From: an uncultured delta proteobacterium
GTDB taxonomy: Bacteria > Desulfobacterota > Binatia > Binatales > Binataceae
Direction of reading: 5' to 3'
Assembly (NCBI GenBank): GCA_963711565.1
Contig: CAVQEQ010000001.1
Coordinates: 1,216,001-1,280,000, forward strand
DNA: 64,000 bases
Shown here: one piece after another, positions 1 to 64,000 of the stretch
Position numbering within the stretch: the first letter of the stretch is position 1
How the letters are laid out: every line of letters begins with the position of its first letter
The notes under the pieces: generated by a model
What the model saw: the letters and a program-made list of their open reading frames with translations, nothing else
Told to the model about the DNA's origin: nothing
Databases searched by the model: none
Position numbers and translations under genes: made by a program

Positions 1-992
<992 letters not shown>

Positions 993-1026
993 GAGCAGCG
1001 GGAAGGTGAACAAAGTTGTGCTTTGA

Positions 1027-1932
1027 TCATCCGCGGAGGGCCTCGGCGCCGCCGACTATGTCCATCAGCTCGCGGGTGATTTGCGCCTGGCGCGCGCGGT
1101 TCATGTCGAGCGTGAGCGAGGAGATCATTTCGTTGGCGTTGTTGGTCGCCGCGTCCATCGCGGTCATGCGCGCGCCCTGCTCGCTGGCCTCGGCCTCGAG
1201 CAGCGCGTGATAAACACTCGCCTCTAGATAGCCGCGCAGCACGACCGGCACGAGCTCCTCACGGGACGGCTCGACGAGATAATCGATTTTGCCCGCTTCG
1301 GATTTCGAGACGGCAGCGTCGACGTTCGCGCCTTCCGTGATGCCGGCGTCGCCCGGCGGCTTGATCGGCAGCAAGCGCTCGTAAACTGCCTTCTGCACGA
1401 TGGCAGACTGGAAATGAGTATAGACGATGCCGGCCTCGTCGATGGCGCCGGAGCTGTAGTCGGCGAGCATCTTGGCCGCGATGTCGCGCGCGAGAGCGAT
1501 CGTGGCGAGGCGTGGAAAATTGTCGATTCGCGAGAGTGCGACCGGGACGTTCGTGCGGCGAAAATGATCGACGGCTTTTTTACCGACAGCGAACAACTCT
1601 ATGTCGAGACCGTTGCCGCGGATTTCGCGCTGCGTCGCTTCGGCCGCGCGGAACAGGTACGAATTGTAACCGCCGGCCAGTCCGCGATCGGACGCGACCA
1701 CTACCAGCAGCGATCGCTTTTGCGCGCCCTCGACCGGGCCGACGGAGATGCCTTCAGAGGTGAGCAGCGAATCGGCGACGCGCGCGAGCGCTTCACTGTA
1801 GGGCAGCGCGTTGACGAGCGCTTCCTGTGCGCGCCGCAGCCGCGCGGCGGAAACCAGCTTGAGCGCGCGCGTGATCTGCTGCGTCGATTTGGCCGACGCG
1901 ATCCGGCGCCGGATTGCCTTGAGTGATGCCAT
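1027..1932 (-). CDS. atpG: ATP synthase gamma subunit
   Basis: MASLKAIRRRI...SDRGLAGGYN...ARMTAMDAATNNA...RQAQITRELMDIVGG. Confidence 0.98.
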   Translation of the reverse strand: MASLKAIRRRIASAKSTQQITRALKLVSAARLRRAQEALVNALPYSEALARVADSLLTSEGISVGPVEGAQKRSLLVVVASDRGLAGGYNSYLFRAAEATQREIRGNGLDIELFAVGKKAVDHFRRTNVPVALSRIDNFPRLATIALARDIAAKMLADYSSGAIDEAGIVYTHFQSAIVQKAVYERLLPIKPPGDAGITEGANVDAAVSKSEAGKIDYLVEPSREELVPVVLRGYLEASVYHALLEAEASEQGARMTAMDAATNNANEMISSLTLDMNRARQAQITRELMDIVGGAEALRG

Positions 1933-1947
1933 CGCGGGTCGGTCCGG

Positions 1948-3492
1948 CTACGCCGCCGTGGCGGGCGCGTCCGCTTTGTTTTCGGCCAGGAACGATTTTT
2001 CGTAGTCGTCGAGTCCGAGTTTGAGCTTTTTCGTCAGATCGTCTGAAATCTGCTTTTGATCCCGAATTTCGGCGAGCAGGTCGGAGTGACGCGAGTCGAA
2101 GTTGGCGTAGAGTCCGGCCTCGAACGGCCGAATCTGCTCGACCGAGAGCTTGTCGAAGTAGCCTTCTTTCGCGGCGAAAATAATCAGCACTTCTTTTTCG
2201 ACCGGCAGCGGACTGTACTGACCCTGCTTGAGCATCTCGGTCAGCCGCGCGCCGCGGGCGAGCAGGCGCAGCGACGACGCGTCGAGGTCGGAGCCGAACT
2301 GTGCGAAGGCCGCCATCTCGCGGTACTGCGCGAGGTCGAGCTTGAGCGAGCCCGCGACCTGCCGGATCGCCTTGATCGCGGCCGAGAAGCCGACGCGCGA
2401 AACCGACAGGCCGACGTTGACGGCGGGACGCACGTTCGAGTTGAAAAGATCCTTGTCGAGAAGTATTTGGCCGTCGGTGATCGAGATCACGTTGGTCGGG
2501 ATGTACGCCGCCACGTCGCCTTCCTGGGTCTCGATCACGGGCAGCGCGGTGAGCGAGCCGCCGCCCATCTCGTCGCTCATCTTGGCGGCGCGTTCGAGCA
2601 ATCGCGAATGTAGATAGAACACGTCGCCGGGGTAGGCCTCGCGGCCGGGCGGGCGGCGCAGCAGCAGCGACAACTGGCGATAGGCCTGCGCGTGCTTGCT
2701 GAGATCGTCGTACACGAGCAGCGCATGCTTGCCGCTGTCGCGAAAATATTCGCCCATCGTGCAGCCGGTGTAGGGCGCGATGTATTGCAGCGGGGCGGCT
2801 TCCGAAGCGGTCGCGGCGACGACGGTGGTAAACTCCATTGCGCCCGAGCTGGTGAGTTTCTCGACCACCTGCGCGACGGTCGAGCGCTTCTGCCCGATCG
2901 CCACGTAGAAGCAATGCATGTTGAGGCCCTTCTGATTGATGATCGTGTCGATGGCGATGGCGGTCTTGCCGGTCTGGCGATCGCCGATAATCAACTCGCG
3001 CTGTCCGCGTCCGATGACCAGCATCGTGTCGATCGCCTTGATGCCGGTCTGCAGCGGCTCCTTGACGGGCTGGCGGCGGATGATGCCGGGCGCCTTGATT
3101 TCGATGCGGCGTGTCTCGGTCGATTTGATAGGACCCTTGTCGTCGATCGGCTGACCGAGTGCGTTGACGACGCGGCCGAGCAGGCCTTCGCCGACGGGGA
3201 CTTCGGCGATTCTGCCGGTACGCTTGACCTCGTCGCCTTCCTGGATGGCCTGCGGGTCGCCGAACAGCACGGCGCCGACGTTGTCTTCTTCGAGGTTCAT
3301 CACGAGCCCGAAGATCTGATGCGGAAATTCGAGCAGCTCGCCGAAAGCGGCGTTCTGGAGGCCGTAGATGCGGGCGATACCGTCGCCGCATGAGAGGACG
3401 CGGCCGGTCTCGCGCACCGAGATGCTGCCCTCAAAACCCTTGATTTCGTTTTTGAGGATTTCGCTGATTTCTGATGGTCGGATTTCTGCCAT
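1948..3492 (-). CDS. atpA: ATP synthase alpha subunit
   Basis: [10 protein letters not shown] start; GDRQTGKT Walker A; [20 protein letters not shown]. Confidence 0.98.
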
Positions 3493-3508
3493 ATGGATGT
3501 CGTTTGTT

Positions 3509-4048
3509 TTACGCCTGGCCCGCGAGCCGGCGCTTGGCCTCCGCGAGTCGAGTTGCAAGGCTGCCGTCGTAAATTTTGCCGCCCATTTCCGCAGTCACGC
3601 CGCCGAGCAGCGCGGCGTCGATTTTCACGGTCGGGATGATTTTCAATTTCGCGATGGTCTCGAGTCCGGCGACCACGCGCGCGACTTCCGTGTCGGACGG
3701 TTTGATCGCGAACGTAAGCGTCGCGCGTTCACGGCCCATCGCCTGATCGACCTGGTCGCGATACGACTCGGCGATCGCGCCGATCTCGCGGATGCGTCCG
3801 TGGCGCGCGATCACAACCGCAAACGAGCGCACCGGGAAGCTGAGATTCAGACGCTCGGCAATCTTCGCCATCGCCTCCTGCCGCGATTGATCGGACAGCT
3901 CGGGCGACGCGAGGCGCTCGATAAGCTCGGGTGCCTCGACCATCGCGGCCAGCCGTTCGAGCTCGGCGCCCCACTTTTCCTCGTTGCTCTTGTCGGCCAA
4001 ATCGAGCAGAGCACGCGCGTAGCGCTTGGCGACTCGCGAACCTTTCAT
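3509..4048 (-). CDS. atpH: ATP synthase delta subunit
   Basis: [10 protein letters not shown]-terminus, IDAALLGG...IYDGSL C-terminus, operon position. Confidence 0.95.
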
Positions 4049-4620
4049 GGGCGGTCACCGCTGCCGAGCTGGTCCATGAAGCCGTTGATCAGCCGGCCCT
4101 GGTCGCTCGGCTGAAAATTGCGTCCGATCAGATCGCTCGCCATCGAGGTCGCGGATTCGGCCAGTTGCGCGCGCACGCGCCGCTTCGCCGCCTCCGACAG
4201 CGCGGAACTGCTCATCTCGGTGTCGCGATGGATTCTTTCGGCGGTCGATTTTGCTAGATCGGCGACCTTGCCGACCTGGAATGCGGTCTCCTCTTCGAGC
4301 TCGTCCGCCAGCTTCTTCAACTCCGCCGCGAGCGCGGCCATCCGTGCCGCCGCCTTGTTGGCCAAATCCTCAGCCTCGGCAAACGCGCTCTGCGCGCGCG
4401 ACAGGGCGGTGCGAATCGTGACGGCGCGATCGGCAAAAAATTTCTTCAGCACGGGTCCCGCGAAATGAACCAACACCCACACGAACAGGGCGAAGTTGAT
4501 CGCGAAGAACATCAGCAGCAGCCATGAGCCGTGCTCCGCGGGCGCTTGTTCGGCGGCCAAGGCTGCGCGCGGAAAAAAAGCGGCAGCGAAAATCGCCGCC
4601 GATGTGATCCACTTCTTCAT
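4045..4620 (-). CDS. atpF: ATP synthase F0 subunit b
   Basis: INFALFVWVL TM helix followed by Ala/Glu-rich coiled coil; position before atpH. Confidence 0.88.
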   Translation of the reverse strand: MKKWITSAAIFAAAFFPRAALAAEQAPAEHGSWLLLMFFAINFALFVWVLVHFAGPVLKKFFADRAVTIRTALSRAQSAFAEAEDLANKAAARMAALAAELKKLADELEEETAFQVGKVADLAKSTAERIHRDTEMSSSALSEAAKRRVRAQLAESATSMASDLIGRNFQPSDQGRLINGFMDQLGSGDRP

Positions 4621-4641
4621 TTGATGTTGAATCGGTCGTGC

Positions 4642-5103
4642 CTAGTTGTTTTTGCCCGTCGTCGCACCGCCATTCAATGGCCGGCCCAACACGCGCTCGG
4701 CGAGCTCGCTCGCGAGGCTGTGTCCCATCTGATCGAGTTCGCGCTCTGCCGCCTTGAGCTCCGTTTCAATTTTGGCCCGCACCTGCTCGAGCGCCTCCCG
4801 CGCCTCGGCCTTGGCCCTTTCCATCATTTCGGCCGCTTCGGCCTCAGCCTTGCGCCGCTCGGTCTCGCGCCGCGCGATTGCGCCCTTGCGGACCTCGGCG
4901 AGCCGCGCTTCGCGTTCCTCTTCCGCCTCGCGCGCCTGCTTAATCAACAGCTCGGTACGATCGTTCAAGTCCTTGAACCTGCGCTCGCGCTCGGACAGCA
5001 GATTCAGGAACGGGCGAAAAAATAATCGGCTGAATATAAACCAGAAAATCAGGAATGAAACAATCAGGGTGAAGAACGTCCCCCAATTCGGCGGGATATG
5101 CAT
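4642..5103 (-). CDS. ATP synthase F0 subunit b'
   Basis: N-terminal TM (TFFTLIVSFLIFWFIF...RPFL...ER) plus charged coiled coil; tandem with atpF. Confidence 0.88.
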   Translation of the reverse strand: MHIPPNWGTFFTLIVSFLIFWFIFSRLFFRPFLNLLSERERRFKDLNDRTELLIKQAREAEEEREARLAEVRKGAIARRETERRKAEAEAAEMMERAKAEAREALEQVRAKIETELKAAERELDQMGHSLASELAERVLGRPLNGGATTGKNN

Positions 5104-5197
5104 ATTACGGCATCTCCCCTGCGGGGACTTTCAAGGTTCTCTGCATCATAGGAAATCCGAGAAACGCGGGTGATCTGAGCTGAGCGGCCCGGGCAAT

Positions 5198-5749
5198 TCA
5201 GGCCTGCTTTTGCCCTCCGACGGCGGCTTGCGCCACGCGCTCCTCCTTGGGGAATACGGTGATTTTGCGGTCTTCGCGGATGCCCTCGGGCTGCATCGAG
5301 CAATGTCCCTCGAACAGCGCACCTTCCTGCACCGACAGGACGGGTGCCGTGATATTTCCGCTGACCTTCGCCGACGGGCGGATTTCGATTCGCTGGGTCG
5401 CGGAGATATCGCCGCTGACCTTGCCGGCGACCGATACGGACGCGGCGCGGATATGCGCGGTGATCACGGCGGACTCGCCAATCGTCAGGCTGTCCTTGGC
5501 GTTGATCTCGCCGTCAACCTCGCCGTCGATGCGCGCGGGACCCTCGAACGAAATCTTGCCGGAGATTTTCGAGCCGCGATCGAGATATGCGCGTCCCTCG
5601 GCCGGGGCAGGCCCGTTGGCTCGTGGAGCCGACGCGGATGTCGTCGAGGATGGCGATGATGCGGGCGCTGGCGAGGTTGCCGAAGCTAGCGGGGACGTGG
5701 TCGGTTGAATTTTCGGATTCTTTTCAGGCTCTTTATTAAACAGCGCCAT
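5198..5749 (-). CDS. Bactofilin (polymer-forming cytoskeletal protein)
   Basis: Beta-helix repeats ISGKISFEGPARIDGEVDGEI...VSGNITAPVLSVQEGALFEGHCSM. Confidence 0.92.
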   Translation of the reverse strand: MALFNKEPEKNPKIQPTTSPLASATSPAPASSPSSTTSASAPRANGPAPAEGRAYLDRGSKISGKISFEGPARIDGEVDGEINAKDSLTIGESAVITAHIRAASVSVAGKVSGDISATQRIEIRPSAKVSGNITAPVLSVQEGALFEGHCSMQPEGIREDRKITVFPKEERVAQAAVGGQKQA

Positions 5750-5939
5750 CGCAAAAACACTCCTCGGCGCAATCGGGCAGTACCCCGCGCCACATTCCAG
5801 ATTCGAGCTTAGGCTTGGCTATTAACCTATGCAAATGTAGGTGTCAAATTCATCGCTGCTGTTTGTCGCACAGGCGGTTGCCTCAAGTGAGCGATCGTCT
5901 AATCTGAATCGATACCGTCACTACTAAGGAGTACCGCCG

Positions 5940-6344
5940 ATGGCATCGAGCACGATCCCCGAGAAATTTCTCGACCTCCTCACGACCAAGAAACCGCTGG
6001 CGAATATCGCGACCATAATGCCCGATGGATCGCCGCAAGTGACGCCCGTCTGGTTCGACTACACCAACGGCAAAATCCGCATCAACACGGCGCGCGGACG
6101 GGTGAAGGCAAAGAATATGAAAGTCGGCTCGAAGGTCGCGCTGGCAATCGTGGACCCCGATAATGCTTACCGCTACATCGGAATCCGCGGACCCGTCATC
6201 AGCGAAGACGAGAAGGACGCCGACGCGCATATCGACAGCCTGGCAAAGAAGTACCTGAATCAGGACAAGTATCCGTTCCGCACAGCGGGTGAGAAGCGGG
6301 TGACGTATGTAATCGAGCCGGCATCCGTGCACGTCATGGGCTAA
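5940..6344 (+). CDS. PPOX-class F420-dependent oxidoreductase
   Basis: ATIMPDGSPQVTPVWF...KAKNM...DPDNAYRY...LAKKY; RBS AAGGAG. Confidence 0.9.
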   Translation: MASSTIPEKFLDLLTTKKPLANIATIMPDGSPQVTPVWFDYTNGKIRINTARGRVKAKNMKVGSKVALAIVDPDNAYRYIGIRGPVISEDEKDADAHIDSLAKKYLNQDKYPFRTAGEKRVTYVIEPASVHVMG

Positions 6345-6362
6345 TCCGGAGCGGGCGGCATC

Positions 6363-8183
6363 TCAAATGCTGGCTTGGGTGTTGTAGAGCCGGGCATAGG
6401 CGCCGCCCGACGAGACCAGCACGGAATGCGTGCCTTCTTCGGCGATCCCGTCCTCCGTCAGTACGACGATTCTGCTCGCGTCCCTGACGGTCGAGAGCCG
6501 GTGCGCGATGACCAGCGTCGTGCGGTTGCGTGCGAGCCGGTGGAGAGACTCCTGCACCGCTCGTTCGCTTTCATTGTCGAGCGCGCTGGTCGCCTCGTCG
6601 AAAATAAGGATGGGCGGGCTTTTCAGAAAGACGCGGGCGATGCTGAGCCGCTGTTTCTGCCCGCCTGACAGCTTAACGCCGCGTTCGCCGATTTCCGAGT
6701 CGTAGCCGTGCGGCAACGCCATGATGAAATCGTGCGCATGGGCCTGCTTCGCCGCTTCGATGATTTCGTCGAGGCCCGCGCCGGCTTTGCCATAGCGGAG
6801 ATTCTCCGCGACCGTGCCCGCAAACAGATAAACGTCCTGCTGCACGATGCCGACATTTTGCCGGATGGAATGCGGCCGGAGATCTCTGACGTTCCTGCCA
6901 TCGATAAGGACGTCGCCGGCGGTCGCGTCGTAGAAACGCGGGATTAGCGAACAGAGTGTGGTCTTGCCGACGCCCGAGGCGCCGACCAGCGCAACGAACT
7001 CGCCCGCTCTTATCTGGAGAGATACGTGCTTCAGCACGAAGGGCGAATCGTCGCTGTAGCGGAAGCTCACGTCGCGCAGCGCGATATCTCCCCGCACATG
7101 GATCAGCTCCGCGGCGCCAGCCTGATCCGGCAATTCCGGCTCCATCTGCAGCATCTCGAAGAACCGATCGAAGCCGGTGCTCCCCTCCTGGTAGAGGCGC
7201 GCGAAATTCACCAGCCGGCGGATCGGATCGACGAGCACGGCGACGCACATCAGAAATGTAAGCAGGTCGGCGAGATCGAGCGCCGACCGCGCGATGCCCG
7301 CCGCGCCGAAAACGATCACGGCAATCGTGATGAGCTGCGTAAAGGCGGCCATCCCGCCCGAGAACCACGCCTCGCTGCGATAGCCTTCGCTCCGGCTCGC
7401 AAGAAAGCGATTGTTCTCGTGGTCGAACCGCGCAGTCTCAAACGCCTCGTTGGTGAAGGACTTAACCACGCGTATCCCCGCCAGCGAATCTTCGACGCGC
7501 GCGTTGATGTCACCGATGCGGTCTTTGCTCAATCTGAGCGCCGCAATCATGCGCCGGCTGAAATGTAGCGCGAAGAGAAACATCGCAGGCAGGAAGCCGA
7601 GCACGATCAACGTAAGGGTGCGGTCGATATGCGCGAGGATGACCATCACTCCGATAAGCTCTAGCGCCGAAATGGCCAGGTCTTCCGGTCCGTGATGATA
7701 GAGCTCGGCGAGCGAGAAGAGATCGTTGGTGATCCGCGCCATCAGCTGGCCGGTGCGCTGCCGGTCGTAAAAGCTGAACGAGAGTTTCTGGTAATACTCG
7801 AACAGCTCGCGGCGCATGTCGCGTTCCATCTTCGCGCCCATCACATGTCCCTGGTAATCGACGAACAAGGTGCACAAGGTCTGCAGCGCGACCAGCGCGA
7901 GCATCAAAACGCCCAACGAATAAATCCTGTGGAGGGCGCGGGGCGCACCCTCGGTCGCCAGCAGGTTCTTGGCGATGAAGTTCGCACAGACCGGCAGCAG
8001 GAGCGCCGCCGCCGATATTACGATCGCACACAGAAGGTCTGCGAGAAGCAGCCAGCGATACGGCTTATAGTAGGAGAGGAACTTTATTGCTCGTGGACTC
8101 GCGAATCTCGTCGCGGCCCGTTCGAGCAGCTTTGTCTTACCGGCGCATTCGCGCCTCTGAGTAACCGAATTTAGCGTTCGCAT
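6363..8183 (-). CDS. ABC transporter, fused permease/ATPase (exporter type)
   Basis: TM domain plus GASGVGKT, LSGGQKQR, ILIFDEATSALD, AHRLST. Confidence 0.95.
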   Translation of the reverse strand: MRTLNSVTQRRECAGKTKLLERAATRFASPRAIKFLSYYKPYRWLLLADLLCAIVISAAALLLPVCANFIAKNLLATEGAPRALHRIYSLGVLMLALVALQTLCTLFVDYQGHVMGAKMERDMRRELFEYYQKLSFSFYDRQRTGQLMARITNDLFSLAELYHHGPEDLAISALELIGVMVILAHIDRTLTLIVLGFLPAMFLFALHFSRRMIAALRLSKDRIGDINARVEDSLAGIRVVKSFTNEAFETARFDHENNRFLASRSEGYRSEAWFSGGMAAFTQLITIAVIVFGAAGIARSALDLADLLTFLMCVAVLVDPIRRLVNFARLYQEGSTGFDRFFEMLQMEPELPDQAGAAELIHVRGDIALRDVSFRYSDDSPFVLKHVSLQIRAGEFVALVGASGVGKTTLCSLIPRFYDATAGDVLIDGRNVRDLRPHSIRQNVGIVQQDVYLFAGTVAENLRYGKAGAGLDEIIEAAKQAHAHDFIMALPHGYDSEIGERGVKLSGGQKQRLSIARVFLKSPPILIFDEATSALDNESERAVQESLHRLARNRTTLVIAHRLSTVRDASRIVVLTEDGIAEEGTHSVLVSSGGAYARLYNTQASI

Positions 8184-8347
8184 GAAACTCCATGTCCTTC
8201 TGATGGGTGAATACCGCTCTCTGAATGGACATGGACGTTGTCATTTCGCTCTCCCTGCGTTCGGTGGCTTGGTCGGAAAGTACGATACACACTGGCGCGC
8301 GCGCAGCACAAGGTCCGCTTCGTGAGTTGACCGGGTTTGACTGGAGT

Positions 8348-8363
8348 TATATCGTACGATATA
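8348..8363. promoter_or_regulatory. Perfect 16-bp palindrome, probable PadR-family operator
   Basis: TATATCGTACGATATA just downstream of TTGACT (8337), between the divergent ABC and PadR genes. Confidence 0.6.
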
Positions 8364-8413
8364 CCTTTCAGTATACATTGCGTCGTTACAAAAGATCGCT
8401 CGGAGGATCACTC

Positions 8414-8962
8414 ATGATGGTTTGCGGAACCCGACGATGGCATAGACGCGGCCACGGCCACGATATTGGATTCGGCATGATGGGCATGCGGGCGCGATTC
8501 TTCGGCCCTGGCGAAGTACGGCTCGCGCTGCTGTCGCTAATCGCCGACGGTCCCAAGCACGGCTATGAACTGATGCGCCAACTCGAGGAACGCTCGGGCG
8601 GAATCTACAGCGCCAGCGCCGGCACCGTTTATCCGACGCTCCAGCAACTCGAAGATGAGGGCCTGATTTCTTCGGACTCGAAAGAAGGCAAGCGCGTTTA
8701 CGCGATCACCGACGCGGGCGCCGCCGAACTCAAGCGCGAGGACGAGACCGTCCGGCGAATCTGGTGGCGGGCGCGGCGATGGGCCGGATGGCGCCATGCG
8801 AACGACCCCGACGCGGCCGAGGTTCGCGGGCCGGCGGAGCGCCTGGTCAAGGCCGCATTTCGGGCAGTGGCAGGCGAGTCTGCGTCGCAAGAGCGAATCG
8901 ATAAGGTGCGCGAAATCCTCGAGCGTGCGATGCGCGATCTCGACGGCATGCGGCAGGGGTGA
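8414..8962 (+). CDS. PadR-family transcriptional regulator (YqjI-like)
   Basis: GEVRLALLSLIADGPKHGYELMRQLEERSGGIYSASAGTVYPTLQQLEDEG; GGAGG RBS before ATG 8414. Confidence 0.93.
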   Translation: MMVCGTRRWHRRGHGHDIGFGMMGMRARFFGPGEVRLALLSLIADGPKHGYELMRQLEERSGGIYSASAGTVYPTLQQLEDEGLISSDSKEGKRVYAITDAGAAELKREDETVRRIWWRARRWAGWRHANDPDAAEVRGPAERLVKAAFRAVAGESASQERIDKVREILERAMRDLDGMRQG

Positions 8963-9034
8963 CCTCCTTTGGCTTCGCTCAGGACAAGCTCTGCACCCAG
9001 TGTTAAGAGATAAGTGGCGGGGTTGTGCGCGTCG

Positions 9035-9232
9035 TCAGCGTGCTAGCGGGGGCGAGGTTTCGATCGTCTCGCCGCAGGTCGAGCCGCAATCGGGGCATAC
9101 GTAGAGATATTTGTCCCCTTGCGGCAGGACGAGCAGCAGGCGCTTGCGCACCTTCACCGCGCGCTTGCACTGCGGACACGCCAGCAAGGTGGCTTCCATC
9201 CGCTCGAACGATGGTCTGCGATTCTGTTGCAT
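9035..9232 (-). CDS. Small zinc-ribbon protein
   Basis: CPQC...CPDCG in 65 aa. Confidence 0.75.
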   Translation of the reverse strand: MQQNRRPSFERMEATLLACPQCKRAVKVRKRLLLVLPQGDKYLYVCPDCGSTCGETIETSPPLAR

Positions 9233-9250
9233 CGGACTCGTGGGTTAGAT

Positions 9251-9625
9251 CTATTCCGTCTTACGAGTTCCTGCGGGAAAAAACTCTGAAATTATCTCGA
9301 TCGTTCCCACGATGTTCTCGTTGAATTCGGAGAGCTGCGAGGCGGGAATCCAATACTCGAGGTGTCCGGAGCCACCGGCGGTCTGTACCTGATAGCGGTC
9401 CATAAAAGACTGCAGAACTGCGAAGCGGGTTACATAACCGGCGCCTGAGGCCTTTACGTTCCAATCGCGCGCTATCTTGGTTGCGTAGGCCTCGCTGATC
9501 ACCGGATAAAATATCGGCTGTTGAGGCAACCGAGGCGGGAAGCGACGAAATCCACTTTTCCGAATGAGCCCAAGTTCCTCGGGACCAACGGGGCGGTAGA
9601 GGGTTATGGTGTCATCTGCATTCAT
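9251..9625 (-). CDS. Conserved hypothetical protein (LYRPVG..EL / FPPRLPxQPIFYPV family)
   Basis: Recognisable conserved motifs YATKIARDWN and HLEYWIPA. Confidence 0.75.
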   Translation of the reverse strand: MNADDTITLYRPVGPEELGLIRKSGFRRFPPRLPQQPIFYPVISEAYATKIARDWNVKASGAGYVTRFAVLQSFMDRYQVQTAGGSGHLEYWIPASQLSEFNENIVGTIEIISEFFPAGTRKTE

Positions 9626-9723
9626 TGAAGAGACCCTTTCGGGAATTTAAGGCTCACGACGATTCTCGGCAAGGTGCGCGTTGTATCGACGCGCCGGTGT
9701 AGCCTAAGATTTCTTTTCGTCTT

Positions 9724-11067
9724 ATGAATGATCGCGTTGCAAATCCGGCGCATCCGCGGGTTTATCTCGAGACCTACGGATGCCAGATGAATGTCGCCGA
9801 TTCGCAAACGGTCAGCGCCGTTCTGCGTCGCGCGGGTTACGTCAATGCCGACGGCGTCGAAGATGCCGACGTCGTGCTGCTCAACACCTGCGCTATTCGC
9901 GAGCATGCCGAAGAGAAGGTGTTGCACCGATTGCGCGAGCTGGCACGGCTCAAGAATTCGCGGCCGGAGGTCAAGCTCGGGCTGCTTGGATGCATGGCGC
10001 AGCACAATCGTGTCGCGATCATGGAGAAGGCCGCGTTCCTCGACGTGGTCGCGGGGCCTGACAGTTATCGGCGGCTGCCCGAGATGATCGGCAGCGCGGG
10101 CTTCGACGCCTCTATAGATGTCCGGCTCGATCGCGCCGAGACTTACGCCGATATCACGCCCGACTACGGCGGCGGCGTGCGCGCGTATGTGACCGCGATG
10201 CGGGGATGCGACAAGTTCTGCGCCTTCTGCGTGGTACCGTTTACGCGCGGTCGCGAGCGCTCGATTCCTCCCGCCGATCTGATGCGCGAGATTGGCGAAC
10301 TTGCGGCGCGCGGCGTGAAGGAAGTCGTGCTACTCGGGCAGACCGTCAACGCGTATCGTTTCGGCGATACGGACTTTGGCGCGCTGCTGAGGATGATCGC
10401 GTCGATTGGCGGGATCGAGCGGATTCGCTTCACGTCGCCGCATCCGAGCGATGTCAGCGAGTCACTTATCGAGGCGATGGCGACAGAATCGAAGGTCATG
10501 CCGCAACTGCATCTGCCGATCCAGTCGGGCTCGGACAGAATTCTCGCCGCGATGGAACGCGGCTACACGGTTGCGGAATATCTCGAACTGGTTGCGCGCG
10601 TGCGTGCGGCAATTCCCGGAGTCGCGCTCTCGACGGATATCATCGTCGGCTTTCACGGCGAGGAAGAATCGGACTTCGAGGCGACGACGGCGATCATGCG
10701 CGAAGTCGGCTACGACTCCGCCTTCATGTTCAAGTATTCAGTGCGCGAGCATACGCGCGCTTTCCGGCTCGGCGACTCTGTCAGCGAAGAAGAGAAGGGG
10801 CGGCGGCTGACGGCGCTGATCGCACTACAGGAAGGGATGTCGCTCGCGCGCAATCGCGCGATGATCGGGCGTGAGTTCCCAGTGCTGGTCGAAGGACCGG
10901 CTCGGCGCGGCGGCGGCATGATTGCGGGCAAAACGCCGCAATTTAAAACCGCAATCTTCGCGGGCAACGCCGCAACCCCGGCAGGTGACACCGTCAACGT
11001 GTGCGTCGATTCCGCGACCGGGCACTCGCTGATGTGCTCGATAGCGTGTCGATTCCCGGCAACCTAA
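9724..11067 (+). CDS. miaB: tRNA-i6A37 methylthiotransferase
   Basis: TYGCQMNVADS, NTCAIRE, CDKFCAFC radical SAM motif, C-terminal TRAM domain. Confidence 0.96.
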   Translation: MNDRVANPAHPRVYLETYGCQMNVADSQTVSAVLRRAGYVNADGVEDADVVLLNTCAIREHAEEKVLHRLRELARLKNSRPEVKLGLLGCMAQHNRVAIMEKAAFLDVVAGPDSYRRLPEMIGSAGFDASIDVRLDRAETYADITPDYGGGVRAYVTAMRGCDKFCAFCVVPFTRGRERSIPPADLMREIGELAARGVKEVVLLGQTVNAYRFGDTDFGALLRMIASIGGIERIRFTSPHPSDVSESLIEAMATESKVMPQLHLPIQSGSDRILAAMERGYTVAEYLELVARVRAAIPGVALSTDIIVGFHGEEESDFEATTAIMREVGYDSAFMFKYSVREHTRAFRLGDSVSEEEKGRRLTALIALQEGMSLARNRAMIGREFPVLVEGPARRGGGMIAGKTPQFKTAIFAGNAATPAGDTVNVCVDSATGHSLMCSIACRFPAT

Positions 11068-11173
11068 CCCCTAACCCCTTCCCGCGCGGGAAGGGGAACC
11101 GGAAATAAAGGACATTGGGTGCAGGGGTCACCCCTGCCGAAGGAAGCGTGAAACCCATAGCGGGTTTCACATT
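11061..11173. repeat. Composite repeat: BoxC-like hairpin plus GGGTGCAGGGGTCACCCCTGCC module
   Basis: 11061-11108 identical to 827-874; 11111-11173 closely matches 23198-23257. Confidence 0.85.
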
Positions 11174-11200
11174 TGATTCGTTCTTTGCCTCACCGCGCGC

Positions 11201-12304
11201 TCAGCGCACGTAGATCGGATTCGACATGATCCAGAGCTTGCCGCTGCGGTAGGCTTCGATTCGGTACGCGCCCGGCGACTTCGGCGCGAACTCGAACGTC
11301 GAGGTGTTGTCGGCCGACGTTACTTCGGCGCCGTCCTGGTATATCGCGATTCGATCCGCCGGCGCAGGCAGCTCAGTCTTGAGGGTCAGTCCGGGCGCGA
11401 GATGGATTTCGTCGCCCATCATCGCGATCGCGTCGCCGACGTGCGCGAAGAACGCGAACGCGCCGACGTAGCCGAGATAGTCGAAGCTCGTGTACGAATG
11501 CCCGAGCCGGAGCGCCTCGAGGATCGGCGCCGTGTCGCGCTCGCGCGCAATCAGATGCGTCGTACAGAACAGAAAGAGTTGCGGCAGCGTGCCGACCTTC
11601 GCGCCGAGCACGTTCAGGTTGTCGGGCGCGCCCGTTCCGGCGAGCATCGCAACTCGCGCGCCGGTCGTCATCCGGTCGTAGAGCGCGAGGTTCGCGTCGG
11701 GGCGGACGTCGAGGCCGGTCAGGAAATGATCGGTGCCGGAAAAAATCGCGCGGAGGTAGAGCGTCGTCGGACTTTGCGCGAGCCACGCCGCGCTCTGGCT
11801 GTACACTTCCATCGCGTCCGCCAGCGCGTAGTCTTCCGACGATTCGAACTTGGCGGGGTCGGCCGCGATCGCAAGCCCGCCTTGGTCGTGAATCGCCTCG
11901 ATCAAATCGTTAGGCGTCAGGTTGGGCTTGATCGGCTCGTGGAGGTTCGCGCCGATTATCCGGCTGCCGCCGACATCGAACGCGCCGCCCGAAATAAAGA
12001 GTATGTCGTCAGTGAAGCCGGCGATGCCGAAGTCGGTGTCACCGGGCTGGACGCGATCGGCGAGAAAAATGAAATCGATTTGCGAGGTCTTGGCCAGGTC
12101 CGCGATCGCCGTTTGATCCATCCCCGACGTTTTGATCGGCAGGTTGACGATCCCGCGATAATCGTGAAAGTCTGGAAACTCCGGCGCCGACTGGATATAG
12201 CGCGCGGGCGGAAGTTCGGTGCTGGGCAGCGGCGAGCTGCATGCTGTGAGAGCTAACACCGCAATGATTGAAAGGTGAAGCTGAAAAAAGCGGAGACGCA
12301 GCAT
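11201..12304 (-). CDS. Lipoprotein with PHP/CehA-McbA-like metallohydrolase fold (His ligands appear lost)
   Basis: Lipobox LTAC; IHDQGGLAIAADP; GAYRIEAY...WIMSNPIYV C-terminus. Confidence 0.65.
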   Translation of the reverse strand: MLRLRFFQLHLSIIAVLALTACSSPLPSTELPPARYIQSAPEFPDFHDYRGIVNLPIKTSGMDQTAIADLAKTSQIDFIFLADRVQPGDTDFGIAGFTDDILFISGGAFDVGGSRIIGANLHEPIKPNLTPNDLIEAIHDQGGLAIAADPAKFESSEDYALADAMEVYSQSAAWLAQSPTTLYLRAIFSGTDHFLTGLDVRPDANLALYDRMTTGARVAMLAGTGAPDNLNVLGAKVGTLPQLFLFCTTHLIARERDTAPILEALRLGHSYTSFDYLGYVGAFAFFAHVGDAIAMMGDEIHLAPGLTLKTELPAPADRIAIYQDGAEVTSADNTSTFEFAPKSPGAYRIEAYRSGKLWIMSNPIYVR

Positions 12305-13071
12305 CAGAGGATCGAGCGTCCCTGCGCGCCGTCGACCGGGATGTTCGCGCCGGTTATCCAGCTCGCGCGCGGCGATGCAAGCATCACGACCGCGTAAGCG
12401 ACTTCGTCGGGACGGCCCAGGCGTCCGGCCGGCAGCTCGTGGCTGATGAAATCCTTCTCGAACGCTGGATTCTCGCGAAAGAGCTGCTCCCAGATTCCGC
12501 CCGGCGTGAGTATCGAGCCCGGCGCGATCGTGTTGACGCGAATATTTTTCGGCGCGTACTCGCGCGCGAGCATCTTGGTGAACGAATGCAGCGCCGCCTT
12601 CGATGCGTTGTATGTCAGCGGTCCGCCCGACTCGCGCCCGTAAATCGAACCGATATTGATAATCGAGCCGCCGCGGCGCTTCTCCATGTATGTCGCGCAA
12701 AGCCTCGCGAGCCGCACCGGCGCGAACAGATTCAGATCGAATTGCTCCTGCCATGCAGACTCGGGCAGCTCCGCTAGCGCCCCCGGCCGCGCCGCGCCCG
12801 CATTGTTGACCAGCACGTCAATGCCGCCGAAGTTTTTCAGGGTCTCCTCGACCCACCTTTGCGCATCGACAGGTTTGGTAATGTCGCCGACAAATCCCAT
12901 CGCCGACCCGGTCTTCGATAGCGCGGCGACGGCTTCGTTCAACGTGTCGCGAGTTCGCGCGCATACGCTGACGTGCATTCCTTCGTCCGCGAGCGCATGG
13001 GCCATCGCGAGGCCCAGCCCTTGGCTGCCGCCAGTTACCATCGCGACCTTCCCCATCAATCCCAAATCCAT
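12304..13071 (-). CDS. Short-chain dehydrogenase/reductase
   Basis: TGGSQGLG, VNNAG, YNASK, IPVDGA. Confidence 0.95.
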   Translation of the reverse strand: MDLGLMGKVAMVTGGSQGLGLAMAHALADEGMHVSVCARTRDTLNEAVAALSKTGSAMGFVGDITKPVDAQRWVEETLKNFGGIDVLVNNAGAARPGALAELPESAWQEQFDLNLFAPVRLARLCATYMEKRRGGSIINIGSIYGRESGGPLTYNASKAALHSFTKMLAREYAPKNIRVNTIAPGSILTPGGIWEQLFRENPAFEKDFISHELPAGRLGRPDEVAYAVVMLASPRASWITGANIPVDGAQGRSIL

Positions 13072-13161
13072 CTCGAAGCTCCTTCTGAACACTGGGTCCA
13101 GAGGTCACCCTGGTCTTTTACCAGACGCGGGTTGTGCGCATGAAGCGGAATTGCGCGATGT

Positions 13162-13638
13162 ATGCTTAACTCTGCCGGGAAGTCGAAGATGCAGCTTTCC
13201 GGAAACTTCGCGCGACTTGGATGTATAGTGCTCGTCGGTTGTCTGCTCGCAGGCTGCAGAGTCGGTATCATTGCGGATTCGGCGGACGATACACGAGCGT
13301 GGCAGGGTGCCTGGAGAATGGTCTCCACAACCTACGATGGCGAGCCGCAAACGGCCGACATGGAGTGGATCGTAGACGGCGACCACTACACGATCCGGCT
13401 GAACGGGCAGTCCCATGAGGATCCCTACACGTTCACGCTCGACCCGCGTCGGAAGCAAATCAACGTCTTTCATCACGAGACGCCGCCAGGGACTTACGGC
13501 GGCAGCTTGAAGGGAATTTACGAGATCAAGGCCGATTCCCTGACAGTGTGTTACGACCTGACCGGCCAACGATACCCGGAATCTTTTGATGCAAAGGAAG
13601 GCTCGCGGCAGGTGCTCTACCAGTTTCGGCGGGAGTGA
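13162..13638 (+). CDS. TIGR03067-like domain protein (exported)
   Basis: WQGAW...FTLDP...KGIYEIKADSLTVCY...RYPESF. Confidence 0.75.
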   Translation: MLNSAGKSKMQLSGNFARLGCIVLVGCLLAGCRVGIIADSADDTRAWQGAWRMVSTTYDGEPQTADMEWIVDGDHYTIRLNGQSHEDPYTFTLDPRRKQINVFHHETPPGTYGGSLKGIYEIKADSLTVCYDLTGQRYPESFDAKEGSRQVLYQFRRE

Positions 13639-13673
13639 CAGCCGCGCTGTTCCCGCCGGTACGACTTCGCAGG

Positions 13674-13702
13674 TTGACTCTGACCGGGGGCGGACTTAGA
13701 CT
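13674..13702 (+). promoter_or_regulatory. Sigma70-type promoter of rpsU
   Basis: TTGACT-17 bp-TAGACT. Confidence 0.6.
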
Positions 13703-13734
13703 CGATAGGCTAATCACCGGACGGACGGAGGACT

Positions 13735-13932
13735 ATGGAAATTCGGGTCGAAGGCTCTCTTGATCAGGCGATGCGAGTGCTCAAACGCAAGCTGGCCAAG
13801 GAGGGCGTCTTCAAAGAGATGAAGAAGCGGGCCTTTTACGAGAAGCCCAGCGTCCGCCGCAAGCGCAAACGTTCAGAGGCCCAGCGCCGCCGCCGCAAGG
13901 AACAGCGCCGCCGTCGCGCCTCCGCGATGTAG
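13735..13932 (+). CDS. rpsU: 30S ribosomal protein S21
   Basis: LDQAMRVLKRKLAKEGVFKEMKKRAFYEKPS; GGAGG RBS. Confidence 0.96.
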   Translation: MEIRVEGSLDQAMRVLKRKLAKEGVFKEMKKRAFYEKPSVRRKRKRSEAQRRRRKEQRRRRASAM

Positions 13933-13959
13933 TCCGAAAAAAGTTTCGATCGCTAATCG

Positions 13960-13993
13960 GGTGCTGGAGAAATCCAGCACCTGTTTCTTTTTT
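13960..13993 (+). terminator. Rho-independent terminator
   Basis: GGTGCTGGA-GAAA-TCCAGCACC followed by TGTTTCTTTTTT. Confidence 0.75.
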
Positions 13994-14075
13994 CAGTGAA
14001 GCCGCTTTGGGCGAGTTCACCGGCGAAAATTTCCTTCGTGTCTTGCGATGCGCAGTGCGGTTTTTGTCGATTTGA

Positions 14076-14933
14076 TCAGGCGGGCTTGCGAGCGCGGACG
14101 AATGCGCTCATGAACATCCCATCGAGCTGCAGCGCGGCTTTGTCTGCGTCGAGCCCGGCCTGCGCGAACCATTCACTGCATTGCGCGGCGGAATAGATGC
14201 GGGTTGGCTCAACGTTGATCGTCTTAAATCCCGCAGCCGCGAGTTTTGCGCGGTAGTCGGATTCTTCCAGCGCGCCCGCGATACATCCGGACCACAATTC
14301 GGGATGGCGGCGGACTTCGGCGGGAACCTCGCCGCGAGCGACGACGTCGGAAATCGCCAGGCGGCCGGCGGGCTTGAGTACTCGAAGCGCCTCGCGCAGA
14401 ACGCGATCCTTGTCGCCTGAGAGATTGATCACGCAATTGGATATGATCACATCGACGCTATTGTCGGGCAGCGGGATGTTCTCGATCTCGCCCTTCAGAA
14501 ACTCGACATTATCAACGCCGGCCCGGCGCTGATTGTCACGCGCGAGTGCGAGCATCTCGTCCGTCATGTCGAGCCCGTAAGCCTTGCCGGCGGGACCGAC
14601 GCGGCGGGCGGACAGGAGCACGTCGATGCCGCCGCCCGAGCCGAGATCGAGCACCGTCTCTCCCGGCTTCAGCTCCGCCAGCGCGGTGGGATTGCCGCAT
14701 CCGAGAGACGCCGCGATTGCGTCCGCCGGCAAGCCGGCCTTCTCGTGATCCTGATAGAGGTTCGACGTAATGGGATCCGCGGATGCGTTGCTGCCGCAGC
14801 ACGACGGCTTTGCCTTTGATACCTTTGGTGCGCCGCCGCAGCATGCCGGCGTGTCGGAGTTCTGACGGACGCGCCGCGCCTCCTCGGCGTAACGCTCCCT
14901 CACCTGTTCCTTGATACTGGTCGCGTCTTCCAT
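14076..14933 (-). CDS. arsM: Arsenite S-adenosylmethionine methyltransferase
   Basis: SLGCGNP, VLDLGSGGGID, ISNCVINL, WSGCIAGAL, N-terminal CC pairs. Confidence 0.92.
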   Translation of the reverse strand: MEDATSIKEQVRERYAEEARRVRQNSDTPACCGGAPKVSKAKPSCCGSNASADPITSNLYQDHEKAGLPADAIAASLGCGNPTALAELKPGETVLDLGSGGGIDVLLSARRVGPAGKAYGLDMTDEMLALARDNQRRAGVDNVEFLKGEIENIPLPDNSVDVIISNCVINLSGDKDRVLREALRVLKPAGRLAISDVVARGEVPAEVRRHPELWSGCIAGALEESDYRAKLAAAGFKTINVEPTRIYSAAQCSEWFAQAGLDADKAALQLDGMFMSAFVRARKPA

Positions 14934-14948
14934 GATGCGCCGGTCGAG

Positions 14949-15647
14949 CTATTCGGGTAACGGACGCCAGGTGAAGATCACCTGGCCGCCGGCGACGTAG
15001 CAGTCCAAATCATAATGAGGCTGGCTGGCTTCCGTTCGATGGAGGCGAAAATTTTCGACCGCGCGATGCAACGCGTCGGGCGTGAGCGTCCCATCGACGC
15101 ACTTGCCCTCGAGCTGCTGCGCGCGCACCTCGGCGCCGAGATGAACCGGGAGGCAACGAGCGCCGCAATGCTGATCGAGAGGACCGGCGCCAACGCATGA
15201 ACATCGAAGGCACAACACGACCGGTCCGCGGGTGTCGCTCGGCGCGGCGAAGAATTCGCGCTCGAGGCGATCGAGGGCCATCGCACATTCGCACCATGCC
15301 TCGCGCGCTCGCTCGGCGGAAAAGCGGCGAATCGCCCGCGCCAGATCGCGCATCAACGCTTCATTCGAGCGCGGCTCGAGCGCGACGATCGAATCGTCCT
15401 CGATTCGCATCGAGGATCCCAGCTGCTCGGCCAGGAAGTGGCGCAGGTTGATCGGCAGGCGGCTACCGAGCTGGAGGCGCTGCGTCTCGAACGGCGCGGG
15501 CTCGATTGGCGCGATCCGCGACGGGCGCGAAAACGTTCGCGGGTTGGCGAATACCGATAGTGATTGGAGACGTTCCAACGGCGACGGCGCGCCGTACGCA
15601 AATCGCGATGCGTGGGCGCGTCGATGAACCAGGGGTCCGTTTCGCAC
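14949..15647 (-). CDS. Hypothetical protein with Cys-rich segment
   Basis: 232-aa ORF co-oriented upstream of arsM; CLRCSC..HC..RC; start uncertain. Confidence 0.5.
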   Translation of the reverse strand: MRNGPLVHRRAHASRFAYGAPSPLERLQSLSVFANPRTFSRPSRIAPIEPAPFETQRLQLGSRLPINLRHFLAEQLGSSMRIEDDSIVALEPRSNEALMRDLARAIRRFSAERAREAWCECAMALDRLEREFFAAPSDTRGPVVLCLRCSCVGAGPLDQHCGARCLPVHLGAEVRAQQLEGKCVDGTLTPDALHRAVENFRLHRTEASQPHYDLDCYVAGGQVIFTWRPLPE

Positions 15648-16527
15648 AGTCTCAACCTCCCAGGGCTTCGAGTTCCGGTCGGCGTGCCGCGCACGCGGGC
15701 TTGCCGCCGGACACCGTCAGGGGCCGTCGGATGGATATGTCAAATTTCGATTTGTAACTGCGATTGATGGAAGAGAAACGGAATCGGGGAGAATGGGAAC
15801 TGCGTCTTATCGCCGTCGCGCCGCGCCAATAACAACGGCCGCGGCGCCCGGCGACGCCGACTTCAGGGCTGCGTGATCGAAAAGCGCCAAAACAAAACTG
15901 CGCCATGCGCACCGGCTCTTTTCATCGGACCATCAGCCCAGCTCGGCATCTCGCGATGCCCGCCCGCCTGCCCGCACCACAACACATTCCAAGCAGCGGC
16001 TCGATGGATAATGCGCGCGTCAACTAGGTCGTCAAATCCCCCGACTTGGCCGTTGCGATCCGCGCGACGTTTTCAGGCCACCAAGAGTAACAATCAGTGA
16101 GACGGCTTCTTAACTAGCGCGCGTACCGAGGTCGGGCAACATCGCGCGCGCGATTTAGAATCGACTTCAAACTTGACAACCGGTGGCCCAAGTGCCCTCT
16201 TTTGCGTGCGCTAGCGCTAAGCACACAGGGGCAAAATGAGATGCGCTAATGAGGCGCCATTGCGGGCGCGGCGCGCATCTCGTCATGTCGGCACTGAACA
16301 AATGTTCCAGTGCTTCAAGCCGGGCTGGGGTTTGTCGCGCATGCGACATATTGATCTTCAGTCTCGGAACGCGCGCGAACGTTGCTAACTCGCGCCGGGA
16401 TCGACCAACGCGCGAGAATTAAGAGAACAAATCCGTTGCCTCAACCGCGATGACCGCAAGGCTGGTTGTCGTCCAGTGAAAAATTTCAGAAACCTCGCGT
16501 GGGTTTCGTTCAGATGTACCGAATCTG

Positions 16528-18111
16528 TTAATGCACCGCTTCGGCCGGCAAGTTGCGCGTGTCGCGCTTGAGGAACAGAAACGTCGGCACGAGGATCAGC
16601 ATCAGCACAGTCAGGTCCCGGTAGATGTCGTTGAACGACAGCATCGCCGCCTGCCGCTGCACCATCCCGTAGAGCATCGCCATGCCGTGCTTGTGGCCCA
16701 TCGCGAATTCGTTGCCCATGTTGACGCCGCCCGGCATCTGCATATGCGGGAGCGTGAAGACCGTGATGTGCTCGACGAGGTAGCTCTGATTGATCTGCTG
16801 GCGATGGATCAGCAGCGTCGTCAGGTACGAGGTGCCGATCGCGGCGCCCAAGTTGCGCGTGACGGAATAGAGGCTCGCGGCGCGACCCATCTTGAACTTC
16901 TCCATCGAGCTGAGCGCGGCCGCCGACAAGCCGGGGAATATCAACCCGGTTCCCACTCCCTGGATCACGGTCGGCCACACGATTCGCTTCACATCCGAAT
17001 CGAGATTCAGCCCCGCCATCCGCCACATCGCGATCGCGACGAGGAGAAAGCCGATTCCGACCAGCGGCCGGATGTCACCGCCGCGCCGCGCGATAGCGCC
17101 AAGTATGATCATCGAAAACATCGTGCCGAAGCCGCGCGGGGCCATCACCAGTCCGGCCTTCGACGCCGTGTAACCGAGCGTCTCCTGCAGAAACACGGGA
17201 TTCAGGATCGCCGTGCCGTAGAGCGTGAAGGTCAGAAAAATTATCAGCACCACCGGCAGGGTGAAGTTCATGTTCTCGAGGATCGAGAGATCGACGACCG
17301 GGTCCTCGGTGTGCAGTTCGTGGTAGATGAGAATCCCGAGCGAGATGAGCGCGGCGGCCGTGCAATAAACCACCCACGGGCTGGTGAACCAGTCGGCGCG
17401 CTCGCCGCGATCGAGCACGATTTCGCCAAGGCCGAGCGTGACGAACAGGCACGCGATACCGATCAGGTTGACGCGCCCGCGGCGCAGGTTGCGCATGTAC
17501 GACGGGTCGTCGACGAAGCGATAGACCATGAACGCCGCCAGCGTCCCGATCGGCACGTTGATATAGAAATTCCAGCGCCAGCTCCACGCGTCGGTGATAT
17601 AGCCGCCGATCGTCGGGCCCATGATCGGCGCGACCATCATCCCGATTCCCCACACCGCCATCGCCATCGCCTGCTCGCGCGGCGGAAACGTCTCCATCAG
17701 GATCGCCTGCGACAGCGGCATCATTGCCGCGCCCGCCGCCCCCTGCATCAGGCGGAAAAACACGATCTGGTTGAGGGATTGCGCCACACCGCACAGCGCC
17801 GACGACACGATAAACATCGTGATCGACGCGACGAAGTAGCGCTTGCGGCCGAAGCGCTCGGCTATCCACCCGGTCATCGGGATCATGATTCCCGCCGCGA
17901 CCAGGTACGACGTAACGACCCACGCGATTTCGTCGACGCTCGCGGAGAAACTGCCCTGCATATGCGGCAGAGAGACGTTGACGATCGAGGAGTCGAGGAC
18001 CTCGAGCACGGTACCAAGCATCACGGAGAACGCGATCACCCACTTACGCGTCGAGGAGAACTCATGCACCTCGTGCGTAGTCTGGGTGATCGTTTTAGGC
18101 GCAACAGCCAT
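16528..18111 (-). CDS. DHA2/EmrB-family MFS efflux permease
   Basis: LEVLDSSIVNVSLPHM, WVVTSYL, GPTIGGYITD, multiple TM helices. Confidence 0.95.
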   Translation of the reverse strand: MAVAPKTITQTTHEVHEFSSTRKWVIAFSVMLGTVLEVLDSSIVNVSLPHMQGSFSASVDEIAWVVTSYLVAAGIMIPMTGWIAERFGRKRYFVASITMFIVSSALCGVAQSLNQIVFFRLMQGAAGAAMMPLSQAILMETFPPREQAMAMAVWGIGMMVAPIMGPTIGGYITDAWSWRWNFYINVPIGTLAAFMVYRFVDDPSYMRNLRRGRVNLIGIACLFVTLGLGEIVLDRGERADWFTSPWVVYCTAAALISLGILIYHELHTEDPVVDLSILENMNFTLPVVLIIFLTFTLYGTAILNPVFLQETLGYTASKAGLVMAPRGFGTMFSMIILGAIARRGGDIRPLVGIGFLLVAIAMWRMAGLNLDSDVKRIVWPTVIQGVGTGLIFPGLSAAALSSMEKFKMGRAASLYSVTRNLGAAIGTSYLTTLLIHRQQINQSYLVEHITVFTLPHMQMPGGVNMGNEFAMGHKHGMAMLYGMVQRQAAMLSFNDIYRDLTVLMLILVPTFLFLKRDTRNLPAEAVH

Positions 18112-18189
18112 GGAGGAAATCCTCGTTCAAGGTACAAAGGCGTCGTCGCCGATGCAAAAGACTTGAACCGTCGATGCAGTCATATCCCC

Positions 18190-18432
18190 TTCGCCTCCCC
18201 CTCAATGGGGGAGGCCGACGCTCGTCGTCGAGCGTCGGGTGGAGGACCAAAATTTTCCGGATTCCGGATCTTCGGCACATCAGACAATCGCGCCTCACGA
18301 ATGTCCTCCACCCTCGCCCTCCTCCAGCGAAGGAGGAGGGTATTCAAGACACTGGGTGCAGGGGTCACCCCCCCGCGACGGTGTCGATGCCGAAGGAGGT
18401 GTGGAACCCACCGCGGGTTCCACTACAATCAA
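18190..18432 (+). repeat. Composite palindromic repeat, copy 1 (MITE/BIME-like)
   Basis: Aligns by eye along its length with 19796-20006 (direct) and partly with 24437-24594 (inverted). Confidence 0.85.
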
Positions 18433-18439
18433 GTTCCTC

Positions 18440-19783
18440 ATGCCTCCCTCCGCCACGCTCCCTCCCGGGCCGAACCTCTTCGCGACTTTCGATTTCGTGC
18501 GCAATCCGTTCCGCTTCCTCGACGAATGCGCGCGCCGCTACGGCGATTGGTTCACCGTGCGCGTGCCGGGAGTCTCTCCGTTCGTCTTCACCAGCGACCC
18601 GGCCGCCGTCCGCGAGGTTTTCCTCGGCGACCCCGACACTCTTCATGCCGGCGACGCCAACCGTCCCCTCGGCGCGTTCATGGGCGAGAAGTCGTCGCTG
18701 TTCCTCGACGGTGCGGAGCATCTGAGCCAGCGCCGTTTGCTGCTGCCGGCATTTCATGGCGAGCGGATGAGTTCGTATGCCGATACGATGCGCACGGCGG
18801 CCGCCAATGCGATCGCGTCTTGGCCTCTTGGGCAGCGCTTCCCGATTCATCCGCAAATGCGCGCGATCACGTTCGAAACGATCATCCGCGCCGTATTCGG
18901 ATTCCAGAACGATGCGGCAGGCGCGGAGCTGCGCGCCCTGATGAAGCAATTGTTCGATCTGTATTCGAGCCGCCTCGGCACGCTGTTCTCTCTGCCCGCG
19001 ATGCAAATCGACGCCGGCCGATGGAGTCCGTGGGGGCGCGCCGTCAGGCTGACGCGTCAGATCGATTCGATCCTCTACGCGGAGTTCGCGCGGCGGCGAA
19101 AAGAAGGCGTCGAGGGACGCGCGGACATCCTCTCGATGCTGCTGGCGGCACGCTACGAAGACGGACAGCCGCTCCCCGACGCGGTCATTCGCGACGAGAT
19201 GTACACTCTCATGCTAGCGGGCCACGAAACTACGGCAGCCACGATGGCGTGGGTCATCAACCGCATGCTCACCAACCCCAACGTGATGGAACGCGCGCGC
19301 GCCGAAGTTCTTTCAGTATTGGGAGACCAACAGCTCGATTCGTCGCACGTCGGCAAACTGAAATTTGTCGAGGCGGTAATCAACGAGACGATGCGCCTGG
19401 ACCCGGTCGTGCCGAACATCGGCCGCGGCTTGACGAAGCCGATGACCATCGCTGGCCGCCAACTCCCGGCAGGCGTAACAATCGCCCCATGCATCTACCT
19501 GATACATCGCCGCCGCGAACTATGGCCAAACCCCGACCAATTCAGCCCCGACAGATTCCTCGAGACCCGCCCGAGCCCGTACACATTCCTCCCCTTCGGC
19601 GGCGGCCCAAGAAGATGCCTCGGCGCAGCGTTCGCAAGCTACCAGATGAAGATCGTAATCGTAGAAATCCTGTCGCGCGTAGATCTGAAGCCCGCGGAGG
19701 GCTACACCGCGCACGCCACCCGCCGCGGCATAGCATTCGCTCCGAGCGAGGGGATGCCGGTAATCGCTTCAAATCGTTCCTGA
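18440..19783 (+). CDS. Cytochrome P450
   Basis: AGHETT, ETMR (ExxR), PDRF, FGGGPRRCLG heme motif; the ORF-track N-terminal extension is repeat-derived. Confidence 0.96.
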   Translation: MPPSATLPPGPNLFATFDFVRNPFRFLDECARRYGDWFTVRVPGVSPFVFTSDPAAVREVFLGDPDTLHAGDANRPLGAFMGEKSSLFLDGAEHLSQRRLLLPAFHGERMSSYADTMRTAAANAIASWPLGQRFPIHPQMRAITFETIIRAVFGFQNDAAGAELRALMKQLFDLYSSRLGTLFSLPAMQIDAGRWSPWGRAVRLTRQIDSILYAEFARRRKEGVEGRADILSMLLAARYEDGQPLPDAVIRDEMYTLMLAGHETTAATMAWVINRMLTNPNVMERARAEVLSVLGDQQLDSSHVGKLKFVEAVINETMRLDPVVPNIGRGLTKPMTIAGRQLPAGVTIAPCIYLIHRRRELWPNPDQFSPDRFLETRPSPYTFLPFGGGPRRCLGAAFASYQMKIVIVEILSRVDLKPAEGYTAHATRRGIAFAPSEGMPVIASNRS

Positions 19784-19795
19784 CAATGAGTTGTA

Positions 19796-20006
19796 GCCTC
19801 CTCCTACGTTGGAGGAGGCCGACGCTCGTCGTCGAGCGTCGGGTGGAGGACCAAATTTTCCGAATTCTGGGTCTTCGGCGCATACAAACAATCGCGCCGA
19901 AAATGGTCCTCCACCCTCGCCCTCCTCCGACGAAGGAGGAGGGTATTCAAGACACTGGGTGCAGGGGTCACCCCTGCAAACCCACCGCGGATTTCACTAC
20001 AATCAA
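19796..20006 (+). repeat. Composite palindromic repeat, copy 2
   Basis: GGAGGCCGACGCTCGTCGTCGAGCGTCGGGTGGAGGACC...GGGTATTCAAGACACTGGGTGCAGGGGTCACCCC...CACTACAATCAA shared with copy 1. Confidence 0.85.
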
Positions 20007-20011
20007 TCGCG

Positions 20012-20362
20012 ATGACCCCCGAAGACAAAAAGTTGATCACGATGATGACGCGGCTCTACGCCAAGACCAAAGCCGATCTCGTGGAATGGGAGCCGAGCGA
20101 GGACGCCAGTCTCTTCGCGGTGAAATTCTCGGATTACACGATCTCGATCCAGCACATGCTGGCGACCGGGAACAATCCGGAATGGTTCAATCTCGCCATC
20201 GCGAACAGCGACGGCGTGCCGATCCAGGAGATGGACAGCAAAACAGCCAGGGACAACGGCTTCGCCGACATGCCCGACCTCTTCTATCGCGCCCGCCGCC
20301 ACGCCGTGGACCTGAATGCCGCGCTGGACGACATACTCAAGGAACTTGATGAGTTGTCCTAG
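20012..20362 (+). CDS. Hypothetical protein
   Basis: 116-aa ORF with coding-like composition. Confidence 0.7.
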   Translation: MTPEDKKLITMMTRLYAKTKADLVEWEPSEDASLFAVKFSDYTISIQHMLATGNNPEWFNLAIANSDGVPIQEMDSKTARDNGFADMPDLFYRARRHAVDLNAALDDILKELDELS

Positions 20363-20477
20363 CACAAATCGTTAGGCGCGAGCGGTCTCTCAATCCGGTC
20401 ATCGGCGGGCGCGCGGAACTTCTTAAGAGTCGCCACGCGTCCACGCGACAACCGCAGCGTGAGACTCAGCGCGCGGC

Positions 20478-21266
20478 TCAAAGATGCCATCGCGCCGTAT
20501 ACGCCTTGCAAATTTGCGCAATCATCGCGCGGTAGTCGGCGTCGATATCAATTCCTAAGCCGTTCACTCGCGCCAAGTACGGAGGATTTACGTTGTCGAT
20601 GAAGGCCGGCACTAGAAGCACAAAATCATAGCCGAGCACGTGCGTATGACCCGGCTTTCGTGTCGGAAGACCTCGAAACTTCTTCGCCGTAGTTTTTGGA
20701 TCATTTGGCCGATTGTCACTCACGGCTTCTGAAAATTCTTTCCAAAGCCGAGTATCTCCCGAGGATAACCGTGGAACGATTTTTCTTAGGAACCTTTTGG
20801 GATTTTTCTTGAACTTTGGTTTTATTCGATCCGGGACGTTCAGCACTTTTTGTGCGACACCGATCAGTACTGTAGCGACCAATACCGCCTCTTCTCTGGC
20901 GGAATGAACCGCCTTCATTACCTCGTTCAGGTCTGTATATCGGGTGGTACGATTGCGATGAGCGGTGACCACTGATTTGTTCTCGATGCAGACCCTGACC
21001 TGCTCGAGGTCAGGCGGCGAGTCCTTATCGTTTCCTCGCGCTCCGCCTATGAGAAGGTCCAATGCCCTCTCGTCCTTTCCGGGAATCGGTATGTTCAGCC
21101 AGTATCTTATAGCGCCACTTTCGAGGTCAGCGCGGAGAGGCTCGCAGGTGCCGAGGAGGTCCTTCAGAATGCCAAGACTAACCGTGTCCGAATGGTCCTC
21201 CTTACGGTGGTTATGAAATCCCCGTGTCTTTATGTCTTCAATGACTTGATCGAAAGGCGTCGTCAT
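20478..21266 (-). CDS. Putative type II restriction endonuclease (PD-(D/E)XK)
   Basis: LDLLIG...CIENKS motif; ATGA overlap with the upstream methyltransferase; lower GC. Confidence 0.7.
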   Translation of the reverse strand: MTTPFDQVIEDIKTRGFHNHRKEDHSDTVSLGILKDLLGTCEPLRADLESGAIRYWLNIPIPGKDERALDLLIGGARGNDKDSPPDLEQVRVCIENKSVVTAHRNRTTRYTDLNEVMKAVHSAREEAVLVATVLIGVAQKVLNVPDRIKPKFKKNPKRFLRKIVPRLSSGDTRLWKEFSEAVSDNRPNDPKTTAKKFRGLPTRKPGHTHVLGYDFVLLVPAFIDNVNPPYLARVNGLGIDIDADYRAMIAQICKAYTARWHL

Positions 21267-22660
21267 CGTCCGAATTCGAGTTCCCTCGTTCGTGTATCCT
21301 CGTTTCGAGCCGCTCTCCGCTGAGTAGCGAATTTGGGAGGTACAGGAAGCTTCTTGAGAGTATGACTCTGCAACCTAAGAAACCCGTTGGCGACTCGTTG
21401 GCAGTGGGATGGTAGCCATTCCGCGACGAATCTGGAATTCAGATAGTCACACAGGTCTTCAATGACCGCCGAGTCTCTCGGCACGATGTAATAGACGGAA
21501 TGTCGGGGGACGAGCTTGCCTTTCTGATCGATCCAAAACTTGGGCCGTTCGGTGATGTCCTTGCAAAGGATCTTAGGGCGCAGTATATCGTTGAGCGGCG
21601 GAGTCTCATGGAACGCGTACCAAGGTTTTCGTCGAACGCACGTTCGTTGGATCAGCTGGGAACGGATAGCGGGTTGCGAAAGATAATCTTTGAGTTTTCC
21701 AAGCCTATCTTCAGAAATCAGAGTTCCATCGAGATCGTATGGAACCAGGATTAGCTTGCGCGAGTCCAGGTCATCGTTGAAATCCCCCATTTCGCGCCCC
21801 GCGATGGTCGGATAAGCAAATCGTCGTAGGTTCGCGGGAAGAGCATCTGCAACTCTGACGAAAACGTCATCTGCTCCGGTGGCAACGCCGCAGCTGATGC
21901 GCAGACAGACCTCTTCCAACGTGAGACCGGAGGAAATGCCGTTGTGGCCCATTATGAGGGGCAGCCACGAGGAACCGTCCACCGGCGGAACTATTTCGAC
22001 TTCAGAGCCGTCGCGCAAGATCGCTAGCGTGGAACTTGGCCGGCTCACTTCGTTCGAGATCGTCGTGATTGTTGGATAGGTGACCAGTTCCGCGAAAGTC
22101 GCTTCGTTTATCAACCGGATTTCTTCAACATTCTTGCGCGCGAGAATCCTTCTAAGGGCCTGCGCAGTCTCAACGTAAAGAAATTTCTCGGGAGTTATGA
22201 ACACCAAGCGACCGGCAGGATTCAAAAGCTTCAACGCTTGCTCGAAGAACAACAGATAGAGATCGAATCTTCCGGTCGCCGTTTCGAACCGTTCCCGGTA
22301 GCGCTGCTTTTCGCGCTCGGACAGCTCCGTAATCGGAACATACGGCGGATTCCCTACAATGAAATCGTATGTTCCCCGCTGGTCGTCCGTCAGGAAGTCC
22401 GAGCCCCTGATTTCAACCGATGCGCACTTCCCGAATCGCGCCCGTGCGATCTCTGCATGCTTTGGATTTGACTCTATTCCGACAATTCGAGGAACACTCG
22501 CCCGGTGTTTTGCGCACCAACGAACGATCCCATCGATAAACTCGCCGCGGCCGCAACCGGGATCCAGAACCAGCGCGTTCGATGTGGGGCGGTGGTTCAA
22601 AAAGAGACGGTCAACCATCAGGTCTACCGTCTCGCTTGGCGTTGGAACGAAACCCTTCAC
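21263..22660 (-). CDS. N6-adenine DNA methyltransferase, gamma class (TaqI/Eco57I-like)
   Basis: Motif X (FVPTP), motif I (VLDPGCGRGEF), motif IV (VGNPPY), DLYLLF; C-terminal TRD. Confidence 0.92.
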   Translation of the reverse strand: MKGFVPTPSETVDLMVDRLFLNHRPTSNALVLDPGCGRGEFIDGIVRWCAKHRASVPRIVGIESNPKHAEIARARFGKCASVEIRGSDFLTDDQRGTYDFIVGNPPYVPITELSEREKQRYRERFETATGRFDLYLLFFEQALKLLNPAGRLVFITPEKFLYVETAQALRRILARKNVEEIRLINEATFAELVTYPTITTISNEVSRPSSTLAILRDGSEVEIVPPVDGSSWLPLIMGHNGISSGLTLEEVCLRISCGVATGADDVFVRVADALPANLRRFAYPTIAGREMGDFNDDLDSRKLILVPYDLDGTLISEDRLGKLKDYLSQPAIRSQLIQRTCVRRKPWYAFHETPPLNDILRPKILCKDITERPKFWIDQKGKLVPRHSVYYIVPRDSAVIEDLCDYLNSRFVAEWLPSHCQRVANGFLRLQSHTLKKLPVPPKFATQRRAARNEDTRTRELEFGR

Positions 22661-22804
22661 CCACCCTCCCGGCTAGCACCGCCTAGGCCAACTTCATTTA
22701 TGCTCGCTGCGAAGGCAGGGTGCAAATGTTCACGGTCTCGAGAGATTGACCTCAAGCGGTTATCATGTGCGCGGAACCCTTCTATCCTGTCGGGAGAGAA
22801 AACA

Positions 22805-23050
22805 TTGAACGAATTTATTTGCCCGTATTGCGGAGAGCCCGAGATCGCCGAATTGTTATGGTGCGTTGTACTCCTTCCGGTTGCGCGCTGGTCGGATGAG
22901 GGCAGAGCGGTAGACTACCGGGAACCTGAGGTCGATTTGGAGTCCGAATTGCCTTACGAATCAATCGATGAATCAGTGTCCGGGGACAGGCCGGTCTACG
23001 AATGCCGCAATTGCGCAAAGCAATTCCGTAAACCGAGCCGCGCAGACTAG
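22805..23050 (+). CDS. Small zinc-binding protein
   Basis: TTG start after GGAGAG; CPYC...CRNC. Confidence 0.55.
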   Translation: MNEFICPYCGEPEIAELLWCVVLLPVARWSDEGRAVDYREPEVDLESELPYESIDESVSGDRPVYECRNCAKQFRKPSRAD

Positions 23051-23197
23051 CTCGGTTCGATCTTCAGACGAGCAATCGTATGTTATGCAGAATCCAAAGC
23101 GGAACCGGGATTCTTCACTACACCAACTTTCGCTCTGAATGACACAGGAAAAAGAACCTGAGAGCAAAAGGGCGTCCTCGCCATTTTGCGATTAGTA

Positions 23198-23257
23198 CTG
23201 GGTGCAGGGGTCACCCCTGCCGAAGGAAGTGTGAAACCCACCGCGGGGTTTCACATT
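23198..23257. repeat. GGGTGCAGGGGTCACCCCTGCC double-hairpin module
   Basis: Close match to 11111-11173; also forms the 3' part of the 18190 and 19796 repeats. Confidence 0.8.
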
Positions 23258-23297
23258 CAATAAAGTGACTTACGTCTCCCCCAAGGCTCATCGCTCG

Positions 23298-23330
23298 TTG
23301 ACTCGTTTCTCGAACCTAACGTATGTTAGG
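23298..23330 (+). promoter_or_regulatory. Promoter with overlapping inverted-repeat operator
   Basis: TTGACT-18 bp-TATGTT; CCTAAC-GTAT-GTTAGG at 23315-23330; ATG at 23334. Confidence 0.55.
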
Positions 23331-23333
23331 CGC

Positions 23334-24413
23334 ATGCCTCATGAATCTCGACTCAACTTCTCCACCGACGAAATTCTCGCCAATGTTGATACTCGCGAGC
23401 CGCTTATCGTTAAGGGCGTCAAGTGTCATGGCGGGTTTGATGCGGACGGGCATTACCGGTCGCCGCGGACTGCGTTTCGCGTGCCCGCGATCAAGGCATG
23501 GCAGGAGCAGCATGTTGCTACTTCGGGCACTGCGCTGTTCGAGATTCCCGCCGATACCGTCTCGCCGCAGATGCCCAACGTCGCGCAGGTGAAATTTCTG
23601 CTCAAGTCGGGTGTGCGCGAGCCGTTCGTGCGATGGCTGTCCGAGATCGCGATCGTCGAGGGCTTCGGCGCGATGATTCGTGAGCTGCCGGTGCCTCCAC
23701 TCAACACATTCATCCGCGAGGACACTGCCGGCACCGCGCTGGCTCATCTCACGAGCGGGCTGTTCGAGGCGCATGCGCGCGACGAGGCGGGATGGAGCGA
23801 AGAGGGCGGGCATCGCCAGATGTGGGACGCGGCGCGCGACGCGGCGCTGTCCAATCCCGCAATCTCGCCGGAGATTTACGCCAACATCATGGCGCGGCGC
23901 GGCGGCCAGCCGGCCGCGATGTTCCCCGAGCTTGGCGAGCCGGTCGAGCGCTTGATTCGCTTCATGGCCAACGTGCTCGCGATCGAGGTCTTTGCCGCAT
24001 CGACGTTCGCGTGGGCCGAAGAGATTCTGTCAGACCCCGAAGTGTCCGACGCGCCCGACGACGCCGCCAACCTCGTGCGCTTCATCCGTTCCGACGAGGC
24101 GCCGCACGTCCAGTACCTGCGCACGGCGCTCTCCGAAATCCAGGCGCGCACGCTGCTCACGCTCGACGGCAAGCCCATCTCGGGCCGCAAGGTGGTGAAC
24201 GATCTGGCGGATCGCGGGGTTCGCGCGATGGTTCGTCAGCGGTTGAACGAGCGCCCGGGCATGGTGCGCGATCTGATCCGCAGAACGGCCAACGTCAAGG
24301 ACATCGACGCTTTGATGATGGAGTTTGACGCGCTCGGGACGCCGTGGACGCCGCCCGCGCGCTACGCGGACCTGGCGCCGGCGCCGAGCGCCGCCGCGCC
24401 CGTCGGCTACTGA
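23334..24413 (+). CDS. Ferritin-like (diiron) fold protein of unknown function
   Basis: IVEGFG...HARDEAG..GH and IEVFA...IRSDEAPH helix pairs. Confidence 0.7.
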   Translation: MPHESRLNFSTDEILANVDTREPLIVKGVKCHGGFDADGHYRSPRTAFRVPAIKAWQEQHVATSGTALFEIPADTVSPQMPNVAQVKFLLKSGVREPFVRWLSEIAIVEGFGAMIRELPVPPLNTFIREDTAGTALAHLTSGLFEAHARDEAGWSEEGGHRQMWDAARDAALSNPAISPEIYANIMARRGGQPAAMFPELGEPVERLIRFMANVLAIEVFAASTFAWAEEILSDPEVSDAPDDAANLVRFIRSDEAPHVQYLRTALSEIQARTLLTLDGKPISGRKVVNDLADRGVRAMVRQRLNERPGMVRDLIRRTANVKDIDALMMEFDALGTPWTPPARYADLAPAPSAAAPVGY

Positions 24414-24436
24414 GTCCAAGTTCTCTCTCTCCTTCC

Positions 24437-24594
24437 TATTCCCTCCCCCGCTCGTTGGGGGAGGGTTAGGGTGGAGGACAACTGTGGGGCGCGATTGTCT
24501 CTTGCGCCGCACATTCTGAATCCGGAAAATTCGGTCCCTCACCCGCCGCTCTAAGACGAGCGGCGGCCTCCCCCCACGAATGGGGGAGGCGAAG
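24437..24594 (-). repeat. Composite palindromic repeat, partial inverted copy 3
   Basis: Reverse complement matches the 5' ~160 bp of 18190-18432. Confidence 0.8.
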
Positions 24595-24670
24595 AAGTAG
24601 GACAATCGAACTATCGTGGGGCCGATGGTAAGGTTTTTCTTTGGCTCGCGTGCCGGAGCCGGACCTATCG

Positions 24671-26809
24671 CGATGCATTCCCACCGCAAAACCCTGATTC
24701 CATCGGGCATCATGCGCCTCTGCGTCGCAGGCGCGTTTGCGATTGCGATAGCAATCGCGATTGCGCCCGCGTTTGCGCAGGATACATCGGTGGCGCCGTC
24801 CGCGCCGCAGCCGGCGGCTGAGGCGAGGCCTGTGGCTGCGGCGAGTCCCGCGGCTGCGAACGCGGCGGCGTCGCCGACGCCGCCTGATGCGCACATGGTC
24901 ACGTCGTACCTGAGCGACGTTATCAACTGGTACGGGCATCTCGGTGTCGAAGCGCAGCTCGTGAGCGATCCCGACGAAACCCTTTTTTTTGCCGATGACC
25001 GCCAGACGGCGGGCGAGGTTCTGAAGTTGGCTTTCGAGTATGCGCGCGCGCAGGCGGCGTACCTCGCCAAGGCCAATCCGAGCCTTGGCGCCGCGACTCC
25101 GACTGTATCCGCTGCGGCATCCAATGCCGCCGGTTTGGGCAATGTGACCCACTCCCTGCAGACGCTCGACGCCGCGGCGAACAAGCTCCGCGCTCGCATC
25201 AGCGCGTTGCAGGCGCAGCTCGCCAAAGCGCCGGCGGCCAGGCGGACTGCGCTCGCGTCTGAAATTCAGGACGCGCAAAGTGAACTCGACCTCAACCAGG
25301 CGCGCGTCGATGCGCTCAATGCGCTCGCGCAATACGAAAGCGGCAATGCGGCGCCGGATCAGAACGGCGGACTGATTGGCCAGATAGACGAGCTCGAGCA
25401 TTCGACCTCCAATAGCAGCAAAAAAACGCAAGCGCCTGGCCGAGACCGTCCTGGGGGCGAGCGCCGAGCCGACCGGGATTTTAGGTCTCGTCACCGATCT
25501 GTTCGCGCTCAGCAACAAGCTTGACTCGCTGGAGCAGAACCGCGCGCTCGCGCAGGCGTTATCCGTGCGCGCATCGGACGTGCGCAAATCGGTCCTTGCG
25601 GTGATCACCGATCTCAACGCGCGCGGCGACGCGCTGGCAGCGGGGGCCGACGCCACCGATATCGCCGCACTCAAAGACCGCAAGCACGCGTTCGAGAACC
25701 TGCTTGACGAGCACAAGCTGTTGAGCGCCGCTGCGCTGCCGCTCAGCAAGCAGATCGTGCTGCTGCGGATTTACACCAACAACGTCGGCCGCTGGCGCGA
25801 CGCGATCGTGCAGCGCCGGAACAAGGAATTCCGCAGACTCCTGATCCGCCTGATCGTGCTCGCCGCCTCATTGCTGCTCATCTTCGCCGGTTCGCTGGTG
25901 TGGCGATGGCTGACCAATCGCTACGTCAAGGACATCCGCCGCCGCGGGCAGGCGATGGCGGCGCGGCGTCTGGTGCTCGGACTTCTCGTCGTGATCGTTG
26001 TATTGCTGAATTTCTCCGACGAGCTGGGGTCCGCCGCCACCATCGTGGGATTCGCGGCCGCCGGTATTGCAGTCGCGCTGCAAAATGTGATCCTGTCGAT
26101 CGCCGGCTACTTCTTTTTGATCGGGCGCTTCGGGATCAAGGCCGGCGACCGCGTGCAAATCGGCGGCGTGACCGGCGACGTTATCGATATCGGGCTGGTG
26201 AAACTCTCGCTGATGGAACTGGGCGGGACAGGGACGCATCGCGAGCCCACCGGGCGCGTCGCGGTGTTCTCCAACGCGATCGTGTTTCAGCCGTCGGGCA
26301 ACTTCTTCAAGCAGGCGCCCGGCACCAGCTTCGTGTGGAACGAAGTGCGGCTGACGCTCGCGCCCGATGTTGACTATCGGCTGGCGGAGAAGCGGTTGAT
26401 CGACGCCGTTGACGAAGTATTCGCGCGCTATCGCGACCGCGTGATGCGCGACTACCGGCATCTCGAGCGCGACCTCAACGTCATGCTCGAAACGCCGAAG
26501 CCGCAAAGCCGGCTGCATCTCAGCCAGTCGGGGCTGGAAATAGTCATTCGGTACCCGGCTGAGACTTACAGTGCGCCGCAAATCACCGACGAAATTTCGC
26601 GCCGCGTGCTGGACGCGATCAACCGCGAGCCGAGCCTGCGCATGGCGCCGCAGGCCACCGCCAACATCCAGGCGCAAGTACCGCCGCCGGCAGGCGCCGA
26701 AGATGGCGCCGAGCAGCCCGCCGACACCAATGGGCAAGCGGCGGACGACAAGCAGGTCGCCAGCGAGGGAGCGGAACAGTCCGTCGGCACCGCGCGAGCG
26801 AATAAATAG
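24671..26809 (+). pseudogene. MscS-family mechanosensitive channel with periplasmic coiled coil, split by a single frameshift
   Basis: ORFs 24616-25524 and 25565-26809 join if one A is removed from the A7 run at 25420-25426; IAVALQNVILSIAGYF...GDRVQIGGVTGDVIDIGL. Confidence 0.8.
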
Positions 26810-26876
26810 ATTCTCGGAGAGCGCTTTTGCGCGCGATTCAAGATTCTGCTTCTGTCCGCGTTGTGCTGAGGCGAGG

Positions 26877-26919
26877 AACCTAACCCCTTACCCCTTCCCC
26901 TGGTGGAAGGGGAACCGGA
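26877..26919. repeat. BoxC-like hairpin repeat variant
   Basis: AACCTAACCCCTTACCCCTTCC-CCTGGT-GGAAGGGGAACCGGA between convergent genes. Confidence 0.8.
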
Positions 26920-26925
26920 TTCCGG

Positions 26926-27294
26926 CTACGCGGCGGGAGTGCCTGCGATGCTGTCGACGATGTCGGCCAGCTCGGGAATCCGGTAACGCTCGCCGTTGTA
27001 TGCCTTGTACATCAGGACAACCCAGAACACCGCGAGCGCGATGTCGATCAACGTCAGGATAAAATTAAGCAGCGCTCCCAATCCATGGGGCAGCACCGCG
27101 ATAAATACGCCGAACACGACGGCAATCGCGAACCACACAATTGAAAAGCCGATCGACTGACGCGCGTGGAAGCGGATGAACTCGTCCTGGTTGTACGGTT
27201 CGAGATAAAGAAAAATCAGGCCGGTGACGAAGCCCAGCAGGTAAGTCAGCGCCGCAATGATGTTGGCTTGCGGGGTTCGGCGGTCACCGTCCAT
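26926..27294 (-). CDS. DUF4870-like membrane protein
   Basis: NIIAALTYLLGFVTGLIFL...FIRFHARQS...KAYNGERYRIP. Confidence 0.8.
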   Translation of the reverse strand: MDGDRRTPQANIIAALTYLLGFVTGLIFLYLEPYNQDEFIRFHARQSIGFSIVWFAIAVVFGVFIAVLPHGLGALLNFILTLIDIALAVFWVVLMYKAYNGERYRIPELADIVDSIAGTPAA

Positions 27295-27452
27295 CGCGAA
27301 TTCCTCCTCTCATCTCGAACGACAATCACGGAACTCAGATCAATCCGGCACTCGTACCCGGGCCACTAATTTGTAGTCGAAGGTATCGGGGGATCGCAAT
27401 GCGATCCCGTGCAGCGCGCGCACTGCGGCAGGCAGGACTCACGAGCGCGCGA

Positions 27453-27908
27453 CTATTGTTGTTGCGATCGTTTCCTCGCCGCGTCAAGACGATCCATCGC
27501 CGCGGTCGCATTGCGCGAGGTCTCGACCACCTCGAGCTGGGCCCGAACGCGGCTGGCGAGCTGACGCCGGAATACCGGCTTGGCGAGAAAGTCGCTAACT
27601 CCCAGCCGCATCCCCTCCGCCCGCGCATCCAAATCGTCGCGCGCGGTGATCATGATGATTGGGATTTCGGCGGTCATGGGATCGTCCTTGAGCGCCCTCA
27701 CGACCTGGAAGCCGTCCATCCCGGGCATCATCAGGTCGAGCAGAATCACATCGACTTCGTTTTCGTGAACCAATTTGAGACACAATGCTCCGGAGTTGGC
27801 CTCTATCGGGACAAAGCCTTCGCGCTGCAAATGGCGGGCGAGGATCGCGACGGTGTCCTGATCGTCGTCAACCACCATTATTTGTGGCGGTCTGATTGCT
27901 TCATCCAT
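27453..27908 (-). CDS. Stand-alone response regulator receiver
   Basis: VVDDD, LLDLMMPGMDG, MITA, KP. Confidence 0.93.
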   Translation of the reverse strand: MDEAIRPPQIMVVDDDQDTVAILARHLQREGFVPIEANSGALCLKLVHENEVDVILLDLMMPGMDGFQVVRALKDDPMTAEIPIIMITARDDLDARAEGMRLGVSDFLAKPVFRRQLASRVRAQLEVVETSRNATAAMDRLDAARKRSQQQ

Positions 27909-27925
27909 ACAATTCCCTGGCCCGG

Positions 27926-28945
<1,020 letters not shown>

Positions 28946-29107
28946 TTTCGATTGCTGCCCCACTCGTGAGTCCGCCCGTAACCCGCGTCGGTGTACCGCC
29001 GAGTTACGTCGGGATCGTCTCACGATGCGCACGCAGTTGACAGGACGATGACTACCAGTGAACAGATTAGACTAAGCAAACTCGCGTAATTGTTACGCGA
29101 AGAACGA

Positions 29108-29614
29108 TCAGGCGCCGTCCGTCGAATTGCGGTAATGCGCCGACTGTCCCGGTCCCTCGGCCACCGAGATTTCCATCATCGTCACTTCCGTCAGTGCACC
29201 GCGCGCCCGCAGCGCCGCGGCCAACTCGTCCCAGATGTAGCGCGCCAGTTCTTCCGCCGAGCTATGCACGATAGGCACGATACATACGTCGGCGGCCGGC
29301 AAGACGAACTCGTCGCTTTCGTAGCGGATTCGCACGACACCATTCGTCGGTCCGTCGATCGCAAGGCAATCGCTGTTTGCCGGAACGATCGTGCGCTCGT
29401 CGAGCCGATCGACGATCTCCCTGGTGAGTTTTTTGATCAATCCGAAATCGATCACGTAGCCGGTCTTCGCGAGGCGCCCTTCGACGTACACACCAACCTG
29501 GTAGTTGTGGCCATGCAGCGGTTCGCGGAATCCGGGGTAGGCGATAAAATGCGCGGCGGAGAATTTCAGATTCTCTTTCGCGACATGGATTGAAAAATTC
29601 GCGTTCGTTGCCAT
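29108..29614 (-). CDS. queD: 6-pyruvoyltetrahydropterin/6-carboxytetrahydropterin synthase family protein
   Basis: FSAAHF...LHGHNY...IDFG...SSAEELA...VAEGPGQSA. Confidence 0.85.
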   Translation of the reverse strand: MATNANFSIHVAKENLKFSAAHFIAYPGFREPLHGHNYQVGVYVEGRLAKTGYVIDFGLIKKLTREIVDRLDERTIVPANSDCLAIDGPTNGVVRIRYESDEFVLPAADVCIVPIVHSSAEELARYIWDELAAALRARGALTEVTMMEISVAEGPGQSAHYRNSTDGA

Positions 29615-29630
29615 CTACTCGTCCCGGTCG

Positions 29631-30524
29631 CTACTTCATTCGCGCCAATTCCAGCAACGTGTCCAGGTTGGGCGTGCGCCGCGATGAAAACCGCTCGCCG
29701 TACCGCGCCGCGTCGAGCGAGGTCGCCGCGATAAACCGCTCGCGCTCGCAAGCCGCGAGCGACCTGAGATGCTCCGCGAGTTCGCGCGCCCATCCGGCCG
29801 TCTCGTCGAATTGCGGGGCCAGGTCGCCTACGTTCAGTCCATGCAATCCGCCGAGCACGCACTCTGCGTAATATCCTATTTGCCCCGCACGATCGAAGCC
29901 GGGAATTTCGGTTCGCATCGATTCGTCGAGCGACAGCAGCCGGTCCATCTTGTATTGTCGGCGCCGCGAAACGATCGCCGGGTCTCCGCTGCCGTCGAAT
30001 CCCGACCCGATCGCGATTATCGCGATACGGCCGTCGTCGATTTCCACCGGATGGAAAATGTATCCGGGCGACGTGTAGTCGAGCATCGTGCGCAGCGCGA
30101 TCCGGTATGCGAGCAAGTCGCGACTCGCGGCGCCGTCAATCGCCATAAGGAATTCGCCGAGCGATTTGCCCGCACGATCCGCAAGTCCGATCAACCGGGT
30201 GAACGCGTCGGGATCGTATTCCTCGCGCCGCGCGATCAGCGGTGCATATTCGCGATCGAAAGTGAGCAGCAGTCCGCCGATTCCGATCTCACCGGCGGCA
30301 ATCGACGCCGTGATCGACGCCGCGCGATCGACCGGCTCGATATCCATCGCGAGGTAGCTGCCGTGACTGGAAGGCTTGGCCAATCCGCGCCGCGCATTGT
30401 GGATAGAAACCGGGACAGCATCGCGCGCGATCAACCGGCTGACGCCACCGCGCCGCTCAGCCAGCAACCCATAGCCGCTGAGCAACGACCCATATCCGAC
30501 CAGGAGTATCTCGCGATTGAGCAA
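29631..30524 (-). CDS. Hypothetical protein with gamma-glutamylcyclotransferase-like N-terminus
   Basis: LVGYGSLL...RREEY motifs. Confidence 0.55.
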   Translation of the reverse strand: MLNREILLVGYGSLLSGYGLLAERRGGVSRLIARDAVPVSIHNARRGLAKPSSHGSYLAMDIEPVDRAASITASIAAGEIGIGGLLLTFDREYAPLIARREEYDPDAFTRLIGLADRAGKSLGEFLMAIDGAASRDLLAYRIALRTMLDYTSPGYIFHPVEIDDGRIAIIAIGSGFDGSGDPAIVSRRRQYKMDRLLSLDESMRTEIPGFDRAGQIGYYAECVLGGLHGLNVGDLAPQFDETAGWARELAEHLRSLAACERERFIAATSLDAARYGERFSSRRTPNLDTLLELARMK

Positions 30525-30680
30525 AACCGATTCCCTCTTTTGATTCCTTCAACCTGAAGATGACACAAAAGCGGGACGACACAAAAAAGCGAGCGAAGCG
30601 CTACACTTGCACGTCGATCGGTCGTGGGTATTCGCGAACTGGCTCCGCGGGTGTGTGTGATGCATAATCGCGTTCGCTGC

Positions 30681-30772
30681 GGAGAGGTGGCCGAGCCCGG
30701 TTTAAGGCGCACGCCTGGAACGCGTGTAGACTCGAAAGGGTCTCGGGGGTTCGAATCCCCCCCTCTCCGCCA
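30681..30772 (+). tRNA. tRNA-Ser(GGA)
   Basis: GGAGAGG acceptor stem, anticodon stem CACGC-CTGGAAC-GCGTG, long variable arm, GGTTCGAATCC, encoded CCA. Confidence 0.97.
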
Positions 30773-30885
30773 CCCAGTCCGCGATTTTCCTGTTCTCCGC
30801 GGGAAAATCGAAAATGGTCTGCATGTTCGAGCACTTTCTTCCGCCAAAAGGGAACTGGAGAAGCTCAGAATCCACCGTTGTGGCG

Positions 30886-30905
30886 CCGCTCATAGTTGGA
30901 TCTAA
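30886..30905 (+). repeat. Left copy of 20-bp direct repeat
   Basis: CCGCTCATAGTTGGATCTAA versus CCGCTCTTAGTTGGATCTAA at 43908-43927. Confidence 0.8.
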
Positions 30906-31239
30906 ATACCGCAGATGATCGGATCAGCCCTCCGGCCGTGTCAGCCGGACCGATCCTCTGTAGGTCATTAGCACCGCTTACCTTCCGATGTACATAAAAG
31001 AACGGGCCAGCGCATTGAAGCACCAGCCCGCCGCCGACTGGAAAAGGGGGGCAAACCCAGCCAGCGCCCCCCTTCTACCAAATGTTCCGACGAAGCGTCC
31101 ACCGTTTCCCTAAGAGCTTCACTGAGAGTGGCATTCGCACTCGCAAGGCTCCGATGGATGGTGTATCAGGCTCAATGTCTGGGCCGATTCGCAGCTAGAT
31201 CGCAAAGAACGCCATAGGCGATATGCGCCGCCCTGATCC

Positions 31240-31584
31240 TCACTGGCGCGAAAGGACCAGGTACACGTAGCGCTCGGTGCATCCCAGCCGCGCGGCGATC
31301 TCACCGGCGGCGAGCTGCTCGCGGTTTAGTCTCACAATCTGCTCGTTCAGTGGCACCAATCGCTTAGGCAAGGTGACCGAACATTCTCCAAACTCCGCGC
31401 AGACCTTTCGCGCGATCTCAGCGTCACCGATCTTCTCGGCGAATCGCAAGAAGCCTGGCGAGTCAGGGGCTGGCGCGTAAAATCTCCGACCGCCGAATAT
31501 CTCTATCAGGCGGGCAGCGTCAACCTCGCCCAGTCGTTTGATCAGCGCGGCTCGGGAAACAGTACCATCACCATCGATCGACAT
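31240..31584 (-). CDS. Mor/C-family transcription activator
   Basis: LGEVDAARLIEIFGGRRFYAP...VCAEFGECSVTLP...IAARLGCTERYVYLVL; GGAGG RBS. Confidence 0.8.
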   Translation of the reverse strand: MSIDGDGTVSRAALIKRLGEVDAARLIEIFGGRRFYAPAPDSPGFLRFAEKIGDAEIARKVCAEFGECSVTLPKRLVPLNEQIVRLNREQLAAGEIAARLGCTERYVYLVLSRQ

Positions 31585-31608
31585 TCCTTCCTCCTCCCCG
31601 GCCCCTCT

Positions 31609-32628
31609 CTATGATCTGAAGTTCAGCCCGCGCGCTTCGATCTCGGTGGTGAAACCGGCAGAGCGGGACAGCTTATGGCGCGCCGACTGGATCAAGTAAT
31701 TGCCGTCGTAGGTTCCCCAGCCATCGAGCGTCACGATCGCCCCGCCGGTCATCGTCACATTGCCGGGAATTTCCAGCGTCGCCGTCGCCTGGAGCATGTT
31801 GCGCCGATGCAGCTCCGCGGCTGCCTTCAGCGCGGCCTGCTGGCCGTTCTCGCAGCGGCGTATCAACTTGATGGTATCGCCGGTGGGAACGGCCGGTGAA
31901 GCCTCGGCGGTCGCGCTTATCAGCGCCTTGGTGTCGGGGTCGAAATAATTAATCTGCGCCGCCTTATAGATGAGGTGCGTTTTCGCCTTGAAGTTGAAAC
32001 TCAGTACGTCGCCGCGATGCAGGATGCCGGTAGCCGGGCGCTGCTCCAGCGCCGGCCGCGAATAGAATACCATCTGCGTGCCGCGCATCGTAAACTCGTA
32101 GTTGTGTTCTCTCGCGATCCGATGTAGGAACCCAAGGTCCGATTCCTGATTCTGCCGAAGGGCCATGAAACTCACGTCTGGGTTGACGGCCTCACCGCTG
32201 ACCGAGAATCCGTGCGCGGTCGCGATGGTCCGCGCCGCTTGAAGGAGCGTTTGACCATCGTAAGCTGTGGACTTCGGGGTGCGTATCGCGGGCGTGATAT
32301 ATGCCGCGATGCATCGCAGGTGCACTGCATCGGGCGCGCCCTTAAGCTCGACTTCATCGACCTGAAAAGATGGGCACGGCGCCAATCTCTCATTACGGTA
32401 GCCCATCGAGACATCAACCAGATCGCCGCGCTGCGGAAACCACGGCCCCTGCCATCGCTTATCGCGATCCTCAAGCTCGATTTCCAAGTCAGGCGCCGCG
32501 CCGCCGGCGTGCGACGTATAGATGATCGAGAGCACCATCTTTTCGATCGCGCCGGTAATCCCTACGCCTCGATAGCTGACTGTCCAGGCGGGCGCGCGGA
32601 CCGCGTATGTAGTGACGCCTGCCATCAT
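31609..32628 (-). CDS. Contractile tail baseplate hub, P2 gpD / Mu gp44 family
   Basis: LEIELEDRDKRW...FQVDEVE...QNQESDLGFLHRIAREHNY...GNYLIQSARHKLSRSAGFTTEIE. Confidence 0.88.
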   Translation of the reverse strand: MMAGVTTYAVRAPAWTVSYRGVGITGAIEKMVLSIIYTSHAGGAAPDLEIELEDRDKRWQGPWFPQRGDLVDVSMGYRNERLAPCPSFQVDEVELKGAPDAVHLRCIAAYITPAIRTPKSTAYDGQTLLQAARTIATAHGFSVSGEAVNPDVSFMALRQNQESDLGFLHRIAREHNYEFTMRGTQMVFYSRPALEQRPATGILHRGDVLSFNFKAKTHLIYKAAQINYFDPDTKALISATAEASPAVPTGDTIKLIRRCENGQQAALKAAAELHRRNMLQATATLEIPGNVTMTGGAIVTLDGWGTYDGNYLIQSARHKLSRSAGFTTEIEARGLNFRS

Positions 32629-34604
32629 TCAAGATCGGTTCGACTCTTTTCAGCGAGTCGCCGCTCTACCGCTTTCACAAGTTCATAGCGATGCTTTTCA
32701 AACGCCGCCACAACCATTTTCTCAAGCGCCGAAGTATCCGATCCGACTGGAGCATTGATCGTAATCGGGGCGTTGATGATGATTCCGCCGCTAGCGCCAG
32801 GCACGCCCGCGGCCATCGCGCCGCCCGCGCCCGCCGCGACGATAGTCGTGCTCGCGATCGCGGCGGCCGCGGCCGTCCGCCGTATCGCGGCGATCACCGG
32901 CGAAGGCCGGATATGCTCAGCAACCGTTTCCGCAATTGTGATGTGCTCGCCGAGATGGCTCAGCGGGCCGACTTTGGGCGGCGAATGCCCCTCGAAGTAG
33001 CCCAGGATTCCGCTGCCGATTTTCTCGCACGCGGCCTTGATCGAATCCCAATGCTTATAAATCTCGACGCCGATTAGTCCGAACGGCCCCGCGATTCCCA
33101 TCAGCACCGCTTCGCCAACGGTTTTGGCCCAGCCCATCGTCCAGTTGCCGACGCTGGTGAAGATACTCATCACGCCCGACCACAGACCGGAAAAGAAAGA
33201 CTTGATTCCCGACCAATGCTCGTAAATTTCGTAGCCGGCGACCGCGAGTGCAGCCGCGCCGACAACAACCAATCCCATCGGGCTGATCATCGCCCCCAAA
33301 ATCGTTGGGACGGCCTTCAAAATCGTCGGAACATAGCTCAGCGCCTTCATCGCGTTGCCGATACCGATGGTCGCCATGCCGAACGTCGAGAGCGCGGACG
33401 CTGCGCCGCTGAGGCCCACCCCGGCAACCGATAAACCGATAACCAGACCCTTGGTGGCCCACGAATATTTGTCGCTCGCCGCGGTCGCGCCCTGGATCAA
33501 AGTGGTCAGCTCTCCAAATTTGGTCGAAAACCACGGCAGCGCCGGCGACGCCATCGAGTCGTAGAGGTTGTCGAGATTCTGATGCATCTTATCGAGCTGA
33601 TCGGCCGCGTCGCCCGTTGCCGTCGTGAAACCAATGCCCAGCGCGCCAGCCGCACTCGCGCCTCTGCGTGCGGCTGCGGTAACCTTGTCCAGGCTGTCCA
33701 GATATTTGATCAGTCCGCCCGGATCGCCGATGCCCATCTCCTTCAGCGCTTCGATCTTCTCCATCGAGGGCATGGCCGCGAGGTTTTCGCGTAGCTGTGT
33801 CAGTCCGCCGATAATTCCTTTTTGCCAATCGACGCCGCTTTTACCGCTGTCAACCAGATCCTTAATCATCGAGGCGAACCTGATCGCGCCCCGTCCGCCG
33901 CCGCCGAACTGCTGGCTGGCTTCGCCGGCCAGTGCGAGCAACTCCGAAAATGAAGTATGGGTTTCCGCAGCCGTACCGCCCAACTGCCCTACCGCCTGGG
34001 CCAATTGCTGTGTGCTTTCTTTTCCAACGTTGAACTGCGTCGTCATTTTGAAAAATTGATCGCCCGCAGTCTGTGCATCGACGCCGAAATTGGTAGACGC
34101 AGCACCAAACAAGTTCGCCGCCGCCGCACCATCGACGCCGAACCTGGTGAGCATCGCCGCCGAGTCCTCAGCGGCCATGGCTTTGTTCGTATCCTGGAAG
34201 ATCGCGCGCATCCGCGTGAAGCCGGAGACCCACTCCTCGGCCGTGGCGCCCGCATGCGTACCTGAAAAAGCGACGGCATGTTCCTTCAGCTTCGCGAGTT
34301 CTCCACCGGCGAGGCCCGTCATCGCGGCCGTAGTCGCGAGCGATTTCTGCATCGCAAATGCGGGCTCGCTGATCGCGTCGCTCAGCTCGTGCAGATGGTC
34401 CGCGCCGTCCTTCATCAGAGCCGCGTCGAGCGAGATCCGCTCGCCGAACCTGGTCAGACCCTCCCCTGCCGCATCGATCTTGCCGGCAAACTCCTGAACT
34501 TTATCTCCGAGGTTCAGGAATCCGCCGCCGAACGAGCTGAGCTTGTCGCTCAGCTGATCGATCGCCTTGAACTCGACGCCATAGGTGATCATTTTGTCGG
34601 CCAT
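32625..34604 (-). CDS. Phage tail tape measure protein
   Basis: 659 aa, Ala/Gly-rich helical; AIDQLS N-terminus; IYEHWSGIKSFFSGLW and IYKHWDSIK repeats; HSPPKVGPL; IIINAPITINA. Confidence 0.88.
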   Translation of the reverse strand: MADKMITYGVEFKAIDQLSDKLSSFGGGFLNLGDKVQEFAGKIDAAGEGLTRFGERISLDAALMKDGADHLHELSDAISEPAFAMQKSLATTAAMTGLAGGELAKLKEHAVAFSGTHAGATAEEWVSGFTRMRAIFQDTNKAMAAEDSAAMLTRFGVDGAAAANLFGAASTNFGVDAQTAGDQFFKMTTQFNVGKESTQQLAQAVGQLGGTAAETHTSFSELLALAGEASQQFGGGGRGAIRFASMIKDLVDSGKSGVDWQKGIIGGLTQLRENLAAMPSMEKIEALKEMGIGDPGGLIKYLDSLDKVTAAARRGASAAGALGIGFTTATGDAADQLDKMHQNLDNLYDSMASPALPWFSTKFGELTTLIQGATAASDKYSWATKGLVIGLSVAGVGLSGAASALSTFGMATIGIGNAMKALSYVPTILKAVPTILGAMISPMGLVVVGAAALAVAGYEIYEHWSGIKSFFSGLWSGVMSIFTSVGNWTMGWAKTVGEAVLMGIAGPFGLIGVEIYKHWDSIKAACEKIGSGILGYFEGHSPPKVGPLSHLGEHITIAETVAEHIRPSPVIAAIRRTAAAAAIASTTIVAAGAGGAMAAGVPGASGGIIINAPITINAPVGSDTSALEKMVVAAFEKHRYELVKAVERRLAEKSRTDLE

Positions 34605-34617
34605 CGGACTTTGACTC

Positions 34618-34908
34618 CTATCGGATCGCGTCCTTGCGGAACTCTTCGCGCATCGCGTGGAGCTGACGCGCCAACTCCGCGATCTCCTCGTCAGTCGGCA
34701 GACGCGACATCAGCCCATGCATTCCCTCTCGAAACACCTGAGCGTGGACCGCCTCAACTTCCGGCGAAAACTCCATCTCTCCGATCGCCTCGATCGTTCC
34801 GAGGATAAGATTCATCGGCCGGCGAAAGCCCGACTCGACGCGCGCCGCCATCTCGTCCATAACCTCGGCGAGCGGCCCATGATTTTTCTTTTTTCCCGGC
34901 TTCCCCAC
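34618..34908 (-). CDS. Hypothetical protein upstream of the tape measure gene
   Basis: GTG start after GAGG; 96 aa, helical. Confidence 0.55.
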   Translation of the reverse strand: MGKPGKKKNHGPLAEVMDEMAARVESGFRRPMNLILGTIEAIGEMEFSPEVEAVHAQVFREGMHGLMSRLPTDEEIAELARQLHAMREEFRKDAIR

Positions 34909-35142
34909 CCCTCACCTCGTCCTAGCCGTGATTCACGGCCACAGAGCGCGCCGCAAGCGCGGCGATCGCTATTCCTGAGAGTCCTTCAAACAAAGCGCGC
35001 GCGCTTTGCTGGCGGCCCGTGCCGCCCCGTTTCGTCGGCGCGGCGACCTCACACCCGTCGAAGCCGTTAGTAACGGGCACAGCGCCCGTCGCAAGCGCGG
35101 CGCGAGCCATCCGCGCCGCGAGTCTCCCTAAAGAAAATAAGG

Positions 35143-35344
35143 TGCTGGCGGCGCGTGCGACTACGGGAGGAGTTGTCCCGAAGCCGCCAGCCGCCCAAGG
35201 CGATGCGGTGATATGAGTCCGCACGCCGCCAGCGAGTCGAATGTGAGGAAATGCTGGCGGCGCGGGCGACTTTGGAGGAGTAGTCCAAAGTCCATCCGCC
35301 GCCCAAGGCGATGCAGTGACACCTCCGCATGCCGCCAGCGAGTC
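35143..35344 (-). ncRNA. Candidate tandem structured RNA (two ~95-nt units)
   Basis: Direct repeats at 35143-35238 and 35252-35344, each closed by a GCTGGCGGC/GCCGCCAGC stem with a covarying inner hairpin. Confidence 0.6.
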
Positions 35345-35567
35345 TAAAAACAGATGCGCGCGCCGCCGGCGAACCGGAACGTCGGACGGCGCGCTCAGCG
35401 CGCCGCGACCTTTCGACGCGCGCAAGATTGGGATGCCGGCGGGAAGATGAGATGCGCAGCGCCGACGGCATTGCACCATGCGCCACGTATCGCGAGGCGG
35501 AGAACCTACTACTAGAACCCCCCCCGCATCCCGCCGGCAAGCAAATCATTTTTTTGCGGCGTTCCGA

Positions 35568-35975
35568 CTACGGCAGTTCCAGAATGACCAGGCCCGTTTG
35601 CGTATCCGGCGTGCAGCTCGCGCTCGCCGTGATGAAGCTGTACGGACCGCTCGGAACGATCGAATCGTGAACGTCCCAACTCTTCGATGCGCCTGCCGCC
35701 AATAAATAGCCCTGGCCGAACACCGCCGCAGTGCCGCGAAACTGAATGGTCACAGCGCTCGCGCACTGGTTCTGAATCTCCAGATGCTCCACGAATTGAG
35801 GCTGCGAAAGCGACGAATTAACTGAGACGGCGGTCGCGCTGGCCGCGATCGGCGTGTACACGCCAGTCGTCAGCGCAGTCGGATTTGCGAAAGCAAATGC
35901 TTGAGCTGCCGAGAGCAGCATCGCCGCTACTACTGCGAAAACTGTTTTCCTCATCCTCATCCCCATCATCCTCAC
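35568..35975 (-). CDS. Secreted beta-rich hypothetical protein
   Basis: Signal peptide MRKTVFAVVAAMLLSAAQAFA; LEIQNQC...GYLLAAGAS; two Cys. Confidence 0.75.
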   Translation of the reverse strand: MRMMGMRMRKTVFAVVAAMLLSAAQAFAFANPTALTTGVYTPIAASATAVSVNSSLSQPQFVEHLEIQNQCASAVTIQFRGTAAVFGQGYLLAAGASKSWDVHDSIVPSGPYSFITASASCTPDTQTGLVILELP

Positions 35976-36014
35976 TTTATTGCCGCCGATTTTTCTGGCG
36001 GAGTTTTCAGACCG

Positions 36015-36500
36015 TCAAACTTTGCGACCCTCGCGATCGTCGCGTTCCGGGTAGGGCGGCACCATTCGTTCCAGGAGCTGCATGACATAGAGCGCTCCGT
36101 CGAGAAGCCGATCGTACATCTCGCCGTCGTCGCTATTAGTGTCGCAGTCCTTCAGTGCGGAGATGGCTGCGTCTCGAAGTTCGAGATCCGAAGCGCTTTC
36201 CGCAAACTTGGGATCGGCGTCATAGGCGGCCTTGTGCGCGCGATCAACTTCCTGATGCGATAGAGATAGTCCCGGTTTACCCACACTCGCCCGCGCGGTC
36301 TCCCCGCCAGACTGTCGAGCGAGCGCCGCGGCAAATGCGCGACGGCCTATGCCGAAAGACCGCGCTACGGCCAATTCATCTCGCGTCAAGCCGTGGGTAT
36401 TTTCTGATCGCGAGAGGCGCGCGACCCTCGTCGCTAGCTGTTCGGGCGGGATTCCGAAGGTCGCCGCGATCTTCTTTTGGTCCGCGGTAAGAGTACTCAT
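36015..36500 (-). CDS. Protein with two Mu gpI/Z scaffold-like C-terminal motifs
   Basis: AGGAG RBS before ATG 36500 (in-frame upstream ATG at 36611); LTADQKKIAATFGIPPEQL and LTRDELAVARSFGIGRRAF. Confidence 0.6.
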   Translation of the reverse strand: MSTLTADQKKIAATFGIPPEQLATRVARLSRSENTHGLTRDELAVARSFGIGRRAFAAALARQSGGETARASVGKPGLSLSHQEVDRAHKAAYDADPKFAESASDLELRDAAISALKDCDTNSDDGEMYDRLLDGALYVMQLLERMVPPYPERDDREGRKV

Positions 36501-36628
36501 CAAATTCTCCTGATTGCGGCTGCCCCGAGCCGTCCTCGTTTCATGGGCTGTCAGCGGACTGAGGACTCCGTCGTAACAGGTCTCGATCTCATCTGGCCGA
36601 AATTCCCTCATCTCTCAAAATTCCGCGC

Positions 36629-37249
36629 TTACCACTGGCGGTGATGCGTGCCCTCGCCGCGCTCGCGCCGAGCGTCGTTATCCCGTTCGTGCTGAATCGC
36701 CGCGGCTTCCCGTTTTTCGAGCCCTTCGATGTGCGCGTTGGTCAGGATGCCGGGAACCTCTCTGCGCGTGACTTCGCGGTCGCCCAGCTTCACGGAAGAG
36801 ACCCGAATAGCGCTGATCCGATCTCCATCTCGGAAAAACTTCTTGAGCCCGTCGATCTCCTCTGCGGTCCAACTCGCCTGCTGAAATACAGGATGAGTTC
36901 GATACAACTCTTCCTGGAAGCTGGGCGCCTTTTCCGGGATGCTCAGTCGCCGGCAAGCCTCTTCCATCTCGAAGACCTTGCTCCGAAGGGTGTTTAGATC
37001 GGCACCGTTTCGGATCAGATCGTCGATCATCTTTGAGTGCGAAGCCATGTTGCCCACGGCGGCGCGTTCCCGCTCAGAAGTCGGAAACTTCAGCGCCGCG
37101 ATGCGCGCCCGCGCCGCTTTGACGATCTCGATCGGATCGCGCGCTTGTCGGAGCCGCTCAGTTGCTTCATCGCAATCCGTCGCCATCGCCTTGACCAGAG
37201 TTCCGTTCTCCGGAGCCTGAGCCTCGTTGTTCTCTTCCGCCGCCTTCAT
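36629..37249 (-). CDS. Hypothetical protein
   Basis: 206 aa; ATGA-coupled to the gemA-like gene; GAGGTG RBS. Confidence 0.75.
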   Translation of the reverse strand: MKAAEENNEAQAPENGTLVKAMATDCDEATERLRQARDPIEIVKAARARIAALKFPTSERERAAVGNMASHSKMIDDLIRNGADLNTLRSKVFEMEEACRRLSIPEKAPSFQEELYRTHPVFQQASWTAEEIDGLKKFFRDGDRISAIRVSSVKLGDREVTRREVPGILTNAHIEGLEKREAAAIQHERDNDARRERGEGTHHRQW

Positions 37250-38115
37250 AGGTCACCTCTCGTCGAATTTTTATTCCGCGGGCCGCGAACCGCGCCCGGA
37301 GTTTCTGTCTCGTCCGCGTCGGCCTTCAACGCCGAGCGCATGCCTTCTGCGATCGTCCGATCCACTTCCGCGACGCGCCCGACGAGCCAAAACAGCTCGC
37401 CCCGAACCTTCTTAAAGTCCCATTTCAAAAGAGCTTGCCGGGCTCTCTCCCCAAACTCGCGCACCAGGTCCGCGACTTGCGCCGCGATCTGCGCGTCGGC
37501 GAAATTCTGCGCGTCGAGAAGCACCAGGACGTTGCGGATTCCCTCGATCGGAGTCCCGGCTTCACCGACCAGGCGCATCGCGTCGAATACGCCGGCCTTC
37601 ACGATCGCGCTCGCGGGGATCGCGACCGCGGCCGGCTGGTTCTCCGCGATCGGGTGTTTGATCAGCCACTTTTTGCGCCAGCCCTTGAGCGCTTCGATCA
37701 CCTTGTTCGCATCAGTCGCGTCGAGCCACTGAAGCCTCTCGACGCCGGTGATTTTCCGCACGAATTTTTGCAGCCATCGTCCGGTCGAATTGGCCTTGAC
37801 CGCGCCGACGCGCTCCAGCTCATATGCACAAACGAGCAATTTCTTGAGATGCTGCGCGCCCGGAGATTTCGGATCGATGCGAATCCAATCGTCCTCGCGA
37901 GCGCGCGGCGGTGCCGAGTTAAATCCCTTGCGCGCAAATTCGTCGAGCAGCGCGCGTCGCTCCGCCTCTGTCATGTTCGCCGACGAATCGGTGCGCCCTT
38001 TCGTGATACGCTCGATCATCATGCGATACGCTTCATCGTCCAGGCAGAGCTGTTTTTTCGCGAGATGAATCTTCGCGAGTTCAGCCTGTCGGATTTTCTG
38101 CGGCGGCGTTCTCAT
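37246..38115 (-). CDS. gemA: Mu GemA/gp16 (DUF1018) family protein with C-terminal extension
   Basis: LAKIHLAKKQLCLDDEAYRMMIERIT...SSANMTEAER...GVERLQWL...KVIEALKGW. Confidence 0.85.
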   Translation of the reverse strand: MRTPPQKIRQAELAKIHLAKKQLCLDDEAYRMMIERITKGRTDSSANMTEAERRALLDEFARKGFNSAPPRAREDDWIRIDPKSPGAQHLKKLLVCAYELERVGAVKANSTGRWLQKFVRKITGVERLQWLDATDANKVIEALKGWRKKWLIKHPIAENQPAAVAIPASAIVKAGVFDAMRLVGEAGTPIEGIRNVLVLLDAQNFADAQIAAQVADLVREFGERARQALLKWDFKKVRGELFWLVGRVAEVDRTIAEGMRSALKADADETETPGAVRGPRNKNSTRGDL

Positions 38116-38363
38116 CACGGTTCTGAATCCTTGACCTGCTTGATCGTCGCTCCCGTCACTTCCCGCTCCGCCAGCCAAGCCAACACGCGCGCGCGCGAAT
38201 ATCGGACCACTGCTTTCGAGACCTGGAAGTAAGGCGGCCCCGATCCCTCGCGCCGCATACGCTTGAATGTTTCGTCCGCAACCCCTATGAGCCGCGCGCA
38301 CTCTTCCTGGGAAATGATCTCATCATTGAGCGATAGCGCCGGTCTGTTTGTTTCGTCCGACAT
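38115..38363 (-). CDS. AlpA/excisionase-like HTH protein
   Basis: EECARLIGVADETFKRMRREGSGPPYFQVSKAVVRYSRARVLAWL. Confidence 0.85.
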   Translation of the reverse strand: MSDETNRPALSLNDEIISQEECARLIGVADETFKRMRREGSGPPYFQVSKAVVRYSRARVLAWLAEREVTGATIKQVKDSEP

Positions 38364-38891
38364 TTAGCTCTTTGCCGTTTTCCGCGTTCGCGCGGCTACC
38401 CTCGGGCATGTCGTTTCCAGCAGCGCCAATGCGATCGATGCGCGTAGAATCAATTCCCCGCAAAGCTCCGATGATGGGACTTCGTCCTCGCCCACATGCC
38501 ACGTTAAGGCAGCACAACCCTCGATATATCGCGATCCGAGAGCGGTGGTCGGTGCGTTCCCAATCTCATAGAGGTTACGACTACAGTTTTCGTGAACTGA
38601 GAAGACCATTTCTTCTAAGAGCCGGCGCAGCTTGCTAAAAGCGTCGGTGGTATTCTGAGATGCCTTTCCGATCGAAATCGTGATCTGATCGCGCGCTGGG
38701 CACCATTGGTCTATGTGCCGAAAATGCCTCGCCGATCTGAGCACCGGCCATGCCGTCGCCCAAACGTCATCGTATTTGGCGCGAGCGACGATGAACGCTT
38801 GGAGCGCGGACCGCACTTTGCCGATAGTCGCCGGATCTAAAATGCTTTCCGGTTTGAAGAGCGGGGTTGTTTTTTGCTCGGCTTTTTTCAC
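38364..38891 (-). CDS. Hypothetical protein
   Basis: GTGA overlap with the upstream gene; stop abuts the next ATG. Confidence 0.6.
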   Translation of the reverse strand: MKKAEQKTTPLFKPESILDPATIGKVRSALQAFIVARAKYDDVWATAWPVLRSARHFRHIDQWCPARDQITISIGKASQNTTDAFSKLRRLLEEMVFSVHENCSRNLYEIGNAPTTALGSRYIEGCAALTWHVGEDEVPSSELCGELILRASIALALLETTCPRVAARTRKTAKS

Positions 38892-39319
38892 GGCTGTCCT
38901 CCTCTCTGACGTTCCACGAACGCGCCCAATCGAGCGAGCCGTTTGTCGCATGAGACAATTTGTGCCGCGCACTCCGCGCGCAGATCGCGCAGCGCGGAGA
39001 TTTCTAAATTCGGGTCAAGCGTGAGCCCCTTCCTGCCAACCCTCGGAGCAAAAGGTCCGGTGTTGCGGATCAGCGCATAGACGCTGCCATCGCAGCCGCG
39101 CGCATGCTCGGCAACTCTCAGATAACCCGCGCGCGTCAAGTCCTGGAGGAAGCGCTCAGCCGCCTTGCGCCCCGCGATCTCGGCGACTTGAATCAGATCG
39201 CGAATGTGGAACTGCCGAAGGATGCGCATCGCGCGCCACATTCGTTCGCGCGCGGCGCTCGGCGCGCCGGCGAGATTCACGCCGGCGCCGCGTCCACGTT
39301 TATTTTTGACGGTTTCCAT
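38888..39319 (-). CDS. Transposable-phage early winged-helix protein
   Basis: ARERMWRAMRILRQF...LTRAGYLR...YALIRNTGPFAP, a motif set I associate with the gene after MuB in Mu/B3-like phages. Confidence 0.75.
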   Translation of the reverse strand: METVKNKRGRGAGVNLAGAPSAARERMWRAMRILRQFHIRDLIQVAEIAGRKAAERFLQDLTRAGYLRVAEHARGCDGSVYALIRNTGPFAPRVGRKGLTLDPNLEISALRDLRAECAAQIVSCDKRLARLGAFVERQRGGQP

Positions 39320-40059
39320 CAGGCCGCCGCCGCCGCGAGATCAGCGCGCCGGTTGACTGGCGGCGGCGTCGAATCGTCCATCGGATAATCCGCCAGCGCG
39401 ATCTGCTTGAGCGCCCGCCTGCGGCAGAACGCTTCCACCGCCGCCAGCTCCTTGACGAACAGTCCGGCCGATCCGCGCGTCTTTTTGTGAAGCGCCTCGA
39501 TCAGGTCATCGCCGAGCCGCACTTCGGCCAGCTCGGTCGCGAGCAGCCTGCTATCGTCGAGCGTGGAACTCTTAAATTCTACTTCGCGGAGTATCCGCCG
39601 CTCGATTTGCTCACGCCGCTTTATTTTTCCGCGAAATTCCGCGGTACCGCCAATGAGGACAAGCGGAATCGCCGTCATGTCGTGAATGGCGCGCAGAGTC
39701 TCGACGAGATCCTTTTTCTCTACGATCCCGTCGGCTTCATCGACATAAATCGGCCGCGGCAGATCCGTCAGGCCGCGCACGATTGTCTCGTACATCGGCC
39801 GCAGTTCCCGCGATGGCTTTTCGCCCATCTCGCGGCAAATGTCGCTGAGCATCCAGCGCGGATTCCACAAATGAAGTGCCGTCAGAAAGATCGCGCCCTG
39901 CTTCAGAGCCTGATGCGCAGCGATGCAGGTCTTTCCTCTTCCGCTTCCGCTGCTATGAATCAGGATGATGCCCGGTAGCGATGGATCGCGCGCGATCGCC
40001 GCGGCGATGGCACCGATTCCCGCCTTGTAATTACTCGTCGCACAGATTTTTACCCGCAT
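39319..40059 (-). CDS. MuB-like AAA+ transposition ATPase
   Basis: GSGRGKT Walker A, IYVDEAD Walker B, LRAIHDMTAIPLVLIG. Confidence 0.9.
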   Translation of the reverse strand: MRVKICATSNYKAGIGAIAAAIARDPSLPGIILIHSSGSGRGKTCIAAHQALKQGAIFLTALHLWNPRWMLSDICREMGEKPSRELRPMYETIVRGLTDLPRPIYVDEADGIVEKKDLVETLRAIHDMTAIPLVLIGGTAEFRGKIKRREQIERRILREVEFKSSTLDDSRLLATELAEVRLGDDLIEALHKKTRGSAGLFVKELAAVEAFCRRRALKQIALADYPMDDSTPPPVNRRADLAAAAA

Positions 40060-42113
40060 TTTTTGACCTCCTCGGTCCGTTCGTTACTTGAAGCCGGGAC
40101 GCGCTCAGCCCACCGCATCGCGCGAAAGTCGCTCGTCATTTCGTAGCCCAAAGCCCAACTGTCGGGCGTATTTTTGTAATGCGCGAGAAAGCGCTGTTCA
40201 CGCAAAGTCAACGCCCGGTGCTCGCGCCGAATCGCGATCCAGAGCTGATCACATTCGTCTTCGCTCAACTGCAATTCTCGGATTTCACGCCGCCGCTCTA
40301 TTTCCTGTAGCGCGATATTTCCATCGCGCAGTACCTCGTCGCTATGCGGTTCCGGTTCGGCCGGCGCGTCGAGCGCTTGCAGCGCCGCCGCCGCCGCCGC
40401 GATACCCGGTGAGCGATGCGGCAATGCAGTGATTTCAGTTCCGGGCGCGGGAAGCTTAACGGCGTCGCGCGCAGCGCACGATTCGATAATGTCGCGGTAT
40501 GTGGTTTCAGGCCGGTGCTTTCGCTTGAGCGCGCGCAGCTCGTCCATGCCCTCGCGCATCTTCCTGTTCTGATCCTGCTTGGCCGCTATCGCCATCACCT
40601 GCCGGTCGAGGCCGGCGGACTCAGGATTGATCGCGACGCAGATAAACTTCGTGCCGTCGCCGCTGAAGATGATCAGCTTGCCCTGGTCGCGCGTGCGCAC
40701 GTACTGAACGCCCTGTTCGATATACGCTTCGAGTGCGTTGCCCTCGTCCCAATAGAATGCGTTATCGACACGGATACCCTTCTTGCCGACCGTCGCGGTG
40801 CCATCTTCGCCCAGCAGCACGTCGAGCAGCCGCTCGTCGGCCACGCGCCGAACCTGTCCGCGCCGATCCGCCTCGGCAAAAACCTCGTTGGGAGTCCGCC
40901 CGCCGAGCCCCGAATGCTTTTTGTTGCCGTAAACATGCTCCAGCCACTTGTCGAGCAGGTCTTGCAGCTCGGGCGCGGTCAGCTCGATTCGATAGAGCCG
41001 CCGCATATTGCGCCGCGCGCCGCGGCCGGGCGCATAGCCGGCGCGCTCGCGGATTTTCGACGCCTCTTTCACATCGTGGCCGATGTAGCCGGGCAGGTTG
41101 ACGAAAAAAGAGTGGAGCACCGTGCCGATTCCGCGCTCGATGTGTGGTTTTCGCCATCCCGAATAAGCTGGCGTCGCCGGCCACGCGATCCCGAGCCGCG
41201 CGATTCCGCGCTGCGTGCGCGCCGAGACGAACCCGGCGCCGTTGTCGTGCGAAATCTCGTCGGGAACGCCGCGCAGCGAAATCCCTTTGATCACCATCTC
41301 CGCAACCGCGTTAGAAGACTCAACCGGCGCCAGATGGGCGGTAATCACGCGCGAGCAAACGTCGATCTGCCCCATCACGTGCAGCCTGCCGCCCGGCGTC
41401 TCGACCGTGCCGAGCACATAAGAGTCGGCCGGCGTGCCGTCTATCTCCCAAAGCTGATTTACCCGCGTGATATTCGCGTCGGCATCGCCGATCGCGAGCA
41501 TGTGGCGGTTTTTCCAGCCGGCAGGGTCTTCGATCCGCACATACAGCGAATGGTTCTGCTGCTTCCAATCGCGGATGAACTTCTGCACCGCGTCGATGCT
41601 CGGAATCCGATCGTTTGGAAACCGAGCCTCGATTCCTTCGAGCACGAATTGCGCGTTAACCTTCGGGTTGTGCGCGATCTGGGCGATCACGAACTCACGC
41701 ATCAAGGAATTGCGCGCGATGATCGAGTCGCCGCGCCGCTTGCCATAGCCCGGCACCAGGCCGGCAATGCCGGACTTCTCGAATCGGCGCCAAGCCTTTT
41801 GCAGCGTCGGCCATTCGATGCTCTGCCAGAGTTCGCGCGCGTTGGCACTCACTTCGATCTGACCGTGATTAAAGCGCTCGCAGAAATCCTTGCCCGCAGC
41901 GTTCAGCGCCTTGCACGATCGCTTTCTGAACGCACGGAACGCCGCGACGATCTCCGCCATCGCCAGCGCGCGCGCGGCAATCTTCGTCGGAATACCATCG
42001 AGCGGATCGAGAGGAGCGAGCGGCGCGGCAACAACCGGCAGCGTGACAGCGCGCGCGTCGTCCGACAGCGCCGGCCGTTCCACGAGCTGCACGCTGCGCG
42101 CCGCCTCACTCAT
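40050..42113 (-). CDS. MuA-like DDE transposase
   Basis: WEIDGTPAD, ISHDNGAGF, KPHIER catalytic triad; YGNKKHSGLGGRTP; TVGKKGIRVDNAFY. Confidence 0.93.
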   Translation of the reverse strand: MSEAARSVQLVERPALSDDARAVTLPVVAAPLAPLDPLDGIPTKIAARALAMAEIVAAFRAFRKRSCKALNAAGKDFCERFNHGQIEVSANARELWQSIEWPTLQKAWRRFEKSGIAGLVPGYGKRRGDSIIARNSLMREFVIAQIAHNPKVNAQFVLEGIEARFPNDRIPSIDAVQKFIRDWKQQNHSLYVRIEDPAGWKNRHMLAIGDADANITRVNQLWEIDGTPADSYVLGTVETPGGRLHVMGQIDVCSRVITAHLAPVESSNAVAEMVIKGISLRGVPDEISHDNGAGFVSARTQRGIARLGIAWPATPAYSGWRKPHIERGIGTVLHSFFVNLPGYIGHDVKEASKIRERAGYAPGRGARRNMRRLYRIELTAPELQDLLDKWLEHVYGNKKHSGLGGRTPNEVFAEADRRGQVRRVADERLLDVLLGEDGTATVGKKGIRVDNAFYWDEGNALEAYIEQGVQYVRTRDQGKLIIFSGDGTKFICVAINPESAGLDRQVMAIAAKQDQNRKMREGMDELRALKRKHRPETTYRDIIESCAARDAVKLPAPGTEITALPHRSPGIAAAAAALQALDAPAEPEPHSDEVLRDGNIALQEIERRREIRELQLSEDECDQLWIAIRREHRALTLREQRFLAHYKNTPDSWALGYEMTSDFRAMRWAERVPASSNERTEEVKKCG

Positions 42114-42427
42114 ACGGCCGCCTCGCGCGCCGGTTCTTTCAACACCTTCCGCGCTCGCCGTTCAGCGCGGAGCCGTTCGCGCTCGGGCCACAATTCCTCC
42201 GGCGTTCGGCCGATCGCGGCGGCGACTATGCGTTCTGCGATCGGCCAAGGCCGGTCGAAAACATGACTGAGTGTGCTCGGATGCCAGCCGCGAGATTTTG
42301 CTAGAGCTGCGAGAGAAGTGCCGCGCCGGCGAAGTTCAGCTAGAATGGCGAAGCGATCTATTCCGCTTGACGCGGAAACCGCGAGGCGCTTAGATCGCTC
42401 TGCTCGCTTTGGTCGATGCCGTTCCAT
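42110..42427 (-). CDS. ner: Ner/Nlp-family DNA-binding protein
   Basis: ILAELRRRGTSLAALAKSRG...WPIAERIVAAAIGRTPEELWPER. Confidence 0.9.
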   Translation of the reverse strand: MERHRPKRAERSKRLAVSASSGIDRFAILAELRRRGTSLAALAKSRGWHPSTLSHVFDRPWPIAERIVAAAIGRTPEELWPERERLRAERRARKVLKEPAREAAV

Positions 42428-42467
42428 TGGCAGAATATATTCGTCTGAAATCAGGAGATTGTCAACT

Positions 42468-42974
42468 ATGAAGAGTAGACAAGCTCCCTCATCGAAAGAT
42501 CGGGCCGCGCCTTCCGATCCCATGTCCGACCGAATCGAATATTGCTTTCGCGTGGCCGGCGGCGTGCGCGCGGTTTCTAAAGCCACCGATCTGGTTGAAT
42601 CCCTGCTCTACCGTTACCGGAAACCGGGCGCGTCAAGGCGAACCGACGTATTGTCGCTGATCGCCAAGGCGGCCAATGTGAGCGAGGCGTGGCTTCTAAC
42701 CGGCATCGAGACCGATCCATCGAAGAGCACTTCCGCACGGCCGAAATATCATTCCCTGGCGGATTTGCCCTATCGCATGTCGGCTGAATATGAGATGGAC
42801 GCCGCCGCCCGACGTGAGTTGATCTTTGAGCGAGAGGGCGGCGCCGAGTTCAAGGACGCAACCCTTCGAGCGCTCGAAGAAGAGCTGCACCGTCTCAAAG
42901 GAAGGATCGAGGTTTTGGAATCGCAATTGGCCGCCAGCAGACCGCGCGGCGGAAAAAAAGCTGCACGCGCGTAA
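42468..42974 (+). CDS. XRE-family repressor, divergent from ner
   Basis: GGVRAVSKATDL...LSLIAKAANVSEAWLLTG; C-terminal coiled coil; AGGAG RBS. Confidence 0.82.
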   Translation: MKSRQAPSSKDRAAPSDPMSDRIEYCFRVAGGVRAVSKATDLVESLLYRYRKPGASRRTDVLSLIAKAANVSEAWLLTGIETDPSKSTSARPKYHSLADLPYRMSAEYEMDAAARRELIFEREGGAEFKDATLRALEEELHRLKGRIEVLESQLAASRPRGGKKAARA

Positions 42975-42989
42975 AAGAGGGTTCACGAA

Positions 42990-43328
42990 ATGGGGGCAAA
43001 AGCGTTCGCTCGACTATTGGTACTGATCGGCTTTGTCTCAATGGGCTGCTCGCACGGCAGCTTGCCGCACGATCGCCTCAACGGAACCTGGACCAGCGAC
43101 ATTATGACCATCACGATCGATTTCCCCGCCCACAAATATTCGGGCGTTGCGATGGGCGAGCCGTTTTCGCACTACCTGGACCTGGTGAGCGAAAACGCCA
43201 ACGTCGTGGTCTTCAAAGAGAGCGACGCAACCATCGTCTGCCAGATTCAGGACGACGGCAGCATTATGATCACCAAGCAGGGCTCCGAAGGCGGAATCCC
43301 TATGATCCTGCACCGCGCCAAAGACTAA
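42990..43328 (+). CDS. Small lipoprotein (cargo)
   Basis: Lipobox SMGC; LNGTWTS beta-barrel-like sequence. Confidence 0.75.
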   Translation: MGAKAFARLLVLIGFVSMGCSHGSLPHDRLNGTWTSDIMTITIDFPAHKYSGVAMGEPFSHYLDLVSENANVVVFKESDATIVCQIQDDGSIMITKQGSEGGIPMILHRAKD

Positions 43329-43336
43329 CCGGAAAA

Positions 43337-43749
43337 ATCAAAGTTCCCTTCCGAAACTTTGATCATTGTTCGCCTAGGGAACAATGATCCCGAACCCCGC
43401 CAGAATACCGGCCCGGCATTTTGATTTTCGCGATCACAGTCGTCCTCGACGACTATGATTTTAGCCGCGCCAAGGCGCGCCTAGACCAGGCGTTCGCGTA
43501 TGTCGCGGACGACGGCATGCGAAATCAAAGTCGTGCTCGACGATTTTGATCTTTCCGAGATCAAACTCGCGGACGACGAGTTTGATCGGCCGGCCCCTTT
43601 TCAAGATCGCTAGAGACGATCTTGAAATCACCCTCGCGCTCGACGAGGGTGATTTCCTCCGGTTACGTCGCAGGCTCATGTCGTAGGCGACGACATGATA
43701 AGTGTCGTGGCCCCGCGACACTTCCATCATGTTCCCGAAGGGAACATGA
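43337..43749 (+). repeat. Array of ~13 hairpins, mostly 27-nt ATCA-N19-TGAT units
   Basis: Units start at 43337, 43362, 43399, 43433, 43524, 43560, 43600 and 43627; shorter hairpins at 43462, 43491, 43676, 43700 and 43727. Confidence 0.9.
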
Positions 43750-43907
43750 GAAGTCATAAGCCCCACTAATTTATCGAGCCGCGCAGACGATCCGGTTTTC
43801 AGGGTTGTGAGCGCTCATTGGCCCTTCGCGACGAGGCGCGGGCGCTTTTCGGTCAAAAGTGCCCTAACTATCCGATTTTGCTAGCGAATCATATCAAATG
43901 GAAAAAA

Positions 43908-43927
43908 CCGCTCTTAGTTGGATCTAA
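43908..43927 (+). repeat. Right copy of 20-bp direct repeat
   Basis: CCGCTCTTAGTTGGATCTAA; part of the imperfect palindrome TAGTTGGA-TCTAAT-TCCTAACTA. Confidence 0.8.
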
Positions 43928-44510
43928 TTCCTAACTAGGGATGCGTTAGCGCGACACGGCGCGTCGTGGCGCTATCAGTTTCCAGACTGGCCCGATTAGA
44001 CGAATCCTACTCCGAACTTAGCCCCTGCCCCACGGCTTTGCGATGAGCGCTCGCGTCAGAAAACCCCGTCCAGACGCGGGTTTCGATGCGTCCGTCGTCC
44101 CATGATGTCCCCCCCAGTCCCACGAAATCCCGCGAATTGCCTCGGAAGAGTTTAGATCCAACCATGAGCGGTGTCACACCACCGTTACCAGGCGATTTAC
44201 TTTGGATTCTCTCCTTCGAGAACAGAGCCGGTGCTCTTCGCATCACTGTCCGCCAAAAACGTCTTCGCCAGGACATCGCCTTCAAGCGAGGGAAATCCAT
44301 ACGAGGCTTCTTGAGTCCGCCCGACCTGGGATTCGGTAATCGCCGTGCAGCTTGAAGCGGCCCGTCTGTGGCGAATTCCAATTCATGCGGCAATTGGGGT
44401 CTGAAACAATCCGTTTGCAGTGTTGCCGCCAGCGATATGAGTGAAGGTTTGCGATTGGAGGAGGAACTGCGCCGTTGCGTTGAGCCGGCGTGGCTCCGGA
44501 GCTGCTGCGT

Positions 44511-47300
44511 TTACCGCTCTTTCAGTTCGGCCAAGAAGACGGCCGACCTGCCAACCTCCAGGAATTCCTTAGCATCGAGGGTATCGAAAAGCTGGATAGT
44601 CTTGGCCACGAGGCCGGTCCATCCAGTCTGATGGCTTGCGCCGAGCCCGGCGCCGTTGTCGCCGTGGAAGTACTCGTAGAACAGAATATAGTCGCGCCAA
44701 TGCGGGTCGGACTGAAATTTCTCGCTGCCCCCGTACACAGGACGACGGCCATCTTTGTCACGCAGAAAGGTAGCGCCAAGCCTACGGGTTATCTCGTGGC
44801 TCACTTGAAAAAGATTCATTAGTTGGCCGGAACCAGTAGGGCATTCGATCTTAAAGTTGTCGCCGTAATAGAGATAGAACTGCAATAGTGCCCGAATAAC
44901 TATGATATTCACCGGAAACCACACTGGGCCTCGCCAGTTTGAGTTACCGCCAAACATGCCGGTGTTCGACTCCGCCGGCAAGTAGTCTACGCGATACTCC
45001 CGGTCACCGACGTTCAGGATATAGGGATGATGCTCGTGAAACTTCGATAGAGAACGAATGCCGGTAGGACCCAGAAATTCGTTCTCATCGAGCACTCTAG
45101 AAAGGATTCGGCGCAAACGCTCGGGACCAACCAAAGCTATGATGCCGCGCTCGTAGATTCCGAAATGCCCGGGCCCGGTAGGATGAATGTAATTCCATAG
45201 CTCGGGCATCCGCTGGCGCCGTCTATCCAAGAGAGTCATCGCCGACGGCATCCGTTCGCGTTGCCATCGCTCGACGACAGTGGTTGCGCAGAGCGGCAGC
45301 AGCCCTACCATCGATCGCACCTTGAGCCGTTTGGCGCTGCCGTCCGGGAGTCGCAAGAGATCGTAGTAGAAGCCGTCTTCCTCGTCCCACATCCCGTCGT
45401 CGCCGGGACGGTTCATAGCTGTAGCGATGTAAAGGAAGTGCTCGAGGAACTTGACCACCATATCTTCGGAGGTGTGGTCGTAGGCAAGGAGTTCTATCGC
45501 CAGTTCTGCCATGTTTTGGCTGTACAGCGCCATCCATGCGGTGCCGTCGGCCTGCTCGAGGCTGCCTCCAGTGGGCAAAGGTGCGCTCCGATCGAAAATC
45601 CCGATATTGTCGAGACCCAGGAAACCACCTTCGAAAACATTCTTGCCGAACCGGTCCTTGCGATTGATCCACCAAGTGAAATTCAAGAGGAGCTTTTCAA
45701 AACACCACTTGAGGAAATCGATATCAGTTTCGGCCCCCAGGGCCTGCTCCGTGCGATGCAGGAATAGAGTCGCCCAGGCATGGACCGGCGGGTTAACATC
45801 GCTGAAGTTCCACTCGTAGGCGGGAATCTGGCCGTTGGGGTGCATATATAACCCCTTGAGCATGAGACGTATCTGCTGACGGGCGAACTCCGGGTCCACG
45901 GTCGAAAGCGCGACGGTATGAAAGGCGAGGTCCCAAGCCGCATACCATGGATACTCCCATTTGTCGGGCATCGAGATGACGTCGTCGTTGAGCATGTGGT
46001 ACCACTCCTGGTTGCGGGAGTGCCGGATTCCGTGTTTCAACGGATTGGCGCGATGTTCGTCCAACCACTTATCCGCGTCCAGGTAGTAGAACTGCTTAGT
46101 CCACAGCATTCCAGCGAGCGCTTGACGCATCACATTGGCCGCGTCCGGGGACGCCGCAGCCGGGATCACCGACCGGTAGAACTCGTCGGCCTCGTCCAGG
46201 CGGGCTGCAAAGATCTCATCAAAATTCTTCCCGAACGAAAAAGCATCTTTCCCGCCGCCCTTTGACTGTTCCCCGAGCGCTTGACCAGTCAAGCGTAATC
46301 GCGCCGTTGCCGATTGCCCAGAGTTTATCGTGAATCGGTAGCGCGCCGCGGCTTTGGTCCCGCGCAGGTCCGGATTCACCGTTGGTTTCCCATTCGTCAC
46401 GAAGTCGTTGATGCCGTCTTTCACATAGGGGCAGGCGTTGGGATATTCGGGAAAGAGGCGCTGGTTGTTGGTCTCGTTCTCGGTAAAGAGAAGCGGCACC
46501 TCACCTTCGCAATACAGATGGTACTTTCCGAGTTCGCGATGCTCAGCGGCTATGGCTGTGCTACCAGACGGAGCTTCGATCCACTTGAGAGTCGGTCGCT
46601 CGGCGGGTCTAGAAATCCATGATGACCAGTCATTGCGGAACCAGAGAGTCGGCAACAAATACAGTGGCGCCGGTTCGGGTCCCCGGTTCCACACCGTTAT
46701 CCTTATTAGAATGTCGTCGGGGGCGGCCTTGGCATATTCTACAAAAATGTCGAAATAACGGTCGCCGTCAAAGATTCCCGTGTCCAGAAGCTCATACTCT
46801 GGGTCGTTGCGTGTGCGGCGCGCATTGACTTTTATCAGGTCGCCGTAAGGATAGGCCGCTTGGGGATACTTGTAGAGGTACTTCATGTACGAGTGTGTCG
46901 GCGTACTGTCAAGGTAGAAGTAGTACTCTTTCACGTCCTCGCCATGGTTTCCCTCGCTGTTCGTGAGTCCGAAGAGCCGCTCCTTTAAGATAGGGTCCTT
47001 GCCGTTCCATAGAGCTAGTGCAAAGCACAGCGCTTGCTTGTCGTCGGAGAGACCTGCCAGGCCGTCCTCGCCCCATCGGTAGGCACGCGAGCGGGCCTGA
47101 TCATGGCTGAAGTAGTTCCAAGCGTCGCCCGTGTCGCTATAGTCTTCGCGTACGGTGCCCCACTGGCGCTCGCTAAGGTAAGGACCCCACCGCTTCCACG
47201 GCGTTTGGTGAATGCGCTCCTGGTAGAGACGTTCTCGCTCGGCGGGCATGTTGGTCTCGCTCCTCAGGATCCGGTTTTGCTTAGGTGTCGCGTGCGCCAA
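44511..47300 (-). CDS. GH63/MGH1-like glycoside hydrolase
   Basis: WGPYLSERQWGTVREDYS, MPDKWEYPWYAAWDLAFH, WRGPVW, GASHQTGWT; start may be downstream (MPAERER). Confidence 0.92.
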   Translation of the reverse strand: MAHATPKQNRILRSETNMPAERERLYQERIHQTPWKRWGPYLSERQWGTVREDYSDTGDAWNYFSHDQARSRAYRWGEDGLAGLSDDKQALCFALALWNGKDPILKERLFGLTNSEGNHGEDVKEYYFYLDSTPTHSYMKYLYKYPQAAYPYGDLIKVNARRTRNDPEYELLDTGIFDGDRYFDIFVEYAKAAPDDILIRITVWNRGPEPAPLYLLPTLWFRNDWSSWISRPAERPTLKWIEAPSGSTAIAAEHRELGKYHLYCEGEVPLLFTENETNNQRLFPEYPNACPYVKDGINDFVTNGKPTVNPDLRGTKAAARYRFTINSGQSATARLRLTGQALGEQSKGGGKDAFSFGKNFDEIFAARLDEADEFYRSVIPAAASPDAANVMRQALAGMLWTKQFYYLDADKWLDEHRANPLKHGIRHSRNQEWYHMLNDDVISMPDKWEYPWYAAWDLAFHTVALSTVDPEFARQQIRLMLKGLYMHPNGQIPAYEWNFSDVNPPVHAWATLFLHRTEQALGAETDIDFLKWCFEKLLLNFTWWINRKDRFGKNVFEGGFLGLDNIGIFDRSAPLPTGGSLEQADGTAWMALYSQNMAELAIELLAYDHTSEDMVVKFLEHFLYIATAMNRPGDDGMWDEEDGFYYDLLRLPDGSAKRLKVRSMVGLLPLCATTVVERWQRERMPSAMTLLDRRRQRMPELWNYIHPTGPGHFGIYERGIIALVGPERLRRILSRVLDENEFLGPTGIRSLSKFHEHHPYILNVGDREYRVDYLPAESNTGMFGGNSNWRGPVWFPVNIIVIRALLQFYLYYGDNFKIECPTGSGQLMNLFQVSHEITRRLGATFLRDKDGRRPVYGGSEKFQSDPHWRDYILFYEYFHGDNGAGLGASHQTGWTGLVAKTIQLFDTLDAKEFLEVGRSAVFLAELKER

Positions 47301-47323
47301 CTCTATGGAGACGAACTAGGTCG

Positions 47324-50300
47324 TCAATTCGAGGGCACAGCTGGCCCCTGACGCGGAGCGCCGGGTGCTACTGCTGGCGCTGATAGCGGTCCGAAGATGT
47401 GGCGGACGGAGACAAAGAACACCGGCACGAAGGGGATCGCAAGAAGAGTCGAAGCGAGCATTCCGCCGAAGACTACCGTACCTAATGACTGCTGGCTCGC
47501 GGCGCCGGCGCCGGTGGCGGTCAACAGCGGAACCACGCCGAGAATGAACGCGATGGACGTCATTAGTATCGGCCGAAAGCGTCGGCGGGTTGCTTCCACG
47601 GCGGCTTCCATGGTTCCCATCCCTTGCGCCGCAAGATCACGAGCAAACTCGACAATAAGGATCGCGTTCTTCGCTGCCAGCGCGATCATAAGGACCAGTC
47701 CTATCTGCGTGTACAGATCCACAGGAAACTTCCGGATAACCAACGCTACGAGGATACCTATGAGAGCCGTCGGTACTACCAGGATAACTGCGATAGGATC
47801 GGTCCAGCTCTCGTACTGCGCCGCGAGGACCAGATAGACGAGCGTGATCGACAGTGCAAAGATAAAGTAAGCCTGACTCCCGGTTTGTTCTTCCTGATAG
47901 GCAAGTCCCGTCCATTCGTAACTCATACCTGCAGGCAGCGTTTCATCGGCGAAGTTCGCCATCATGCTTAGTGCCTGTCCGGAGCTGTACGAGGGCATCG
48001 GAATTCCGGTCAGGATAGCAGCGGGATAAAGGTTGTAGCGCGTGACCAGCTCGGAGCCCAGCATCCTGCGGACCGAAAGCAGCGCACCCAGGGGCACCAT
48101 CTGGCCTTCCTTGTTCATCACGTCGAGATTTTGTATGTCGGCCAGTGCGCGACGAGAGTCGGCCTCGGCCTGAACGCGAACCTGAAAGGCCTGGTTGAAT
48201 TTGTTGAACTGATTTACGTAGGTCGAGCCGAGATAGGTTTGCAGAGTCTCGGAAACATCGTTGACCGGAACACCAAGCGACTCGGCCATCGTTCGATCGA
48301 TGTTGAGATAGATCTGCGGACTGTTATCGCTGAAGGTGGTAAAGCCGAGGCGCAGAAAGCCATCCACGCTCTGCGCCCGATCGAGCAACACGTGAGTGGC
48401 CTTCTGCAATTCGCGGAGTCCATTGCTGGCGCGATCCTCGACTACCATCTGAAATCCGAACGCCGTTCCCAGGCCGGGAATCGGAGACGGCGGCATCACA
48501 TCGAATGAAGCTGTGCGAATAGACTGAACCTTTTCCTGAATATGTTTAATTATTCCGGCCTGGGTCAGACCTGCTGGACGCTTGCTCCAGTCATCATAGA
48601 TGCAGAACACCGTGACGTAGTTCGAAACGTTGGCGGAGTCCAGCGCCGAGAATCCACCCATCGTAACCCAGCCCTTGATGCCGGGACTCTCTTTCAATAT
48701 CGCGTTGATTCGGTCGGAGACCTCTCTTACCCGGGGCTGAGCGGATCCCTCGGGTAGTTCAGCCGAAATGATGCAGTATCCCTGGTCTTCGAGCGGCAGC
48801 AAGGAAGTCGGGTAGATCGAGAAAGCAAATCCAACCAGGAACAATACGGCGAAGAACCCTGCTACCATCGTGAAAGGGCGAGCGACCATCCAGCTGACAA
48901 GTCCTATGTAGCGATCCTCGACGGCCGCAAACCCTCGATTGAACTCACTGTAAAACCAGTTGGGTTTGTAGTCCTTAGGCCTGGGTCTGAGATAGAGCGC
49001 ACACTGTGTGGGCTTGAGCGTGAGTGCGTTGGCAGCGCTGATAAGTGCGGTCGATGCGATCACCAGCGCGAACTGACGAAACATCTGTCCGGTGATACCG
49101 GGCAGGAAAGAAGCCGGCAAGAAGACTGAAGTAAGAACCAGGGTGACGCCAAGAACAGGGCCAGTGAGCTCGCCCATGGCTTTGATGGCCGAGTCCTTGG
49201 GACTGAGTCCTTCTTCTATGTAGTGCGTACAGTTCTCGACAATGACGATAGCGTCATCCACTACGATTCCGATCGCAAGGATCAAGGCGAACAGAGTCAT
49301 CAAGTTGACCGAAAAACCGAGCAATGCCATCGCCGCAAAAGCGCCTATTATCGTGACTGGTACGGTCGTAGCGGGAACCAGCATCGCGCGGAAGTTCTGA
49401 AGAAAAATTACGATGACGATCAGAACGAGGATGCCCGCCTCGCCCAGCGTCACATACACCGCGTGAATTGCCTGGCCAATGAAGACGGTGGTGTCATAGA
49501 GCGGAGTGTATTTGAGTCCTTCCGGGAAGGTGCTGCTCATCTTCGCCATCAGTGCGCGCACGGCGGACGCGACCTGCAGCGAATTTGCGCCGGGCAGCGC
49601 ATAGATCGCGATATGGCCTGCCTTTTTGCCGCTCAGATTGGAGAACAGCGTGAACTGCTGCTGGCTCATCTCGATCTTTGCAACGTCTTTGAGCCGCACT
49701 ATCGAGGCAGTCTCGCTCGGTTGAGCGCTGTTAACGGTTTGTCCTGCCAGGGTCGGCGCAAGGCGACTTTTGATGATGATGTTTTCGAACTCTTTCGGAT
49801 CCGACAGGCGTCCCTGGGTGTTAACCGTGAACTGGAAGACCTGGTTCGATGGAACCGGCGGCCCACCTATCTGACCCGAGGCGACCTGGTTGTTTTGAGA
49901 CTGAATCGAGTTCTGTACATCGAGCACGGTCAGCCCGAAGGTTTTGAGCTTGTTGGGATCGAGCCAGATGCGCATGCTATAGGCACCGGCGCCTATGACC
50001 TTGACCTGACCTACCCCTGGGATGCGAGCGATAGGATTAACCAGGTTGATGGTCGCATAGTTGCTGAGGAAAGTTTCATCGAAGCGGTTGTCATCCGAGT
50101 AAAGACTCTCCATCAGCAGGATGTTGGTGGTGACTTCCTTGACGTTCACTCCCTGGTCCTTCACGGGCGCAGGCAGTTCCGAGAGCGATCCGTTGACCGC
50201 GTTCTGGACCAGCGCGAGCGAGGTGTCGAGATCGGTTCCGATCGTGAAGGAGACGGTCAGCGTATAACTTCCGTCGCTGCCGCTGGTGGATTGCATGTAG

Positions 50301-50527
50301 ATCGCGTTCTTTACGCCGTTGACCGACTGCTCGATCGGTACGCCCACCGTCTTGGCGACAGTTTCAGCGCTCGAGCCCGGATAGTTCGTGGTCACCTGGA
50401 TCGTCGGCGGCACGATTGGCGGATACTGTGAGACGGGCAAGGAGTAGAGACAAACAAACCCGAGCAGTACGATCACTACCGCGAAGACGTTCGCGAGGAC
50501 CGGCCGCTCGATAAAGAACTTCGACAT
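47324..50527 (-). CDS. RND efflux permease (HAE1/AcrB-like)
   Basis: MSKFFIERP, GIVVDDAIVIVEN, AKNAILIVEFA, RFRPILMTS. Confidence 0.96.
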   Translation of the reverse strand: MSKFFIERPVLANVFAVVIVLLGFVCLYSLPVSQYPPIVPPTIQVTTNYPGSSAETVAKTVGVPIEQSVNGVKNAIYMQSTSGSDGSYTLTVSFTIGTDLDTSLALVQNAVNGSLSELPAPVKDQGVNVKEVTTNILLMESLYSDDNRFDETFLSNYATINLVNPIARIPGVGQVKVIGAGAYSMRIWLDPNKLKTFGLTVLDVQNSIQSQNNQVASGQIGGPPVPSNQVFQFTVNTQGRLSDPKEFENIIIKSRLAPTLAGQTVNSAQPSETASIVRLKDVAKIEMSQQQFTLFSNLSGKKAGHIAIYALPGANSLQVASAVRALMAKMSSTFPEGLKYTPLYDTTVFIGQAIHAVYVTLGEAGILVLIVIVIFLQNFRAMLVPATTVPVTIIGAFAAMALLGFSVNLMTLFALILAIGIVVDDAIVIVENCTHYIEEGLSPKDSAIKAMGELTGPVLGVTLVLTSVFLPASFLPGITGQMFRQFALVIASTALISAANALTLKPTQCALYLRPRPKDYKPNWFYSEFNRGFAAVEDRYIGLVSWMVARPFTMVAGFFAVLFLVGFAFSIYPTSLLPLEDQGYCIISAELPEGSAQPRVREVSDRINAILKESPGIKGWVTMGGFSALDSANVSNYVTVFCIYDDWSKRPAGLTQAGIIKHIQEKVQSIRTASFDVMPPSPIPGLGTAFGFQMVVEDRASNGLRELQKATHVLLDRAQSVDGFLRLGFTTFSDNSPQIYLNIDRTMAESLGVPVNDVSETLQTYLGSTYVNQFNKFNQAFQVRVQAEADSRRALADIQNLDVMNKEGQMVPLGALLSVRRMLGSELVTRYNLYPAAILTGIPMPSYSSGQALSMMANFADETLPAGMSYEWTGLAYQEEQTGSQAYFIFALSITLVYLVLAAQYESWTDPIAVILVVPTALIGILVALVIRKFPVDLYTQIGLVLMIALAAKNAILIVEFARDLAAQGMGTMEAAVEATRRRFRPILMTSIAFILGVVPLLTATGAGAASQQSLGTVVFGGMLASTLLAIPFVPVFFVSVRHIFGPLSAPAVAPGAPRQGPAVPSN

Positions 50528-50536
50528 TGGCTAGCC

Positions 50537-51733
50537 TTAGTGACTACTCGCTGCCTGGCCGGCGTCCTGTGCGGTGCCCTGCGATTGCAGTTCGGGATTG
50601 ACTTCGCGGCCTGGAATAGCTTGCAGCAGCCCCTCGGTAACAACTCGATCCTGCGGACTCAGGCCTTCATCAATCACGTACTGTTGACCGATCTGAGTAC
50701 CGGTTTTTACGCTTTTGCGCCGAACGATGTTCTGGCTATCTACAACCAGGACGTACTCACCCTGTTCATCGAAGCTCACGGCAGTGGCCGGGATCAGCAG
50801 AGCAGGATGCTTCTCGGGCGCGACCACCCTGACCCGCACGAACAAGCCGGGAACTATGAACGACCCCGGATTGGGAAAGATGCCTCGCAACTGCAGTGTG
50901 CCCGTGGTCGGCGCGACGCTGAGCGAAGCGAAATCGAGTTTCCCTTGATGCGGATAGCCTTCCTCATCCGTAAGGCCGAAGTAGAACGGGATCGGCTGCG
51001 ACGGGAGTTCGCCGCCGGAGGGTTCTTTCATGCGCCGGCGAATCTTGAGCAGTTCGGTCTCAGCAACCGTGAAATAGACGTACATGGGATCGACGCGGTT
51101 GATCTCGGCTAGCTGTATGTTGGTGCCAGCGCCGACCAGGTTGCCGGGATTTACCAGGTGACGTCCCATCCGGCCATCAAAAGGGGCGCGCACTTCAGTG
51201 TAACTGAGGTTCAGCCGGTCAAGACTGGTCTGTGCCTGGGCACTGGAGAGACCGGCAGCCGCGGCCGCCCGCTCGTACTGCCAGTGATCCACTTCCGTTT
51301 GCGTGGCAGCGCCCTGCTTTTCAAGGCCCTTGTAGCGCGCCAGCTCAGTGGTCGAATGGAATAGTGCTGCCTTCTGCGTCGCGACCTGCGCCAGTGCCTG
51401 TTGTAACTGATCTTTGTACTGTTGCTGTTGAATCGTGAACAGCAGGTCGCCCTTCTTAACCAGCGCCCCGTCGGTAAAGTGGACCTTGTCCAGATAACCT
51501 TCCACCCGCGCGACCAGCGTCACAGAATCCACCGCTACCGTGTTGCCGGTAAAGTCGAGGTGATCCGCTACGTCCTGTGTAACCGGAGTCGCGACCGTAA
51601 CGGTGGGAGGCGTGATGGCTGGGCCGGTCTTCTTTCCGCATGCGGAAATTGCAATCGCCGCCGCCATCAATAAGGCACAATTTCGCAATCGACACGTCCG
51701 CAAAGTATTCAAGCTATTCAATGAACTGGTCAC
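50537..51733 (-). CDS. RND membrane fusion protein
   Basis: Lipobox ISAC; ARVEGYL, YTEVRAPFDG, PGLFVRVR. Confidence 0.94.
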   Translation of the reverse strand: MTSSLNSLNTLRTCRLRNCALLMAAAIAISACGKKTGPAITPPTVTVATPVTQDVADHLDFTGNTVAVDSVTLVARVEGYLDKVHFTDGALVKKGDLLFTIQQQQYKDQLQQALAQVATQKAALFHSTTELARYKGLEKQGAATQTEVDHWQYERAAAAAGLSSAQAQTSLDRLNLSYTEVRAPFDGRMGRHLVNPGNLVGAGTNIQLAEINRVDPMYVYFTVAETELLKIRRRMKEPSGGELPSQPIPFYFGLTDEEGYPHQGKLDFASLSVAPTTGTLQLRGIFPNPGSFIVPGLFVRVRVVAPEKHPALLIPATAVSFDEQGEYVLVVDSQNIVRRKSVKTGTQIGQQYVIDEGLSPQDRVVTEGLLQAIPGREVNPELQSQGTAQDAGQAASSH

Positions 51734-51740
51734 CGGGTTC

Positions 51741-53359
51741 TCACCATTCGGGCGGCCGGATCAGGGAGCCCTCGTCCTTGGGTGACGGCACCCCTGGCGC
51801 GCGTGGCTGCAGGAGTTCGGGCGAAAGCAGGGTTCCCCAATTTGTGCGATTCGCCATCGTGGCCTGCACCTCTCGCGGCACAAAATCATTGCCTTCCCGA
51901 ATCTGCCAACCGCCACCGAGCGCGCGATATGTCGCGATCAATGCCTGCGGAACGTCTCCCATCTCGATCGCGAGGCTGTTCTGCGCCTGGTAGAGGTTCT
52001 GCTCCGCCGTCAGCACGGTCGTGAAATCCAGGATGCCCTGGTTGTACTGGATCATCGCGATGTTCAAAGCCCCCTCCGCCGCAATCACGCTTTTCTGGAG
52101 AAAATCGACGGCAAGCCGCGAGTCCACAAACGCGATGATTCCGTTCTCGACCTCCTGCTGAGCCGTCAGCACCTGATTCTGATAGGTGATCTGAAGCTCC
52201 TGAAATTTCGCGTCCTGCACGCGAACGTTGTTGGTGATCTGCCCATAGTTGAGGATATTCCATTGCACGTTGGGACCGACATTCCACGTCAAGCTGCTTC
52301 CTGTGAAGACGCTTGCCAGAGTGCCTCCTGATATCGTTGCCGCCACCGTCGAGATACTACCCGTTAAGTTGAAGGCGGGCAGCAGATCGGCCTTGACGAA
52401 ACCTATCTGCGCGCATTGGGCGGCGGCCTGCAGTTCTGCCTTGCGAAGATCCGGTCGGCGCAGGAGCAGGTCCGCCGGGATACCCACCGCGACCTTGTCC
52501 GGCGCAGTGGGAATCTCCGAACTACCCGCCAGGTATTGGTCCAATGTTCCCGGCGGCATCCCCAGCAGCACCGACACTGCGTTCTTGGTCTGTTGCAGTT
52601 GAAGATCCAACTGCGGGATCGATGCTTGCGTCGTATCAAGAACGTTCTCCGACTGATAGACGTCTCGCTTGGTCGCCGCGCCGCCGCGATACTTTGCGAG
52701 CGCGATCTTGTATGCATCTCGTTGCCGCACCACGTTGTCGCGCGCAATCATGATCTGCTTTTCGATTGTGCGGATTTGTACATAGTCACTGGCAACGTCG
52801 CCGGTCAGCGTCACCAGCACATCGTCATAGTCGGCTACCGAGGCCAAAAACGAGTAGTCGGCCGTCTCGATTCCGCGCGCAACTTTCCCCATACGTCCAG
52901 TTCCCAACCGGCTTGTGCGCCGAATGAATCCGACCAGTAAGTGTTGCTGAGCAGATGGTACGGCACCGAAATAGGAAGCCGGTTGTAGCTGACCGACGCT
53001 CCCACCGACTGCTGTTGCGGGAAGAATTCACCGATAGCCACGCCCAGTTGCGCACGGGCTTCGAGCACGCGCACACCGGCAGTCATCAGGGTCAGGTTCT
53101 GCCGATACGCTACGTCGATTAGCCGCGTCAGCACTGGATCGTTAAATACCGACCACCAATCCCGATACTCCTGTCGTCCCGTATCGACCGACGCCTTCCC
53201 GCCCTCCATCCAAACTTTGGCGACGGGCGTGGGTGGCGGTTTGTAGTCCGGACCAATCATGCAGGCGCCGGCAACCGCGCTGAGCCCGAGCGCCATCAGC
53301 CGAACCAAACCGACAAGTCTTATTGGTTCGCGGTGCTTAGGCAGTGAATTCTTCAGCAT
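51741..53359 (-). pseudogene. NodT/TolC-family outer membrane factor with one frameshift near 52880
   Basis: N-part GACMIGPDY...WELDVWGK and C-part LLLRRPDLRKAE...YRALGGGW lie in different frames. Confidence 0.85.
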
Positions 53360-53727
53360 CCAGATGATCCAGGCAGGACATCAGGACAACCAGTGCGAGG
53401 GGGCAAGGAGCAGTAGGCCGGAATTTCTTTTTTGGCTTTCAAAGCTCGATTCCTGCCATTCACCAATCTCAGTGTCAAGTCGCGACCTCCGTGACGATCG
53501 CGGCAGGCTCCGGGATTCGCGGGTTATCAAAGTTCGAGCCGTTCGACCGCCCGGCGCACGCTCACTCGTGTGCCGACCAGAAACTCGGGCGCACGGCAGA
53601 GACACAGGTGGCCGCATCGGCCGGTCCATAGGAACGGATCCATTTTTTCGCGTCCGCGTCGTTGTAATTGCCCGGCGTTGGAGCGCAGAGTGCGCGAAGC
53701 AGAGTTGAATGCCGAGTTGAAAACAAA

Positions 53728-56700
53728 ATGACGCTTGTCATCTTGATAGCTTTCGGAATTCCGATCTGGTTAATTGCCCGCGCCGTTAAAGCAAGGAATC
53801 GCCTGGAGGAAGTTTCCCATCGGCTCGACGCGCTCGAATCCGAAGTTGCTCGACTAAAACGTGAGAAGGAATCGCCCCCGACTGTGGTCGAGCCTTCCGC
53901 TCTCGGTCCTTGGGCTGAGTCAGACTCAGCGCGCACCGCACAACCGACGACTGTCACTCCCGCTCCTTCTGTCACGCCGCCAGCAGCAATCGCTGCTGCT
54001 CCCCAGCCGGTCTTTGCGCCTCCACCACCGCCGACCATCACGTCGCCGCCCGTTTCCAAGCCGCCGCCCCTGCCGATTCCGAAAATCAATTGGGAACAAT
54101 TCATGGGGGTGAAAGGGTTTGCGTGGATTGGCGGACTCGCGCTGTTTCTCGGCGTCGCATTTTTCGTCAAATACTCATTCGACAACAATCTCGTCCCGCC
54201 CGAACTGCGCGTGGCGATCGGCTTCCTCGCCGGTCTCGGCCTGCTCGTCGGCGGCGTGGTGATGTCGCGCAAAAATTTCCCCGCTCTTTCGCAAACCTTG
54301 TGCGCGACCGGCGTTGTCATTCTCTACGCCGTCACGTTCGCCTGCCGTTCGATTTATCATTTCGAATTCTTCGGGCCGATTCCGACGTTTCTGCTGATGG
54401 CGCTCATCACGACCACGGCTTTCCTTCTGGCCGTCCGGCTCAACGCCCTCGTCGTCGCCATTCTTGGAATGCTGGGTGGTTTCCTCACGCCCGATTTTGC
54501 TTTCGACCGGCCAGGACAATCCGCTCGGACTTTTCGGCTACATCGCCATCCTCGACGCTGGACTGATTGTCGTCGCGTTGCAACCGACGCTGGTATTTTC
54601 TCACCGCGCTCGCCGCGCTCGGCACTGCCATCATGCAGATCGGCTGGGCGGCAAATTTTTCGTCAGCGAAAAATATTTTGAAGGAAACAAGATTTTCGTC
54701 GCGCTTGGCGTGCTGCTTGGCTTCAACGCGCTTTGGCTCGCGGCGAACTGGTGGGCGAAAGGCAGCCGCCGATACAAGATCCTAATCCTGGATGGCTTCG
54801 CGGCTGGCTCTCGGCGCACTTGGCCTGGTGGCCGTCGCGCTCGCGTTCACCGCGTGGTTTCTGGATTTCGCATCCGCTCGCGCAACGCCCGTGGTTGATG
54901 TTCGGTTTTGTTTTTCTCATTGATCTTGTCGCCATTGCGCTCGTGCTGACTCGATGAAACAATCTGCCGTCGCCCAATCGATTTCCGGCTTCGCCGTTTT
55001 TGGCATTGCTCGCATTTTGGACGGAAGAATCCCTGTCCGAACGAATACTCAACGCCGCGCTGGCGTTTTATTTCATCTTCGCCGTTGTCCATTCGGCTTT
55101 GCCCGCGTTGCTCGCAGCGCCGGCGCGGCGTGACAACCCAAACATGGGCGAATCACATCTTTCCCGATTTTTGCGCTGGCGCTGGTGCTCGTGCCGGTTT
55201 TCAAGCTCGCGGAAGTCTCGTTCATCGTCTGGCCGTTTATTTTGCTGGTGGATTTGCTGGCCATCGCGCTCGCCGTGCTGACGGCCACGTTGTTGCCGGT
55301 GCTGGCGGTGCTGTTGCTCACGCTCGCCGCGACCGGCGCGCTCATTTTCAAAATTCCGTCCGATCTCACCGGCCTGCCCGTTTCATTTTTCCTGCTCGGC
55401 GCATTCGTCGTTTTCTTCGTCGCCGCCGGCATTTGGCTCGTGAAAAAATTCAAGCCCGATGCGCTGAAAACCGGGATCAAATTTGGCAACGACCTTGCCG
55501 CGCCGGGGGATTTGGCTGCGATTCTGCCGGCGTGCTCCATCGTGCTGCCGTTCCTGCTGCTCATCATGGCGACGCTGCGATTGCCGCTTGATAAATCCGT
55601 CGCCGGTTTTCGGCCTCGCGCTGCTGCTGGTCGTGTTGTTGCTTGGCGTCACAAAATTATTTTCGCTCGACTGGATGCCCGCCGTCGGCCTCGCCTGCGT
55701 GACCGCCCTCGAATGCGCGTGGCATTTCAGCCATTTCGATCCCGCGAATCCGAGCCAGCCGCTGAATCTGGTCTTGGCGTGGTATTTGATTTTCTTCGCC
55801 GTGTTCGCGCTGTTTCCGTTTTTATTTTTGAGACAATTTTCCGGCAAAGTTGTTCCGTGGGCGGCGGCGGCAATGGCCGGGCCGCCGCAATTTTTTCTCA
55901 TCCATCGTTTCGTATCCGCCGTTTATCCGAACCAAATGATGGGCTTGCTGCCCGCTGCGTTTGCGATTCCCGGATTGTTGAGCCTGGTCGCCGTCCTGAA
56001 AAACATTCCCGCCGAAAACAAATCGCGCATGGCGCAACTCGCGTGGTTCGGCGGCGTGGCGTTGTTTTTCATCACGCTGATTTTCCCGATCCAGTTCGAC
56101 CGGCAATGGATCACCATCGGCTGGGCGCTGGAAGGCGTGGCGTTGCTGTGGCTGTTCCATCGCGTGCCGCATCCGGGTTTGCGGCTGACCGGCGTCGGCC
56201 TGCTCATCGCCGCGTTCATCCGGCTCGCGTTCAATCCCGCCGTGCTGGAATACCATCCGCGCGCCGCCATCGCCGATTTTCAACTGGTATCTCTACGCCT
56301 ACGGCATCGTGACGATTTGTCTGTTCGCCGGGACAAGGCTGCTCGCGCCGCCGCGCAACCTCGATTTTGAAATCAAATGTTCCGCCGATTCTTGCCGGAC
56401 TGCGGCACGGTGCTGGCTTTCTTGTTGTTGAACATCGAAATCGCCGATTATTTCAGCGCGCCGGGCTCGACGCTCACCTTTGAGTTCGGCGGCAATTTTG
56501 CGCGCGACATGACCTATTCCATCGCATGGGCGTTGTTCGCGCTCGGCGTTGCTCGTTTATGGCATTCGTCAAAAAAATTCCCGCCGCGCGCTATGCCGCG
56601 ATGGGCTTGTTGTGCGTGACGCTGCTGAAACTTTTCTTCCACGACCTCGCGCAACTCGGCCAGCTTTATCGCATCGGCGCGTTCATCGGCGTGGCGGTCA

Positions 56701-56786
56701 TTGCGATGCTCGCGTCGTTCGCGTATCAAAAGTTTTTCGCGGCCGGCAACAATCAGAAAGAATCAAAAGATGAAACGCCTCAATAA
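53728..56786 (+). pseudogene. DUF2339-like large membrane protein with multiple frameshifts
   Basis: NWEQFMGVKGFAWIGGLALFLGVAFFVKYSF; C-terminal KLFFHDLAQLGQLYRIGAFIG; fragments spread over all + frames. Confidence 0.8.
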
Positions 56787-58768
56787 TTTTCCGGCAGCTT
56801 GCTCTGCATTTTCGCGCTGCCTGTCGGCGTTTCAGCCATCGCCGCGAATCTGCCGTCCGACTGGCAGCACGAGCAATCGTTTGACGTTTCCACAACCGGC
56901 CTTGTGAAAATCAGTCTGCCGGTTGAAACACTCGATGCCGCGCGTCCTGCGCTCGAAGATTTGCGGCTCTACGACGACGCGGGAAATGAAGTGCCGTATT
57001 TGATCGAACGTCCCATGCCGGCCGCAGAAGGTCGTGCAAGCGGCAAAATCATTTCAAGTTTCGCTCAACGCAAACACGACAGTCATCACGCTCGAAACGG
57101 GACTGGCGCAGCCGCTCGATAGCCGTCACGCTCGAAACTCCGGCGATGGATTTTATCAAAGCCGTGCGCGTTGAAAGTTCCGACGACGGCAACCGCTGGC
57201 AAACACTCGCGCAAGGCCAGCCGATTTTTCGCCAGCCCGACGGCGCAAGTCATTTGCAAATTTCCTTTCCGCCAAGCTCTTCAAAATGGCTCCGCCTTAC
57301 CGTGGATGACGAGCGTTCGCCGCCGGTCCCGTTCACCGGCGCGCTCGTCCATGCGGCCACTGGCGAGCCTGCGCCTGGAGAATTGATCCCGGCAACGATC
57401 TCCGAGCGTGACGAAAATCCCGGCGAAACGCGGCTGGCGCTGAACCTCGGCGCGGCAAATTTGAGTGTCGCTTCCGTCCAAATTGAAACCTCCGAACCGC
57501 TTTTCATGCGCCAGGTTTCAATCGCCGTTCCTAAATGTCCGAAGACTCCATCAGCGAACAAACCATCGGGCAAGGTACCGTTTATCGCGTCGCTGTCGAA
57601 GGCCAGACGCCGTCTGAAAATCTTTCCGTGCCGCTGGACAATCTGGTGCGCTCACGCGAATTGTTTGTTCTCATAAAAAACGGCAACAGCCCGCCGCTGC
57701 CGATTTCTGCCGTGCGCGTGGAGCGGCGTCCGGTTTATCTGGTTTTCCTCGCGCGGCAAGCGGGCGCATATCATTTGCTCACCGGCAACGCTCATTGCGA
57801 TGCGCCACGATACGATTTGGCCGCGCTGGGCATGAATCTCAAAGACGTGGCCGTTTCTCCAATTCAAATCTCGCCGCCTTCGAACAACCCGGATTTTCGC
57901 GCAGCCGGAGGTTTTGCCTGGTCTTGAAGTAACCGGCGCGGCGCTCGACGTTTCGGATTGGAAATTTCGCAAGCCGGTGAAAATTTCCAGCGGCGCTGGA
58001 GCGCAACAAATCGAACTCGATCTGGAAGTGCTCGCTCACGCGAGGCCGGGCTTCGCGGATTTGCGCGTGTTGCATGGCAGCAACCAGGTGCCTTACATCA
58101 TCCAGCGCACCTCCATCAACCGCGCGCTCACGCCGACCGTCACCGCGACGAAGGACGAGAAAGATCCAAAGTTGAGCCGCTGGATCATCAAACTTCCCCA
58201 GAGCGGTTTGCCGATCACACGACTGACTTGCGTTACCCGAACGCCGCTGTTTGAACGCTCGGTGTCGCTTTACGAAGAACTCACGGATGAGCGAGGTGAC
58301 AAATATCGCCGGGTCCTAGGCGGCGCGACCTGGACGCAAACTCCGGAACGGCAGTCGAAAGATTTCACGCTGACGCTGGACGGCCCGGTACAGAGCGACA
58401 CGATATTTCTCGAAACGGATAACGGCGACAATCCGCCCATCGAACTGGAAAAGTTCGTCGTCTTTTATCCGGCCACGCGAATCTTGTTCAAAGCAAACCC
58501 AGGCGACGAACTGTTTCTCTACTACGGCAACCCGCAAGTAGCGCCGCCAAGTTATGATTTGAGCCTCGTCGCCGAACAATTGCTGTCGGCTGAAAAAAAT
58601 GACGCATCGCTCTTAGCTGAAGAACAACTCAAAGGCTCTTCCTGGTATAAAAATCAGATGCCAAGTCAGGGCGGCGTACTCCTATGGGGAATCCTCGCGT
58701 TGGTGGTCGTCGTATTACTCTTCATCATTTCACGCCTGCTGCCGAATTCGCAGCCACCCGCGTCGTAA
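56770..58768 (+). pseudogene. DUF3999-like exported protein with multiple frameshifts
   Basis: DLRLYDDAGNEVPY, DNGDNPPI, LYYGNPQVAPPSYDL, C-terminal TM; usual partner of DUF2339. Confidence 0.75.
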
Positions 58769-58876
58769 GAATCCCAGTAGAGCATCGCCGCCGTTCATGC
58801 TCATGCGGATCCGACCTTCTGCACAGTCGGCACAATCGCTGCTCTACCTTGAACGAGAAGTTTAGGTCCATGCGGC

Positions 58877-59698
58877 TTAAGCAACTCGGCCATGGTCGGG
58901 TCGTCCGCGCTCAAACCGATATCGGCTCCAGACCTTAATCGCCCGGAAAACGAAGTAATCGACAGGCTCAACGACTGGTTCAAGCGCTGCAGTCGCGGCG
59001 TGTTTCCGAAGAGCCTCAAGCCCTCTCTGAAAATGGGAGTCGTTCAATTGAGCCAGGATCGAGTCCGCGCGGAGAGCGAGGCGCTCCGCATAATCAGACC
59101 AGTCTCTAGCGGCTTCACTTTGAATAAGCTCATGCCGCATCGGCTCGAAACCGGCTGTCACGAACGTCAACTCGATAACCGCCCGCCGATTCAGGCTCCT
59201 TTCGAGCATATCTCGGGTTTCGGGGAAGAACGGGACGAAGGCGTAATTGTCAATCTGTTCAATCGTGCCCGCTCGCAGACAGGCGACGCGATCACGCCGC
59301 AACACTCGGCGGCATTCTCGTATCGCCGCGGCAGCGTCTCTGAAATGGTGGAAAACCATCGACAAGAAGACCATCTCTACGGTTTCGTTGGCCAATGGGA
59401 GCGATTCTCCGGAAGCACGGACGAGCGATACCCGGCTACTAGATTTCCTCTTCGCTTCCGAAAGCATTTTCTCCGATGGTTCTATTCCGATGACGTGCGC
59501 GTTCAATCAACTCGAGAGCCCAGCCGAATAGCGACCCGTTCCGCAGCCAAGGTCCAATATAACTCTGACCGATGCGTTTCCGAGCGAGTCGGCGAGGACC
59601 TCCAGCCACCGGCCGAGTTGCTCAGGACTATAACTCCGACCACGATCGTAACCGGCGGCCATATTCGTTTTGTCGTAATCCACTCTGCTGACTGCCAA
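58877..59698 (-). pseudogene. Class I SAM methyltransferase with frameshift near 59505
   Basis: ILDLGCGTGRY in 59507-59698; VIGIEPSEKML...MVFHHF in 58877-59506. Confidence 0.8.
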
Positions 59699-60007
59699 AT
59701 AACAACTATAAGCGGGGCACTCCAGGGAAATGGTCCGCTACTTGCTGATGATCCGTCCGTCGCCGGCACGAATTATGGCGAACCGCATCGGATGGAACAG
59801 CGACTCACCTCTGTCAGCGTCAGAATGCAAGATCGTCGAAGTCTTCTTGTGCTCCTTTGACGATCCTGGCGTACTCTCGATATTCAGGACGTAATTCAGC
59901 CGTTAACTCAGAGAATGTCTTCAGAGTAGCATCTTTCGATGCGACGAGAGGCGGTGTCGATTATCAGAACGGGATAGAATTATTCCCGAGGGGAGTTGGA
60001 GGTAATC

Positions 60008-62044
60008 ATGAACAATAGAGGTTCCCAGCTCACAAAGATCGCGCTTGCCTTGTCTCTGTGTATCGCGATCCTCGCGGGTCCGAGCCTGTCGACCTTGCGC
60101 ACATCGCCGATTTCAACCTCGGCGGCCTGGAGGTCAGTCCTTCAAGGCGCCAGGTAGTACGCGGGGATGATCGCGAAACGCTGGAGCCCCGGGTGATGCA
60201 GGTTCTGGTGGCCCTCTGGCAGGCGAATGGACAGGTCGTTTCCCGCGACGATCTGATCGCCCGTTGCTGGGAAGGCCGGATCGTGGGCGAAAGCGCCATC
60301 AACCGGGTCACGTCCCTGTTGCGCAAATTGTCCGAGAGCAATGGTGGCGTCGACTTCAGCATCGAAACGATTCCGCGGGTCGGCTATCGGCTGACGGCTG
60401 GGTCTGAAGTCGGGCCACTTGGCCGCCGATCCGAAACGGAGATTGAGGCGGCGTGGCCGATGCTTCGGCGGCGCTGGGCGACTTCGCGCGCTTCATGGGC
60501 CGTTATGGGCGTCGTTCTCGCTACCGGGGCAGGTCTTTGGCTCTCGCACGATCGGTTGCCCTGGATGCCCGGCCCCGGGAAGCCCGGGTCGCCGTACTGC
60601 CATTCGACATCATCGGTCCGGGAAAGGAATTGCACGGCCTCGCCGACGGCCTGCTCGACGAAATCGTCGGCCAGTTATCGGATAGCCAGATACAGGTGGT
60701 TTCCCCGGCGAGAGCAAGACTCTGCGCGGCAAGGATCCCGAGGCAATCGACCGGTTGGGCGCCGACATGGTGCTCGATGGCACAGTGCAAGGCGATGGAA
60801 AGGCCATCGACGTTCGCATCCATCTCAATGACGTCCGCGAGCATGTGGTTCTCTGGTCCGGCGAATTCCATGGGTCTGCCGACGCAACCGAGACACTTGA
60901 GGCAAGCGTCGCCGCCCAGGCCGCCGATGTCCTCTATTGGGCCAGGACCGGGCGGTCCGGAAAGGTGAAGCTAGATGCGGCAACTTTTGCTGCCTTCATC
61001 GCCGGCCGCGAGGGCACGACCGGGGTGCGCAATACCGGCGACGGCGTGGATTTGGCCGACTATCGCAAGGTCGTTGCCGCGGCGCCGGACTTTTCGTGGG
61101 GCCACTCCGGGGTCGCGGCAATGGAAGGGTTTGAGTTGCGGGAATCTAGCCGGCATTGTACGCCGGCAACGATGCCCTGCGCGCCGATGCGCGGTTGGAG
61201 GCAAAACGAGCCCTGGCGCTGGATCCCCACAATGGAGAGGCCTGGATGGCGCTGGAGTTGTCCGCGCCGCTACGCGATTGGCAGGGACGGGAGGCATTAC
61301 TGCTTCATGGCATCGCCGCCGATCCGAATTTCGAGCCGATCGCGATGATGGAAGGCCGCCTGCTCTGGGCTGTCGGTCGCGGACAGGGACGCGCTGTTTG
61401 GCTCCGACGCGCGCACGATATCGATCCCCTTTTTAACGGCGCGACCTGGTCGCTGGCTATAAACCTGGCGTCGGAGGGCCGTCTGGCGGAAAGCCGCGCG
61501 ATTGTCGCACGGATGGAGCTTCAATGGCCCGATCATGGCGCTACCAAGGATGCGCGCTTCTGGACGAATGTCCTCGCAGGCGCGACAGACGACGCCCTGG
61601 CTCTGCTGGCCGATCCCCCACACGCCCCCCCGAAATGGATCAGAAGTCGGCCGACGCCTGGCGCGCGGCGCTGAAGGCCAGTGCCTCGAAGGATCCAGCG
61701 GCCAAGACCGGTGCCATTAGAGAGGTAATGGATGCGGCCAACGCCGGTTCACTCGAGCCCGGTCAGGCGCTGACGCTTCTGGCGATGCTGGGCGATCTCG
61801 ATGGCGCCTTTGCCCAGGCACAGCTTTACGAACCGCTCGACTTTCTGCGCCGCCCTATCTGTTCCTGTCGACGACCGCGGCCATGCGTTCCGATCCGAGG
61901 TTCATTCCCCTGGCGCGCAAGCTCGGCCTGGTCGCCTACTGGCGCGCCACCGGCCAATGGCCGGACTTTTGCAACGAGCCGGGCCTGCCTTATGACTGCC
62001 GCGTCGAGGCGACCAAGGTTGTCGCCCAATTACGCCGCCCCTGA
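60008..62044 (+). pseudogene. CadC-like winged-HTH / TolB-N / TPR regulator with multiple frameshifts
   Basis: LEPRVMQVLVAL...VSRDDLIARCWEG...IETIPRVGYRL; VAVLPFD; C-terminus YWRATGQWPDFC. Confidence 0.8.
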
Positions 62045-62170
62045 ATACGCCAGAGGTCTGTTGAGATCGACCAGCGGCGGCCGGCCCGAATGCCGGCTTT
62101 GGGTTAAAAGCAGTCATTCGGCCTGTATTAATTGCGGGCAGTCTAGGCGTAGCACCACGTTAACGGTCGT

Positions 62171-62482
62171 ATGAGAACGTCGGCGCCTCATCTGTTTGGG
62201 CCCGCAAGCATGGAGTTCCTGGTTGCTATCCTGGCCTCATGCTTCGACCCGATCCGCCTCGGCCTAGCGGTCGCAGTCGGATGCCTATTCTACGCGGAAA
62301 TGCCCAAACTGGCATGGGGCATTTTTCTCTTTGTTCTGCCAGGTGTGGCCGCGCTTGCAGTGAGAAATGGTCACGGACTGTTATTCGATTCGGTAGCGCA
62401 ATTCATTGCTGCGGGCTTGGTAGTGCTGGCTATTTACTGGTTCCTGGAATTCCGTAAGGCTCGTTCGAGCCGCAAGGTCTAG
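62171..62482 (+). CDS. Small membrane protein
   Basis: Hydrophobic segments and a basic tail. Confidence 0.5.
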   Translation: MRTSAPHLFGPASMEFLVAILASCFDPIRLGLAVAVGCLFYAEMPKLAWGIFLFVLPGVAALAVRNGHGLLFDSVAQFIAAGLVVLAIYWFLEFRKARSSRKV

Positions 62483-62585
62483 CTCCCAACAGTCTAATTT
62501 TAGAGACCACCCACGAGCGAGACTGTTAGGCCAGCCCGAGAAAAAATGAATGACGGCCTAGCGTGTTGATGATAGTATTTTCGAC

Positions 62586-62807
62586 ATGCTCCAATTCACT
62601 CGCAATACGGCTGCCTCCCTTGCTACGGAGGGGCACATATTCTGCGCAGGAACGCTCGCTCAGTGCCTACACCGCTGGAATAAACTGCCGCCTGAAAAGA
62701 AGGCATTAGCGTTCTTAAAGATGGGACGCGATGGGGTCGCGCCCACTATTTTGCGGGGCGAGCAAGTTGCCGAACTCGCCGGTAATCCAGAGCTGCTACG
62801 AGCCTAA
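62586..62807 (+). CDS. Hypothetical protein
   Basis: 73-aa ORF. Confidence 0.45.
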   Translation: MLQFTRNTAASLATEGHIFCAGTLAQCLHRWNKLPPEKKALAFLKMGRDGVAPTILRGEQVAELAGNPELLRA

Positions 62808-62919
62808 GCTGCTAATTGGATGCGCGGTCTGGCAATAATTGCTGTCAAGCACGGCGATTTCAGATCGCTTCGAATGTTAATAACCATTGGCGGCCGCTTT
62901 GCACCAATAGCGGACATCC

Positions 62920-63369
62920 CTACCGACACGCGAAATCGTCGGCGCCGACGGGATGGCAGAATTCTGGCCAGCCGCGCGCGCGCCAATATTCGACCAAATG
63001 GGCTTTGCGCACGAACGCCTTGAAGCGCTCCGTTTTGCGCAAGGAAGCGCTTGGGGGCCACCAAACCTTTTCAATAGCCCAGTGGACGTAATCTGCCGCA
63101 AATCCGCGTTCAGCAAATTCGAGGGAGCGGCCCTCCGCGCCGATATATAGATAGACGAACTCCACGTCCGGCCCCAACGCAGGGAGCGTATCCGGTGCGC
63201 TGGCCTTCGCAGGAGCGGACCGCATAAGCCTCGCCCCATCGTCCAGGGGCCGACGGAAATCGATGTTCCGTCGAGGCCATGGAGTTGAGGCTATAAGCGT
63301 ATCGGCCGCTTGCGCATAGCGACCCGCCGCCGCATATGCATAGGCTAGGGCCTTTAGCCTCAATCGCAC
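62920..63369 (-). pseudogene. C-terminal fragment of a TPR regulator
   Basis: LRKTERFKAFVRKAHLVEYWRARGWPEFCHPVGADDFAC; no N-terminal part present. Confidence 0.65.
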
Positions 63370-63773
63370 GCCCTCACCGGTGGAATTGCCATCTTACTTA
63401 AAAGCACCTTCGGCGCCGTTGCGGATTTCAGCTTCCTATCCGAAAAGGATTGGGCAAATCTCGATATCGAAATTGCGGCCATGATGGGAGCGGAGGACGC
63501 GCCGTGGCCATTCGTTGCGAAGCGAAAAGGAATTGCTCTTCTTATGGCATTCGCATTGCAGGGCATCGAACAAAACACCTAGCCGATGTTCCGCCCACGG
63601 GCCCTCTCCCAACCAAGCGCCACAAGTGTAACGTCGTGATCTAAACGAGCCCTAAGGCTGGCCGTTTGCGCTGCACCTGAAGTTAGCGCAGGATAAGTCG
63701 TACGCATGAGCCGATCAGGGGGCCGGCTGCGTTGGTTGACATCCGCGCCCTCCGCGCTGGCCAGTGGAAAGCA

Positions 63774-64000
63774 ATGAAGACCCCTTCCAAAGTTCGTATC
63801 CCGGGGAGGATCGCAGCGGAAATCGGCAGCGATATCGTTTCCGGTCGCCTGCTACCCGGAACGATCCTGGAAACGGAATTGGAGGCAAGCAGTGGGCGCA
63901 ATGTGTCCCGCTCGGCCTATCGCGAAGCCGTTGGCAAGCTGGTCGCAAAGGGCCTGGTCGCGTCCCGGCAGAAAGTCGGTACGCGCGTCACGGAAGCCAC
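63774..64000 (+). CDS. GntR/FadR-family regulator (5' part; runs off window end)
   Basis: Manual translation: IAAEIGSDIVSGRLLPGTIL...VSRSAYREAVGKLVAKGLVASRQKVGTRV. Confidence 0.85.
   Translation, partial: MKTPSKVRIPGRIAAEIGSDIVSGRLLPGTILETELEASSGRNVSRSAYREAVGKLVAKGLVASRQKVGTRVTEA

Follow-up and report, generated by a model that had tools for sequence, protein, structure and literature searches.

The element and its target site

A Mu-like transposable element of 13,300 bp lies on the minus strand at positions 30879–44178 of the window, the 64,000 bp stretch of Binataceae DNA that was analysed. Its extent is defined by its ends, a target-site duplication and contigs that carry the empty site. 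The terminal inverted repeats are 28 bp long, of the TG...CA type and 89% complementary. The right repeat, on the Mor side, occupies 30879–30906, and the left repeat, on the repressor side, 44151–44178. They are flanked by plus-strand copies of a 7 bp target-site duplication (30872–30878 and 44179–44185). A further, internal copy of this site at 43907–43928 is likely to be bound by the transposase. The end-site motif has three matches genome-wide, all inside the element. An earlier interpretation, termed here the sequence-only reading, had placed the left end at 43956, adjoining the inner copy; there is no duplication there, and the true end is 44178.

Soil contigs of runs X1 and X4 represent the empty site, with 13,307 bp skipped. 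In soil contigs of runs X1 and X3, an element that is at least 99% identical is joined to a second chromosomal flank, which matches G000:C1:157491-157519 exactly and is situated ∼126 bp behind a tRNA-Ser(CGA) gene. The element is intact and mobile, is polymorphic within populations and has recently moved to a second site.

The host tRNA-Ser(GGA) gene (30681–30772, plus strand) is a likely targeting landmark, and the element begins 106 bp past its 3′ end. A related copy in genome G135 is 13,692 bp long and matches the element at 88% over 7.3 kb. It has the same ends, the right repeat terminating alike, with another 7 bp duplication and the reversed orientation, 65 bp behind tRNA-Ser(GGA). The G135 copy does not qualify as a different locus, as its tRNA-Ser(GGA) is of the same type and probably an orthologous gene; the insertion is nonetheless independent. 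Elements behind tRNA genes stand at distances of 11–126 bp in both orientations. The target duplication is 7 bp in the element and the G135 copy, and 5 bp in nine other mapped elements.

Transposition and regulatory genes

Two genes at the repressor end are on the plus strand. A likely c-type repressor (42522–42974, start uncertain) is divergent from ner. This call is based on its position, on a stretch that looks HTH-like on visual inspection and on the open reading frame (ORF) in the equivalent slot of the full prophage G114, which is 37% identical. Beyond it is a lipoprotein-like cargo ORF of 112 amino acids (42990–43328), which has no family match and is 95–100% identical over 74–77 amino acids in the G135, G048 and G029 elements.

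All other genes are on the minus strand. The Ner-like repressor (42110–42586; PF13693, phrog_769), whose true start is probably further downstream in frame, is followed by a MuA-like DDE transposase of 687 amino acids (40050–42113; rve and Mu-transpos_C, phrog_310) and a MuB-like AAA ATPase of 246 amino acids (39319–40059; AAA_22, phrog_296). Transposase residues D225, D290 and E326 are invariant in a six-sequence alignment. The nearest database transposases are from Pseudoalteromonas phage HS6 (34%) and Ralstonia phage RS138 (33%). The Walker A motif of the ATPase, SSGSGRGKT, is slightly off consensus, which counts against the explanation favoured below. Further along are a winged-helix (wHTH) regulator of 143 amino acids (38888–39319; phrog_2030), a variable ORF of 175 amino acids (38364–38891; no family match, 32% identity with its positional counterpart in G135) and an AlpA/Xis-like HTH protein of 82 amino acids (38115–38363; phrog_66, E 6.5e-9). 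A GemA-family protein of 289 amino acids (37246–38115; PF06252, E 1.7e-24) has a dN/dS of 0.09; its start, corrected from an earlier reading, is 38115. The Mor-like transcription activator is 114 amino acids long (31240–31584; phrog_836, E 1e-12) and is 32% identical to the Mor of the resident virion cluster described below.

Profile matches thus bear out the Ner, DDE transposase, MuB ATPase, wHTH, AlpA-like, GemA and Mor genes of the sequence-only reading. The coupling by overlaps that it described from ner to 36629 also holds, with adjacent genes overlapping or directly abutting (spacing −10 to 0 bp) as far as a 206-amino-acid ORF (36629–37249; no family match, 93% in G135 and 53% in G048). 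Profile searches of the element ORFs, which left three ORFs without an assignment, detected no integrase, no recognisable primase/helicase or Rep and no conjugation genes, and there is no Pfam match in the element to a TniQ/TnsD targeting protein.

Tail and scaffold genes and a structured non-coding region

Downstream of these genes, also on the minus strand, is a short set related to virion assembly. A tail tape-measure protein (TMP) of 659 amino acids (32625–34604; phrog_28, E 1.5e-25) overlaps by 4 bp a gpD-like baseplate hub of 339 amino acids (31609–32628; phrog_52, E 4.6e-79). Selection on both genes, proposed earlier as a check, is purifying. The dN/dS of TMP is 0.24 against both G135 and G048, and 0.23–0.30 across six pairs; that of gpD is 0.15 against the G135 copy, with a range of 0.15–0.22.

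A scaffold-like protein of ∼161 amino acids is encoded at 36015–36500; its start is probably 36500, and the frame is open to 36611. It combines two C-terminal motifs of the Mu protease/scaffold with a helical domain found in compact elements only, and displays dN/dS values of 0.29 and 0.22. The scaffold motif had been noticed in the sequence-only reading. It has indirect support from the profile of the ORF family, whose matches include C-terminal parts of protease I proteins of the Mu type and whose search hit 207 clusters, but a narrow motif HMM built from full clusters does not match the element's own copy. In a search among 1,961 proteins, the scaffold-linked domain is present in 21 of 23 compact elements (eight of them seeds) and in no resident or full cluster. 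A search of 200 other genomes across the phylum with the family profile gave nothing convincing, the one weak match containing stops.

The slot before TMP, where a tail chaperone is expected, holds a 96-amino-acid three-helix protein (34618–34908; model pLDDT 89). Its family is linked by hhalign to the pre-TMP ORFs of other compact elements. Its identification as a canonical tail chaperone has no support by profile, hhalign or fold search, and neither its structure model nor that of the scaffold-like protein has a fold match at E <= 0.001 among viral structures. A 133-amino-acid protein with a hydrophobic N-terminus (35568–35969) resembles unnamed phage proteins and has a dN/dS of 0.17 against G048; a capsid cement gene fills its slot in the G029 element.

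Between these two genes is a conserved, strongly structured non-coding region (34915–35560, minus strand), a predicted array of RNA hairpins. The region has a z score of −5.7 against 20 shuffles and is conserved with frame-breaking indels in five elements. Two-sided changes are found in 14 of 68 consensus pairs, in an alignment of four sequences of which two are nearly identical. Rfam contains nothing similar.

PHROGs assigned none of the element genes to the capsid, portal, terminase, sheath, tube, fibres or lysis, and the element carries neither TerS nor a recognisable tail chaperone. When 31 proteins of the host virion cluster were compared with the element by tblastn, only gpD, Mor and the TMP C-terminus were matched, together with three short weak matches (E 0.002–0.016) that were treated as noise. 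The earlier statement that tape measure, gpD and a scaffold-motif protein are its only recognisable virion-related genes stands.

Compact elements in the Binataceae

The Binataceae are an abundant, uncultured family of soil bacteria. Mu-transposase loci number 34 in the family, 21 of them compact with a TMP and three full-size; any Mu transposase is found in 28 of 164 other genomes. Eleven elements have mapped ends (a set that excludes G123, G047, G102, G163, G138, G103, G041:C17, G135:C12 and G000:C2). They are 11.6–15.0 kb in length, with a median of 13.3 kb, and their transposases are very divergent. The same compact gene order is present in G135, G048 and G004, and it recurs at independent insertion sites, as the sequence-only reading had proposed to examine.

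That reading had also named full-length prophages as the closest relatives to be expected of a decayed copy. The nearest transposase clade (six rows, 98/97) and the nearest TMP clade (six rows, 98/88) consist of compact elements only. In family-wide trees of transposase and TMP, compact elements do not form one clade, and genes of full prophages are nested among them. Pattern scans of IMG/VR with GemA and TMP, which are of low sensitivity, showed no relatives.

TMP is the core retained virion gene of the compact elements. The 21 compact-element TMPs are full length (589–888 amino acids) and are conserved along their length like those of full phages. The idea that the element TMP sets shorter tails than those of full phages has no support, as TMP lengths are alike in the two groups. 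TMP is absent from two of 23 compact elements and interrupted in two. gpD was rejected as a core gene: it is accessory, intact in 6 of 23 and lost or partial in most. Both genes are therefore dispensable for persistence. A canonical tail chaperone is present in three relatives. Relatives with TerS or gp26 but without TerL also occur (two full, several fragments), and protease I is present as well. As in phage satellites generally, these are small elements that lack a complete set of virion genes and persist as a lineage under purifying selection.

A resident virion cluster as candidate helper

The host family has a vertically inherited Mu-like head-tail-lysis cluster that contains neither a transposase nor a full-length TMP. 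Its capsid gene is present in 46 of 46 other genomes of the genus. None of the 26 clusters of this resident type that were examined has a full TMP, the gene being short, of low complexity or missing, and the only phrog_28 matches in G000 are in the two compact elements. The cluster is under purifying selection and has no transposase or replication genes; sheath, tube and baseplate are under strong selection despite the short or absent tape measure. It is near-universal, and is conserved also in genomes without any full TMP. The resident TerL was identified by PHROGs, while Terminase_6N matches nothing in its own genome. The capsid gene is found in 19 of 21 genomes with compact elements versus 102 of 144 others (Fisher p 0.066); this comparison is confounded by completeness and kinship and is not used as evidence.

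The sequence-only reading had suggested that a complete Mu-like helper be sought in the host. A candidate cluster is indeed in the genome, and it is the only source of capsid, terminase and tail found there, but it has no transposase or full TMP. The resident domesticated cluster is a candidate helper. The element hub is 45–52% identical to the hubs of candidate helpers. Either the resident cluster or full Mu-like phages of the Binataceae that enter the cell may act as helper, and so may the two together.

Gene transfer agents (GTAs) such as RcGTA and BaGTA are vertically inherited, conserved head-tail clusters without replication or integration genes, and the resident cluster is similar in these respects. 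It differs, as a putative GTA, in its derivation from Mu, in its contractile-tail type and in its TMP, which is either short and of low complexity or missing. A bolder proposal, which is possible but which we hold only tentatively, is that the transposing satellites parasitise not a phage but a domesticated, GTA-like cluster of Mu virion genes that has become fixed in the chromosome of the Binataceae. They would switch it on by Mor, resize the head by the scaffold variant, supply the missing ruler and hub and so turn a host machine back into an infectious vehicle, landing behind tRNA-Ser genes with a 7 bp duplication. A literature search found no satellite of a GTA.

Comparison with known systems

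The element resembles Mu, D3112 and B3 in its repressor/Ner pair, DDE transposase, MuB-type ATPase, GemA, Mor and TG...CA ends with a duplication. Mu-like phages have genomes of 36–39 kb that encode the entire head, tail and lysis apparatus; the element is 13.3 kb and lacks head, tail-tube, sheath and lysis genes. Engineered mini-Mu is packaged by a helper. Engineered mini-Mu and mini-D3112 are described in PMC8705779 as short and Mu-ended, with transposition kept. The present family, in contrast, is natural, diversified and under selection, and has virion-assembly genes of its own. The same text gives target duplications of 5 bp for Mu and 6 bp for B3 (PMC8705779); that of the element is 7 bp, and its insertion is biased to tRNA 3′ flanks. 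Tn7-like transposons use TniQ/TnsD with a fixed distance and orientation, and the element shows neither.

P4-like satellites and PICIs are about one-third the size of their helpers, carry an AlpA-like regulator, encode scaffold-type proteins or TerS but not the full set of virion proteins, and are often tRNA-linked. They use site-specific integrases and replicate with primase/helicase functions. The element shares the one-third size, the AlpA-like regulator, the scaffold-type gene and the tRNA-linked sites, but has a DDE transposase and is found at variable distance (11–126 bp) and in either orientation behind tRNA genes.

PLEs have an integrase and replication functions of their own. According to PMC12987554, these satellites of Vibrio cholerae phage ICP1 encode a TAC, a TMP and optionally a hub, the last 41% identical to that of the helper, and build chimeric tails. 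The element likewise encodes TMP and a baseplate hub, with a tail chaperone only in some relatives. PLEs parasitise a lytic phage; the element transposes, without integrase or recognisable chaperone. Chimeric tails are demonstrated for PLEs in that source and are a prediction for the element.

Interpretation

The element is best explained as an intact mobile mini-Mu and likely phage satellite, packaged in Mu-type particles built mostly by helper genes; we would give this roughly three chances in four. MuA/MuB-type enzymes would insert it behind tRNA-Ser genes. By analogy with Mu, it would be copied by replicative transposition, governed by a repressor/Ner switch, and packaged by the headful from the chromosome. 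Helper head-and-contractile-tail particles would take the element-encoded TMP and hub, and tails would be chimeric, following the PLE precedent. From its motif and the narrow range of element sizes, which suggests a packaging limit, the scaffold-like protein may direct how heads are assembled, perhaps at roughly one-third size. We infer both the packaging and the identity of the helper. The case for a satellite draws on the intact ends, the duplication, the empty and second sites, the family of compact elements with its narrow sizes, the purifying selection, the compact-only scaffold-linked domain and the PLE parallel. Weighing against it are the absence of relatives in the IMG/VR pattern scans, the dispensability of TMP and gpD, the missing TerS and recognisable chaperone in this copy, the nesting of full prophage genes among compact elements in the trees and the two structure models without a fold match.

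That the element is a transposon that is not packaged, with TMP, hub and scaffold serving as dominant-negative decoys against Mu-like phages and transfer between cells by other routes, seems unlikely. Such anti-phage cargo would be consistent with the foreign C-terminal domain of the scaffold, the absence of TerS and the mosaic turnover of the TMP, gpD and transposase modules (dS 0.67, 0.33 and 0.47 versus 0–0.1 in neighbours), which fits an arms race. However, TMP is full length and conserved along its length as in full phages, Mor, Ner and GemA are retained, the size range points to a packaging limit, and the element has no conjugation genes. Defence and hijacking can also coexist, as in PLEs. 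It is quite improbable that the element is an accessory, tolerated by the host, of a GTA-like system spread over several loci, supplying TMP to particles that carry host DNA with no preference for the element. The lack of full TMP in every resident-type cluster examined, and its confinement in G000 to the two compact elements, are what such a module predicts. The element, however, is patchy, polymorphic and mobile, and the cluster is near-universal and conserved even where the genome has no full TMP, which is the pattern of a parasite and not of a fixed accessory.

A decayed full-length Mu-like prophage is the origin for which the Binataceae offer ready material: full-size transposable prophages (G114:C22, G090:C207 and G156:C281), deletion derivatives or remnants (G029:C8, G029:C22), a partial gpD in G048, and an element gpD that groups with full-phage-type hubs. 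It is nevertheless very improbable and largely refuted by the gene order common to G135, G048 and G004, the exclusively compact nearest relatives, purifying selection, a scaffold-linked domain absent from full clusters and the recent move to a second site.

To our knowledge, known satellite families integrate by recombinases, and we know of none in print that does otherwise. A literature search found no paper describing transposing mini-Mu satellites of this kind, in agreement with the sequence-only reading, which knew of no such class. If the satellite explanation is correct, satellites that propagate through Mu-type transposition would form a class of their own, new among satellites, and tail remodelling, so far seen in Vibrio PLEs, would extend to an unrelated lineage. 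Host DNA at the element ends would be carried between cells in a Mu-like manner. In a MuA/MuB pair, loose tRNA-Ser targeting and a 7 bp duplication are novel traits. The resident cluster, conserved throughout the family, is itself a candidate for a gene transfer agent or tail machine of a new kind.

Element ends, gene content and mobility

The element occupies window positions 30879..44178 on the reverse strand (13,300 bp). Its 28 bp ends, which start with TG, finish with CA and are 89% complementary, are immediately flanked by a 7 bp direct repeat. The sequence-only reading had set the left end at 43956; this position adjoins an internal occurrence of the end motif, which is found three times in the whole genome, each time inside the element, and the true end is 44178. 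Contigs from two soil sequencing runs of one study (X1 and X4) join 30871 to 44179 and skip 13,307 bp. As this is the length of the element plus one copy of the duplication, the ends are confirmed and the insertion site is empty in other cells. Near the left end, a hairpin accompanies three imperfect direct repeats of 30 bases each (43433-43656), possibly operator or enhancer sites, and near the right end is a 75-base stretch (31002-31073) with 85% identity to another host segment (G000:C4:137993-138066).

Profile searches recover these genes previously named from the sequence: Ner, a MuA-type DDE transposase, a MuB-type ATPase, a winged-helix protein, an AlpA/Xis-like protein, GemA, the tail tape-measure protein (TMP, or ruler), the baseplate hub gpD and Mor. 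Gene coupling is likewise borne out, as early genes overlap or abut and so do those for TMP and gpD. Capsid, portal, terminase, sheath, tube, fibre and lysis genes, reported as unrecognizable, are not detected with PHROGs, nor does tblastn recover them when virion proteins of the host itself serve as queries. Between open reading frames of 133 and 96 amino acids is a non-coding stretch of 650 bases (34915-35560) with predicted folding far above that of shuffled sequences (z -5.7). It is conserved in five elements, with frame-breaking indels, and has no match in Rfam. This hairpin array, situated upstream of the TMP operon, is possibly a regulatory RNA or an antiterminator.

The element is currently mobile. 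In soil runs X1 and X3 its right end (1 difference in 273 bases) is fused to another flank, an exact match to C1:157491-157519 of the host genome (G000), ∼126 bp behind tRNA-Ser(CGA). In the window the element begins 106 bp past the 3′ end of tRNA-Ser(GGA); a copy in genome G135, with identical ends, a different 7 bp duplication and the opposite orientation, is found 65 bp behind tRNA-Ser(GGA). A tRNA gene adjoins 8 of the 23 compact elements or parts scanned (the window and 22 loci; 6 Ser, 1 SeC, 1 Val), a count in which related elements are not independent, and the 120 bp stretches behind tRNA genes make up ∼0.1% of the host genome. The tRNA 3′ end is 11-109 bp from the element in the six tRNA-adjacent cases with mapped ends. 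These positions suggest that tRNA-Ser flanks are preferred, through targeting or selection. Target duplications are given as 5 bp for Mu and 6 bp for B3 (PMC8705779), whereas the window element duplicates 7 bp; the 11 mapped elements show 7 bp in two and 5 bp in nine.

The compact-element family

Compact elements, mini-Mu elements that lack a capsid gene and usually carry TMP, form a real, active and conserved family. A Mu-transposase profile has matches in 28 of the family's 164 other genomes. Such genome-level tallies include up to seven genomes labelled unpublished, and element-level claims do not rest on these. With two rows from unpublished genomes removed and two split genes merged, 34 loci were retained and all were read. 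They comprise 21 compact elements with TMP and without capsid, portal or TerL (TMP being interrupted in two), two compact elements without TMP (9.8 and 10.9 kb), three full-size prophages, six contig fragments and two apparently other transposons. An intact gpD gene is carried by 6 of the 23 compact elements. The 11 elements with mapped ends measure 11.6-15.0 kb (median 13.3 kb), the call for G074 being weak and an end in G011 having been set by reading.

The host has a second compact element near a contig end (G000:C2, L003:6350-19055), with its right end beyond the contig. Its order differs: a TerS fragment is present, and a protease fragment (the protease I N-terminus) and gpD precede TMP. 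An IS21-like element adjoins it. Elsewhere, the transposable prophage at locus L091 (G156:C281) encodes an HK97-type capsid and a portal-MuF fusion, and its head genes are transcribed away from the transposase.

Decayed prophage or separate lineage

That the window element is a decayed prophage is rejected on the basis of its compact nearest relatives, purifying dN/dS and a domain specific to compact elements. The G135 copy is 88% identical across a contiguous 7.3 kb; barring re-import of modules, the two copies therefore diverged when already compact. Selection, proposed earlier as a check, is purifying: dN/dS against G135, from our own Nei-Gojobori script, is 0.24 for TMP, 0.15 for gpD, 0.09 for GemA, 0.29 for the scaffold protein and 0.32 for the transposase, and TMP values are 0.23-0.30 across six pairs. 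The window copy falls in a clade of six compact elements in both the TMP tree (four genera; 98/88) and the transposase tree (98/97). The helical domain that ends the scaffold open reading frame is found in 25 proteins, all of compact elements, and in 21 of 23 elements (8 being seeds); it is absent from resident and full clusters among 1,961 proteins searched. Four elements have it joined in one protein, following a Mu protease I domain. The scaffold family, searched as a profile, matches 207 clusters in a wide library, where 25 of 30 chosen long matches are Mu-type protease I proteins, three of which align at the profile's C-terminal scaffold motif. In favour of decay, deletion derivatives are present in the family, and compact elements are not monophyletic family-wide, as transposases and TMPs of full prophages nest among theirs; this nesting points to gene exchange with helpers or to several origins.

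A probable satellite that would supply the ruler

The element family probably represents phage satellites, a reading to which we give about three chances in four. Mu packages its DNA by the headful from the chromosome. The element would stay repressed until helper late functions become available, amplify by replicative transposition and, by analogy with Mu, be packaged by the headful from the chromosome. Judged from its motif and the size range, the scaffold variant may alter head assembly, and tails would be assembled around the element's own TMP and hub. A direct precedent for the tail step is seen in the PLE satellites of Vibrio phages. According to one account (PMC12987554), these encode TAC, TMP and sometimes a hub, which enter chimeric tails; transfer falls by 96-99.9% without TMP, and some cf-PICIs are listed as having TMP genes. 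The literature, with subscription journals sparsely covered, yielded nothing relevant on satellites that are transposable or Mu-like, on those that exploit gene transfer agents, or on Binatota prophages.

At seven loci (L049, L051, L052, L053, L045, L038 and L054), small non-Mu elements encode TerL along with a TMP of the family found in compact elements, with an integrase in L051 and a D5-like primase in L052. These are possibly a second satellite class that supplies a tape measure. As integrase-type TerL elements share the TMP family, several parasites in Binataceae would converge on ruler supply.

The resident cluster and candidate helpers

For the complete Mu-like helper sought in the host there is a partial candidate. 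A Mu-like cluster at ∼1523.5-1565 kb of G000:C4 (L004-L006) has head, contractile-tail and lysis genes, namely repressor, Mor, endolysin, TerS, TerL, portal, protease/scaffold, cement, capsid and connectors, then sheath, tube, chaperone, gpU, gpX, gpD, baseplate and fibres; transposase, MuB and Ner were not found in it. Its capsid gene occurs, nearly always singly, in 46 of 46 other genomes of the genus and 120 of 164 of the family, compared with 1 of 214 of other families in the class. The cluster adjoins murF-purE in several genomes, and its dN/dS of 0.03-0.21 is similar to that of host genes. It is domesticated. In G000, portal and protease are separated by ∼16 kb of cargo with an IS in it, and in L097 (G077:C2) a deletion from inside the tube gene to gpJ has removed the hub region and left the head genes intact.

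The TMP slot of the resident cluster holds an RNA-binding gene and a 281-amino-acid Arg/Ser-rich open reading frame that matches TMP at its C-terminus only. By inspection, the former (L005:3098-3379 and equivalents) looks RRM-type and is found in most resident clusters and in the full prophage of G114. No full TMP is present in any of 26 resident-type clusters, where the longest open stretch is 137-498 codons and several have no room, or in any of 31 IMG/VR clusters having both flanking genes (from 80 loci, none with a transposase match). In G000 the TMP family search finds the two compact elements and nothing else, and four well-assembled relatives give no match. The element thus carries the piece missing from the cluster. 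Some resident clusters do keep a half-length TMP, and a transposase-bearing prophage of G090 has a similar degenerate 433-codon open reading frame, so short rulers may work. TMP-family genes in separate baseplate or head-gene clusters (L035, G010:C7; L056, G018:C53; L058, G081:C39) suggest that some genera have virion systems split over several loci.

The candidate helpers are the resident cluster or full prophages of the family, among which ones with a full TMP also occur. Among hubs, the element's gpD clusters with those of full-phage type (94/90), with 45% identity to the resident hub and 52% to that of G090, and the capsid search has no match in two genomes with compact elements. That the domesticated cluster is the element's helper is a tentative proposal, somewhat on the doubtful side. 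The cluster is conserved in genomes without the element and hence has a function of its own; fixed across Binataceae, it may represent a new gene transfer agent or a tail machine.

Follow-up and report, generated by a model that had tools for sequence, protein, structure and literature searches.

CRISPR arrays are recognised by constant repeats, unique spacers of regular length and an adjacent cas gene, and REPs by one arm sequence in many genomic copies together with RAYT transposases. The aba element of BstA is described in PMC8585504 as DNA-based, cognate to one protein variant and active in trans at high copy. This single element measures 63 bp, contains direct repeats and overlaps a gene whose product is KilA-N-like; it is borne by a prophage and suppresses in cis or in trans (Owen et al. 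2021, PMC8585504). In phage lambda the ori iterons lie inside gene O, and iterons on a plasmid are required to inhibit lambda replication; according to the same account, inhibition by oop-ori also needs oop RNA, and titration of O is discussed (PMC3349717).

Within the 64,000-nt stretch of DNA analysed here (the window), a non-coding array of palindromes occupies positions 43337..43751 and comprises 11 units in one 27-bp frame, a 28-bp variant and one even-centred motif (Table 1). Each unit is built from a 7-bp outer arm, a 3-bp core (TCG or TTC) and a 7-nt centre, followed by the mirror image, and the spacers range from overlap to 36 nt. Like CRISPR and TIGR arrays, the locus is a row of units some of which resemble foreign sequences, but it belongs to neither class, as it has no constant repeat with unique spacers and its period is irregular. 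A first interpretation made from the letters alone (the sequence-only reading) had likewise set CRISPR aside, and this judgement holds: the arms differ between units, the spacers are irregular, and no Cas or Nop-domain family was found among the 55 ORFs scanned against Pfam and PHROG, several of which have no family at all and could include a remote member. The array resembles aba, as far as that system is described in PMC8585504, in being short DNA that may be tied to KilA-N-like genes and is borne by an integrated element. It differs in that aba is carried by the element that encodes its protein, whereas here about 12 different palindromes stand without a cognate gene in the element or the genome; co-encoding of the aba kind was not observed, and none of the KilA-N, ORF6N, Bro-N, DUF1016_N or methyltransferase-N families has a match in the genome that holds the window (G000, 95% complete). 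The lambda iterons, in the account of PMC3349717, are comparable as binding sites within the gene of their binding protein whose extra copies on another replicon inhibit the phage, but they are near-identical tandem sites for one protein, while the array presents many types, mostly once each.

The pairing of the units is far above what the genome offers elsewhere. Within 415 nt there are ten units in which 9 or more of 12 positions pair, compared to a maximum of 4 in any of 1,946 sampled genome windows; 88% of aligned cells are paired against 61% in shuffles, and double changes number 29 against 9.5, a level reached in 0 of 500 shuffles. Every frame of 43329-43765 contains at least 4 stops, and no conserved open frame was found there. 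The rest of the element holds no similar palindrome. Four sequencing runs of a single study, possibly on the source sample, yielded short-read contigs with the same array. The seven 27-nt units listed by the sequence-only reading (units 1, 2, 4 and 6 to 9) and the degenerate unit 3 are all in place, and its consensus pattern does fit five units, of which three have perfectly complementary variable triplets while one contains a G-T and one an A-C pair. What it had taken for five shorter hairpins resolves differently: units 5, 10 and 12 belong to the same 27-nt frame, in unit 11 the centre is longer by one base, and the remaining one is a different, even-centred motif. Its view that conservation concerns structure and not sequence is only half correct, since distant elements have arm types in common.

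Table 1. Features of the Mu-like element and its palindrome array (positions in the window unless another locus is named)
Feature	Position	Strand	Remarks
Host tRNA-Ser(GGA)	30681..30772	+	106 bp ahead of element
Target-site duplication, left copy	30872..30878	+	7 bp
21-nt end repeat, tail-gene end	30885..30905		likely transposase site
Tape-measure-like, tail protein and late activator genes	31240..34604	-	phrog_28, phrog_52, phrog_836
GemA-domain protein	37246..38301	-	domain match
MuB-like ATPase	39319..40059	-	AAA_22, phrog_296
Mu-type DDE transposase	40050..42113	-	rve, Mu-transpos_C, phrog_310
Ner-like regulator	42110..42586	-	HTH_35
Repressor-like ORF	42273..42974	+	PHROG repressor families; true start probably near 42522
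112-aa protein, likely lipoprotein	42990..43328	+	signal-like N-terminus, invariant Cys20
Unit 1	43337..43363		CAAAG-TTC type; 2/16 mismatches to in-gene palindrome of L687 (methyltransferase-N module)
Unit 2	43362..43388		CATTG-TTC type; 2/16 mismatches to in-gene palindrome of L659
Unit 3	43399..43425		degenerate
Unit 4	43433..43459		CACAG-TCG type; best in-gene match in pool 6/16 mismatches
Even-centred hairpin around CCAAGGCGCG	43462..43483		recurs in arrays of G003, G034 (three times) and G061
Unit 5	43496..43522		GTATG-TCG type; common to G034 and G061
Unit 6	43524..43550		CAAAG/CAAAA-TCG type; best in-gene match 6/16 mismatches
Unit 7	43560..43586		CAAAC-TCG type; outer arm also in G006 array
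Unit 8	43600..43626		TCAAGA-T type; in 7/7 non-redundant arrays; 3/16 mismatches to ORF6N in-gene palindrome of L203
Unit 9	43627..43653		CACCC-TCG type; head to tail with unit 8; without close in-gene match
Unit 10	43674..43700		CATG-TCG type
Unit 11	43700..43723		AAGTG-TCG type, 8-nt centre; centre 7 nt in G003 and one short-read contig
Unit 12	43725..43751		CATG-TTC type; 2/16 mismatches to in-gene palindrome of L654
21-nt end repeat, inner copy at repressor end	43907..43927		likely transposase site
21-nt end repeat, terminal copy	44152..44172		likely transposase site
Target-site duplication, right copy	44179..44185	+	7 bp
tRNA-adjacent element sites	window 30681-30879; L015 14880-15037; L022 10162-10253; L024 9737-9826; L025 2375-2470

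The array is carried near the repressor end, as had been proposed, of a reduced Mu-like element of 13.3 kb (30879..44178) that was assigned to this type by its DDE transposase, ATPase, ner, repressor, TG...CA ends and target duplication. It starts 8 nt past the stop codon of the lipoprotein-like gene and may be transcribed; its end lies some 155 bp short of the inner end repeat. One homologue of the 112-aa lipoprotein-like protein carries the label Candidatus Binatus sp. Phage Mu duplicates 5 bp of its target; a 7-bp duplication was seen in two elements, the present one and that of G003 (L015, near 1186 and 14880). The 7-bp sequence is single-copy in empty-site short-read contigs, and one contig joins the element end to other DNA. 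No capsid, portal or terminase family was found in 30879..44178 by a Pfam/PHROG scan of its ORFs, no viral relative of the transposase was found in viral contigs, and an Atlas search with the 206-aa protein of the element was uninformative. This element, with tail genes but no head genes found, may be of a satellite type rather than a decayed prophage, because it can be aligned with G003 over most of its length and with G034 and G061 in part. Five of the eight array-bearing Mu-like elements adjoin a tRNA-Ser (GGA in three, CGA in one) or a tRNA-Sec gene. The same element lies 106 bp (G000) and 65 bp (G003) from the same tRNA in opposite orientations, and therefore a target preference is suggested.

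Across the genus, 13 Mu-type transposase matches were found in 11 of 47 genomes; 12 of these loci were examined, and the one in G018 counts only in the tally of 13. Arrays of 2 to 12 units are present at eight of the 12 loci (two each in G000 and G003, one each in G006, G027, G034 and G061), contrary to the concern that related elements might lack any such array. Their carriers belong to two transposase groups, and the two transposases of G000 have no BLASTP match to each other. The arrays of G003, G034 and G061 sit right behind the lipoprotein gene, like the one described here. Those of G034 and G061 give no BLASTN alignment to it at E 1e-10, while the neighbouring gene is 90% identical. The TCAAGA-T type spans both transposase groups, and the type of unit 12 is the final unit in all four large arrays. 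In G016, G028 and G063, each covered over 16-20 kb that include ner, no array could be found, and the same holds for the 5-kb contig of G019 and for the DNA that follows this lipoprotein gene in L634. A scan for tandem TGTCG-N7-CGACA yielded no new diverse array among 122 genome loci (10 of 64 parts scanned) and 117 viral loci, and none outside the genus among the loci listed.

REPs and BIMEs, which are likewise clustered short palindromes, would be the most obvious host-derived class, and a host repeat family here shares the TTC-N7-GAA core with the array. The difference is that units of the array type cluster only in the two Mu-like elements of the genome, and that the element has no recognised Y1 transposase. 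The units are not a common host-wide REP: TCA-N19-TGA with at least 8 of 10 pairs occurs 18 times, nine of them in the two Mu-like arrays and the rest as scattered singles. The view that the array is a multivalent feature specific to Mu-like elements is thus supported. The host family with the shared core is a C-rich/G-rich, REP-like one, and a separate host repeat with several genome copies lies at 23196-23273 of the window. In the tandem scan of other genomes, at least the match at L251 arose from inverted REPs beside a Y1 transposase.

Single matches to the unit pattern in viral contigs fall in genes, namely those encoding ORF6N, KilA-N, Bro-N/ANT and an N-terminal module fused to methyltransferases (methyltransferase-N), and they do so in different reading frames. 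With the pattern ATCA-N3-TCG-N7-CGA-N3-TGAT that the sequence-only reading had put forward, complementary triplets were present in 9 of 99 distinct viral matches, where 1.4 would be expected. A first tandem-pattern scan of viral contigs returned 7 matches, all coding or chance, and a TCAAGAT scan returned 102 loci, mostly chance matches in coding sequence; L071 and L110 alone were informative, and the ORF6N gene of L110 has an in-gene palindrome with a second copy just upstream. ORF6N, methyltransferase-N and Bro-N families were then picked by protein alone. A 27-nt palindrome was present in 27 of 29 ORF6N loci, in most cases at codon 51-55 of the domain hit; the other two loci are truncated hits. 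The methyltransferase-N module is frequently joined to Dam, MT-A70 or another methyltransferase, and its anchor motif could be placed in 74 of 82 loci, of which 61 are distinct. Among these 61, 59 reach 7 or more of 10 pairs and 46 reach 8 or more, a few rows having taken an off-site palindrome, and 88% of the half-sites have a TTC, TTG or TTT core. Bro-N genes showed the palindrome in 21 of 22 loci, with 8 loci of an even-centred subgroup set aside; this case rests on fixed position and a shared centre, because control windows reach similar pair counts. The subgroup set aside, related to Bro-N, comprises L502, L503, L505-L508, L510 and L512 and has even-centred in-gene palindromes.

Since the in-gene palindromes occupy a fixed codon yet at least two reading frames, it is the DNA that is kept at these sites, not the peptide. 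In the methyltransferase-N module the palindrome encodes a loop of low confidence in the predicted structure, and PDB searches by sequence and by fold returned no relative of this putative DNA-binding module. Extra copies of the own type within 10 kb of methyltransferase-N genes occur at 2 of 45 loci compared to 53 of 1,774 cross pairs; there is no excess and therefore no support for each protein having operators of its own. Single cases were also found by DNA pattern in a KilA-N gene (L166), in YhcG genes (L238, L276) and in genes for GG.RKS-type proteins (L587, L475), and the palindrome of the GGNRKS-type ORF of L475, from a genome of the host's family, is one base per arm from an array type. 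YhcG/DUF1016 and ORF6N genes with two or three tandem palindromes inside or just before them were observed at L238, L276, L249, L185 and L204. In 9 of 13 replication-initiator-like ORFs tested, the same 17-bp core occurs in tandem inside the gene, and other palindromes appear, in our reading, to flank -35-like boxes in the way of repressor operators. Detached copies exist as well, and they are of foreign types: 17 of 18 related prophage loci have two palindromes of this kind separated by roughly 45 nt, and the pair is intergenic, between head-tail genes, in the four loci with gene maps. The pairs at L131 (1198-1269), L158 (1143-1224) and 15 related loci are of methyltransferase-N type and amount to a two-unit version of the array. 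In the complete provirus G710 its own gene holds a different palindrome, and the complete G709 is without such a gene. Two family queries against annotated phage records remained without a match, and in a literature search at abstract level, mostly open-access, no published account of in-gene palindromes in these families or of such an array was found.

The array units have the build of the in-gene class, being odd-centred with arms of about 10 bp and a 7-nt centre, and they share its arms. Among 43 distinct array units, 15 lie at most 2 of 16 arm mismatches from an in-gene palindrome, compared to 2 of 791 for host palindromes outside the REP class, 2 of 84 for those that share the core and 1 of 74 for REP-like palindromes; three spurious units, L186 (from G018) and three circular loci were left out. 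The match becomes weaker when the outer arms are shuffled (p about 0.007, with units that are not independent). In this window, 3 of 11 units are within 2 mismatches (units 1, 2 and 12), units 8 and 10 are at 3, and the others at 4 to 6. The match is weaker for the TCG-core units, which here stand 3 to 6 mismatches away. A half-site profile of ORF6N and Bro-N separates array units from host palindromes weakly, 16% scoring above the 95th percentile of the control. The array is detached from any gene of the in-gene families, spans types of several of them and rides on a Mu-like element.

The explanation that we favour, with moderate confidence, is that the array may be a panel of duplex docking sites for many foreign dimeric proteins, serving as decoys or as self-tags like aba. 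Each foreign protein would bind its cognate palindrome as a symmetric dimer, and members of one family would read different arms, so that two arms would change together without a hairpin; the covarying arms would be explained because each dimer reads a symmetric site. Template switching may help to equalise the arms, as it can in other inverted repeats (PMC8604942, PMC5941160). During replicative transposition the copy number of the element would rise, which would allow titration of the proteins or let the element pass as "self". In favour of docking sites are the shared build, some arm types that agree almost letter for letter, retention at the DNA level, the lack of an overall strand bias and the lack of a cognate gene nearby; against them stand the lack of extra own-type copies near the genes, the small share of close matches among the units of this window, the PDB and structure results for the methyltransferase-N module, the G-T lean of the outer stems, a position right behind a stop codon where the array may be transcribed, and a single copy per lysogen, which would be a weak sponge.

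The same covariation could arise if the units were fixed-size DNA hairpins or cruciforms read by one shared factor, the array being a multivalent substrate or decoy whose arms differ mainly as a protection against deletion between identical repeats. The near-perfect pairing and the many double changes suit this explanation, as do the same build in unrelated protein families, the free variation of arms among close methyltransferase-N homologues, the lack of extra own-type copies near the genes, and the pieces that the G003 array has lost relative to this one. It leaves unaccounted for that the same arm types are found in arrays with no DNA-level alignment and that array arms are closer to foreign in-gene arms than their shuffled versions are, and we consider it unlikely. 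A structured 3' end of the lysogen repressor-lipoprotein transcript, sequestering as an RNA sponge those foreign proteins that recognise a hairpin within their own mRNA, would remove the copy-number problem, and the array does sit 8 nt past the lipoprotein stop and right behind this gene in three relatives. It also folds well (z = -8.7 on the + strand), although the - strand does slightly better (z = -9.0) and in 4 of 4 large arrays the antisense strand folds at least as well. The earlier statement that G-T pairs favour the + strand is not borne out, as this strand has 5 G-T against 9 A-C pairs, and the G-T:A-C ratio is 12:11 over the 43 distinct units and 2:6, 7:3 and 16:20 in ORF6N, Bro-N and methyltransferase-N genes. 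Analysed by position on the repressor strand, outer-stem positions 4-7 do lean towards G-T (8:1), but positions 9-11 lean the opposite way (3:10). The centres of ORF6N palindromes are found in both orientations on the sense strand, the G006 array lies inside its element away from the repressor operon, Rfam gave one chance match (E 0.59, 19 of 100 bits), and a promoter and terminator scan stayed at chance level. A + strand RNA is accordingly unsupported and we regard this alternative as quite unlikely; of the earlier proposal of a protein sponge, the sponge survives, more likely as DNA than as RNA.

Captured scraps of foreign genes, without function or kept as silent recombination cassettes and made symmetric through template switching, would be consistent with the tandem 27-nt insertions in or beside ORF6N genes (L185, L204, L249) and with the rapid remodelling of arrays between relatives, as well as with half-deleted units in G003. 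We judge this very improbable given that arms are kept while centres and spacers diverge: within recurring unit types the arms are 84% identical, a value partly built in because types are defined by arms and drawn from units that are not independent, and the centres are at background identity (50% vs 46%). In addition, arrays are present in eight elements of two transposase groups, with no recipient gene in the element or genome. The suggestion of the sequence-only reading that a multiplied packaging site or transposition enhancer outcompetes a helper phage draws on the position of 7 of 8 arrays near the repressor end and on the lack of head genes. It fits poorly with units that differ from the end repeats of the element and match foreign coding palindromes instead, and with three ner-bearing relatives (G016, G028, G063) and L634 in which no array was found, so that it appears to us the most doubtful of these alternatives.

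A wider form of the docking-site explanation, which we put forward tentatively as possible, is that mobile elements tag their own DNA-binding-protein genes with palindromes and that Mu-like elements might hold an updatable key ring of such foreign tags, with which they would escape, titrate or enlist regulators, methyltransferases and defence proteins from many other elements at once. If true, this would be a new form of conflict between mobile elements, fought with a non-coding, multi-specific panel of binding-site mimics, and the coding palindromes of phage domains that are very common yet little understood (ORF6N, Bro-N, KilA-N and methyltransferase-N) would be functional sites. The array offers ready substrates and natural specificity variants for binding tests of these families.

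Further features of the window lie outside the element. At 21263-22660, in a stretch of lower GC beside an unassigned 262-aa ORF, there is a restriction-modification-type methyltransferase (Eco57I, TaqI_C). The DUF2339 and DUF3999 genes at 55185-58768 appear split over several frames, possibly through indel errors or decay. The 9.3 kb at 44226-53560, which include genes for glycoside hydrolase and RND efflux, have a copy at 98.8% on contig C2; this copy is followed by an IS21-type element and the second Mu-like element of G000.
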